Notes: generated by a model not told the origin, from the sequence alone. 64,000 bases of DNA from Pristiophorus japonicus (GCF_044704955.1 NW_027252668.1:3968001-4032000), one strand, 5' to 3'; counted from the first letter of the stretch, positions 1 through 64,000 are shown. Numbers and translations: made by a program.

Positions 1-449
1 TATTTCCAAGGCCACCTCCTTCAGTACTCTGGGATGCAGTCCATCAGGCCCTGGGGATTTATCGGCCTTCAATCCCATCAATTTCCCCAACACAATTTCC
101 CGACTAATAAAGATTTCCCTCAGTTCCTCCTCCTTACTAGACCCTCTGACCCCTTTTATATCCGGAAGGTTGTTTGTGTCCTCCTTAGTGAATACTGAAC
201 CAAAGTACTTGTTCAATTGGTCTGCAATTTCTTTGTTCCCCGTTATGACTTCCCCTGATTCTGACTGCAGGGGACCTACGTTTGTCTTTACTAACCTTTT
301 TCTCTTTACATACCTATAGAAACCTTTGCAATCCGCCTTAATGTTCCCTGCAAGCTTCTTCTCGTACTCCATTTTCCCTGCCCTAATCAAACCCTTTGTC
401 CTCCTCTGCTGAGTTCTAAATTTCTCCCAGTCCCCAGGTTCGCTGCTAT
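1..449 (-). mobile_element. CR1-clade LINE ORF2 fragment (EN-RT linker)
   Basis: Nearly identical to 30043-30491 of the long minus-strand CR1 copy, which encodes ...DKSPGPDGLHPRVL... Confidence 0.9.
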
Positions 450-534
450 TGTTGGTAATTCAGTAATTGCCGTTTATGTAAAGTTTGGTAATGGGCCCAC
501 CTATCTGTTGGTAATTTTGGTAGTTACTTTTATA

Positions 535-1145
535 TAAGAACATAAGAAATAGGAGCAGGAGTAGGCCATAATCAGGGTTTGATTAGAGCAGGGAAAATGG
601 AGTACGAGAAGAAGCTTGCAGGGAACATGTTTCTATGTTTCTATACAGCCCCTCGAGCCTGCTCCGCCATTCAATAAGATCACGGCTGATCTGATCATGG
701 ACTTAGCTCCACTTCCCTGCCCGCTCCCCATAACCCTTTATTCCCTTATTGCTCAAAAATCTGTCCATCTCCGCCTTAAACATATTCAGTGTCCCAGCTT
801 CCACAGCTCTCTGGGGCAGCGAATTCCACAGATTTACAACCCTCAGAAAGAGAAATTCATCATCTCAGTTTTAAATGGGCGGCCCCTTATTGTGTGACTA
901 TGTCCTCTGGTTTTATTTTCCCCTATGAGTGGAAATATCGTCTCTGCATCCACCTTGTCGAGCCCCCTCATTATCTTACATGTTTCAATAAGATCACCTC
1001 TCATTCTTCTGAACTCCAATGAGTATAGGCCCAAACTACTCAACCTATCTTCATAAGTCAACCCCTTGATCTCTGGAATCAACCGAGAGAACTCTGAACA
1101 GCCTCCAATGGAAGTATACCCTTCCTTAAATGCGGAGACCAAAAC
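535..1145 (-). mobile_element. 5'-truncated CR1 LINE (RT C-terminus, 3' UTR, tail)
   Basis: ORF 843-1142 LGLYSLEFRRMRGDLIE is the typical CR1 ORF2 end; terminal TATGGCCTACTCCTGCTCCTATTTCTTATGTTCTTA on the minus strand. Confidence 0.9.
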
Positions 1146-2400
1146 TGTTGTGTATGTATAAAGTATGTACTGTAAGATTAGACCACTGAATGTATCTTCA
1201 CACTGTATACACTATACCTGTACCACCAGAGGGTGCTACTGGTGGAGACCTAAGGCTCACCTGCACACTGCAGGTAACCAAGTATAAAAGGGAGCGCACC
1301 TCACTGTATCCTTACTAAGGAGCTACAATAAATGAACAAAGGTCACTGTCGAGGAAATATTTAGCTTAAATTAACTCAGGCGGAGACTTTCAGAACTGCA
1401 CTTCGAGAGAATTTATTTTAAAAAGCAAGATATATCTCGGAGAGCCTGCTTGGACCGTACCAAGGCAAAACTCTGTCGTACAAGCAAATTGCACTTATCT
1501 TTATACAGAAATTGAATACAGAAATAGAAAAAGAATCTTATTCATTTGTCCTGCGAGTACAAAGGTCGTCTCGGGAGGTACACACTCTATCTGTCCTTGC
1601 AGAGTTTCTCTCTGTTCACAGTCTGATAAGCAAAGGCAAAAGGAGACTCCCTTCTAATGCCAGATGGTCACCTAATTGCATCTCTAAGTTTCAAGGCTAA
1701 AAAGCGTGGCTATTTTTCTAGTCTTATTATTTCTTTAAGCATAGCAAAAAACAGAATTTAACCCTTCCCTCTAAATTAAGCCAGGTGTTCATAGATTCTT
1801 TCTTCCACAGTCACAACAGTTCAAGTACAATACCTTACCTTGTGTTACCTTACTAGAGTGCTTACACACATAACATCTCGCGAGGAGATTATGAATTTCC
1901 ATGCACAAAATGGCTAACCTTAGCAACTTTCAACAATTCGCTGAGGGGGAAGATTGGGATGCCTTTGTGGAAAGGCTCGAACACGTTTTCATTGCAAATG
2001 ACCTGGCAGGAGACGACCCGATCTCGCTGGCTGATAAGCGCAGAGCTGTCCTGCTCAGCAGTTGTGGGCCCACAGTCCATGGCCTCGTCAGGGACCTACT
2101 AGCCCCAGTGAAGACGACAATCAAAATGTATGCAGAGCTTGTAACACAATAATACAGGAACAGCTCGAACCTAAAGAGAGCATCCTCACAGCCATACATT
2201 TGTTCTACGCCCACTGGTGGCCCGAAGGCCAAGAAATTGCAAAATATGCTGCAGACCTGAGACGAATGGCTGCACCATGTGATTTGGGCGACCCTCTCAC
2301 CGAAGCACTGAGGGACATCTTTGTTAATGGAATCAGCCATGAGTGCCTCCTCTCTGTGGACACTACGGTCACACTGCAGAAGGCAATTAAAGTGAGCCAG
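1146..2400 (+). mobile_element. Gypsy-like LTR retrotransposon 5' LTR (1146-1875, interrupted) plus degraded gag
   Basis: TGTT...AACA ends, TATAAAA and AATAAA inside; followed by gag-like MANLSNFQQFAEGEDWDAFVERLEHVFIAN...LLSSCGPTVHGLVRDLLAP, frameshifted into ...ALRDIFVNGI. Confidence 0.75.
1347..1809 (-). mobile_element. Solo LTR inserted in the Gypsy LTR
   Basis: TG...CA ends flanked by the 5-bp duplication GTCAC (1342-1346 and 1810-1814); AATAAA on the minus strand near 1412. Confidence 0.8.
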
Positions 2401-3400
2401 GTGTTTCTGGTATGTGAGAGTGGGGTTTATTCTGTACCTGTCAGTTTCTCATATCTGAGTGTGGATTTTATTCTGAACCTGTCAGTTTCTGATGTGAGTG
2501 TTGGTTTAATCTGTACCTGTCAGTTTCTGGCTTATGAGTGGTAGTTTAACTTGTAACTGTCAGCTTTTATGTATGATACATGAATATGGGCTTTATACTG
2601 TATGTGTCTCTCATATGCGAGTCTGTGTATATTTCTGTAACTGTCAGATTTAGGTATGTGTGTGGGGGTTTAATCTGTGCCTCTCAGTTTCTGGTGTGTT
2701 AGTCTGGGTTTAATCAGCACCTATTAGCTCCTGCAATTTGGGTGTATGTTTTAGACTGTATCTGTCAGTTCCTGCTATATGAGCGGGGATTTACTCTGTA
2801 TCTGCCCGTCTCTGGTATGTGAACGTGAATATCTGTTTTATGTTCTACCTGAATTTGTCTGATATGTGAGTAAAGGTTTTACCTTTCTGATAGGTGTGTG
2901 TGGGTTTCACTCTGCATCTGCCAGTTTATGAGATGGTAATATGTCTTTAGCTCAGAAACTGTCAGATTCTGCAATGCAAGTATCAGTTTTACTTTTTACC
3001 TTTGTTTTCTGACATGTGACTCTGGGATTTACACTCTACCTGTCACTCTCTGGGCGTGTGGAGTTTACTCTGTGCGTGTCACTTTCATCTATGTGGGTGT
3101 GGGTTGTAGATTGTATCTGTCAGTCTATGGTACGGGAGTGTGGGTTTTATTCTGCACCTGTCATTTTCTGGTATATTTGAGATGGCTTAATACTGAATCT
3201 CTCCTTTCCTGATATGTGATTATTGCTTTTGCTCTGTATCCGTCAGCTTCTGATATGAGAGTATGGTTTTTACTTTCTAACTTATATATTAAGGTATGTG
3301 ATTGTGTGTTTTATTCTCTACCTGCCAGTTTCTGGCAAGTGAGTGCGGGTGTTTAATCTACAGGTCAGTTTGATCTGTTTCAATGGTGAAACAGCGTCTG
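2400..3400. repeat. Degenerate ~39-bp tandem satellite
   Basis: Recurrent unit like TGTGAGTGTGGGTTTTATTCTGTACCTGTCAGTTTCTGGTA; related arrays at about 20350-20640, 22150-22870 and 41400-42740. Confidence 0.75.
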
Positions 3401-4590
3401 ATTCTACTGCTCCTTGTAAGATTCACAATGTAACTCTTGTACTGTGGATTACTGTGGGACTGACTGCTTCTGCTGCCTGTGATAATAGGATTGAGGCTAG
3501 TTCTGTGTCTCTGCGCTCTGTGAGTGATAATGTACTTACTGTGTGTGGGAAGGAGCTGCCTGCACTGGTTGACAGTCCGTGTATGCCAGCAGTGTGGATT
3601 AACACTGTGTCAGTGTCTATCTGTTTCTGTGTTTGTGAGTAAGTGAGTGAAAATGGATCTGTCTCTCAGTGCGATATGTTTGGACTTTGAAACAACATCT
3701 TATTGTACTGCTCCAAGTGATTGTGGGATTCATAATGTAACTCTGGAAATTCGGATCACTGTGGGACTGACAGCTTCTGCTGCCTATGACAATAGGATTG
3801 AGACCAGTTTTGTGTCTCTGCGCTCTGTAAGTGAAAATATACTTACTGTGAGTGAGAAGGTGCTGACAGCACTGTTCCTTGTGTTCCGGGTGGAGGAAAG
3901 ATCACATTTATTCAGGCTCAGTGAAGTACTTCTCTCTGAGAATAATAATACGAGAACAATATTAGTTATGATATGAACAGGTGAGTGGGAGACTATAAAA
4001 AGTAAAGTTATAATTAACATGTTTGTTTATAATAAAGTAAAGTATCTGGAGAGGGGAAACCACGATACAAACACCACTGGTCCATGAATAGGACCACCCG
4101 ATTGAAACAGTTCAGGTTTATATCTCCCACTCCCATGGGACTACTTGTAAAATTCTGAATCTCTTCCTGGAATATAACTATAGTACCTGGGCTGTACAAC
4201 AATTGTTTTCAGACTTTTGAAACTGAGTTGAGGGCCTGTGTAGTTAACAGAATGTCACAGAGCCCGGATCCTGATGTATCTGAGGGAGCGACAGGCTCTC
4301 GATCACCAGCAACATGGTTCTGGACAACTCAATGCACCAAAACAAAATAACCGATGCTTGAAATGTCTTCTCCCACACTCCTCACCTGGTGTCTGCAATA
4401 GATAAACTTTGTGAAACTCCTCACATCCTCACCGTCAGGCTGTTTTCCACTGTTCACTGTCCAAGAACAACAGACACGGTGAGATTGGGACTGAATCAGG
4501 AACATTCACTGCTGATTTGGGGAAAGAAAGCAGCAATAATTTGAAAGGGCGAGGTGATTTACTTTCACTGTTACCCCACACTGTATACAC

Positions 4591-4981
4591 AACTATTTTA
4601 GTAAAACAATAAATCAAGTGCCCCCTTATTAAAGGGGCATTAAAACAGACAAATTTAACTTTGGCATTAAATGGATCAAATTAAAATAGGTTCCCGGGGG
4701 TGATGATGCACTCCAGTCCCTCTGGCGCCCACCTCTCACGGAAGGCCACGAGCGTACCGGTGAACACCGCGTGCTCCATCTCCAGGGACACCCTGGCACG
4801 AACATAACCGTGGAAGAGAGGCAGGCAGTCGGGCTGAACACCCCCTCGACCGCCCGTGGCCTGGACCGGTTAATGCCTACCTTGGCCATGCCCAGGAGCA
4901 GTCCTACGAGGAGGCCTTCCGATCTGCCCGCTCCCCTCCGCACAGGGGGCCCAAAGATCAGGAGCGGGGGACTGAAGTGCA
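4591..4981 (-). mobile_element. Tx1-clade LINE 3' fragment (divergent subfamily)
   Basis: LHFSPPLLIFGPPVRRGAGRSEGLLVGLLLG matches the ORF2 C-terminus of the element at 44834-51936; ends ...AAAATAGTT. Confidence 0.85.
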
Positions 4982-5559
4982 AACGATTAACGAGTGTCAT
5001 CCTTATGCAGGAGCATTAAGCAAACTCTACCAAGTAATGTTCATTGGTTCATGTGCAACGGCCTCCGGAGAACCATGAGATGCTACTGTAAGTACTGCTT
5101 ACAACCAGAGTCATCAGAGGACCATTTTATCCTCAAGTAGAAAGTAAGAGACTGTCCACACACAGCCCGAGAATGGCCTCTCCCTTCCCCCACTCACTCC
5201 ATGTTCCGGAACTAGTTCCTGCTCCACTCTGCCGCTGACAAACAAACAGCCCCCGACGGAATTAAACCAGGAACGTTCACTCCTGGTTAGGAGAGAGAAA
5301 GCAGCAATGATTGTAAACAGCAGATTCTGCCCATTCTGTCTCCCTTCCCCCTGGACACACATTGTCCACACACAGCCCGAGAATGGCCTCTCCCTCCCCC
5401 GACTCACACCACGCACTGACACTGGTTCTTGCTCCACTCCGCCTCTTCCACACAGCCCCTGAACTCCCCCCTGAATCAGTGCCGGTCTCTGAGCCCATCT
5501 GCGGACACGCTCCCAAAGCGCTGCGCTGCGCTGCTGTAAGGAGGCTGCTGCTCGCTGCC

Positions 5560-5730
5560 TTACCCTGGGGCCGCGGGCTCTCCATTCCCGGCTGTTTGAA
5601 ACCATTTTCTTTCGCTCACTGAGTGAATGTCGATCACAGGCAGGGCTGGGGGAGGGGAGGGCGCATGCGTTCTTCTGCACACTGGGAATCGACACAGGGG
5701 GCGGGGCTGAGCCGCGCATGCGCAGATCTC
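5560..5730 (-). promoter_or_regulatory. GC-rich promoter/first exon, paralogue of 43130-43300
   Basis: GCGCATGCG(C) NRF1-type palindromes at about 5661 and 5714-5723; minus-strand donor CAGG|GTAAGG at 5563. Confidence 0.5.
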
Positions 5731-6029
5731 TGCAATAATTCAGCCTGTAAAAATCAAAGTGCACCTTTCCCAATTTACTTTTATCAGAATCTGACAAAGG
5801 AACTGGGCCTGGGGGAAAGGACAGAGAATGATTCAAGCTGGGAGCCTTGTCCCTTGGAGATGCTCAATTTGGGATCATTCCGTGCAGGGTGTTTCTCTCT
5901 CCATGAGCCCGTCTTCACAAAGCAATCCTGCAGAAACATCGGAGCGACGAGGGAGTGGGAGTGTTTGCTGGGACCGTGCAGGAGTTAATATCTGACAGAA
6001 AGAGTCCGAGATTAGTTTAAACACTCTCA

Positions 6030-7825
6030 CTGTGAGTAATATCGAAGTGTACAATCAAGAGGTTATAGGTAGGGAGGAACTTATTACAATCACTGTCACT
6101 AATGAAGTAGTACTCGGTAAAATAATGGGACTAAAGGTGAACAGGTCCCCTAGGCCTGATGGCTGACATCCTGTGGTCTTAAGAAATGTGGCTGTAGAGA
6201 TAGTGGATGCATTGTTTGTAATCGACCAAAATTCCCTGGATTCTGGGGAGGTCCTAGCAGATTGGAAAATTGCAAATGTTCAAAAAAGGAGGCAAACAAA
6301 AAGCAGGAAACTATAAACCAGTTAACCGAACATCTGTTGTTGTGAAAATGCTGGAGTCCATTATTAAGGAAGCAGTAGCAGGACATTTGGAAAAGCATGA
6401 TTCAATCAAACAGTGTCAGCATGGTTTTATGAAAGGGAAATCATGTTTGATAAATTTGCTGGAGGTCATTGAGGATGTAACAAGCACGGTAGATAAGGGG
6501 CAGCCTGTGGACGTGGTGTATTTGGATTTCCAGCAGGCATTCGATAAGGTGCCACATAAGTGGTTACTGCACAAGATAAAAGCTCATGGGATTGGGAGCA
6601 ATATATTAGCATGGATAGAGAATTGGCTAACTAACAGAAAACAGAGAGTCAGGATAAATGGGTCATTTTATGGTTGGCAAACAGTGATGAGTGGGGTGCC
6701 ACAGGGATCGGTGCTGGGTCCTCAACTATTTACAATCAATATTAATGACTTGGATGAACGGGCCGAGTTTAATTTCGCCAAGTTTGCTGATGATACAAAG
6801 ATGGGTGGGAAAGCAAATTGTGATGAGGACACAGTAGATATGCAAAGGGATCTCGACAGGCTAAGTAAGTGTGCAAACATTTGGCAGATAAGAACATAAG
6901 AACATAAGAAATAGGAGCAGGAGTAGGCCATATGGCCCCTCGAGCCTGCTCCGCCATTTAATACAATCATGGCTGATCCGCTCATAGACTCAGGTCCACT
7001 TCCAGATGGAGTATAATGTGGGAAAATGAGAGGTTATCCATTTTGGCAGAAATAATAGAAAAGAAAGTTATAATTTAAATGGAGAAAAATTGCAACGTGC
7101 AGCAGTACAGAGAGCCCTGGGGGTCCTTGTACATGAAACACAAAATGTTTGCATGCAGGTACAGCAAGTAATCAGAAAGTCAAATGGAATGTTGGCCTTT
7201 ATTGCAAGAAGGATAGAGTCCAAAAGCAGAGAAGTCCTGCTGTACAGGGTATTGGTAATGCCACACCTGGAGTACCGTGTACAGTTTTGGTCTACGTATT
7301 TAAGGAAGGATATACTTACATTGGAGGCTGTTCAGAGAAGGTTCACTCAGTTGATTCTGGAGATGAGGGGGTTGAGTTATGAGGATAGGTTTGAGTAGGT
7401 TGGATCTGTATACATTGGAGATCAGAAGAATGAGAGGTGATCTTATTGAAACTTATAAAATAATAAGGGGGCTTGACAAGGTGGATGCAGAGAGGATATT
7501 TCCACATGGGGCAACTAAAACTAGGTTACATAGTCTTAAAATAAGGGGCCGCCCATTTAAAATTGGGATGAAGAGTAATTTCTTCTCTCAGAGGGTTGTA
7601 CATCTATGGAATTATCTGCCCCAGACAACTGTGAAGGCTGTGTCATTGAATATATTTAAGGCGGAGATAGACAGATTTTTGATCGATAAGGGAGTAAATG
7701 GTTATGGGGAGGGAGCAGGGAAGTGGAGCTGAGTCCATGATCAGATCAACCGTGATCTTATTGAATGGCAGAGCAGGCTCGAGGAGCTAAATGGCCAACT
7801 CCTGTTCCGATTTGTTATGTTCTTA
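6030..7825 (+). mobile_element. CR1 LINE RT region and 3' end, with an antisense CR1 tail nested at 6890-7002
   Basis: ORF 6270-6899 has RT motifs QHGF, YLDFQQAFDKVPH, GVPQGSVLGP and FADDT; nested tail flanked by CAGAT on both sides. Confidence 0.92.
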
Positions 7826-9388
7826 TGGCCCTGGGCTGCACGATTGCAGATAGTTCAACAGGCAAGCGAGTGATAAATGTGTGACATTGTTTCTCTCACT
7901 CTCTGACACTGTCCCGCAGTGTGGGATTAATAATGTGTCTGTCTCTGGTATAATATCAGTGAGAGAGGAGACTGCATCTTCTGTCTCTCGAATGGGAACT
8001 TTCAGAATAAAACGGGACTTCACAGGTCAGTCTGAAACTGATACTGTGCATGTCTTCTGTGTCTCACCGCCCTACCTCGCACTCTCCTGTCTCTCGCACA
8101 GCCCTCTTCCCTCTCTCTGCCTCTCTGTTGCTATCCCTCTCTCTTGTACTTTTTGTGAAGGCGGGATACTGTTATTTAGCGTGATGTGGAAACACTGTTG
8201 GAAGTGCAAGACTGATAATGTCTCTGTTTCTCTCTGGTGCAATACGTGAAGGTGTGACACTGTTACTGAGCGTATTATGGAGACACTGATACAAAGTGTA
8301 AAACTGATACTGTATCTGTCTCTGTGTCTTTTCCGCTGGTGCTGTACATTAATGTGTGATAATATTATTGAGAGTAATATGGAGACACAGTTCGGTAGTT
8401 TAAGATTGATACTGTGTCTGTCTCTCTGCCGCTCTCTCTGATAGCCATCTCTGGGTGTTGAGTATGGGATGGATAGGGCACCAATTACTGTTATATGTCC
8501 CTCATTTTCTGAGGAGAGAGAGACAAAGAGAGGCTGCAGGGGCGGTGAGCTCATAATTTGTATTTTCATGTTAGTCAAACATATTTCTGCATTCGAACAA
8601 TACAACAACTTAAAAGCAGATATGGGTTAAGCCAGCCACAGCTGTGATTGGCTCCTGCCCCTGAATCTGGGAACAGACACTGTGAGGAGCGCCGGCCTCA
8701 GAGTGTTTAACACTTACTGAGCTGGGAAACGACAACTGACCCGAGAATCGGCAGCACAGCCGAGCGGAGAGGAAAACCTGTGCTGGGAACTGTAAATCTG
8801 GGAACAGTTTGTGCTGTGAATGTGCAGATTTCAACATTGTGTGAGCGAGAGTGTGTTAAAGGGGCGGGCGTGTTAGACTAATGTCACTGTGTTTGTGTGT
8901 CCGCTCTCATCGCCGGATTTCAGAGTCCCTCTTGTGTAAAATTCAAAGATTTCCCTGTCACAGGATCGCCCTGCTGCCCTGCTCAGGCCTGAAGTGGGAA
9001 TGAATCAGAAAGTTTGATTTGCTTTCAAATTTCAGTCAAAAACAGAGAAAATATCCGCGATCGGCTGAGAGAGCGCGACCAGTGCAGCAATGAAACGGGT
9101 TTAAATCGAAATTACTGCCTTCAATTCGGATGGAACTTTCTCGGCAGCAAACATCCCGGTCTTCGGGACAGAAAGAGGCCAGTCTGGGAATGTGGAGGAA
9201 CCGAGTTGAATTGGAATCGGAGAGTTAGTGAGGAGAGAGAAACACAGAGAGGCTGGAGGGGCCGGGAGCTGACAGCAGGATGTCTCCTCCCCGTCCGCTC
9301 GCTGCCTTTAAGTTGCTCTGTGTCGCCGCCTCTCGTTTCATTTCTGACCCAGCTCTGACTGTCAGAGAGATTTTCCAGAGTCGCCGAC

Positions 9389-10066
9389 ATGACTGATACT
9401 GCAGCCGCCGAAACGGCTCCTCCTGCCGCCGTCGCTCAAACCAAGGCTCCCAGCAAGAAGAAGAAGGCGGCTCCCCGGTCCGGGCCAGCTGGTCCCAGGT
9501 TGGGCGACCAGATCCTCAAGGTTGTGGCCGATGACAAGGATCGCAGGGGAACGTCCCTGGCCGCGATAAAGAAGGCTCTGGCGGCCAAAGGCGTCGATGT
9601 GGAGAAGCGCGGCTTCCAGATCAGGTCCAGTATCAAGAAGAATGTGATGAATGGTTCCCTGAAGCAGATCAAGGGCACGGGCGCTTCGGGCTCATTCAAA
9701 ATCGCTAATACTGATTCCCAGGGGAAAGTGGGAAAGAAGGTGAAGAAGCCAGCAGCCAAGAAATCTCCAGCAAAGAAAGCAGCAGCCAAGAAATCTCCAG
9801 TAAAGAAAGCAGCAGCCAAGAAATCTCCAGTAAAGAAAGCAGCAGCCAAGAAATCTCCAGCAAAAAAAGCAGCAGCCAAGAAAACGAGCACCAAGAAGGC
9901 GCTAACGGCAAAAAAGACAGCGAAAGGGCCGGCTGGGAAGAAGGCGGCAGCGAAGAAGCCCAAGAGCCTCAAGAAAGTGAAGGCGGTCAAAAAGGTGGAG
10001 AACCCGAGGGTCAAGGCCACGCCTAAAGCAGCAAAGGCCAAGAAAGCAGCGCCCCCCAAAAAATAA
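9389..10066 (+). CDS. H1: Histone H1 (replication-dependent)
   Basis: 225-aa Lys/Ala/Pro-rich protein with winged-helix motifs ([26 protein letters not shown]) and KKSP repeats; 3' stem-loop follows. Confidence 0.95.
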
Positions 10067-10096
10067 AAAGGCAACTTCGAAACATTTCAACCCAAA

Positions 10097-10136
10097 GGCT
10101 CTTTTCAGAGCCACCCACGCTTCTCAGAAAAGAGCT
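10097..10136 (+). terminator. Histone 3' stem-loop and downstream element (H1)
   Basis: GGCTCTTTTCAGAGCC at 10097-10112, then ACCCA and purine-rich GAAAAGAGCT. Confidence 0.95.
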
Positions 10137-10224
10137 GATCCCGGAATCAAATAATCCCTGTCCCGGGCTCAGATTCCAGATAGAAAGCATTGAAAATGAC
10201 TCCGGGATCCCTGGTGACTCGTTG

Positions 10225-10380
10225 GCATTGGCTGCACCCACCGCGCCCGCAGTGTCTGCACACACCCCTCCCTCAGTATCTGCACCCGCCCCTCCCTCAC
10301 TGTCTGCACCCGCCCCTCCCCCAGTGTCTGCACCCACCCCTCCCCCAGTGTCTGCACCCACCCCTCCCCCAGTGCCTACA
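10225..10380. repeat. 24-bp C-rich minisatellite downstream of H1
   Basis: Unit CCCCTCCCCCAGTGTCTGCACCCA repeated about 6 times; paralogue at 55530-55705. Confidence 0.85.
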
Positions 10381-11033
10381 ATAAAACACAGAGAATGGGA
10401 TGTCCAGCCCGGGCCTCACTGTAACTGGGGTTTGAGTACGGCTCCAGTCTCAGTTACTGGTCATTGTCATTTCACAGATTCAGGGGGAAGAGTCTCTGTG
10501 AGACGATGGGACTGGCGGCGATATCTCGCCTCACAACTCAAACCCCAAACTCCAGATTCTCAAAATCAGCTGGAATAAGGTGTTTGTAAAGTGCTGAACC
10601 GGTCTGTGAGAGGAGATGGAATAAGGTCTGAGATTGACAGGGAACGGACTATATAGGCGGGAATATTCCTGATTGTTAATTGTACCAGGACCTTATTTAA
10701 AAGCTTCTGGTCCCTGGAAGCCTTGAATATGAATTCCGAGTCTGTAAGGGTTTGTGCGGAGCGCTGTGTATCGGTTGTATTGTGGAGAAAACAATTTGAA
10801 ATTGGCGGTTGCAGAAAGCTGGAGGTGGAGCTGGAAGATCAGAGGCGGCGCTCTGCTCTGTCTCTCAATCTTGATTCTGTCTCCTTCCCTGCCGCGCTCT
10901 CTGTTTAACCTCTCACTCTGTCTCCTCCCCTTCCCGCCTCTCTCACTCTGCGCTTTCTGAGTCAGGTCGGGGCCGGCTCTATAAAAAAGGAGCCAGGAGG
11001 AGTTGGTTCCTCATTCAGCGACAGTTTGAGTGA

Positions 11034-11354
<321 letters not shown>

Positions 11355-12078
11355 ACAACTCCACCCTTTCCACCCAGCACAACACCACCCACCGCCTCAC
11401 AGAGAGAGCAGTGACCTGGGAATGGGTGTGTGGACAATTTGGGTGGGAATTTATTTTAGTTATTTATTTAATGGAAAGTAACACGCCGAGTTATGTAGCG
11501 CCTTACACGGCCATCGAACTTGTCAAAACCAATAAAGTACTTTTGCAGTGTAGTCGCTTTAGGAATATGGGAATTATTAAATATTTTAGAACAATAGTTT
11601 AATATGAGATCAGAAACTCCGGGTGTCCCGGTCACAATCAGCGGGCGGGGATACACAGTCTCCCCTCACAGATAATCCTGTTATGTTGTGAGCTTTGTGT
11701 AAGAATCGGTGAAGCGGGACGGCAGTGGCGGGACGGATGCGGGACTTTGTGTTTACAGGATGCAGTGACCGGGTAATTATTCCCGCCCGCTACAGACCCA
11801 TCAGGGAATGGGACAGAATTAAAACCGGAATGTTAAAGAGAATGGGATTGGTGATTTATAATGGGGCACCATCGAGGTTATAAAGAGCCGAATTCTTAAA
11901 TTGCTGGCGGGAAATTAGAGTTTCTTTAATCTCTGTTCGTTGAGACTCTGAAATTGGCGGGCTGTTTGAAATTGACGAACTTGTCAGTTTCATTTCAGTC
12001 AATCATGGCCCAGTAATCCCCGCCCTTCCCTTTCGCTCTCGGTGATTGATTGAAACATGATTGGCGGTCGGGTTATGA

Positions 12079-12582
<504 letters not shown>

Positions 12583-12851
12583 ACTCCCCCTGCCCGGGCT
12601 CTAAGCTTTCGCACCAAGTGCAACAACGGCTCTTTTCAGAGCCACCAAATCAGCAAAGGAAAGAGCTCCGACCGGCTCCAGGCAAACTGTCCTGTGTACA
12701 CACCGTGCTCGTCTTGTGTTACTACAACTGGGGCTTTATGTAGTGCAGGCGGTGATTATCTGGCTTTGATCCAGGTATCAATGCGAGTCAGAAGCCCAGT
12801 ATACCGACTGCACCCGCCCAATGTGGGGCGCTAACTATAAGTGGGAGATGT

Positions 12852-13726
12852 TCCACCGATTCTTCCTGGTAACCCATTTTAACCGGTTCTGACACCGGGA
12901 ATGTAGAGACTTGTCCCAGGAATCCTGACAGTCCCTGTGTTTCAGTGAAGGCGGGGAGTTTAAGCTTTGATTGTACAGTCTGACTCATCATTTTGGGCAC
13001 TACCATCTGTTGGTCACGAGAGGCATGTTTAGCTCTTTGTCAGCACAGTGGTTCCCTATATCAACCGGGGATTTTCCGGTGGTGTGGGCGGTACATTTAA
13101 CAACAGCAATGTGCTTGGGGAGCATAAGGGCTTGCAACAAATCAGATCATGGCCCACCCCAAAGGCATACCTAGAGTCGGTATAGATATTGACTTTGAGG
13201 TCTTTGGCCAAGATACAGGCTCGGGTGAGGGCGAATAGTTCAGCTTGTTGGGCAGAATAGGCGGTTTCAAAAGCGGCAGATTCCAAGATCTGATTCTCCT
13301 GGTTTACGATGGCATATCGTGAGATTCGTGTACCTTCTAGATTAATAGAAGATCTTCCGTCAACATACATAATACAGTCTGGATCTTCAATTGGTACATC
13401 AACAAAATCTTCCCTGACTGATGTGGCCTCTTAAATTAAAGATAAACAATCATGACTGGGTTCTTCCTCATCTTGGGGTGGCTCAGTAAGAAAACAGGCC
13501 GGATTAATTGCAGTCCAGTGCTGAAAGGTCAGTTTAGGATTGCCTGTGATTTCAGTGGGTTCTGTCGGATAGAGGGCCAGTCCACATTGCCCTGCACTGG
13601 GATCTCAATCGGATCAATGGGAGTATAACCCACTTGGGAGTGGTCCTCTGCCCACACATGAGGATCCACATAGTCAGGTATTTGCACATCCCGGCTGGTA
13701 GGGTCAGCCTCGTCTATAGCCTGGCG
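12852..13726 (-). mobile_element. Endogenous retrovirus pol fragments (RT N-terminus, RNase H), internally deleted
   Basis: YVDG...SAQQAELFALTRAC...VNIYTDSRYAFG are retroviral RNase H motifs; DPHVWA...PSIRQNPL resembles the RT N-terminus. Confidence 0.85.
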
Positions 13727-14705
13727 CACAAAACAAATTAAACTTTAAAACATAAAATCAAATTAAAATTTGGTTGCCGGGGGTGATGATGCACTCCAGT
13801 CCCTTCGGCGCCCAACTCTCGCGGAAGGCCGCGAGCGTACCGGTGGACACCGCGTGCTCCATCACCAAGGACACCCTGGCGCGTATGTACGCGCGGAAGA
13901 GAGGCAGGCAGTCAGGCTGAACGAACCCCTCGACCGCCCGCTGCCTGGACCGGCTGATGGCCCCCTTGGCCGTGCCCAGGAGCAGTCCTATGAGGAGGCC
14001 CTCGGACCTACCTGCTCCCCTCCGCACAGGGTGCCCAAAGATCAGGAGTGTGGGACTGAAGTGCAGCCAGAATTTCAGGAGCAGCCCCTTTAAATATTGG
14101 AAAAGGGGCTGCAACCTCGTGCATTCAATAAAAACATGGAGCACAGACTCTTCCAGACCGCAGAAATTGCAGGCGGCCTGGGAGCCCGTGAACCGACTTA
14201 AAAATTTATTGCACGGGACTGCTCCGTGCACCACCCTCCAGGCCAAGTCACTGATAAATAATGGGAGTACTCCTGCGTAGAGTGCACTCCATTCGGGACC
14301 CCTGCCTCCTCCGGATGGCAAGATGATACGCCATGGTGTGTCCGGACGGCAGACGAGGATGGCAAAGTTGAGTGTGCAGGAGCAGATCGTACAGGAAACC
14401 CCTCCGTGCAGAACTGAAAGGCACGGAGGGGATTTCCCCGAGGCGGCTCAAGTTGTGAGGCGCCGGCTCCCGAGGGAGGTTCCGATGTTTGGCGCCGATG
14501 AGGAATTCCGTCCGGACAGGGGTCAGTTCGGACGGGATCTGCCCACGTGCTTGAGCCTCCTCGACACACCTAACGGAGTCAGGGCCCAGTGCTGTTTTTA
14601 GCGACTCGATGGCATCGGCCGCGCGGCGGACGTCGGCCGAATTTAGGTGCCATGCCAGCGTGTCTGGCGCCATCCAGCCCACTCCTCCGCCATCGAGCAG
14701 GTACC
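13727..14705 (-). mobile_element. Tx1-clade LINE ORF2 3' fragment
   Basis: ORF 13758-14321 (CNFCGLEESVLHVFIEC zinc knuckle) closely matches 50760-51720. Confidence 0.92.
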
Positions 14706-15213
14706 CCGCCTCACAACTCAAACCCCAAACACCAGATTCTCCAAATCAGCTGGAATAAGGTGTTTGTAAAGTGCTGAACCTGTCTGTGAGAGGAGATGGA
14801 ATAAGGTCTGAGATTGACAGGGAACGGACTATATAGGTGGGAATATTCCTGATTGTGAATTGTACCAGGACCTTATTTAACAGCTTCTGATTCCTGGAAG
14901 CCTTGAATATGAATTCCGAGTCTGTAAGGGTTTGTGCAGAGCGCTGTGTATCGGTTGTATTGTGGAGAAAACAATTTGAAATTGGCGGTTGCAGAAAGCT
15001 GGAGGTGGAGCTGGAAGATCAGAGGCCGCACTCTGCTCTGTCTCTCAATCTTGATTCTGTCTCCTCCCCTGCCGCGCTCTCTGTTTAATCTCTCACTCTG
15101 TCTCCTGCCCTTCCCGCCTCTCTTACTCTGCGCTTTCTCAGTCAGGTCGGGGCCGGCTCTATAAAAAAGGAGCCAGGAGCAGTTAGTTCCTCATTCAGCG
15201 ACAGTTTGAGTGA

Positions 15214-16526
<1,313 letters not shown>

Positions 16527-16930
16527 ACAACTCCACCCTTTCCACCCAGCACAACACAAAGGTTCTTTTAAGAGCCCCGCACCGCCTCACAGAGAGCAGT
16601 GACCTGGGGATGGCAGTGTGGACAGTTTGGTTGGGAAGTTATTTCAGCTATTTAATTAATGGAAAGAAAGACTTTGATGTTTCTAGTGCCTTACACGGCC
16701 ATCGGACTTCTGCGGCAGTTTGAAAATCCACACTTCTAGATGGTTAACCTTATAACTAAAAACATCTGAGGCTCATTTCTGATCAGCAAACTTCAAGCTT
16801 AATTATAGTGAAGTATGTTAAATTAAATCTGGGACTATTGTTATCCACAGAACAGAAAGCAGCCCTTTCATAGATAGTGTGGGTGGCTCTGAAAAGAGCC
16901 TTTGGGTTATTAGATTAAATGCTGTCCGCT

Positions 16931-17723
<793 letters not shown>

Positions 17724-18673
17724 GCAGGGAGCGAATTTGTGATTGGTCGCTCGGTGGTGAATTTCATTGGTTTTTCCAGGTGACCAATCACAGTCTGTTT
17801 AGCCCACCAATGAAAGTAGGGCGGAAATTGCTGTCTCCAACAGTCAGAATAACGATTTTTAATTTAAAAACCCCGCCAAGAAATTTTAAAATAGCGGATT
17901 ATGTTAATATAAATTCACTATTAGTCAAAGATTTCCCAACACGTTTTAATTAATTTTGTCTTTCACATCTTCCCCTTGCAAGTTTCAAGCTGTTACAATC
18001 AGGATTAAATTCGGGTACTATTTCAAACTGTCTAATGGGCGGGAATCAATCCCCACCGATTCTGCAATGGGACACATTCCAACTTAATCTTTGTAAAAAT
18101 TGGGTTTCACAGATTATCGATCCTGCAAAGACGGGAGTGAGCCCAGAACTGGGAGTCCTTCAGTGAAAAGAGAAGAGGGACAGAGTATTCAAACTGCACC
18201 GGTTCTGGTCTCGAAGAACTCCCATTCTGGGTTGTTACACTGCGGGGAGTCTCGGGTTAATAAACGGACTGACCTACAACAGGAATTGAAAAATAAACTT
18301 GAAAAGGGCTTGCGAGAGAGAATGTGTGACTGAAATCTGAGTCTCAGTCCCTAAACAAGCTCTTAATTTGGCAGGCGGTGTAAATGAACGTGTCTGAGAG
18401 CACAGGGAAACAGCGACCAGGGACCGTATTTGTAGTTGGCAGAAAATTCCAGCGACGCTAAAGTGGAACGCGACAGTGAAACTGATATGAGAATTCAAAA
18501 CTAAATCTACAACTGGAAGTGTAAAAGTTCTCAAATATACTTGTTCAGGAAATAATTACAGTAAACAGAGTGTAAAGGGAGATGCGTTTGTGCAGCTCTT
18601 TCAGAGAGGTTGTGGGTGGCTCTTAAAAGAGCCGTTGTGTTTGGGGTTTGATCTGTCAGGACAGCGGGCAGTC

Positions 18674-19054
18674 TCACTTGGAGCTGGTGTACTTAGTCAC
18701 CGCCTTTGTCCCTTCCGACACGGCGTGCTTGGCCAGCTCCCCGGGCAGCAGCAGGCGCACGGAGGTCTGGATCTCCCGGGAACTGATGGTGCGGCGCTTG
18801 TTGTAATGGGCCAGGCGGGAAGCCTCACCCGCGATGCGCTCGAAAATATCGCTCACAAACGAGTTCATGATGCCCATGGCCTTGGAGGAGATGCCGGTGT
18901 CGGGGTGAACCTGCTTCATCACTTTGTAGATGTAGATGGCGTAACTCTCCTTCCTCGACTTTCTGCGCTTCTTGCCGCTCTTCGCTGGGGTTTTCTTGAT
19001 TACTTTCTTGGCACCTTTCTTGGCGGGACCTGTTTTCTTTTCGTCAGCCATCAT
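18674..19054 (-). CDS. H2B: Histone H2B
   Basis: ...[26 protein letters not shown]...AVTKYTSSK; stem-loop at 18618-18633; start may be the second ATG (19051). Confidence 0.96.
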
Positions 19055-19099
19055 CTCGTTCAGTCAGGCGCAGATTTGGGGAAACTCTGCTCCGAGCCC

Positions 19100-19240
19100 G
19101 CATTATATCGGCAGCCCCACACTCCGCCCACAGCCCTATGCTAATGAGGGATGGGCGAAGGCAATGGTTGTGATTGGCTTGTCAATATCCATTGTTCTGT
19201 ATCTCTCTGATTGGATGTTTAAAGAGACCAATCAAATTTG
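19100..19240 (-). promoter_or_regulatory. H2B promoter (TATA, octamer variant, CCAAT boxes)
   Basis: ATATAAT at about 19102; ATTAGCAT octamer-like site at about 19138-19145; several CCAAT/ATTGG. Confidence 0.75.
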
Positions 19241-19536
19241 TGCTCGCCACGATCTAAAATTCATGAATGAGGTCATGTGTTGCAACACCTCCTGATTTAT
19301 ACTCTGTTCTGCTATCAGGCAAAAACTTTATGAGCAAGGTTCATAAATCTTTTAGTATATATTCAATAATCTGAAGAGCAAACTCACTGTTCTGTTTATC
19401 GATCTGGATTTTTACATGTTCAACAGACATTGACCGGTTCATAACCGAGATTGACTGAGGGTGATTTCTGGTCAGGAAACTCCCAGTTTATCAACCATAG
19501 GGATTTAATATCAAGTAGAGAAATAGTGACCTGGAT

Positions 19537-19961
19537 TTATATTGCGCCTTTCACGACCATCGGACTTCTGAACGTGCTTCGCAACCAATGAAGTGCTTTT
19601 TGAAGTGTAGACACTGTAGTAATGTAGGAACGGCGGCAGACATTTCGCGCACAACAAGCTCCCACAAACAGCAATGTGATAATGACTAGATAATCCATTG
19701 TGTTATGTTGATCGAGGGCTAAGTATTGGCCAGGACACCGGGCATAATTGACCTGCTCTTCTTCAAAATAGTGGCCGTGGGATCTATTACATCCACCTGA
19801 GAGAGCGACGGACCTCGGTTTAACGTCTCTTCCTATAGATGGCACCTCCAACAGTGCAGCATTCCCTCATCACTGCACTGGTATGTCAGCCTCGATTTTT
19901 GTGCTCAAGTCCCTGGAGTCTGACTCAGAAGTGAGGGTGCTACCAACTGAAGCACAGCTGA
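19537..19961 (-). mobile_element. tRNA-headed Deu-domain SINE (SacSINE1/AmnSINE-related)
   Basis: Minus strand has an A-box-like head, then the ...GCTGCACTGTTGGAGGTGCC...AGACGTTAAACCGAGGTCC...AGATCCCACGGCCACTATTTTGAAGAAGAGCAGG core; tail remnants of the same family at about 11490-11570 and 56835-56910. Confidence 0.75.
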
Positions 19962-20001
19962 TAAGATTGTGATCAATAGATCAGTTTCTTCAGACAGTAA
20001 C

Positions 20002-20136
20002 CAGCCCTTTCACAGTTAGAGTGCGTGGCTCTGAAAAGAACCAACGTGGTATTAGATTAAATCTTGTCCATTTTACTTGCTCTTGCTGGGCCCAGCATTG
20101 GATTTCTTTGTCAGGAGCACCACGTGGATTTTTGGC
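20002..20136 (-). pseudogene. H2A: Degraded H2A 3'-end remnant
   Basis: Reads ...IHVVLLTKKSNAGPSKSK*; damaged stem-loop and flank resemble 16855-16990. Confidence 0.65.
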
Positions 20137-20659
20137 TGTTCAACCATGATCCTATTGAATTGTGGAGCAGGCTCGAGGGGCCTTATGGCCTTCTCCCATT
20201 TCTTACAGCTGAATTTGATTACATCATTGTGTTAAGTGATTAAATATTTATTTAGATTTGCAGGTCAAGGAATTTCTCAAACGTAAGGGCTATTTACTTG
20301 ACACAGCTCGACAAAGGCGCACCTAACTTTGATAAATATATTTGGAAATATGATTTATGTGAGTGTTGTTTTTTCTTCAGTTTCTGCTCGGCGAATTTGG
20401 GTTTCATTATACACCTGTCAGCTTCGAGTATGTGAGTGTGATTTTCACATTGTCTCGCTGTCTCTGGGATGTGTGTGTGGGTTTTATTCTGTACCTGGTC
20501 AGTTTCTGTTATGCAAATGCATGTTTTACTCTCTACTTGTCAGTTTCTGTTATGTGAGTGTGTTTTACTCTGTCCCTGACAGTCACTGATATGTGAGTGT
20601 GGGCTTTATTGTGTATTGTTCAGACTTTGAGATGTGAGTGTGAATTTTACTTTATATGA

Positions 20660-20905
20660 ATGAAAAAACTGACTTTATTTAAAAGAGAAAGACTAGTAGA
20701 TGTTATTGAGTGGAATCTGAGTGTCCTTGTACATGAATCACAGAAAGTTAACATGCAGTTACAGCAAACAATTAGGAAGATAAATGGTATGTTAGCCCTT
20801 AATGCAAATGGGTTGGAGTAAAAGAGTAAGGTAGCGTTGGTACAATAATATCGAACTGAGATTGGGAGAAATTTGTTCACTCAGAGGGTTGTGAATCACT
20901 GGAGT
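20660..20905 (+). mobile_element. Degenerate CR1 fragment
   Basis: CTTGTACATGAATCACAGAAAGTT... and ACTCAGAGGGTTGTGAAT match CR1 ORF2 segments elsewhere in the window. Confidence 0.7.
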
Positions 20906-21449
20906 TGGGATTTTAACCTGCATCTGTCAGTTTCCTGTATGTGAATCGTGGTGTTTTCTGGGGTTTTTTGTCAGTAATTTGTGGAGATTTACTTGGAGCT
21001 AGTGTGCTTGGCCAACTCTCCGGGTAGTACCAGACTCATGGCCGTCGAGATGTGTGGACACAATCTGTACACTCCTAACTGTTAGAGGTTGCTGCCATCT
21101 CCTGGCTGAAAGCGAGTGCTGCAACAAGTGACAATCATTCAGCAGAACCCATTTTAAATTCCACAGATCGCTCAGAACCATGTTTATGTTCAGCTTAAAC
21201 TATTGCAAAGTATTTTATTGGTCCGGCTGAAAACTCCAAACAACCATTAAAAGCAGGTGGAGGCGCTCACCCGATTGTAGTGTGAACAGTGGGTTAATCA
21301 CTGAGTGTGGGATAGACATTACTGGGCAATTCATTTCAACCAAACGTGTCTTTGCAGAGACGTCTACAGTGCTGGGGTTAATCATTGAGTATGGGACAGA
21401 CACTGCCTCTGTCACTCAGCTACTGTGTGCTAATGTGGGATTCACTGGT

Positions 21450-22010
21450 CAGTGTAGGATAGATACTGTATCTGTCACTGTCTGGTACAGTGTGTCAGTG
21501 TGGGATTGACTGGGAGTATAGTAAAGACACTGTATCTGTCACTGTCTGGTACAGTGTGTCAGTGTGGGATTGACTGGGAGTATAGTAAAGACACTGTATC
21601 TGTCACTGTCTGGTACAGTGTGTCAGTGTGGGATTGACTGGGAGTATAGTAAAGACACTGTATCTGTCACTGTCTGGTACAGTGTGTCAGTGTGGGATTG
21701 ACTGGGAGTATAGTAAAGACACTGTATCTGTCACTCTCTGGAACAGTGTGTCAGTGTGGGATTGACTGGGAGTATAGTAAAGACACTGTATCTGTCACTC
21801 TCTGGAACAGTGTGTCAGTGTGGGATTGACTGGGAGTATAGTAAAGACACTGTCTGGTACAGTGTGTCAGTATGGGATTAACTGGGAGTATAGTAAAGAC
21901 ACTGTATCTGTCACTGTCTGGTACAGTGTGTCAGTGTGGGATTGACTGGGAGTATAGTAAAGACACTATCTGTCACTGTCTGGTGCAGTGTGTCAGTGTG
22001 GGATTGACCG
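21450..22010. repeat. 64-bp tandem repeat, about 8.5 copies, high identity
   Basis: TCTGGTACAGTGTGTCAGTGTGGGATTGACTGGGAGTATAGTAAAGACACTGTATCTGTCACTG at 21481, 21545 and onward; short paralogue at 58700-58860. Confidence 0.92.
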
Positions 22011-22053
22011 GCACGTGTAAAAACAGAAAGCGATGCTTTCCCGCTTGATGCGT

Positions 22054-22126
22054 GTGATGGTGGTAGAGTGGTGAGCACAGCTGCCTTCCAAGCTAGTTGA
22101 TCTGGGTTCAATTCATGGCCGTAGGA
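22054..22126 (+). pseudogene. tRNA-Gly(TCC) pseudogene
   Basis: TGGTGGTAGAGTGGTGAGCACAGCTGCCTTCCAAGCTAGTTGATCTGGGTTCAATTC resembles vertebrate tRNA-Gly-TCC; acceptor stem does not pair. Confidence 0.8.
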
Positions 22127-22869
22127 TCCAGTCAAAATTTAATCCACTTTCTGTTTGGGATGTATAAGTGAGTGTTTTAATCAGTACCTGTGAATTTCTC
22201 ATTTGTGAATGTGGATTTTAATCTTTACACACATTCTCTAATTATTGTGGGGTGTTTCTATGTACTGTATTGGAACCGGGTTTGTGATTATGGACTTTAT
22301 TCTGTATCAGCCCACCTCTGGTATGTGATTATGACTTTTACTCTGTATCTGTCAGTGTTTGATATGACAGTGTGTTTTATTCCATACCAGTCCTGCTCCT
22401 ATTTTTTATGTTCTTATTTTTATTATGATATACAAGTTTAAAAGCAAAATACTGTGGATGCTGGAATTGGAAATAAAAACAGAAAATGCTGGAAATTTCA
22501 GCGGGTCAGGCAGCATCTGTGGAGAGAGAGAGAGAGTTAACGTTTCAGTTCGATGACAAAGGCTCATACACCTGAAACATTAACTCTGTTCCTCTCTCCA
22601 CTTTTATTGATATGGAATAGAGGGGAGTACTCTGTATCTGTCATTTTCAGCTTTGCGATGGTAGGTTCTAGTCTGTTTCTTTCAGTCCCTGGTACGTGAG
22701 CGTCGCTCTGTATCTATCGGTCCCTGGTATGTGCGTGTGGACTTTACTCTGTATCTGGCAGTGTCTGTTATGGGAATCTGGATTTTATTCTGTACTTGTC
22801 ATCTTCTGATTTATTGGTGTGGGTCTTATCCTATAACTGCCAGTTTCTACCTAATTCAGAGATGGTTTT

Positions 22870-24592
22870 CCTTTGAATCTGTCAGTCTCTGGTATGGGAG
22901 TATGTATCTATCGGTGTGCCTGTCAGTCTCTGGTATGGGAGTATGTATCTATCTGTGCTGTCCGTGTCTAGTATGGGAGTATGTTACTATCTCTGTGCCT
23001 GTCAGTCTCTGGTATGGGAGTAAGTATCTATCTGTGTGCATTCAGTGACTGGTATGGGAGTAATATCTATCTGTGTGCCTGTCAGTCTCTGCTTTGGGAG
23101 TTTGTATCCATCTCTGTGCCTGCCATTCTCTGGTATGGAAGTATGTATCTATCTCTGTCCCTTTCAGTCGCTGGTGTGTGAGTATGTATCTATCTCTTTC
23201 CCTGTCAGTGTCAGGTACAGGAATATGTATCTTTCTCTCTGCCAGTTAGTGTCTGCTAAGGGTGTTTCCATCTGTGTGCCGGTCAATATCTGGTATGGGA
23301 GTACGTATCTATCTCTGTACCTGTCGATCGCTGGTGTGGGACTCTGTATCTTTCTGTCCCTGTCAGTGTCTGCTATGGGAGTATGTATCGATCCGTGCAG
23401 TCCGTGTCTGTTATGGGAGTCATCATCGTCATAGGCAGTCCCTCGAGTCGAGGATGACTTGCTTCCATGCCAAAAAGTTCACAGGTGTTTCAATGAAGGA
23501 CCTAATATTCCAGGTCCCGAACTACATGTTAAAGGGTGAAAGGTACCTGTGCGTCGATTTTTTTTTTTTACATGTGGTGGCAGTTGCACACCAGCCACCA
23601 CACGGACTTGACAGAGCTAGGTCTTGGTCCAGTGGCAAGGGTTATCCAAGACGACTGGAGACCAGCTCTGCGGCACTGACCTAGTGCGCACACATATCGC
23701 AGTGTGGGCTGGTCCATGCTGCCCCTGGGCCCTCGCCTCTCCTGGGCCCCGAACTCAAGCCTCTCCTTGGCCCTGATCTACCCATCTGGTACTCCCATCT
23801 GTATCTATCTGTGTACCTGTCAGTCTCTGGTATGGGGGGATGTATCCATTTCTGCCTGTCCCGGTCAGTGTCAAGTACGGGAGTATGTATCGATCCCTGC
23901 TGTCCGTGTTTGGTATGTGAGTATGTATCTATCTCTGTCCCGGTCCGTCTCTGGTATGGGAGTATGTATCTATCTGTGCAAGTCAGTCTCTGGTATGTGA
24001 GTATGTATCTATCTCTGTCCCTGTCAGTCTCTGGTACGGGAGTATGTATCTATCACTGTGCCTGTCAGTCTCTGGTGTGGGAGTATGTATCTATCGCTGT
24101 CCCTGTCAGTCTCTGGTATGGGACTATGTATCTCTGTCTCTGCCACTCTCTGGTATGGAGTATGTATCCAACTCTGTGCCTATCAGTGCTTGGAATGGAA
24201 GTATATATCTATCTCTGTGCCTGTCAGTCTCTGGTATGGGAGTATGTATCTATCTGTGCCTGTCACTGTCTGATATGGGAGTATGTATCTATCTCTGTGC
24301 ACGGTGTGGGAGTATGTATCTATCTCTGTGCTGTCAGTCTGTGGTATGGGAGTATGTATCTATCTGTGTGCCTGTCAGTGACCGGTATAGAAGTATGTAT
24401 CTATCTCTGTGCTCGTCAGTGTCTGGTCTGGAAGTAGATATCTATCTCTGTCCCTGTCAGTCTCTGGTATGGGATTATGTATCTATCTGTGTGCCTGTCC
24501 GTCTCTGGTATGGGAGTATTTATCTATCTGTGTGCAAGTCAGTCTCTGATATGGGAGTATGTATCTATCTTTGTTCCTGTCAGTCTTTGGTA
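22870..24592. repeat. ~37-43-bp TC/GT-rich satellite
   Basis: Unit like TGTCAGTCTCTGGTATGGGAGTATGTATCTATCTGTGTGCC; also at 59450-60065 and 61830-62650. Confidence 0.9.
23421..23790 (-). mobile_element. Short non-autonomous RTE-type retroelement
   Basis: Ends GGAAGCAAGTCATCCTCGAC..GAGGGACTGCCTATGA(C/T)GATGATG, an RTE-like (GAT)n tail; second copy at 62236-62560. Confidence 0.65.
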
Positions 24593-26010
24593 TAGAAACA
24601 GAGAAAATAGGTGCAGGAGTAGGCCATTCGGCCCTTCGAGCCTGCACCGCCATTCAATGAGTTCATGGCTGAACATGCAACTTCAGAACCCCATTCCTGC
24701 TTTCTCGCCATACCCCTTGATCCCCCTAGTAGTAAGGACTTCATCTAACTCCTTTTTGAATATATTTAGTGAATTGGCCTCAACAACGTTCTGTGGTAGA
24801 GAATTCCACAGGTTCACCACTCTCTAGGTGAAGTTTCTCCTCATCTCAGTCTTAAATGGCTTACCCCTTATCCTTAGACTGTGTCCCCTGGTTCTGGATT
24901 TCCCCAACATTGGGAACATTCTTCCTGCATCTAACCTGTCTAAACCCATCAGAATTTTAAACGTTTCTATGAGGTTCCCTCTCATTCTTCTGAACTCCAG
25001 TGAATACAAGCCCAGTTGATCCAGTCTTTCTTGATAGGTCAGTCCCGCCATCCCGGGAATCAGTCTGGTGAACCTTCGCTGCACTCCCTCAATAGCAAGA
25101 ATGTCCTTCCTCAAGTTAGGAGACCAAAACTGTACACAATACTCCAGGTGTGGCCTCACCAAGGCCCTGTACAACTGTAGCAACACTTCCCTGCCCCTGA
25201 ACTCAAATCCCCTCGCTATGAAGGCCAACATGCCATTTGCTTTCTTAACCGCCTGCTGTACCTGCATGCCAACCTTCAATGACTGATGTACCATGACACC
25301 CAGGTCTCGTTGCACCTCCCCTTTTCCTAATCTGTCACCATTCAGGTAATATTCTGCCTTCCTGTTTTTGCCACCAAAGTGGATAACATCACATTTATCC
25401 ACATTATACTGCATCTGCCATGCATTTGCCCACTCACCTAACCTGTCCAAATCACCCTGCAGCCTCTTAGCTTCCTCCTCACAGCTCACACTGCCACCCA
25501 GCTTAGTGTCATCTGCAAATGTAGGGATATTACATTCAATTCCTTTGTCTAAATCATGAATGTATATTGTAAATAGCTGGGGTCCCAGCATAGAAACATA
25601 GAAACATAGAAAATAGGTGCAGGAGTAGGCCATTCGTCCCTTCAAGCCTGCACCACCATTCAACAAGATCATGGCTGATCAGCCACCCCAGCACCTCCCC
25701 CCTCCACGCCCCTTCCACAACCCCCGACCCCCCCCCAGCCGCATGGCACCTTCCAGCACCCCACCAGTCACTGCCTGCCGTTCTGAAAAGAACCCGTTTG
25801 TTCCTACTCTTTGCTTCCTGTCTGCCAACCAGTTCTCTATCCATGTCAATACATTACCCCCAATACCATGTGCTTTAATTTTGCACATCTCTTGTGTGGG
25901 ACCTTGTCAAAAGTCTTTTGAAATTCGAAATACACCACATCCACTGGTTCTCCCTTATCCACTCTTAGTTACATCCTCAAAAAATTCTGGAAGATTGGTC
26001 AAGCATGACT
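24593..26010 (-). mobile_element. CR1 LINE RT and 3' end, with a nested CR1 tail at about 25590-25680
   Basis: ORF 24824-25672 FADDTKLGG...[13 protein letters not shown]; TTTCTATG-type tails. Confidence 0.92.
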
Positions 26011-26780
26011 AATCTCTCCACATAATTGAAGTCTCAGGTATCATCCTGGTAAACCTCCTCTGTACCCTCTCCAACACCTTGGCATTCTTCCTAATGTGTG
26101 TTGCTCAGAATTGTACACAATACTCCAGCCTCACCAATGATTTGTAATGGGTTAGCATTGAACTCCTTGTTTTTATGTTTAGTGCTCCATTTACAAAGTG
26201 AAAGATCCCATACACTCTCTTAAATGTCTTATCAGCTTACCCTTCCATCTTCAAACATTTGTGGATATTTACCCCCAGGTCTCTCTGCTCTTACATCCCC
26301 TTAAAATAGTACCGTCTGCATTATACTGCCTCTCCATGTTGAACTTCCCAAAGTGTATCATTTCACACTGGGCTATAATAAATTGCATCTGCCATGTTTC
26401 AGTCCAGTTCACCAGTCTGTCTGTGCCTTTCTAAAGTCTGCTGCTATCCTGCTCACCATTTACTACAATCAACTTTCTTGCCCTCAGCAAACCTCGAAGG
26501 TCCACTCCCGATAGCAAAGACCAGGTCATTTAAAATATAACCAGAAAAGCAAAGGCATCAATTGCGACACCTGGTTGACCCAATGTAAACTTCTCCGCAG
26601 TTGGAGAAACATCGGTCCACCACTGCTCTCTGACCCCTGTCCCTCAGCTAATTACAGATCCAATTTACCACTGTCCCTTTAACACCATGTGCTTCAATTT
26701 TACAAACAAGTCCATTATGTGATACTTTATCAAATGGCTTTTGAAAGTCCATGTATACAACCTCTACTGCACTTACCTCA
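26010..26780 (-). mobile_element. Older, degenerate CR1-like RT fragment
   Basis: Minus-strand remnants of the DFQK-FDKV and 3' ORF2 segments. Confidence 0.6.
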
Positions 26781-26973
26781 ACACTGTGATACTTAATTTA
26801 CTCTAAAAACACACACGATTCAATGTGACTGTGTGTTCAGAGACAGAAACTGATCTTATTTCAAGTCCCACTGCACGACCTCCTGCTGGATAATTGTGCT
26901 CGGTGGTCAGACTCTCCCAATCTCATTCCCATCATTTCCTGCCTTATCTTGTAATCTTTGTGTACTGTCTACA

Positions 26974-27310
26974 GGACCAGTGTGTATCTGAGTCAATGGA
27001 GCTCTCTCTGACCTTTCTCCCCAGTCCATCTCCAGTGTGTATCTGAATCAATGGGACTCTCTCTGACCTTTCTCCCCAGTCCATCCCCAGGATCAGTGTG
27101 TATATGAGTCAATGGGACTCTCTCTGTCCTTTCTCCGCAGTTCCCCAGGACCAGTGTGTATCTGAGTCAATGGGATTCTCTCTGACCTTTTTCCTCAGTC
27201 CAGCCCCAGGACCAATGTTTATCTGGGTCAATGGGACTCTCTCTGACCTTTCTCAGTGGTCCATCCCCAGGACCAGGGTGTATCTGGGTCAATGGGACTC
27301 TCTCTTACCT
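26974..27310. repeat. ~60-bp tandem repeat, about 6 copies
   Basis: Unit like CAGGACCAGTGTGTATCTGAGTCAATGGGACTCTCTCTGACCTTTCTCCCCAGTCCATCCC. Confidence 0.85.
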
Positions 27311-27689
27311 TTCGCCCCTGTCGATCTATGGAAGCTCTTTGATTCAGAAGGGTTATCTCTGGTTGGTGCTCTCACAATCCTGTGCTGGTTCACCGGCCAT
27401 TGTTCCTCAGTCTACAGTCCTTGTTTCCTTCCACCTGTGGAACTTTCTCAATCACTCCATCATTCACCGGAAGATCTAATAATGGCAGGGCAGAAAATGA
27501 GACAAATATTGACGGTGTGCAGTGGAATGTAATGTATACTTTTCTGACGCTTAATAAAACTGAAAGTTCAGGGTCGAGTATTCTTGTTGGAGTTTGTCAT
27601 TTCCCCGGCAAGCCCACGGGAGCATCACACAAATTGCCAGAGTTCTTGACAAAACTGCGGAATTTACTGTCTATTGCTGAGACAAACCG

Positions 27690-28531
27690 GCACTGTGTGA
27701 TCTCACTGAGTCCATCCTCCCCGGGTTACACACTGTCTGATCTCACTGGGTCCCCGGGTTACACACTGTCTGATCTCACTGGGCCCATCCTCCCCGGGTT
27801 ACACACTGTCTAATCTCACTGGACCCATCCTCCCCGGGTTACACACTGTCTGATCTCACTGGGCCCCGGGCTTATACACTGTCGTGATCTCACTGGGCCC
27901 CCGGGTTACACACTGTCTGATCTCACTGGGCCCATCCTCCCCGGGTTACACACTGTCTGATCTCACTGGGTCCCCGGGTTACACACTGTCTGATCTCACT
28001 GGACCCATCCTCCCCGGGTTACACACTGTCTGATCTCACTGGGTCCCCGGGTTACACACTGTCTGATCTCACTGGGCCCATCCTCCCCGGGTTACACACT
28101 GTCTGATCTCACTGGACCCATCCTCCTCGGTTACACACTGTCTGAACTCACTGAGCCCATCCTCCCCGGGTGACACCAGTCTGATCTCACTGGGCCCCAG
28201 GGTTACATACTGTCTGATCTCACTGGGCCCCGGGCTTATACACTGTCGTGATCTCACTGGGCCCCCGGGTTACACACTGTCTGATCTCACTGGGGCAATC
28301 CTCCCCGGGTTACATACTGTCTGATCTCACGGGGTCCCCGGGTTACACACTGTCTGATCTCACTGGGCCCAACCTCCTTGGGTTACGCACTGTCTGATCT
28401 CACTGGGCCCCCGGGTTACACACTGTCTGATCTCACTGGGCCCATCCTCCCCAGGTTACACATTGTCTGAACTTACTGGGCCCATCCTCCCCTGGTTACA
28501 CCAGTCTGATCTCACTGGGCTTCCGGGTTAC
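27690..28531. repeat. 33/40-bp minisatellite, left arm
   Basis: TCTGATCTCACTGGGCCC(ATCCTC)CCCGGGTTACACACTG units. Confidence 0.92.
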
Positions 28532-31500
28532 ATAGAAACAAAACATAGAAAATAGGTGCAGGAGTAGGCCTTTCGGCCCTTCTAGCCTGCACCGCCATTC
28601 AATGAGTTCATGGCTGAACATGCAACTTCAGTACCCCATTCCTGCTTTCTCGCCATACCCCTTGATCCCCCTAGTAGTAAGGACTTCATCTAACTCCTTT
28701 TTGAATATATTTAGTGAATTGGCCTCAACAACGTTCTGTGGTAGAGAATTCCACAGGTTCACCACTCTCTGGGTGAAGAAGTTTCTCCTCATCTCAGTCC
28801 TAAATGGCTTACCCCTTATCCTTGGACTGTGTCCCCTGGTTCTGGAGTTCCCCAACATTGGGAACATTCTTCCTGCATCTAACCTGTCTAAACCCATCAG
28901 AATTTTAAACATTTCTATGAGGTCCCCTCTCATTCTTCTGAACTCGTGAATACAAGCCCAGTTGATCCAGTCTTTCTTGATAGGTCAGTCCCGCCATCCC
29001 GGGAATCAGTCTGGTGAACCTTCGCTGCACTCCCTCAATAGCAAGAATGTCCTTCCTCAAGTTAGGAGACCAAAACTGTACACAATACTCCAGGTGTGGC
29101 CTCACCAAGGCCCTGTACAACTGTAGCAACACTTCCCTGCCCCTGTACTCAAATCCCCTCGCTACGAAGGCCAACATGCCATTTGCTTTCTTAACCGCCT
29201 GCTGTACCTGCATGCCAACCTTCAATGACTGATGTACCATGACACCCAGGTCTCGTTGCACCTCCCCTTTTCCTAATCTGTCACCATTCAAATAATAGTC
29301 TGTCTCTCTGTTTTTACTACCAAAGTGGATAACCTCACATTTATCCACATTATACTTCATCTGCCATGCATTTGCCCACTCACCTAACCTATCCAAGTCA
29401 CTGCAGCCTCATAGCATCCTCCTCGCAGCTCACACTGCCACCCAACTTAGTGTCATCCGCAAATTTGGAGATACTACATTTAATCTCCTCGTCTAAATCA
29501 TTAATGTACAGTGTAAACAGCTGGGGCCCCTTGCGGTACCCCACTAGTCACTGCCTGCCATTCTGAAAAGTACCCATTTACTCCTACTCTTTGCTTCAAG
29601 TCTGACAACCAGTTCTCAATCCATGTCAGCAAACTACCCCCAATCCCATGTGCTTTAACTTTGCACATTAATCTCTTGTGTGGGACCTTGTCGAAAACCT
29701 TCTGAAAATCCAAATATACCACATCAACTGGTTCTCCCTTGTCCACTCTACTGGAAACATTCTCAAAAAATTCCAGAAGATTTGTCAAGCATGATTTCCC
29801 TTTCACAAATCCATGCTGACTTGGACCTATCATGTCACCTCTTTCCAAATGCGCTGCTATGACATCCTTAATAATTGATTATATCATTTTACACACTACT
29901 GAGGTCAGGCTGACCGGTCTATAATTCCCTGCTTTCTCTCTCCCTCCTTTTTTAAAAAGTGGGGTTACATTGGCTACCCTCCACTCGATAGGAACTGATC
30001 CAGAGTCAATGGAATGTTGGAAAATTACTGTCAATGCATCCGCTATTTCCAAGGCCACCTCTGTAAGTACTCTGGGATGCAGTCCATCAGGCCCTGGGGA
30101 TTTATCGGGCTTCAATCCCATCAATTTCCCCAACACAATTTCCCGACTAATAAGGATTTCCCTCAGTTCCTCCTCCTTACTAGACCCTCTGACCCCTTTT
30201 ATATCCGGAAGGTTGTTTGTGTCCTCCTTAGTGAATACCGAACCAAAGTACTTGTTCAATTGGTCTGCCATTTCTTTGTTCCCCGTTATGACTTCCCCTG
30301 ATTCTGACTGCAGGGGACCTACGTTTGTCTTTACTAACCTTTTTCTCTTTACATACCGATAGAAACTTTTGCAATCCGTCTTAATGTTCCCTGCAAGCTT
30401 CTTCTCGTACTCCATTTTCCCTGCCCTAATCAAACCCTTTAACCTCCTCTGCTGAGTTCTAAATTTCTCCTAGTCCCCGGGTTCGCTGCTATTTCTGGCC
30501 AATTTGTATGCCACTTCCTTGGCTTTAATACTATCCCTGATTTCCCTTGATAGCCACAGTTGAGCCACCTTCCCTTTTTTATTTTTACGCCAGACAGGAA
30601 TGTACAATTGTTGTCGTTCATCCATGCGGTCTCTAAATGTCTGCCATTGCCCATCCACAGTCAACCCCTTAAGTATCATTCGCAAATCTATCCTAGCCAA
30701 TTCACGCCTCATACCTTCAAAGTTATGCTTCTTTAAGTTCTGGACCAGGGTCTCTGAATTAACTGTTTCACTCTCCATCCCAATGCAGAATTCCACCATA
30801 TTATGGTCACTCTTCCCCAAGGGGCCTCGCACAACGAGATTGCTAATTAATCCTCTCTCATTACACAACACCCAGTCTAAGATGGCCTCCCCCCTAGTTG
30901 GTTCCTCGACATATTGGTCTAGAAAACCATCCCTTATGCACTCCAGGAAATCCTCCTCCACCGTATTGCTTCCAGTTTGGTTAACCCAATCTATCTGCAT
31001 ATTAAAGTCACCCATTATAACTGCTGCACCTTTATTGCATGCACCCCTAATTTCCTGTTTGATGCCCTCCCTAACATCACTACTACTGTTTGGAGGTCTG
31101 TACACAACTTCCACTAACGTTTTTTGCCCTTTGGTGTTCTGCAGCTCGACCCATATAGATTCCATATCATCCAAGCTAATGTCCTTCCTAACTATTGCAT
31201 TAATCTCCTCTTTAACCAGCAATGCTACCCCACCTCCTTTTCCTTTTATTCTATCCTTCCTGAATGTTGAATACCCCTGGATGTTGAGTTCCCAGCCCTG
31301 ATCATCCTGGAGCCACGTCTCTGTAATCCCAATCACATCATATTTATTAACATCTATTTGCACAGTTAATTCATCCACCTTATTGCGGATACACCTTGCA
31401 TTAAGACACAAAGCCTTCAGGCTTGTTTTTTTAACACCCTTTGTCCTTTTAGAATTTTGCTGTACAGTGGCCCTTTTTGTTCTTTGCCTTGGGTTTCTCT

Positions 31501-31815
31501 GCCCTCCACTTTTCCTCATCTCCTTTCTGTCTTTTGCTTTTGTCTCCTTTTTGTTTCCCTCTGTCTCCCTGCATTGGTTCCCATCCCCCTCCCATATTAG
31601 TTTAACTCCTCCCCAACAGCACTAGCAAACACTCCCCCTCGAACATTGGTTCCGGTCCTGCCCAGGTGCAGACCGTCCGGTTTGTACTGGTCCCACCTCC
31701 CCCAGAACCGGTTCCAATGCCCCAGGAATTTGAATCCCTCCCTGCTGCACCATTGCTCAAGCCACGTATTCATCTGCGCTATCCTGCGATTCCTACTCTG
31801 ACTAGCACGTGGCAC
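28532..31815 (-). mobile_element. Long CR1 LINE (ORF1 esterase end, APE endonuclease, RT), frameshifted
   Basis: 31597-31815 ...DQYKPDGLHL... SGNH esterase-like; 30470-31430 GITETW, GDFN and SDHN endonuclease motifs; RT split over several frames; tail at 28532. Confidence 0.95.
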
Positions 31816-32125
31816 ACAATGTGTGATCTCACTGGGCACCAGGGTTACACACTGTCTGATCTCACTGGGCCCCCGGGTTACACACTGTCTGATCTCACTG
31901 GGCCCCCGGGTTACACACTGTCTGATCTCACTGGGCCCCCGGGTTACACACTGTCTGATCTCACTGGGCCCCCGGGTTACACACTGTCTGATCTCACTGG
32001 GCCCCCGGGTTACACACTGTCTGATCGCACTGGGCCCCCGGGTTACACACTGTCTGATCTCACTGGGCCCCCGGGTTACACACTGTCTGATCTCACTGGG
32101 CCCACCCCCGGGTTACACACTGTCC
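31816..32125. repeat. 33-bp minisatellite, right arm
   Basis: Near-perfect 33-bp units at 31855, 31888 and onward. Confidence 0.92.
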
Positions 32126-32759
32126 GGGTCAGCACATTCCCCAGGACCTGACGATGACAGTAATCTAACCTCGGTTTCTGTGCTCACTTACAAACACTTT
32201 AATTTAAACTTTAAAGTCCCGCCCTGTGTGACAGCAAACATCAGATCTGACACTTCCGCATTTTCCCTCATGTAGATGGCAATGCGCCATTTTCTGTGCA
32301 CAGTTACAAAGCGGCACTGTTGCACTTTAAAGTCCCTCCCGGTGTTTGTTCAGCTCTCGGGCTGAGCCGCCCGCTCTCAGTCCGTGAGTCCAGTTCCCCC
32401 AGTGACAGAGCGCGGCCCCGGTAACCCTGGCTGCACACAGGAAATTGACAGCCTCTTGCACCAATCCCAGTTCCGCTCCACCACAGAGCCCCGCCCAGAG
32501 GCCTGCAGAAGGAACCACGCGGGGTCACGTGGCTCCTGATTTGAACCCGGGCCATTGAACTGTCACTTCGCGAGCCCGGCAGCGCGCGGGACATGGCCCC
32601 GCCCACACAGCCCCTGAGCTCAGCAGCGGGAATGCTGCAATCTGAGAGAATAAAGACAGAAGGTGCTGGAAACACTCAGCCGCTCAGGCAGCTTGTGTGG
32701 GGGACAGAGAGAGAATTAACCTGAGGGAAGCTCATTGTTATTGCCCTGACATTCAGGGG

Positions 32760-35330
32760 CACGCTGCTTTACCTGCTGTTGGGGGAAGTGCAGCTGAAAG
32801 ATTTATTGACAATATACAGGACTGTTTCCTGACTCAACATGTTAATGAAGTAACTGGGGAAAGTGATATATTGGACCTGGTGTTTAGTAGTGAGCCTGAC
32901 CTGGTGTGGGGGAACATCTGGGCAACACTGATCACATTATACGCTCCCAATTGGCCGGGAGAACCAAAGGGACTGAGAACCTGCGACTCGCACCACATTT
33001 CAGACGGGCAAACTTCTCCAAAATGGCAGAGGACTTGCAACAGGTAAATTGGCCAACCCTCCTCGGTGCTGATGCGACCAATGTTGAATATAAATGGAAA
33101 GTTTTTAAGAATACGATTAAAAATGTTGAAAACCAACATGTCGACAAAATCAAAAGATAGACATGTGGTGAGAAAAAGCCAAGGTGGCCGACTGGCTCTG
33201 TACAAAGACAAATCAGATATAAACAGAAATGTCTCTATAAATTAAATCATTTAACACTCAAATAAATAGGGTGAATACAAGGAACAATTAAAGAAAACGA
33301 AGGCTGCTATTCGATCAGCAAAAAGGCTAATGGGAAAAAGGATTGTGGACAACTGTGGCAGTCATGGGAAGAGCTTTTTGAGTTATGTGAAGAGTCAGAG
33401 AACTATCAAAGACTGTTTTGGGCCACTGAAGGGTGTTCAAGGACAGGTTACAAAGGACTCACTGAGTATGGCGGAAATATTAAATGAGTACTTTGCATCA
33501 GTCTTCACCCTTGAAAATGATGCTCAAATATTAGAATTTAATAATACTAGTTTTATCAGTAACATTAACTTATATAACCAGATTGTTTTAGAAAAAATTA
33601 AAAACTTGAAAATAGATCGAGCAGCAGGGCCGGATAATACCCCCCCGAGGGTCCTCCGGGAGATGGGACATGTGCTGTGCGAGCCCCTGGCCTGTATTTT
33701 AAATAGCTCACTGCAATCTGGAATGGTTCCTACAGACTGGAAGGAGGCTAAGGTTGTCCCCATTTTAAAAAATTGTGACAAGGCAGACCCGGGTAACTAT
33801 AGGCCCATCAGTTTAATATCAGCAATAGGTAAGATGCTTGAATCATAAGGGATGCAAGATATGAATACTTGGATAGGGAGGGACATATTGGGGACACCCA
33901 ACATGGCTTCATTAAAATTGTGAGACATGAACTCTTTTTTTATTATATTTTTTGAAAAAGTTACAAAGTTGGTGGATGAGGGAAGCCCAGTAGACATTGT
34001 CTACTTAGATTTTCAAAAAGTTTTTGAGAGGATACCACACAAGAAGCTTCTCTGTGAGATGGGAGCCTCTGGTATTAGTGGAAATATGTTGAGCTGGATT
34101 CAGATCTGGCTGGCAGGATGCCGGAAAAGAGCAGTTATAGATGGATTTGGATCTGTTTGGAGACTGGTCACCAGTGGTGTCCCGCAGGGATAAGTGCTGG
34201 GACCGTTGCTTTTCACTAATTATATTAAGGATCTGGATTTTGGGGTTGGGGGCACAGTTTGCAAATTTGGAAATATGAAGATCTGTGCAAGTGCTAGAAC
34301 TGTAGAATAGGCTCGTCTGATTCAGGCAGATCTTAAAGTGTTGGGAGTCTGGTCTCATGACTGGAAAACGATGTATAACTTAGATAAGTTCAGTGGCATG
34401 CATGTGGGCAGGGCAAATGCTCAACATTCGTAAACCCTCTCGGGAAAGGCATTAAAGATGGTGGAGATAGAAAGAGATTTGGGCATTCTAGTGCATACAT
34501 CCTTAAAGGTACATGAGCAATGCTGTGCAGCGATAGCTAGAGCAAATAGGATGTTGGGTGTATCCATAGGACAATGGAGTATAAGACGAGGCGTACTGTT
34601 TTGTCCTGATACAATACCTTAGTCAGGCTGCACTTGGAATACTGTGTCCAGTTTTGGTCTCCTCACATGGTGGGTGATATTGAGGCTCTGGAAAAGGTGC
34701 AGAAGAGGGCCACTAGACTAATTCCAAGTCTAAAGTATCTTAGTTATCAAGATAGGTTAAAAGAGTTGGGACTCTTTTCCTTAGAGTAGCGTAGACTTAG
34801 GGAGATATGATTGTGGTTTATAAGATAATGAACATGAAAGTGTTCCAGCTGACTGTTTATTTCAATGAAGTAGGTTAGGCAGGACCAGGGGCACAAATTT
34901 AAGTTGTATAAGGCTACATCTAGGTTAGATGTCAGGAGGTGGTTCTTTTCCCAGAGAATAGTGGACCTCTGCAACAAGCTGCCCTCTCATGTGGTGGATA
35001 CAGACTCACTGAATTCCTTCAAGCAAAAGCTGGATTTGTTTGTGGCTGCGGCGGAGATTAACACTTACAGAAGGTAGGTACTGCAGAGAATTTAATGGCC
35101 AGAGTGATCTCCTGGACTAGTTTCGATCGCTTAGATGGGTCGGAGAGGAATTTCCCATATTTTATTTTCCCAAATTGGCCTGGGTTTTTTTCATGTTTTT
35201 TTGCCTCTCCCAGGAGATCACATGGATTCGGGTGGAGTGGAGTGTATATGCTGTGATATATCGCAATTGTGTGGGACAGGCTTGATGGACCAGATGGTCT
35301 TTCCCTGTCCGTCATTTTTCATATGTATTG
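32760..35330 (+). mobile_element. Second CR1-like family, degraded ORF2 and 3' UTR
   Basis: FLTQHV..., PGNYRPISLISAIGKMLES, VYLDFQK and SGVPQG motifs with many stops; distinct 3' tail. Confidence 0.85.
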
Positions 35331-35984
35331 AAACACTTCCTCGACACCTTCCTGTCGAAGACTACCAGAGCAAGTACAGCACTGGTTAAATTCAGAATAA
35401 AGCTCCCTCTACACTATCTCATCAAACAATCCCAGGGCAGGTACAGCACGGTTTAGATACAGATAAATCTCAGAACCCAAATTAGAGCCCTCATGCCCCA
35501 TGGTGACAGGCCCGGGTGAGCAGGGTCACTGGCCGCCATCTTGCACAGGGCGGGATCAGGGCGCATGCATGGCCATCTTGGTTCAGGAACAGAGAATGGA
35601 CGAGGCTTCAGGGTCTCTGTTCCCAACTGGGTCCCAGTGCCCGGGAGATGGAGCATCCTGGGTAACAGGTTTTTCTTCATCTTAGAATCAGAGACTGGTT
35701 ACAACACGGAAGGAGGCCGTTTTGCCCATCGAGCCCATGCCGGCTATCTGCAAGAGCGTCAGCTAATCCCACTCCATCTACTCTGTCCAGACCCTTCATG
35801 ATTTTGAATACCTGTGTCAAATCTCCTCTCAATCTTCTCTGCCCTGAGGAGAACAACCCCTGCTTCTCCAGACTATCCACGTAACTGAAGTCCCTCATCC
35901 CTGAATCATTCTCATAAATCTTTTCTGCACCCTCTCCAAAGCCTTCTCATACTTGCTAAAATGCGGTACCCAGAATTGCTCCAT

Positions 35985-36590
35985 CTCAGTCAACAAGCTC
36001 CTCGCTGGAGTGGAACTAAACTACAGAACCAGTGGGAACCTGTTCAACTTTCGTCGTCTCCAGGCCAGGTCCAAGACCACCCCAACCTCGGTCGTCGAGC
36101 TACCATACGCGGACGATGCCTGTGTCTGCGCACATACAGAGGCTGAACTCCCAAATCATAGTCAACGTATTTACTGAGGCATACGAAAGCATGGGCCTTA
36201 CGCTAAACATCCGTAAGACAAAGGTCCTCCACAAACCTCCCCCCCCCCGCCCCCCCAGTCATCAAGGATCCACGGCGCGGTCCTGGACAACGTGGACCAT
36301 ACGGGAACCTCTTATCAACAAGAGCAGACATTGACAACGAGATTCAACACTGCCTCCAGTGCACCAGTGCAGCCTTCGGCCGCCTGAGGAAAAGTGTATT
36401 TGAAGACCAGGCCCTCAAATTTGTGACATAACTCATGGTCTACAGGGCTGTAGTAATACCTGCCCTCCTGTATGTCACAGAGACATGGACCATGTACATA
36501 GACACCTCAAGTTGCTGGACAAATACCACCAACGATGTCTCCGCAAGATCCTACAAAGCCCCTGGGAGGACAGATGCACCAACATTAGCG
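35985..36590 (+). mobile_element. RTE-clade LINE RT fragment
   Basis: YRTSGNLFNFRRLQARSK...ELPYADDAC...GLTLNIRKTKVL. Confidence 0.85.
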
Positions 36591-36954
36591 GCCCCAGTAC
36601 TGACCCCTGGGGAACTCCACTTCCTCCAGTCTGAAAAACAACCGTTCACTACTACTCTGTTTGTGTCACTTAGCCACTTTCATATCCATGCTGCACTGTC
36701 CCGATTTTGCTGGTATTGGTAACACGCCCAAGCTCACTAAACACAAAACCTAGTCTGTTAATCACTTTCAGCTACTGAAAGTACCTCACAGCATCTCTTC
36801 TACCTCCAATATGTGAATAGAGCATCACGCCTGCAAACCTTGTATAAGTTTATATCCACTCAGCAAATCTATTTAAGAAAAGCCTGTAGACCGATGAGAC
36901 ATGGTTAAGGTGCCAGTATGCTGCTGGTTTGCTTGGCATTTTGCCTGTAATGGA

Positions 36955-37500
36955 CTCTGTATTTTGGTCTCTGTATTTAAGGAAGGATATACTTGCATTG
37001 GAGGCTGTTCAGTGAAGGTTCACGAGGTTGATTCCAGAGATGAGAGGGTTGACTCATCAAGAAAGGTTGAGTAGGTTGGGCCTATACAGATTGGAATTCA
37101 GAAGAATGAGAGGTGATCTTATCAAAACATATAAGATGATGAGGGGGCTCAACAAGGTGGATGCAGAGAGGATATTTCCACTCATACGGGAAACTAAAAC
37201 TAGGGGACATAGTCTTAGAATAAGGGGCCGCCCAATTAAAATTGAGGTGATGAATTTCTTCTCTGATGGGTGTAAATCTATGGAATTCTCTGCCCAAGAG
37301 AGCTGTGGAGGCTGGGTCTTTGAATATATTTAAGGCCAGAGATAGACAGATTTTTGAGTGATAAGGGAGTAAAAGGTTATGGGGAGCGGGCAGGGAAGTG
37401 GAGCTGAGTCCATGATCAGATCAGCCATGGTCTTATTGAATGGCGGAGCAGGCCTGAGGGGCCAAATGGCCTACTCCTGCTCCCATTTCTTCTGTTCTAA
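36955..37500 (+). mobile_element. CR1 3' fragment
   Basis: LGLYRLEFRRMRGDLIK...; tail GGCCTACTCCTGCTCC. Confidence 0.9.
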
Positions 37501-37976
37501 CTGAACATTTCTCCCAGTGTAATCTTGTCTGTAATGAAATGTGTCTTTCAATAAGCCTCAGGTCCTTGCTCATGTCTGCTGTAGATTCCAGAGATGAGGG
37601 GGGTCAACTTATGACGATAGGTTGGGCCTATACACATTTGAGTTCAGAGGAATGAAGTGATCTTAGTGTGGCCCTGAAGGAGTGTGTCCAGGCTGAAATT
37701 CTGTTCCCCCTGTATGATCCTCCCCCCAGATTGTCCTTTCTCAGCTCCAGCCAGGTGATGCTAAACATTCAGGTGGGAAAGACAAAAATCCACAGCAATG
37801 TGTTGAAAGCAACACTAATTTATGTGTCGATATATCAAATATTAAATTCCAGTCCAGCTACAGGAGTTATTAACATTAGCGTTACAAGAGATATAAACCC
37901 CAACTGTCAGAATGAACACAATTCAGTCCAGGATGTGATTAACAGCAGCAATAACAGCAGAATCCAACCCCTGCAG

Positions 37977-39347
37977 TCACTTGTGAACTCGCTGGTGGCT
38001 CAGCAGGTTGGATGATCGAATGAATCCCTTCCCACACTCTGAGCAGGTGAACGGCCTCTCCCCAGTGTGAATTCGCTGGTGTCTCAGCAGGTGGGCTGAC
38101 CGAGTGAATCCCATCCCACATTCAGAGCAGCTGAACGGCCTCTCCCCTGTGTGAATTCGCTGGTGTCTCAGCAGGTGGTATGACAGAGTGAATCCCTTCC
38201 CACACTCTGAGCAGGTGAACGGCCTCTCCCCAGTGTGAAGTCGCTGGTGTATCAGCAGGTGCTGTTTGCTTTTAAAACTCTTCTCACAGTCAGAACATTT
38301 AAAAGGCCTCTCCCCAGTGTGAACTCGCTGGTGTGTCAGGAGTTGCTGTTTGCTTTTAAAACTCTTCTCACAGTTAGAACATTTAAAAGGTCTCTCCTCA
38401 GTGTGAACTCGCTGGTGTCTCAGCAGGGCGAATAACTGAGTGAATCCCTTCCCACAGTCGGAGCAGGAGAACGGTCTTTCCCCAGTGTGAACTTGCTGGT
38501 GTATCAGCAGGCTGGATGATACAGTGAAACCCTTCCCACACTCCACGCAGGTGAACGGCCTCTCCCCGGTGTGAACTTGCTGGTGTGTCAGCAGGCTGGA
38601 TGACTGAGTGAATCTCTTCCCACACTCGGAGCAGGTGAACGGCCTCTCCCCAGTGTGAACTCGCTGGTGTGTCAGGAGTTGCTGTTTGCTTTTAAAACTC
38701 TTCTCACAGTCAGAACATTTAAAAGGTCTCTCCCCAGTGTGAACTCGCTGGTGTCTCAGTAGGGCGGATAACTGAGTGAATCCCTTCCCACAGTCGGAGC
38801 AGGTGAACGGCCTCTCCCCAGTGGGAACTTGCTGGTGTGTCAGCAGGTGGGATGATGCAGTGAATCCCTTCCCACAGTCGGAGCAGGTGAACGGACTCTC
38901 CCGAGTGTTAACTCGCTGGTGTGTCAGCAAGCTGGATGATTGTGAATCCCTTCCCACACTCCGTGCAGATGAACAGCCTCTCCCCAGTGGGAACTTGGTG
39001 TGTCAGCAGGTGGGATGATGCAGTGAATCCCTTCTCACAGTCAGAGCAGGTAAATGGCTGGTGCATTTTCAGCTTGGTCGGGTATTTGAATCGTTTCCCA
39101 CAGTCCTCACATTTACATGGTTTCTCCCCAATGTGACTGCGCTTGTGTCTCTCCAGGTTGGATGATTGGCTGAAGCCTTGTCCACACACAGAGCACGTGT
39201 TCCGTTTCTCCCCACTGTGAACGGTGCCTTCTGATTCCATGGTCAAAAGCTGATGATATTCCGGTCCCGATGTATCGAGTGACTTTCAGATCTTGAAGTG
39301 ATGTTTGGTTTGAGCTTCCAGTCTACAAATCCTCCCCTTTTAATACC
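37977..39347 (-). pseudogene. Tandem C2H2 zinc-finger gene exon (about 14-15 fingers), frameshifted near 38940
   Basis: Repeated CxxC...HxxxH fingers with TGERPF linkers in ORFs 38908-39246 and 37977-38957 (different frames); some fingers degenerate; candidate acceptor TTTATAG at about 39348. Confidence 0.8.
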
Positions 39348-39799
39348 CTATAAAGTGAATTTCAAACAGGTAAAAGGGAGTGTGAGAGAGAACCCACAAA
39401 AACACAAAGGCAGTTTGTGAAATTGAGCTTGATGAATCTGGTCATTTGTGGGGCCAGCACTAGAAAAAAGTGACAATGAAAGCTGCCGGATTGTCATAAA
39501 AATACATCTGGGTCACGACTGTCCTTCAGGAAAGGGAACCCACCTCCCGTGACAGTCCCACCTGGGAAATTGTTGGTCCCACTGGGCCCAGAAGTACTGG
39601 GGGTGAAACCCAGCAGCTTCTCCCTCCTCCCCACTCCAGCTCAAACTGATGCAACGAACAGACCCACACAGGAGGTCAGGGAGAGACTTCCACATCCAGC
39701 GCCCTCCCTGATAGAGCGACTGGGAATTGCTGGGCCTGCTGCATAAATGCAAGTGGTGTGCGGGTGGCACTGCCCCCAGGGTTTGCTGGTGCCAGGCTT

Positions 39800-39955
39800 G
39801 GCAGCTCTGACTCGGGGCCCGAGAGCTGCACTGGTTGTTGCCCGGGGCCTGAGAGCTGCACTGGTTGTTGCCCGGGGCCTGAGAGCTGCACTGGTTGTTG
39901 CCCGGGGCCCGAGAGCTGCACTGGGTGTTGCCCGGGGCCCGAGAGCCGCACTCGG
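39800..39955. repeat. 30-bp GC-rich minisatellite, about 5 copies
   Basis: CCCGGGGCCTGAGAGCTGCACTGGTTGTTG units. Confidence 0.9.
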
Positions 39956-39957
39956 TG

Positions 39958-41390
39958 AAAAAACAGGCAGACAAAAAGCAGGAAACTGTCGACCAATTAG
40001 CCTTACATCTGTTGTTGGGAAAATGTTGGGAGTCCATTATTAAAGAAGCAGTAGCAGGACATTTGGAAAAGCAAAATTCAGTCAGGCAGAGTCAGCAAGG
40101 ATTAATGAAGGGGAAATTAAGTTTGACAAATTTGCTGGAATTCTTTGAGCATGTAATGAACAGGGTGGATAAAGTGGATGTGGTGTAATTGAACATCCAG
40201 AAGGTATTTGACAAGGTGCCACATAAAAGGTTACTGCACAAGATAAAAGTTCACGGGGTTGGGGGTAATATATTAGCATGGATTGAGGATTGGCTAACTA
40301 ACAGAAAACAGAGAGTCGGGATAAATGGTTCATTCTTGGGTTGGCAATCAGTAACTAGTGGGGTGCCACAGGGATCAGTGCTGGGACCCCAACTATTTAC
40401 AATCTATATTAACGACTTGGAAGAAGGGACTGAGTGTAACGTAGCCAAGTTTGCTGATGATACAAAGATGGGAGGAAAAGCAATGTATGAGGAGGACACA
40501 AAGAATATGCAAAAGGACACAGTTAGGCTGAGTGAGTGGGCAAAAATTTGGCAGATGGAGTATAATGTTGGAAAGTGTGAGGTCATGCACTTTGGCAGAA
40601 AAAAAATCAAAGAGCAAGTTATTATTTAAATGGAGAAAGATTGCAAAGTGCTGCAGTACAGCGGGACCTGGGGGTACTTGTGCATGAAACACAAAAGGTT
40701 AGTATGCAGGTAAAGCAAGTGATCAGGAAGGCCAATGAAATCTTGACCTTTATTGCAAAGGGGCTGGAATATAAAAGCAGGGAAGTCTTGCTACAGTTAT
40801 ACAGGTTACAGGTTATTGGTGAGGCCACACCTGAAATACTGCGTGCAGTTTTGGTTTCCATATTTATGAAAGGATATAGTTGCTTTGGAGGCAGTTCAGA
40901 GAAGGTTCATTAGGTTGATTCCGGAGATGAAGAGATTGACTTATGAGAAGAGGTTGGGCCTCTACTCATTGGAATTCAGAAGAATGAATGAGAGGTGATT
41001 TATCGAAATGTATAAGATTATGAGGGGGCTTGACAAGGTGGATGCAGAGAGAATGTTTTCACTGATAGGGGGGACTAGAACTAGGAGGCATAATCTTAGA
41101 ATAAGGGGCTACCCATTTAAAACTGAGATGAGGAGAAATTTCTTCTTTCAGAGGGTGGTAAATCTGTGGAATTCACTGCCTCAGCGAGCTGTGGAAGCTG
41201 GGATATTGAATATATTTAAGATCGAGATAGACAGTTTATTAACGGATAAGGGAATAAGAGGTTATGGGGAGCAGGCATTGAATTGGGCCTGAGTCCATGA
41301 TCGGATCAGTCATGATCGTATTAAATGGCAGAGCAGGCTCGAGGGGCCGTATGGCCTACTCCTGCTCCTATTTTTTATGTTCTTATTTTC
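39958..41390 (+). mobile_element. CR1 RT and 3' end
   Basis: FDKVPH, GVPQGSVLGP, FADDT motifs; CR1 tail at about 41350-41390. Confidence 0.92.
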
Positions 41391-43129
41391 TTATATTGTG
41401 GGTGTCTGGTATATGAATGTGGATTGACTCTGTATCTGCCCATCTCTGGTATGTGGATGAGCGTTTTCTAATACGAGTTTTATCCTGTACCTGTCAATTT
41501 CTGGTAATTGCCTGTGGGTTTCATTCTGTATCTTTCCATTCCTGGTGTGTGAGTGTGTGTTTTGTGCTCGATCTGTCCATCTCTGTTACGTGAATGTGAG
41601 CTCTACTTCATACCCGTCATTCTCCAATATGTTAGTATTGTTTTACTGTGTACCACCAATTCCTGATAGGGTATTCGTTTTACTTTCTGTCAATTTTTGT
41701 TATGGAGGTGAGTGTTTATGCTGAATCTGTCAGTCTCTGGTAAATGAGTCTGATTTTCACTCTGTATCTATCTGTCTCTGGTATGCGAATGTGGGCCTTT
41801 CTCTGTATCTCTCCATTTCTGTTATGGGAGTCTGGGTTTTATTCTGTACCTGTCAAATTCTGATATGTGATTGTGGGCCTTACTCTTTCCCTGCCAGTTT
41901 CTGCTTAATTGAGAGTGGGCTTTTCTTTGTACCTGTCAGTTTCTGCGATGGAAGAGATGTCTTTACTCTGTACCTGTCAAGTACTGATAAGTGAGTATGG
42001 CATTTCACTGTGTCTGTCAATTTATGTTATGGGAATGTGGATTTTAATGTCAGCCTCTGATATGTGAGTGTGGGTTTTATACTATATCTCAGCCTGTGAT
42101 ATGTGAGTGTGGGTTTTATACTGTATCCTCAGTCTCTGATGTGCGAGTGTGTGTATTCTTCTGTACCCGTCAGGTTTTGGTATGTGTGTTGAGGTTTAAT
42201 CTGTGCCTCTAAGTTTCTGCTATGTTGGTCTGGTTTTAATCTGTACCCATTTGTTCCTGCTACTTGATTGTGTGTTTTAGTCTGTACCTATCAGTTCCTG
42301 CTGTGAGAGTGTGGAATTTACTCTGTATCTGGTATGTGAACGTGAGGATCAATTTTACTTTTTACCTGTATTTCTCTGATATGGGAGTGAAGATTTTGCC
42401 TTCTACCTTCATTTTTCTGGTGTGTGCGTGTGGGTTTTACTCTGCCCCTATCAGTTTCTGCGATGCAAGTACCAATTTTACTTACTGCCTTTCAGTTTTT
42501 GGATATGTGCACATGGGATTTACACTTTACCTGTCACTCTCTGGTGTGCAAGTGCGGATTTTATTCTGTTACTGTCACTTTCATATATATGTGTGTGTGT
42601 TGTATACTGTATCTGTCAGTCTATGGTACAGGAATGTGGGTTTTATTCTGCACCTGTCATCTTCTGGTATGTTCTGGGGGTTAAATACTGAATCCGTCAG
42701 ATTCTGAAACTTGAATATGGCTTTTGCTCTGTACCCTCTGTTATCTTACACTGTCCACACACTGCCCGATAATGGCCTCTCCCTCCCCCCACTCACTCCA
42801 TGCTCCGGAACTAGTTCCTGCTCCACTCTGTCTCTGACAAACAAACAGCCCCCGACGGAACTAAACCAGGAACGTTCACTCCTGGTTAGGAGAGAGAAAG
42901 CAGCAATGATTGTAAACAGCAGATTCTGCCCATTCTGTCTCCCTTCCCCCTGGACACACACAGCCCGAGAATGGCCTCTCCCTCACACCACGCACTGACA
43001 CTGGTTCTTGCTCCACTCCGCCCCTTACACACAGACCCCGACTCCCCCCGGACTCAATGCCGGTCTCTGAGCCCACCTGCGGACACGCTCCCAAAGCGCT
43101 GCGCTGCTGTAAGGAGGCTGCTGCTCGCT

Positions 43130-43300
43130 GCCTTACCCCGGGGCCGCGGGCTCTCCATTTCCGGCTGTTTGAAAACATCTTCTTCCGCTCACTGAGTGAA
43201 TGGTGATCACAGGCAGATCTGGGGGAGCGGAGGGCGCATGCGCTCTTCTGCTCACTGGGAATCGACACAGGAGGTGGGGCTGAGCCGCGCATGCGCAGCT
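43130..43300 (-). promoter_or_regulatory. Candidate promoter/first exon of the zinc-finger gene
   Basis: GCGCATGCGC at 43234-43243 and 43287-43296; donor CGGG|GTAAGG at 43136 on the same strand as the zinc-finger exon. Confidence 0.55.
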
Positions 43301-43470
43301 CTCTGCAATAATTGAGCCTGTAAAAATCAAAATGCACTTTTCCCAATTTACTTTTATCAGAATCTGAACAAAGGAACTGGGCCTGGGGGGAAAGGACAGA
43401 GAATGATTAAAGCTGGGAGCCTTGTCCCCTGGAAATGCTCAATTTGGGATCATTCCGTGCAGGGTGTTTA

Positions 43471-44176
43471 CATAACATAAGAACATAAGAATTAGGAACA
43501 TGAGTGGGCCATCTCGCCCCTCGAGCCTGCTCCGCCATTCAAAAAGATCATGGCTGGTCTGGCCGTGGACTGAGCTCCACTTACCCGCCCGCTCCCCATA
43601 ACCCTTAATTCCTTTATTGGTTAAAAATCTATCTATCTGTGATTTGAATACATTCAATGAGTTAGTCTCAACTGCTTCCTTGGGCAGAGATTTCCACAGA
43701 TTCACAACCCTCTGGGAGAAGAAATTCCTTCTCAACTCGGTTTTAAATTGGCTCCCCCGTATTTTGAGGCTGTGCCCCCTAGTTCTAGTCTCCCCGACCA
43801 GTGGAAACAACCTCTCCGCCTCTATCTTGTCTATCCCTTTCATTATTTTAAATGTTTCTATAAGATCACCCCTCATCCTTCTGAACTCCAACGAGTCAAG
43901 ACCCAGTCTACTCAATCTATCATCATAAGGTAACCCCCTCATCTCCAGAATCAGCCTAGTGAATCGTCTCTGTACTCTCTCCAAGGCTAGTATACCTTTC
44001 CTTAAGTAAGGTCACCAAAACTGCACGCAGTACTCCAGATACGGCCTCACCAATACCCTATACAGTTGCAGCAGGACCTCCCTGCTTTTGTACTCCATCC
44101 CTCTCACAATGAAGGCCAGCATTCCATTCGCCTTCCTGATTACCTGCTGCACCTGCAAACTAACTTTTTGGGATCA
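43471..44176 (-). mobile_element. CR1 3' part, host of the Tx1 insertions (resumes at 51937-51992)
   Basis: ORF 43439-43984 is a CR1 C-terminus; absent at the paralogous site near 5893. Confidence 0.92.
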
Positions 44177-44821
44177 CCCACGGGCTTCCAGGCCGCCTGC
44201 AATTGCTGCGGTCTGGAAGAGTCCGTGTTCCATGTTTTTATTGAGTGCACGAGGTTGCAGCTCCTGTTTTGTTATTTAAAGGGGCTGCTCCTGAAATTCT
44301 GGCTGCACTTCAGTCCCACACTCCTGATCTTCGGGCACCCTGTGCGGAGGGGAGCGGGTAGGCCCGAGGGCCTCCTCGTCGGACTGCTCCTGGGCACGGC
44401 CAAGGGGGCCATCAGCCGGTCCAGGCAGCGGGCGGTCGAGGGGGTCGTTCAGCCAGACTGCCTGCCTCTCTTCCACGCATACATCCGCGCCAGGGTGTCC
44501 TTGGAGATGGAGCATGCGGTGTCCACAGGTACGCTCGCGGCCTTCCACGAGAGGTGGGCACCGGAGGGTCTGGAGTGCATCATCACGCCCGGCAACCAAA
44601 TTTTAATTTGACTTTATGTTTTTAAGTTAATTTGTTTTAATTGCCGGTGCTTTTAGTGTCCCCCTCCCCTTTTGTAGGGGGCACTTGGATAAAAATTCAA
44701 TTCTGTGCCCAAAAAAAACCCAAAAAATAAAAAATAAATAAAAAAGGGCATTGTAAATGTTGGTGTTTCCCCCAGATCGGGGGGCACGGTTGAATGTTTT
44801 TTGTTTACTCCTAAAAGAGTT
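44177..44821 (+). mobile_element. 5'-truncated Tx1 element
   Basis: ORF2 C-terminus ...ECIITPGNQILI* and a 3' UTR with GC hairpins, ending AAAAGAGTT. Confidence 0.92.
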
Positions 44822-45739
44822 TCATGCACAAGGGCCAATGGTGGAGCAATGGAGGCGTGGCCTATTCAGTTGGAGCTAAGCTGCAGAGAGAGAAGGAGCT
44901 ACCTGCTTTGCTCCTGTCTGGAAGGCCTGGAGTGAGCCCTGAGAACAGCCCAGGAATAGGAGGGAAGGGCTGGCTTGCTACCCAATCAACATCCGGAGGG
45001 AGAGGTGGAGCGCAGAAAAATTACCAACTTTATTACTGCTACAGAGAGTTGGAGAGAGTGGAAAGAGCAACAACCTGTGTGGAGGGAGGGAGATTCTGCA
45101 ATATTCTGCAGGTGGGTGTTGGTGCATTCCCCGAAAGACATTGTTTTATTGGTGGGGGGAGAAAGGAAGACCTTTCAAGGGCCGGAACATCGCGGGGTGT
45201 GTGTGTGTGTGGAAGTGTGTGTGGGGGTCTTGCTTACAACTAGGCCCCACACAACACTGAAGCACCCCTCCCCCATTGCCTAGCCTGGGATAGTTGGAGC
45301 TACCAGGCTGATAACTATTGATTACCCTGGTTAACATCGTTGGGAGTGTGTGCCTGTGTGGCTCCAGCTGCCCCAGGTGAAGACATCTTCTCCCCCCACC
45401 CCAAAGACTGTGTTTTGTTTTGCCATCTGGGGAGTGCACCCACCCATTGCTGTGAGGGGAGACCTGCCCTCGCAGCCTCCCTCTTTCCCACACCCCCTCA
45501 CTCTATCTCTCTCTCTCTCTGTCTCTCCCCTCTCTCTCTGAGAGCCCTTCCTCCTAATTTTTTAATAAAAAACAATTAAAACAACTGAGCAGAGGGAGCA
45601 AGGCCCCTCCCTAATTGCCAACTAGGGGAGAGGTGTGCCTCTTTCAGAGCTCCCTCTGTTCATACATTCAAACGAGGCCACTTAAGACCATTAAGGCCTG
45701 TGACTTTGGGGTGGGTGTGGCCCTTAAAGGGACCCCGTG

Positions 45740-47350
45740 ATGGCGACCCCATCTACGCCGGTGGCAGGGCCAGCTAGGACATATGCGCAGGCGGCGTCCA
45801 AATCCACGGCACCTCCTGCGCCACCTGCTGCCCTGCCACCTTTCAGACTCATTACAAAGAAAAACGGGGTCAAGAGCTACACTCACCCCACAATGAGCAT
45901 TGAGGAGTGCGTGCGGGCGATGGCTGGGGTAGTCGGCCCCTCGGCCATTGTCGCAGCCTCCAAGATGTCTGGGAAGGCCGTGTTCTTCCTGGGGTCGGAG
46001 CGAGCGGTGTCCCTGGCCATTGAAAAGGGGCTCACGGTGGGCGGGGCGTTCCTGCCGGTGGACCCTCTCGAGGCCACCGCGCAGAGGGTCATTCTATCGA
46101 ACGTCCCGCCCTTTGTTCCCGCTGAGCTCCTCCTCCCTCACCGACACCAACTGGGGGAGGTAAGGTCGGGGATCAACCCCATACCGCTCGGCCTCAGGGA
46201 GAACAGCCTGCGCCATGTGTTCTCCTTCCGCCGCCAGCTCTTTGTCCGGCTGGCGCGGGAGGAGACAACAGAGGGCAATTTTAATGTGGTGCACGAGGGG
46301 AATGCCTACCGTGTCTTCTGGACATCGGACGGCGTGCGGTGCCATGCCTGTAGGGAGGTGGGGCATGTTCGCAAGAACTGCCCTGCCTCCAAAGCTGCCA
46401 AACCACCAAAGGCGGCCAAGGCTGGCACCGCTGCCACCTCTCCCCCTAGTTGCGTCCGCGTGCCGGGAGCCATAGGTGCGCGGGCATCGTCGGAGGCCTT
46501 TGTTTTCACGGCCTCCGGTGGGGGGGAGGGAGAGCGTCCGACCGGAAAGAAAGCGCGGAAGAAGACGAAACATCTAGAGGCGGGTCCCCTCGGTGCGCCA
46601 GATAATCTATTTACCGCGCTCGGCCCAACCCCGTCACCGGCGAGCGCGGGGTGCCCTGAGCCCGTGCCCGAGCCCTTGATCAGTATCACAGCGGGGCTCG
46701 GGCGCGGGCAAGACAAGAAAAAGGGGTGGGTGGAGCGGGAGGCCTCGGCAGACATGGAGGTCTCCCTGCCTCCGCGCCCCCCCAGGAACAAAAGGAGGCG
46801 CCGCTCCAATGAGGCGGGGGTGGAACAACATCCCTCCGCGGAGGAGTCGGTGCCCGCCGCGTGTTACGCGTCCCCCACCGGCGCCCCCAAACCGCGCCGT
46901 AGGCGCGAGGAATCTGTCCCCGGGGAGGGTGGGACAATCGAGGCTGCCCAGCCGCTGCCTCCCGGGGATGGTGTGAAAGATCTGCCTGTCATGGGGGGCG
47001 TGGGGCCAGCAGAGGAATGCGTTGCCGCCAGGTCGAGCGTCCCGGGGACTGAGGCGGGCGGGGCCGAAAAGGCCGAACCCGAGCCCGCCCAGCCAATATC
47101 CAACTTCCCCCGGGACTTGCTCGACCCGGCAGAAATACAAAGTATTAGCAATTTTAATGAATCTGTACACGCTGGGCCGGGGGGTGGCGGCGGGAAAGGG
47201 GAAGAACAACAACCCTTGCCCCCTACTTTGGGGCTGGGGGACTTGGAGGACCTGTTCATTTCTTTGACCAGGTCTCTCCGTGTTCCCCGGTTCCTGGGGC
47301 GGAGGAGGAACCCCTTCCGCTGTCGCTCCCCGACCCAGCACCAATTCTAA
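45740..47350 (+). CDS. Tx1 ORF1 (RRM-like region plus CCHC zinc knuckle)
   Basis: RVILSNVPPFVP motif and CHACREVGHVRKNC knuckle; C-terminus probably frameshifted. Confidence 0.85.
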   Translation: MATPSTPVAGPARTYAQAASKSTAPPAPPAALPPFRLITKKNGVKSYTHPTMSIEECVRAMAGVVGPSAIVAASKMSGKAVFFLGSERAVSLAIEKGLTVGGAFLPVDPLEATAQRVILSNVPPFVPAELLLPHRHQLGEVRSGINPIPLGLRENSLRHVFSFRRQLFVRLAREETTEGNFNVVHEGNAYRVFWTSDGVRCHACREVGHVRKNCPASKAAKPPKAAKAGTAATSPPSCVRVPGAIGARASSEAFVFTASGGGEGERPTGKKARKKTKHLEAGPLGAPDNLFTALGPTPSPASAGCPEPVPEPLISITAGLGRGQDKKKGWVEREASADMEVSLPPRPPRNKRRRRSNEAGVEQHPSAEESVPAACYASPTGAPKPRRRREESVPGEGGTIEAAQPLPPGDGVKDLPVMGGVGPAEECVAARSSVPGTEAGGAEKAEPEPAQPISNFPRDLLDPAEIQSISNFNESVHAGPGGGGGKGEEQQPLPPTLGLGDLEDLFISLTRSLRVPRFLGRRRNPFRCRSPTQHQF

Positions 47351-47845
47351 AAGAGCCCAGTGGGGACTCCTCTGCCGACGATCCTGGGGGTGGGATCGGG
47401 GCAGAGCCAGGGCCGGATGGAGCGGCCGGGCCGTTTGCCGTACCTCGTGTGGTCGACGGGCCGGCTGCTAGCGGCGACCTCCCGGAGGAGGACGGGGACT
47501 CGGTGGAGGATGCGGGTGAAGATCTCGAGTCCATCGCCAATGCCTGACGCTGAGTCCCCCCTCATTCCCGTAGAGGTACTCCGGGACTTTTTTGTCGAGA
47601 GCCAGGGTCGCCGCAACCGAGCCCATCTGGCCCGGGAAAGATGATCCGAGCCGGGGCTGCTCATCGCTTCCGTCCGCGCCGCCGCTAAAACCATGGCCGC
47701 GGGTGGGCCCTTATCAAAGACGCAAGGCCTTGAGCTGCGCCGGCTCAAAAAGTTCCTCGCTGGGCTGCTGAAGGAGTGGAGGTCAGCAAACGACTCCACT
47801 CCCCCCCCACAATAGGTTAGGTAGAGGTTGCACTATGCTTTTGTC

Positions 47846-50800
47846 ATGGAGATAACCATAGCCAGCCTCAACATCAACGGCAGCAGAGAGGCATGCCGTA
47901 GATTTAACAATTTTTCGCTCCTGCTGCAGGGGAAATATGCGGTGTGCTTCCTGCAAGAAACCCACACCGTTCCGGGAGACGAAGCCACGTGGCTCCTGGA
48001 ATGGCAAGGAGAGGTCCGCATGAGCCACCTCACCGCCACTTCTAGTGGGGTGGCCATCTTGCTGGCCCTGCATTTTCAGCCGGAGATCTTGGGGGTCGAG
48101 AAGCCCGTGCCAGGCCGCTTGCTGCACGTAACGGTTCGCCTGGGGGACGTGCCGTTCCATCTCATGAACGTGTATGCCCCTCAGCCCAGCCCGCAGCAAA
48201 CGCGCTTCTTCGAAGAGGTGTCCGCTCTTCTTGGCTCCGTCGATGTCGGCGACTGCATTGTCCTTGGGGGGGATTTTAACTGCACCCTCGAGGCGAGGGA
48301 CCGCTCCGGTGCCTCGCAGAGCATGACGGCGATGGGGAAGTTGAGGGACCTGGTCGGGTCCTTCGACTTGGTGGACGTCTGGCGAAATCTCCATCCCGAC
48401 TCCAGCGCCTTTACTTGGTGAGGCCTGGAGTAGGATGGTCCAGAGTCGACCGCCTTTACGTGTCTCGGGCGAACGTTTCCTGCGTCCCAGCGGCCTCCAT
48501 GCGGCCGGTGCCGTGTTCGGACCACCACCTGGTGTGGGCGGAGCTTGCTTCGCTCCGCGCAAGGACGGGGTCCGCGTACTGGCACTTTAACAACCGGCTG
48601 CTGGAGGACGAGCGGTTCCAGGACTCGTTCCGTTGATTCTGGGCCGACTGGAGAAGGAAGCAGGGGGGCTTCCCCTCCTTGAGGCTATGGTGGGACGTGG
48701 GCAAGGCTCACGTCTGCGTCTTCTGTCAAGAGTACGCGAGGGGGTCGACCAAGAGGCCGGCAGCCTGGGTCGGGCGCCTAGAAAAAGAGGTGCTCGACCT
48801 GGAGTCCCGTCTCGGTCAAGTCGTCGGGGACCCGGCCCTGCGGACGGTGTACGAAGCGAAGAAGGCCACGCTGAAGGACCTGCAGCTCGTCGGGTCCCGA
48901 GGCGCGTTTGTGAGGTCGCGGATCCGTTTCCTGCGGGATCTGGACCGCGGCTCCCCCTTCTACTCGCTGGAAAAAAGGCAGAGTGTCCATAAGCAGCTCT
49001 TGACGCTGCTGGCCGACGACGGCTCTCTCGTCTTGGATCCGGAGGGCGTCAACAACAGGGCCCGTGAATATTACGGGGCTCTGTTCTCTCCAGATCCGTC
49101 CAGCGAGGAAGCGCGTAGAGTTTTGTGGGAGGACCTGCCGAAAGTCAGCCCGGAGGGCGGTGAAAATTTGGAAGCTCCGCTAAGCCTGGCTCTCGAGGGG
49201 AAAAACCCCGGGGCTGGACGGGCTGACAGTGGAGTTCCACAGGGCGTTCTGGGACGTCCTGGGGAGCGACTATGCGCGGGTCCTGGGGGAAAGTCTGGCG
49301 ACCGGGGAGATGCCCCTCTCTTGGCGCAGGGCAGTCATTGTCCTGCTGCATAAGAAGGGCGATCTCCGCCTCCTTAAGAACTGGCGCCCGGTCTCCCTCC
49401 TCAGCACGGACTACAAGATCTTCGCCAGGGCGATGTATGCTCACCTCGGTGCCGTGCTGGACCACATGATCCACCCCGACCAGTCCTACACGGTCCCGGG
49501 CCGGACAATCCACGACAACATCCATCTGGTCCGGGACCTCATCCATCATTCCCAGGAGGCTGGTCTGTCGGTTGTCTTCCTATCTCTCGACCAAGAGAAG
49601 GCGTTCGACAGGGTGGATCACGACTATCTGCTCGGAACTCTGCACGCTTTCGGGTTCGGGACGCATTTCGTCGCCCGGATCCGACTTTTGTACGCCGCCG
49701 CGGAGTGTCTGATTAAGGTTAACGGGTCCTTGACTGCGCCCCTTCGCTTTAGGAGAGGGGTGCGCCAGGGATGCCCCATGTCCGGCCAGTTATATGTCAT
49801 CTGCGTGGAGCCTTTCCTGCGCCTCCTGCGGACGAGGTTGACGGGACTGGCTCTGCAAGAGCCGGGCGTGGAGGTCGTCCTCTCGGCTTACGCCGATGAC
49901 GTGCTCCTCGCGGTAGAGGATCCCGCTGACCTGCGGAGGATGCATGAGTGCCAGGAAATTTACTCGGCCGCGTCCTCCGCCAGGATCAACTGGGAGAAAT
50001 GTTCCGGACTCCTGGTGGGTCAGTGGCAGGTGGACTCCCTGCCGGAGGAGCTCAGGCCTTTTGCCTGGAGTCCGACCCATCTCCTCTATCTGGGAGTCTA
50101 CCTTAGCCCCGACGAGGAAGCCTGGCCGGCGAACTGGCAGGAGCTGGAGGCCAAGGTCGTCGCTCGCCTAGGGCGCTGGACAGGACTGCTCCGAGTGCTG
50201 TCCTACAGGGGTCGAGCGCTAGTCATAAACCAGCTGGTGGCCGCAATGTTGTGGTACCGGCTGGTCACTTTGACCCCTCCCCCTGCGTTTGTCGCCAAGA
50301 TACAGAAGAAGCTGGTGGACTTCTTCTGGAACAACAGGAAGCACTGGGTCTCTGCCGCGGTCTTGAGTCTCCCGCTTGAGGAGGGCAGTCAATCGTTGGT
50401 GTGCGTCAGCGCCCAGCTCGCGACTTTCCGTCTTCAGACCCTGCAGAGATACCTTTACGTCGAGCCCCCTCCTAGGTGGTGTGCTCTGGCGACGTATTTC
50501 TTCCGCCAGCAGCGCGATCAATTACGACATGCAGCTCCTGTTTATGAACTTGGGGGGTGTCAGGACCGCCCTCCAGGAGCTGCCTGTCTTTTACAAGGAA
50601 CTCATCAGGGTCTGGAACAAAGTCTCCACCAAGCGCAGCTCTCCGCCGGCTGGAGTGGCGGCTGTCCTGCAGGAGCCGCTGCTCGGAAATCCGTACCTCC
50701 ACGACCGAGGTTTTATGTGGCGGTCGGAAGAGAGGGCTGTGGCTGGTGAGGTGACCAGGGTCAGGGACCTGCTCAATGGTGGAGGAGCGGGCTGGATGGC

Positions 50801-51723
50801 GCCAGGCACGCTGGCGTGGCACCTAAATTCAGCCAACGTCCGCCGCGCGGCCGAAGCCATCGAGTCGCTAAAAACAGCTTTGGGCCCTGACTCTGTTAGG
50901 TGCATCAAGGAGGCTCAAGCACGTGCGGAGATCCCGTCCGAACTGACCCCCGTCCGGACGGAATTCCTCATCGGCGCCAAACCCCGGAACCTCCCTCGGG
51001 GGCCGGCGCCTCACAACTTGAGCCGCCTCGGGGAAATCTCCTCCGTGCCTTTCAGTTCCGCGCGGAGGGGTTTCCTGTACGGGCTGCTCCTGCACACGCT
51101 CAACTTTGCCATCCTCGCCGGCCGTCCGGACACGCCATGGCGTACCATCTTGCCATCCGGAGGAGGCGGGGGTCCCCGATGGAGGGCACTCTATGTGGGA
51201 GTCCTCCCACTATTCATCGGGGACTTGGCCTGGAGGGTGGTGCACGGAGCAGTGCCGTGCAACAAATTTTTAAGCCGGTTCACGGACTCCCAGGCCGCCT
51301 GCAATTTCTGCGGTCTGGAGGAGTCCGTGTTCCATGTTTTTATTGAGTGCACGAGGTTGCAGCCCCTGTTTTATTATTTAAAGGGGCTGCTCCTGAAATT
51401 CTGGCTGCACTTCAGTCCCACTCTCCTGATCTTTGGGCACCCTGTCCGAGGGCCTCCTTGTAGGACTGCTCCTGGGCATGGCCAAGGGTGCCATCAGCCG
51501 GTCCAGGCAGCGGGCGGTCGACGGGGTCGTTCAACCTGACTGCCTGCCTCTCTTCCGCTCTTACATCTGGTCCAGGGTGTCCTTGGAGATGGAGCACGCG
51601 GTGTCCACCGATACGCTCGTGGCCTTCCGCGAGAGGTGGGCACCGGAGGGACTGGAGTGCATCATCACGCCCGGCAACCAAATTTTAATTTGGTTTTATG
51701 TTTTAAAGTTTAATTTGTTTTAA
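47846..51723 (+). pseudogene. Tx1 ORF2 (APE endonuclease, RT, C-terminal zinc knuckle), broken
   Basis: IASLNING, FLQETH, GGDFN, SDHH; KNWRPVSLL, LDQEKAFDRV, GVRQGCP, AYADD; CNFCGLEESVFHVFIEC; several frameshifts and stops. Confidence 0.92.
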
Positions 51724-52109
51724 TTGCCGGTGCTTTTAGTGTCCCCCTCCCCTTTTATAGGGGGCACTGGAAAAAAAATGTGATATTAGTGCCCAAAAAA
51801 ACCCCCCCTAAAGAAAGAAAAACACAAAAAAACCCACAAAAAAATGAAAAAAGGGCCTTGTAAATGTCTGGTGTGTCATCCAGGTCAGGGGGCACGGATT
51901 AATGTCTATGTTTTTCAGGTAAACTCCAAAAGAGTTTCATGCACAAGGATCCCCAGGTCCCTCTGCACCGCAGCATGTTGTAATTTCTCCCCAATCAGCA
52001 GTCTTCACAAAGCAATCCTGCAAAAACATCGGAGGGACGAGGGAGTGGGAGATTTTGCTGGGACCGCGCAGGAGTTAATATCTGACAGAAATAGTTCGAG
52101 ATTAGTTTA

Positions 52110-52372
52110 GTTCGAGAAACTTCTTCACCCAGAGAGTGGTGAACCTGTGGAATTCTCTACCACAGAAAGTTGTTGAGGCCAATTCACTAAATATATTCAA
52201 AAAGGAGTTAGATGAAGACCTTACTACTAGGGGGATCAAGGGGTATGGCGAGAAAGCAGGAATGGGGTACTGAAGTTGCATGTTCAGCCATGAACTCATT
52301 GAATGGCAGTGCAGACTGGAGGGGCCGAATGGCCTACTCCTGCACCTATTTTCTATGTTTCTATGTTTCTAT
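52110..52372 (+). mobile_element. Short CR1 3' fragment
   Basis: Ends GGCCTACTCCTGCACCTATTTTCTATGTTTCTATGTTTCTAT; absent in the paralogous region near 6018. Confidence 0.88.
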
Positions 52373-52389
52373 TAGAGTCAACCACTCGG

Positions 52390-54392
52390 TCACTGAGAGT
52401 AATATCGAAGTGGATAATCAAGAGGTTATATGTAGGGAGGAACTTATTACAATCACTATCACGAATGAAGTAGTACTCGGTGAAATAATGGGACGAAAGA
52501 CGAACAAGTCGCCTGGAATTGATGGCTTACATCCTGTGGTCTTATGAAATGTAGCTGTAGAGATAGTGGATGCATTGTTTGTAATCTACCAAAATTCCCT
52601 GGATTCTGGGGTGGTCCCAGCAGATTGGAAAACCGCAAATGTAACATCCTTATTTAAAAAAGGAGGCAGACAAAAAGCAGGAAACTATCACCCAGTTAAC
52701 CTAACATCTATCAATGGGAAAATGCTGGAGTCCATTATTAAGGAAGCAGTAGCAGGACATTTGGAAAAGCATGATTCAATCAAACAGCATGGTTTTATGA
52801 AAGGGAAATCATGTTTGACAAATTTGCTGGAGTTCTTTGAGGATGTAACGAGCAGGGTGGATAAGGGGGAACCTGTTGATGTGGTGTATTTGGATTTTCA
52901 GAAGGCATTCGATAAAGTGCCACATAAGAGGTTACTGCGCAAGATAAAAGCTCACGGGATTGGGAATAATATATGCTTGGATAGAGGATTGGCTAACAAA
53001 CAGAAAACAGAGTGTCGAGATAAATAGGTCATTTTCCGGTTGGCAAACAGTAACTAGTGGGGTGTCGCAGGGATTGGTGCTGGGTACTCAACTATTTACA
53101 ATCAATATTAATGACCTGGATGATGGGATCGAGTTTAATTTAGCCAAGTTCGCCGATGATACAAAGATGGGTGGGAAAGCAAATTGTGAGGAAGACACAA
53201 AAAATCTGCAAAGGAATATAGACAGGCTAAGTGAGTGAGCATAAATGTGGCCCATAAGGACATAAGAAATAGGAGCAGGAGTAGGCCATATAATCCCTCG
53301 AGCCTGGTCCGCCATTTAGTGTGATCATGGCTAATCCGATCATGGACTCAGGTCTACTTCCAGATGGAGTATAATGTGGGAAAACGTGAGGTTATCCACT
53401 TTGGCAGAAATAATAGAAAAGCAAATTATAATTTAAATAGAGAAAAATTGCAAAGTGCAGCAGTACAAAGCGATCTGGGGATCCTTGTGCATGAAACACA
53501 AAAAGTTTGCATGCAGGTACAGCAAGTAATCAGGAAGGCAAATGGAATGTTGGCCTTTATTGCAAGGGGGATAGAGTATAAAAACAGAGAAGTCCTGCTA
53601 CAACTGTACAGTGTATTGGTGAGGCCACATCTGGAGTACTGTGTACAGCTTGGTCTGCGTATTTAAGGAAGGATATACTTGCATTGGAGGCTGTTCAGAG
53701 AAGGTTCACTCAGTTGATTCCGAAGATGAAGCGATTGATTTATGAGGATAGGTTTGAGTAGATTGGGCCTAAAAACATTGGAGTTCAGAAGAATGAGAGG
53801 TGATCTTATTGAAACTTATAAGATAATGAGGGGACTTGACAAGGTGGATACAGAGAGGATATTTCCACTCATAGGGGCAACTAAAACTTGGGGGGGGACA
53901 TAATCTTAGAATTAGGGGCTGCCCATTTAAAACTGGGAAGAGGAGGAATTTCTTCTCTCAGAGGGTTGTAAATCTATGGAATTATCTGCGCCAGAAAGCT
54001 GTGGCGCCTGGGTCATTGAATATATTTAAGGCGGAGATAGTCAGATTTTTGAGCGATAATGGAGTAAAGGTGTTGTGTGTGGAGAAAGAGTCAGACTGAA
54101 CACTGTGAGCTCAAAGTAAAGTGTGACCTTTGTCTTTGATTGCAGGTCTCCAGAGTGCCTCTCCAACCTGGGAAGCCTCCTTAAATACCTGTGTTCCCAA
54201 AGAATTATGGGATCCTTGGGACTCCAGGGGATGAGCCCTCTGGTGGCTGTATAGAGTAAATACAAGTATACAGATATAACAAAAGGGTTATGCGGAGCGG
54301 GCAGGGAAGTGGAGCTGAGTCCATGATCAGATCAGCCATGATTTTATTGAATGGCAGAGCATGCTCGAGGGATCAAATGGCCTACTCCTGCT
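52390..54392 (+). mobile_element. CR1 RT and 3' end (paralogue of 6030-7825)
   Basis: Same RT motifs and the same nested antisense tail (about 53253-53360). Confidence 0.92.
54071..54281. mobile_element. Solo LTR (211 bp)
   Basis: TGTT...AACA flanked by the 5-bp duplication AAAGG (54066-54070 and 54282-54286). Confidence 0.85.
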
Positions 54393-54856
54393 CTGATCAC
54401 AGCCAAGCAAGTGATAAATGTGGGACACTGTTTCTCTCACTCTCTGACACTGTCCCGCAGTGTGGGATTCACAATGTGTCTGTCTCTGGTACAATATAGT
54501 GAGGAGGAGACTTCATCTTCTGTCTCTCCAGAATAAAACGGGACTTCACAGGTCAGCCTGGAACTGATACTGTGCATGTCTTTCTGTGTCTCACCGACCT
54601 ATCTCGCACTCTCCTGTCTCTCGCTCAGACCTCTCCCCTCTCTCTGCCTCTCTGTTGCTATCCGCTCTCTCTTGTACTGGTTGTGAAGGCGGGATACTGT
54701 TATTTAGCGTGATGTGGAAACACTGTTGGATGTGCAAAACGGATAATGTCTCTGTTTCTCTCTCTGGTGCAATACGTGAAGGTGTAGCACTGTTACTGAG
54801 CGTATTATGGAGACACTGATACAAAGTGTAAAACTGATACTGTATCTGTCTGTGTC

Positions 54857-55360
54857 TGGGCGACCAACATCCTCAAGGTTGTGGCCGATGGCAAGGATCG
54901 CAGAGGAATGTCCCTGGCCACGATAAAGAAGGCTCTGGCGGCCAAAGGCGTGGATGTGGAGAAGCGCGCGTCCAAGATAAGATTCAGTATTAAGAGTAAT
55001 GTGATGAATGGCTTCCTGAAGCAGATCAAGGGCACGGGCGCCTCGGGCTCCTTCAAAATCGCTAATACAGATCCCCAGGAGAAAGTGGGAAAGAAGGTGA
55101 AGAAAGCAGCAGCCAAGAAATCTCCAGTAAAGAAAGCAGCAGCCAAGAAATCTCCAGCAAAGAAAGCAGCAGCCAAGAAAACGAGCAGCAAGAAGGCGCT
55201 AACAGCAAAAAAGACAGCGAAAGGGCCGGCTAGGAAGAAGGCGGCGGTGAAGAAGCCCAAGAGCCCCAAGAAAGTGAAGGCGGCCAAAAAGGTGGAGAAC
55301 CCGAGGGTCAAGGCCACGCCCAAATCAGCAAAGGCCAAGAAAGCAGCACCCAAAAAGTAA
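54857..55360 (+). pseudogene. H1: 5'-deleted histone H1
   Basis: Lacks the promoter and first ~37 codons relative to 9389-10066; stem-loop GGCTCTTCTCAGAGCC retained at 55395-55410. Confidence 0.85.
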
Positions 55361-56358
55361 ATAAAAAGGCAACTTCTAAACATTTAAACCCAAAGGCTCT
55401 TCTCAGAGCCACCCACGCCTCTCAGAAAAGAGCTGATCCCGGAATCAAATAATCCCTGTCCCGGGCTCAGATTCCAGATAGAAATAATTGAAAATGACCC
55501 CGGGATCCCGAGTGACTCGTTGCCATTGGCTGCACCCGCCCCTACCCCAGTGTCTGCACCCACCCCTACCCCAGTGTCTGCACCCTCCCCCAGTGTCTGC
55601 ACCCACCCCTGCAGCAGTGCCTCAGTGCCTACACACACCCCTCCCCCAGTGTCTGCACCCACCCCTCCCCCAGTGTCTGCACACACCCCTCCTCCAGTGC
55701 CTACAATAAAACACAGAGAATGGAATGTCCGGACCGGGCCTCACTGTAACTGGGGTTTGAGTCCGGCTCCAGTCTCAGTTCCTGGTCATTGTCATTTCAC
55801 AGATTCAGGGGGAAGAGTCTCTGTGAGACGATAGGACTGGCGGCGATATCTCGCCTCACAACTCAAACCCCAAACTCCAGATTCTCAAAATCAGCTGGAA
55901 TAAGGTGTTTGTAAAGTGCTGAACCTGTCTGTGAGAGGAGATGGAATAAGGTCTGAGATTGACAGGGAACGGACTATATAGGCGGGAATATTCCTGATTG
56001 TTAATTGTACCAGGACCTTATTTAAAAGCTTCTGGTTTCTGGAAGCCTTGAATATGAATTCCGAGTCTGTAAGGGTTCGTGCGGAGCGCTGTGTATCGGT
56101 TATATTGTGGAGAAAACAATTTGAAATTGGCGGTTGCAGAAAGCTGGAGGTGGAGCTGGAAGATCAGAGGCGGCGCTCTGCTCTGTCTCTCAATCTTGAT
56201 TCTGTCTCCTCCCCTGCCGCGCTCTCTGTTTAACCTCTCACTCTGTCTCCTCCCCTTCCCGCCTCTCTCACTCTGCGCTTTTTCAGTCAGGTCGGGGCTG
56301 GCTCTATAAAAAAGGAGCCAAGAGCAGTTGGTTCGTCATTCAGCGACAGTTTGAGTGA

Positions 56359-56679
<321 letters not shown>

Positions 56680-57419
56680 ACAACTCCACCCTTTCCACCC
56701 AGCACAACACAAAGGCTCTTTTAAGAGCCACCCACCGCCTCACAGAGAGAGCAGTGACCTGGGAATGGCAGTGTGGACAGTTTGGTTGGGAAATTATTTC
56801 AGCTATTTAATTAAAGGAAAGAAACACTTCGATATATATAGCGCCTTACACGGCCATCGGACTTCTCAAAGCCAATAAAGTACTTTTGCAGTGCAGTCGC
56901 TGTAGGAATATGGGAACTATTAAATATTTTAGAACAATAGTTTAATATGAGATCAGAAACTCCGGGTGTCCCGGTCACAATCAGCGGGCGGGGATACAGT
57001 CTCCCCTCACAGATAATCCTGTTATGTTGTGAGCTTTGTGTGTGACAATTGATGAAACGGGACGGCACTGGTGGGATGGATGCGGGACTTTGTGTTTACA
57101 GGATGCAGTGACCGGGGAATTATTCCCGCCCGCTACAGACCCATCATTAATGGGACAGAATTCAAACCGGAATGTTAAAGAGAATGGGATTGGTGATTTA
57201 TAATGGGGCACCATCGAGGTTATAAAGAGCCGGAATCTTAGATTGCTGGTGGGAAATTCGAGTTTCTTTAATCCCTGTTCCTTGAGACTCTGAAATTGGC
57301 GGGCTGTTTGAAATTGACGAACTGTCAGTTTCATTTCAGTCAATCATGGCCCAGTAATCCCCGCCCTTCCCTTTCGCTCTCGGTGATTGGTTGAAACATG
57401 ATTGGCGGTCGGTCTGTGA

Positions 57420-57923
<504 letters not shown>

Positions 57924-58604
57924 ACTCCTCCTGCCCGGGCTCCAAGCTTTCGCACCAAGTGCAACAACGGCTCTTTTCAGAGCCATCAAATCAGCAAAGG
58001 AAAGGGCTGCGACCGGCTCCACGCAAACTGTCCCGTGTACACACCGTACACGTCTTGTAGTGTTATTATAACTGGGGCTTCATGCAGTGCAGGCGGTGAT
58101 TATCTGACGGTGCGGCTTTGATCCATGTATAGATGCGAGTCAGATGCCCAGTATACCGACTACACCCGCCCAATGTGGGTCGCTAACTGAGTGGGAGATG
58201 TGATAGTGAATTGATCCCACTGCACATACCGGGACAGATTCCAGAGAGGGGACGAGCTGTCTGCAATCTGTATCTCACCTTTAACCCAGCTCTTAATGCG
58301 GGCACAGGTCGGATACTATTTGGGATATTTTAAATTAGCCTTGAGCTGGAATTCCATCCTTCTGTACGCAAATTTAAAAAAAGGATAAAAGTCCTCATGG
58401 ATCAATGTGTTCAGAATGCATATATTTCTCCCTATGGAATTATTGCCCATATAAAAGTCAGTGAGCCCATCAACCGCTCATTCCTTTATACTCGGCTCTT
58501 ATCCGCTTCACATTCGGCTGTCCCAACATGTTTAATGACTAGCGGTCTGACGTTCAGCTTCCGTCTATTTTGTATAAAATTAGATCAGGGACAATTGTGA
58601 TTCA

Positions 58605-58700
58605 CAGAACAGAAAGCAGCCCTTTCACAGATAGTGTGGGTGGCTCTGAAAAGAGCCTTTGAGTTATTACATTAAATCCTGTCCGCTTTACTTGCTCTTG
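58605..58700 (-). pseudogene. H2A: Orphan H2A 3' end (last codons and stem-loop)
   Basis: Matches 16845-16943, then joins the 64-bp satellite. Confidence 0.8.
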
Positions 58701-58902
58701 TAAAGACACTGTATCTGTCACTGTCTGGTACAGTGTGTCAGAGTGGGATTGACTGGGAGTATAGTAAAGACACTGGTTCAGTGTGGGATTGACTGGGAGT
58801 ATAGTAAAGACACTGTATTGGTCACTCTCTGGTACAGTGTGTCAGTGTGGGATTGACCAGCACGTGTAAAAACAGAAAGCGATGCTTTCCCGCTTGATGC
58901 GT

Positions 58903-58975
58903 GTGATGGTGGTAGAGTGGCGAGCACAGCTGCCTTCCAAGCTAGTTGATCTGGGTTCAATTCACGGCCGTAGGA
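58903..58975 (+). pseudogene. tRNA-Gly(TCC) pseudogene, duplicate
   Basis: Near-identical to 22054-22126, including flanks. Confidence 0.8.
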
Positions 58976-60069
58976 TCCAGTCAAATTTTAATCCACTTTC
59001 TGTGAAGAGAGAGAGTGAGTTAGTTAACGTTTCAGTTCGATGATAAAGGCTCATCCACCTGAAACATAAATTCTGTTCCTCTCTCCACTGATGCTGCCTG
59101 ACCCGCTGAGATTTCCAGCAATATCTTTATGATATACCAGTATTCATTTTCCTTTCTAACTGTCAATTATTGATACGGAATTGAGGGGACTACTTTGTAT
59201 CTACCATTTTCAGCTTTGTGATTGTGGGTTTTAGTCTGTTTCTCTCAGTCTCTGGTACATGAGCGAGAGTGTCGCTCTGTATCTATCTGTCTCCGGTATG
59301 TGCGTGTGGGCTTTACTCATATCTAGCAGTGTCTGTTATGGGAGTCTGGATTTTATTCTGTACTTATCAGCTGCTGATTTATTATTGTGGGTCTTATGCT
59401 ATAACTGCCACTTTTGACCTAATTCCGAGATGGTTTTCCTTTGAATCTGTCAGTCTTTGGTATGGGAGTATGTATCTATTGGTGTGCTGGTCAGTGTCTG
59501 GTATGGAAGAGAGGTTATTACCCTGTGCATGTCAATTACTGGTAAGTGAGGTTGGTAGTTACTCTATATCTGTCAGTATCTTATGAGATTGTGGGATTTA
59601 CTCTGTACCTGTTTTTGGTAGGAGTATGGGTTTTATTCTGCATCTATTGATTTCAAGTAAGGGAGTTAGTAATTTACACTGTCATTCGCTGGTTTTATTC
59701 TACCAGGCATTTTCTGGTATGCGAGAGTTGTTTTTATTTTGAATCTGTCAGTGTCTAGTATGGGAGTATGTATCTATCTCTGTGCCGACAATCTCTGGTA
59801 TGGGAGTATGTATCCAACTCTGTCCCTGTCAGTCTCTGGTATGGGAGTATGTATCTATCTGTGCCAGTTTGTCTGGTAAGGATGTTTCCAACTGTGTGCC
59901 TGTCAATCTCTGGTATGGGACTACATATCTATCTCTGCGCAGTCAGTCTCTGGTATGAGAATATGTATCTATCTGTGTGCCTGTCCGTCTCTGGTATGGG
60001 AGTATGTATCTATCTGTGGTGTCACTTTCTGGCATGGGAGTATGTATCTATCTGTGTGCCTGTCAATAT

Positions 60070-61830
60070 GTACATAAAAACAAAGAAAATAGGTGAAGGA
60101 GTAGGCCATTTGGCACTAAGAGCCTGCACTGCCATTCAATAAGATCATGGCTGATCATTCTCTCAGTACCCCTTTCCTGCTTTCTCTCCATACCCCTTGA
60201 TCCCTTTAGCCGTAAGGGCCATATCTAACTCCCTCTCGAATATATTCAATGAACTGGCATCAACAACTCTCTGCAGCAGGGAATTCCACAGGTTAACAAC
60301 TCTGAGTGAAGAAGTTTCTCCTCATCTCAGTCCTAAATGGCCTACCCCTTATCCTAAGACTGTCTCCCCTGGTTCTGGACTTTCCCAACATCGAGAACAT
60401 TCTTCCCGCACCTAACCTGTCCAGTCCCGTCAGAATCTTATACGTTTCTATGAGATCCCCTCTCATCCTTCTAAACTGCAGTGAATAAAGGACCAATTAA
60501 TGCAGTCCCTCCTCATAGGTCAGTCCAGCCATCCCTGGAATCAGTCTGGTGAACCTTCGCTGCACTCCCTCAATAGCAAGAATGTCCTTCCTCAGATTAA
60601 GAGACCAAAACTAAACACAATATTCCAGGTGAGGCCACACCAAGGCCCTGTACAATTGCAGTAAGACCTCCCTGCTCCTATGCGCAAATCCCCTAGCTAT
60701 GAAGGCCAACATACCATTTGCCTTCTTCACCGACTTCTGTAACTGCATGCCAACTTTCAATGACTGATGAACCATGACACCCAGGTCTCGTTGCACCTCC
60801 CCTTTTCCTAATCTGCCACCATTCAGATAATCTGCCTTCGTGCTTTTGCCCCCAGAATGGATAACCTCACATTTATCCACATTATACTGCATCTGCCATG
60901 CATTTGCCCATTCACCTAATCTGTCCAAGTCACAGCTCACACCACCACCCAGTTTAGTGTCATCTGCAAACTTGGAGATATTACACTCAATTCCTTCATC
61001 TAAATCGTTAATGTATATTGTAAAGAGCTGGAGTCCCAGCACTGAGCCCTGCGGCACTCCATTAGTCACTGCCTGCCATTCTGAAAAGGACCTGTTTATC
61101 CCGACTCTCTGCTTCCTATCTACCAACCAGTTCTCTATCCACGTCAATACATTACCCTCAATACCATGTGCTTTGATTTTGCACACCAATCTCTTGTGCG
61201 GCACCTTGTCAAAAGCCTTTTGAAAGTCCAAATACACCACATCCACTGGTTTTCCCTTGTCCACTCTACTCGTTACATCCTCAAAAAAGTCTTGAAGGTT
61301 CGTCAAGCATGATTTCCCTTTCATAAATCCATGCTGACTTGGCCCGATCCTGTCACTGCTTTCCAAATACGCTGCTATTTCATCCTTAATGATTGATTCC
61401 AACATTTTCCCCACCACCACCGTCAGGATAACCAGTCTATAATTCCCTGTTTTCTCTTTCCCTCCTTTTTTAAAAAGTGGTGTTACATTAGCTACCCTCC
61501 AGTCTATAGGAACTGATCCAGAGTCAATAGAATATTGGAAAATAATCACCATGCATCCACTATTTCTAGGGCCACTTCCTTAAGTACTCTGGGATGCAGA
61601 CGATCAGGCCCCGGGGATTTATTGGCCTTTAATCCCATCAATTTCCCTAACACAATTTCCCGCCCAATAAGGATATCCTTCAGTTCCTCCTTCTCGCTAG
61701 CCCCACTATCCCCTGGTACATTCGGAAGGTTATTTGTGTCTTCCTTCGTGAAGACAGAACCGAAGTATTTGTTCAATTGATCTGCCATTTCTTTGTTCCT
61801 CATTATAAATTCACCTGAATCTGACTGCAA
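60070..61830 (-). mobile_element. CR1 RT and 3' end
   Basis: ORF 60611-61552 carries the RT motif set. Confidence 0.92.
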
Positions 61831-62235
61831 GTAACTTTCTCTGTGCCTGTCAGTTGCTGGTATGGGAGTATGTAGCAATCTGTGTGCCTGACAGTGTCGG
61901 GTATGGGAGTTTGTATCTAACTCTGTGCCCGTCAGTCTCAGGTATGGGAGTATGCGTCTATCACTGTATCTGTCAGTCTCTGATATGGGACTGCGTAACT
62001 ATCTCTGCGCTGTCAGTCTCTGGTATGGGAGTACGTATCTGTCTCTGTGCCTACAATCTCTGGTATGGGAGTGCGTATCTGTCTCTGTGCCTACACGATC
62101 TGGTACAGGAGTACGTATCTGTCTCTGTACCTACACAATCTGGTACGGGAGTACATGTCTGTCTCTATGCTTGTCAGTGTCTGGTATGGCAGTATGTATC
62201 TATCGGTGTGCTGTCAGTCTCTGGTTTGGGAGTAT

Positions 62236-62560
62236 CGCCCCAGAAGAGGCGAGGGCCCAGAGGCAGCACGGTCCAGCCCACACTGCGATATGTGTGCGCA
62301 CGATGTCCTTGCAGCAGAGGCGGTTTCCAGTCGCCTTGGTTAATCCTTGCCACCAGACCAAGACCTAGCTCTGTCAAGTCCGTGTGGTGGCTGGTGTGCA
62401 ACGGCCACCACACGATAAAAAAATCCACGCACAGGCATCTTCCACCCTTCAAGATTTAGTTCAGGACCTGGAATATTAGGTCCTTCATTCAAACACCTGT
62501 GAACTTTATGGTCTGGAAGCAAGTCATCCTCGACTTGAGGGACTGCCTATGATGATGATG
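62236..62560 (+). mobile_element. Short non-autonomous RTE-type retroelement
   Basis: (GAT)n tail; flanked by TGGGAGTAT on both sides; homologous to 23421-23790. Confidence 0.7.
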
Positions 62561-62647
62561 GGAGTATGTACCTATCTCTGTGCCCGTCAGTCTCTGGTAT
62601 AGGAGTATGTATCTATCTCTATGCCTGGCAGTCTCTGGTATGGGACT

Positions 62648-64000
62648 ATAGAAACATAGAAAATAGATGCAGGAGTAGGCCTTTCGGCCCGTCGAGCCTA
62701 CACCAAAATTCAATAAGATCATGGCTGATCCTTCACCTCAGTACCCCTTTCCTGCTTTCTCTCCATACCCCTTGATTTCTTTAGCCGTCAGGGCCATATC
62801 TAACTCTCTCTTGAATATATCCAATGAACTGGCATCAACAACTCTCTGCGGTAGGGAATTCCACAGGTCAACAACTCTCTGAGTGAAGAAGTTTCTCCTC
62901 ATCTCAGTCCTAAATGGCCTATCCCTTATCCTAAGACTATGTCCTCTGGTTCTGGACTTCCCCAGTCTCTGGTCTGGGAGTATGTATCTATCTGTGTGCC
63001 TGTCAGTCTCTGGTATGGGAGTATGCATCTATCTCTGTGCCTGTCAGTCTCTGGTACGGGACATCCCCAACATCGGAAACATTCCTTCTGCATCTAACCT
63101 GTGCAGTCCCGTCAGAATTTTATATGTTTCCATGAGATCCCCTCTCATCCTTCGAAACTCCAGTGAATACAGGCCCAGTCGATCCAGTCTCTCATAAGAA
63201 CATAAGAATTAGGAACAGGAGTAGGCCATCTAGCCACTGAAGCCCGCTCCGCCATTCAACAAGGTCATGGCTCCTCATGTCAGTCCATCCATCCTGGGAA
63301 TCAGTCTGGTGAACCTTCGCTGCACTCGCTCGATAGCAAGAACGTCCTTCTTCAGATTAGACCACCAAAACTGAACATAATATTCCAGGTGAGGCCTCAC
63401 CAAGGCCCTGTACAACTGCAGTAAGACCTCCCTGTTCCCATACTCAAAACCCCTAGCTACGAAGGCCAACATACCATTTGCCTTCTTCACCACCTGCTGT
63501 ACCTGCATGCCAACTTTCAATGGCTGATGTACCATGACACCCAGCTCTCATTGCACCTCTCCTTTTCCTAATCTGCCGCCATTCAGATAATATTCTGCCT
63601 TCGTGTTTTTGCCCCCAAAGTGGATTACGTCACATTTATCCACACTGTACTGCATCTGTCATGCATTTGCCCACTCACCTAACCTGTCCAAGTCACCCTG
63701 CAGCCTCTTAGCGTCCTCCTCACAGCTCACACCGTCACCCAGTTTAGTGTCATCTGCAAACTTGGAAATATTACACTCAATTCCTTCATCTCAATCATTA
63801 ATGTTAATAGCTGGGGTCCCAGCACTGAGCCCTGCGGCACCCCACTAGTCACTGCCTGTCATCTGAAAAGGACCCGTTTATCCCGACTCTCTGCTTCCTG
63901 TCTGCCAACCAGTTCTCTATCCATGTCAGTACATTACCCCCAATACCATGTGCTTTAATTTTGCACACCAATCTCGTGTGGGACCTTGTCAAAAGCCTTT
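62648..64000 (-). mobile_element. CR1 RT and 3' end, with nested satellite (62963-63060) and nested tail (63195-63275)
   Basis: CR1 ORF2 C-terminal peptides; TTTCTATG tail at 62648. Confidence 0.9.

Follow-up and report, generated by a model that had tools for sequence, protein, structure and literature searches.

Two Tx1-type retrotransposons at the same nucleotide of a CR1-like LINE in Pristiophorus japonicus: a candidate LINE-targeting family

In a 64-kb stretch of Pristiophorus japonicus DNA, analysed as a whole and referred to here as the window, a CR1-like LINE is split at a single nucleotide by two Tx1-type retrotransposons, both in the same orientation and antisense to the LINE. We consider it very probable that these two elements, copy A and copy B, are independent, site-directed insertions. 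The balance tips somewhat towards the CR1 site being the preferred target of the subfamily to which they belong, which would probably be a new target class reached through a known mechanism.

Results

Two insertions at one nucleotide of a host LINE

The host LINE lies on the minus strand in two pieces that total 759 nt. It ends at 44174 and restarts at 51937, a single-nucleotide break that encloses A and B, and its halves are in exact register on both sides of the inserts. The features of the locus are as follows.

43470..44174, minus strand: host CR1-like LINE, 3' part (C-terminus of ORF2, 3' UTR and short-repeat tail)
44175..44178, no strand: filler of 4 nt on the 5' side of A, where no target duplication is present
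44179..44821, plus strand: Tx1 copy A (last ~140 codons of ORF2, stop codon at 44609-44611, 210-nt 3' UTR, end AAAAGAGTT)
44822..44833, plus strand: the stretch that separates A from B, first of the two copies of the 12-bp host target, TCATGCACAAGG
44834..51936, plus strand: Tx1 copy B as a whole, apparently full-length
44834..45739, plus strand: presumed 5' UTR of B (906 nt; a second copy is absent from the window)
45740..47815, plus strand: ORF1 of B, gag-like with a CCHC zinc knuckle, in-frame stops at 47348 and 47642
47846..51693, plus strand: ORF2 of B (APE endonuclease, reverse transcriptase, C-terminal zinc finger)
51694..51936, plus strand: 3' UTR of B, end AAAAGAGTT, no poly(A)
51937..51948, plus strand: second copy of the 12-bp target, at the start of the resumed host LINE and in register
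51937..51990, minus strand: host CR1-like LINE, 5' remnant (~54 nt, encoding ...QRDLGILVHE; 5'-truncated)

Every boundary at the locus is ambiguous by one T. An earlier, sequence-only reading of this DNA had reported a CR1 split by two Tx1 elements at the same nucleotide, and this structure holds, with all junctions within 2 nt of those given there. A is 5'-truncated and ends at 44821, as stated, but its start shifts from 44177 to 44179, after the 4-nt filler. A and B have their last 9 nt in common, followed by exactly 12 identical nucleotides, beyond which the flanks differ; the 12-bp duplication described around B is confirmed by the identity of 44822-44833 and 51937-51948. An exact match to the 12-mer also occurs in an empty host copy at 53494, and the chance of a given 12-mer is 6e-8 per position.

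The break point is crossed without interruption in 8 other copies of the host family in the window, four with TCATGYACAAG at the site and four with a diverged version of it. A profile search, with a profile built from these same 8 copies, re-found all of them and gave one weak extra match; the split copy came up in two halves, which meet at profile columns 66-69. Translation in the host frame places the site at the LVHE codons of ORF2, in agreement with the target segment proposed earlier; the 3' part of the host continues with SQKV directly after the site, and the four close empty copies encode LVHE(T/S)Q(K/N)V.

The host LINE and its surroundings

The window is repeat-rich DNA of vertebrate type, with a C2H2 zinc-finger cluster that has paralogous blocks and with histone gene clusters. 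A candidate LTR element with a captured histone H3, at 10527-15299, was withdrawn; the region is a histone cluster.

We provisionally label the host LINE a CR1 from its C-terminal motifs and its tail; a protein search with a host-LINE peptide retrieved no named CR1 relative. Sister copies carry Exo_endo_phos, Exo_endo_phos_2 and RVT_1 matches, and their reverse transcriptase (RT) is distant from Tx1 in the quick tree described below. Over its 3' part, the host shares 68-77% identity with the long copies that match it in the window. The host belongs to one LINE group with many copies, which occupies at most 27% of the window bases, an overestimate into which simple repeats were drawn, and this share is consistent with the 22-34% reported for CR1-group elements in sharks and rays in the available text of PMC13343379. 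The paralogous block at 5151-7698 is without the host LINE (LINE-free paralogous site at ~5894-5910), which implies that the LINE was inserted after the block duplication or was lost from the paralog.

The inserts are of Tx1 type

Elements of the Tx1 clade have a gag-like ORF1 with a CCHC zinc knuckle. ORF1 of B gives a Pfam zf-CCHC match (E=0.0035, short of the curated cut-off) over residues 204-219, and its look-alikes in the Atlas are CCHC proteins; a link to ZCCHC3-type domains, from one Atlas row, was dropped, and the portion of PMC9004415 consulted makes no mention of it. In ORF2 the Pfam matches are, in order, Exo_endo_phos (1e-8), RVT_1 (1.5e-38) and zf-RVT (2.7e-5), i.e. the Tx1 arrangement of an APE endonuclease at the N-terminus, the RT and a zinc finger at the C-terminus. 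The RT of B scores 428 bits, at 48% identity, against a protein annotated as Tx1 ORF2 (P0057), compared with 145 bits for L1 and 70 bits for R2, a rough comparison as the scores come from different databases, and it is 24-28% identical to the CR1 RTs of the window. The Tx1-type identity given to the inserts in the sequence-only reading is borne out by this domain order and by the RT identity to Tx1 ORF2, and appears secure at the level of sequence.

The search for RT relatives scored 8000 candidates, 719 of which passed; among the best 120 of these 719, the nearest over the RT region are an unnamed protein (P0023, 79%) and turtle proteins (61-67%). A quick tree of 39 rows was built from 25 of the 120 proteins, 11 of the 58 genome loci described below, B, and two host-LINE RTs as outgroup, with no curated Tx1 family and no L1. 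In this tree B, P0023 and seven turtle proteins form one clade (SH-aLRT 100), with the composition of B flagged as unusual; the placement of B in a sub-lineage within Tx1 is tentative.

B is apparently full-length, as had been claimed, a status that rests on one copy. No snRNA-derived head was found on B, the Rfam matches all falling far under the family cut-offs. Its ORF2 is broken by frame changes near 48420-48439, 49191-49199, 50510 and ~51450 and by a stop near 48634. The endonuclease aligns to L1-type structures at 1e-15; its hairpin loop, the region for comparison with site-specific enzymes, is made unreadable by a frameshift.

Other Tx1 copies in the window

Besides A and B, the window contains the following Tx1 copies.

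13730..14705, minus strand: Tx1 copy C, ~7% from A and B and of their family, cut ~35 nt past the stop codon
4591..4981, minus strand: Tx1 copy D, a diverged relative, 11-13% from A, B and C, end AAAATAGTT

C is a fourth Tx1 copy, overlooked earlier, and is uninformative on targets because its 3' end is missing. D is the only copy besides A and B with an intact 3' end; its 3' UTR is short and unlike that of A and B. It was inserted, with an extra 169-nt 5' segment (4982-5150) in which no snRNA-derived head was found, into non-CR1 DNA in the repeated upstream block of the zinc-finger cluster. The previous remark that the Tx1 end at 4591 lies in unrelated sequence is thus correct: D has a degenerate duplication of its own, of 11-12 bp (5151-5161 and 4580-4590, 9 of 11 positions identical), confirmed by a paralogous empty site near 42750-42760. 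Since D has the same AGTT end and is followed by other DNA, we conclude that AGTT is the end of the family and that the 12-mer is host sequence, which answers the concern raised earlier that the 12-mer might be the element's own end. D may be an off-target insertion or may represent a different subfamily.

A and B as separate insertions

The tandem could be explained by one untargeted insertion into CR1, with A a product of local duplication, unequal recombination or misassembly of the 3' end of B together with the 12-mer. A is homologous to the last 650 nt of B and adjoins it, segmental duplications are plentiful in the window, and CR1, which an untargeted element might hit, covers up to about a quarter of it. 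However, the coding sequences of A and B differ by 6.5% over 133 common codons (pN/pS 0.35), and 13 of the 26 substitutions are silent, compared with 7.8 expected when substitutions are re-placed at random in the same base and CpG context (p=0.019); the same excess of silent changes is found for A and C (p=0.002) and for B and C (p=0.001). A also retains 20 nt that are lost from B and is as near to C as to B, and a copied flank would have to end exactly at the duplication length. We therefore give the single-insertion account hardly any credence.

Private changes are even among the copies (12 in A, 14 in B and 15 in C). The 3' UTRs of A and B do differ, as had been noted, but they are clearly homologous (184 matches, 25 mismatches and 9 gaps), and their terminal ~100 nt have diverged faster than the coding region (differences at 17 of 99 aligned positions, compared with 26 of 403 in the coding part, p=0.002). 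A conserved 3' UTR hairpin was dropped as a candidate, there being two sequences and no compensatory changes. The silent excess and the diverged termini point to descent from different active lineages, unlike neutral decay after a local duplication, and uphold the earlier proposal that A and B were inserted separately.

Site preference

By chance, a double hit at the same nucleotide and strand is expected at 8e-6 to 2e-5 per window if any base is usable, a sum that takes two or three informative copies; at ~2e-5, a strong site preference is needed. The evidence comes from a single occupied locus, chosen for looking striking. One of the five near-perfect sites is occupied (the other four are empty), as is one of the nine host copies that span the site, and two of the three intact 3' ends are on the CR1 site, at one of two loci. 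The proposal that this family uses CR1 as its target stands as far as two separate hits at one CR1 nucleotide; genome-wide targeting does not follow from one locus, with D outside CR1 and four of five sites empty.

Scored with a target matrix built from the same sites, the filled junctions reach 27.0 and 23.2, the empty sites 29.8-31.0 and the best other position 14.2. In three of the four empty near-perfect copies, the 5 nt upstream of the site agree with the final 5 nt of A and B at 4 positions; in the split host copy only 3 of the 5 agree. Against a preference for the CR1 site, the target of D is not among the best-scoring positions listed (up to 400 per strand) under any of four target matrices.

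A preference for a short, relaxed motif (~R-TG-N-ACA-R in the duplication) would make the CR1 site a frequent carrier and a hot spot, with no LINE targeting as such. The targets of D and of the CR1 insertions agree at 6 of 12 positions (p=0.054), with 5 of 6 alike in the core, and one rule would then serve all three intact ends. The relaxed motif occurs 25-51 times in the window, and a relaxed 8-bp motif gives a repeat-hit probability of 0.02-0.12, a value that rises to 0.2-0.6 when use is confined to the five TCATGYACAAG sites. Nevertheless, the motif was drawn post hoc from two sites whose likeness is borderline, and it requires the repeat hit as well as a site that happens to be among the roughly five CR1 sites of about fifty. 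D, moreover, is a diverged subfamily with another 3' UTR, and Tx1 subfamilies switch targets according to the available text of PMC4494074. The window data favour a narrow-site model, and we regard the relaxed motif as rather unlikely.

The main target might also be another multicopy sequence, such as a small-RNA gene, a satellite or a transposon, with the CR1 site as a secondary look-alike; U2, U5, 5S, satellites and microsatellites are among the Tx1 targets listed in the sections of PMC4494074 consulted. Against this, the six window sites that differ from the 12-mer at no more than one position are all either in CR1 or the two copies at the junctions, in a window that is a small sample of the genome's repeats. 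The U2-like gene of the window matches the 12-mer at 8 of 12 positions at best, and a target likeness to this gene was dropped. A different main target seems highly unlikely. As for the preferred narrow site in CR1, that most copies of the A/B subfamily lie at the CR1 site genome-wide would be an extrapolation from one locus.

Junctions in other collections

None of 38 pattern matches to the RT protein in a species-genome collection was confirmed. An alignment search of this collection gave 58 loci (best segment at most 42%), which are eukaryote-type contaminants of bacterial and archaeal bins; 55 of the 58 were checked by blastn against the host LINE and the two 3' UTRs without a match, and the 11-nt motif was in none of them. 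Junction-spanning peptides had no matches in 1.84 billion representatives and no candidate in a set of 5.8 billion. A control with a plain host-LINE peptide was equally blank (one candidate, none at E<=10), so that the junction-peptide results are uninformative either way; the protein collections appear to be without repeats of this genome. Chimeras with the host LINE left no sign in the part inspected of the best 120 of 719 RT relatives.

Discussion

We propose that A and B were inserted one after the other and independently, as copies of a Tx1-clade retrotransposon with a preferred site, and that this site would be a conserved stretch of an abundant CR1-like LINE. In standard target-primed reverse transcription, the nick is made opposite the element's sense strand, at the left edge of the duplication. 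On this standard model, the APE endonuclease would nick the sense strand of the host LINE in the Glu codon of LVHE (+/-1 nt), reverse transcription would be primed at that nick, and a second nick on the other strand, 12 nt away, would generate the 12-bp duplication. The duplication, together with the AGTT end of the element, may then rebuild a target-like junction that allows repeat hits and head-to-tail tandems; the tandem would be explained by the filled 3' junction still being target-like (27.0 against 29.8-31.0).

An order in which A was inserted before B is slightly favoured, since the 3' junction of A then gave a near-complete target. The 5' end of A was probably joined to upstream host DNA by imperfect pairing, and this would account for the truncation point as well as the absent duplication: the 16 nt upstream are similar, in register, to the Tx1 sequence that lies directly beyond the truncation point of A, a likeness equalled in score by 37 and 94 of 5000 random 34-mers from the window.

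Targeting could alternatively be guided by RNA, where transcripts of CR1-resident source copies read into the 12-mer, their tail pairs with nicked CR1, and the 12-mer between A and B arrived on the RNA of A. The 12-mer of A is on its 3' side only, the elements end without poly(A), and in other site-specific elements targeting is said to be stronger with read-through target RNA (PMC4494074, in part). B, however, has an ordinary two-sided duplication, the common flank ends at exactly 12 nt, and D has the same AGTT end without a CR1 tail. Insertion in exact host register would still have to occur at least once, so that RNA guidance, which we think very unlikely, would alter the mechanism and not the target.

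Returning to insertion by endonuclease nicking at the CR1 site, we see an evenly balanced case for the broader claim that a vertebrate Tx1 subfamily specifically targets the coding region of another autonomous LINE, the dominant CR1 of the genome, antisense and at one codon ~700 nt from the host 3' end, with the target rebuilt so that tandems grow. At this distance from the 3' end, even short truncated host copies would have the site. If this is true, the ORF2 of any active host copy that is hit would be destroyed, one LINE would parasitise another, and the target would be kept constant by the host element's own protein constraint. It would be a natural case of one LINE inactivating another, with an endonuclease directed at a very high-copy, dispensable site, and a test of how APE endonucleases shift specificity. 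The coding region of an autonomous LINE would be added to the target classes of site-specific retrotransposons, which in the literature surveyed are so far rRNA, tRNA and snRNA genes, microsatellites, telomeres, DNA transposons and LTR elements.

In the literature covered, from which most subscription journals and Repbase are absent, we found no Tx1 family described as having CR1 or another LINE for its target. The consulted portions of PMC8869645, PMC5537684 and PMC9004415 hold nothing on LINE targets, and those of PMC4640811 and PMC5035012 list 'transposons' among the targets, LINEs not being named; an earlier description of a LINE target in print is possible. As the mechanism and the targeting of transposons by Tx1 elements are already known, our proposal is an extension and not a new kind of system.

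The available text of PMC4494074 gives Mariner, Harbinger, LTR and piggyBac elements, U2 and microsatellites as preferred targets of Tx1 families; there, a family is considered target-specific if more than 20% of its genomic flanks are one repeat type. In our data, independent insertions at the same position with a target duplication are seen at one locus, and A has no duplication of its own. Keno (U2) and Kibi and Koshi (microsatellites) are likewise sequence-specific Tx1-clade elements with multicopy targets, but these are an RNA gene and simple repeats, unlike the target here (PMC4494074, as consulted). U2, a feature of Keno, is found at none of the A, B and D junctions, and the sole U2-like gene in the window is at 17485-17723. 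Mutsu inserts into 5S.

Xenopus Tx1L resembles B in having two ORFs, an APE endonuclease and a highly specific insertion in a mobile element (PMC1950540 and PMC4494074, both in part). Its target is the piggyBac-type Tx1D (same part of PMC4494074), whereas here it is a CR1-like LINE. Tx1L is described as stringent, and the bases 3' of its nick are AGTT (PMC1950540, in part), as against ATCC here or AACA in the commonest empty copies. The 11-residue hairpin loop of Tx1L is equalled in length in 14 turtle relatives, and is the loop that is unreadable in B. Tx1-8_Crp and Tx1-4_AMi, with LTR targets, and Tx1-9_AMi, with a Harbinger target, are Tx1 families that switched to transposon targets, retroelements included; their targets are LTR or DNA elements, in contrast to the LINE coding region here (PMC4494074, relevant sections).

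The Tx1-Mar and SINEU elements of crocodilians differ from A and B in several respects, in the account of PMC4494074 available. The target of Tx1-Mar is a Mariner DNA transposon, with a preference for Mariner-N4, whereas the flanks of A and B are a LINE coding region; the duplication of SINEU-3 is 16 bp and by eye unlike our 12-mer; SINEUs end in poly(A), which B lacks; and some Tx1-Mar elements have U1 or U2 heads, which B does not. In the same account, SINEU-3 tandems sandwich the duplication via sequential insertion. Tx1-Mar and SINEU are like the system described here in a Tx1-clade element with a site within an abundant transposon, in a hot region that is hit antisense, and in tandems that sandwich the target duplication (PMC4494074, in part).

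Sequence surroundings of the Tx1-type copies

The window also holds the following features:

5151-7698 versus 42750-43469 plus 51993-54068: paralogous zinc-finger cluster blocks, from alignment
5001-5012, minus strand: copy of the 12-bp target with two mismatches, within the extra 5' segment (4982-5150) of copy D
~12950-14705, minus strand: composite around Tx1 copy C, joined to other repeat or element sequence at both ends
9400-18700 and 54857-58660: histone gene clusters, from genes or frames and stem-loops
17485-17723, minus strand: U2-like snRNA variant with the U2 5' end and 3' stem and a changed middle

Comparison of the zinc-finger blocks, which share ~95% identity at aligned bases, provides an unoccupied counterpart to the insertion site of the host LINE and to that of the diverged Tx1 copy D. 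The target-like 12-mer lies 19 nt upstream of the Tx1 part of D, in the same orientation as the element. Five two-mismatch matches to the target occur in the window, approximately the number expected by chance; despite this, the location of this one is odd. The surrounding 169-nt segment has no further copy within the window and no match in an Rfam comparison.

The 3' end of copy C, which is cut, abuts a broken remnant of a retroviral-type pol, presumably RNase H-like; on its 5' side the copy is fused to a spacer repeat of the histone cluster. In the histone clusters, which are duplicated in part at ~91% identity, H1, H3 and H2A could be read directly; the clusters also contain frames resembling H4 and H2B, and seven histone stem-loops. 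Within them sits the U2-like variant, 239 nt long versus 192 in the model, with a second occurrence of its 5' motif just downstream.

Relatives outside the window

The L1/Tx1-like RT loci L001-L058 are of eukaryote type and lie in bacterial and archaeal genome bins, some containing several each; host contamination is the most likely explanation. Among the 120 listed protein relatives (P0001-P0120), the closest named relatives of element B are turtle proteins (61-67% over the RT), with teleost proteins all more distant (45-49%). The endonuclease hairpin loop comprises 11 residues in 14 of these 120, equal to the length given for Tx1L (PMC1950540).
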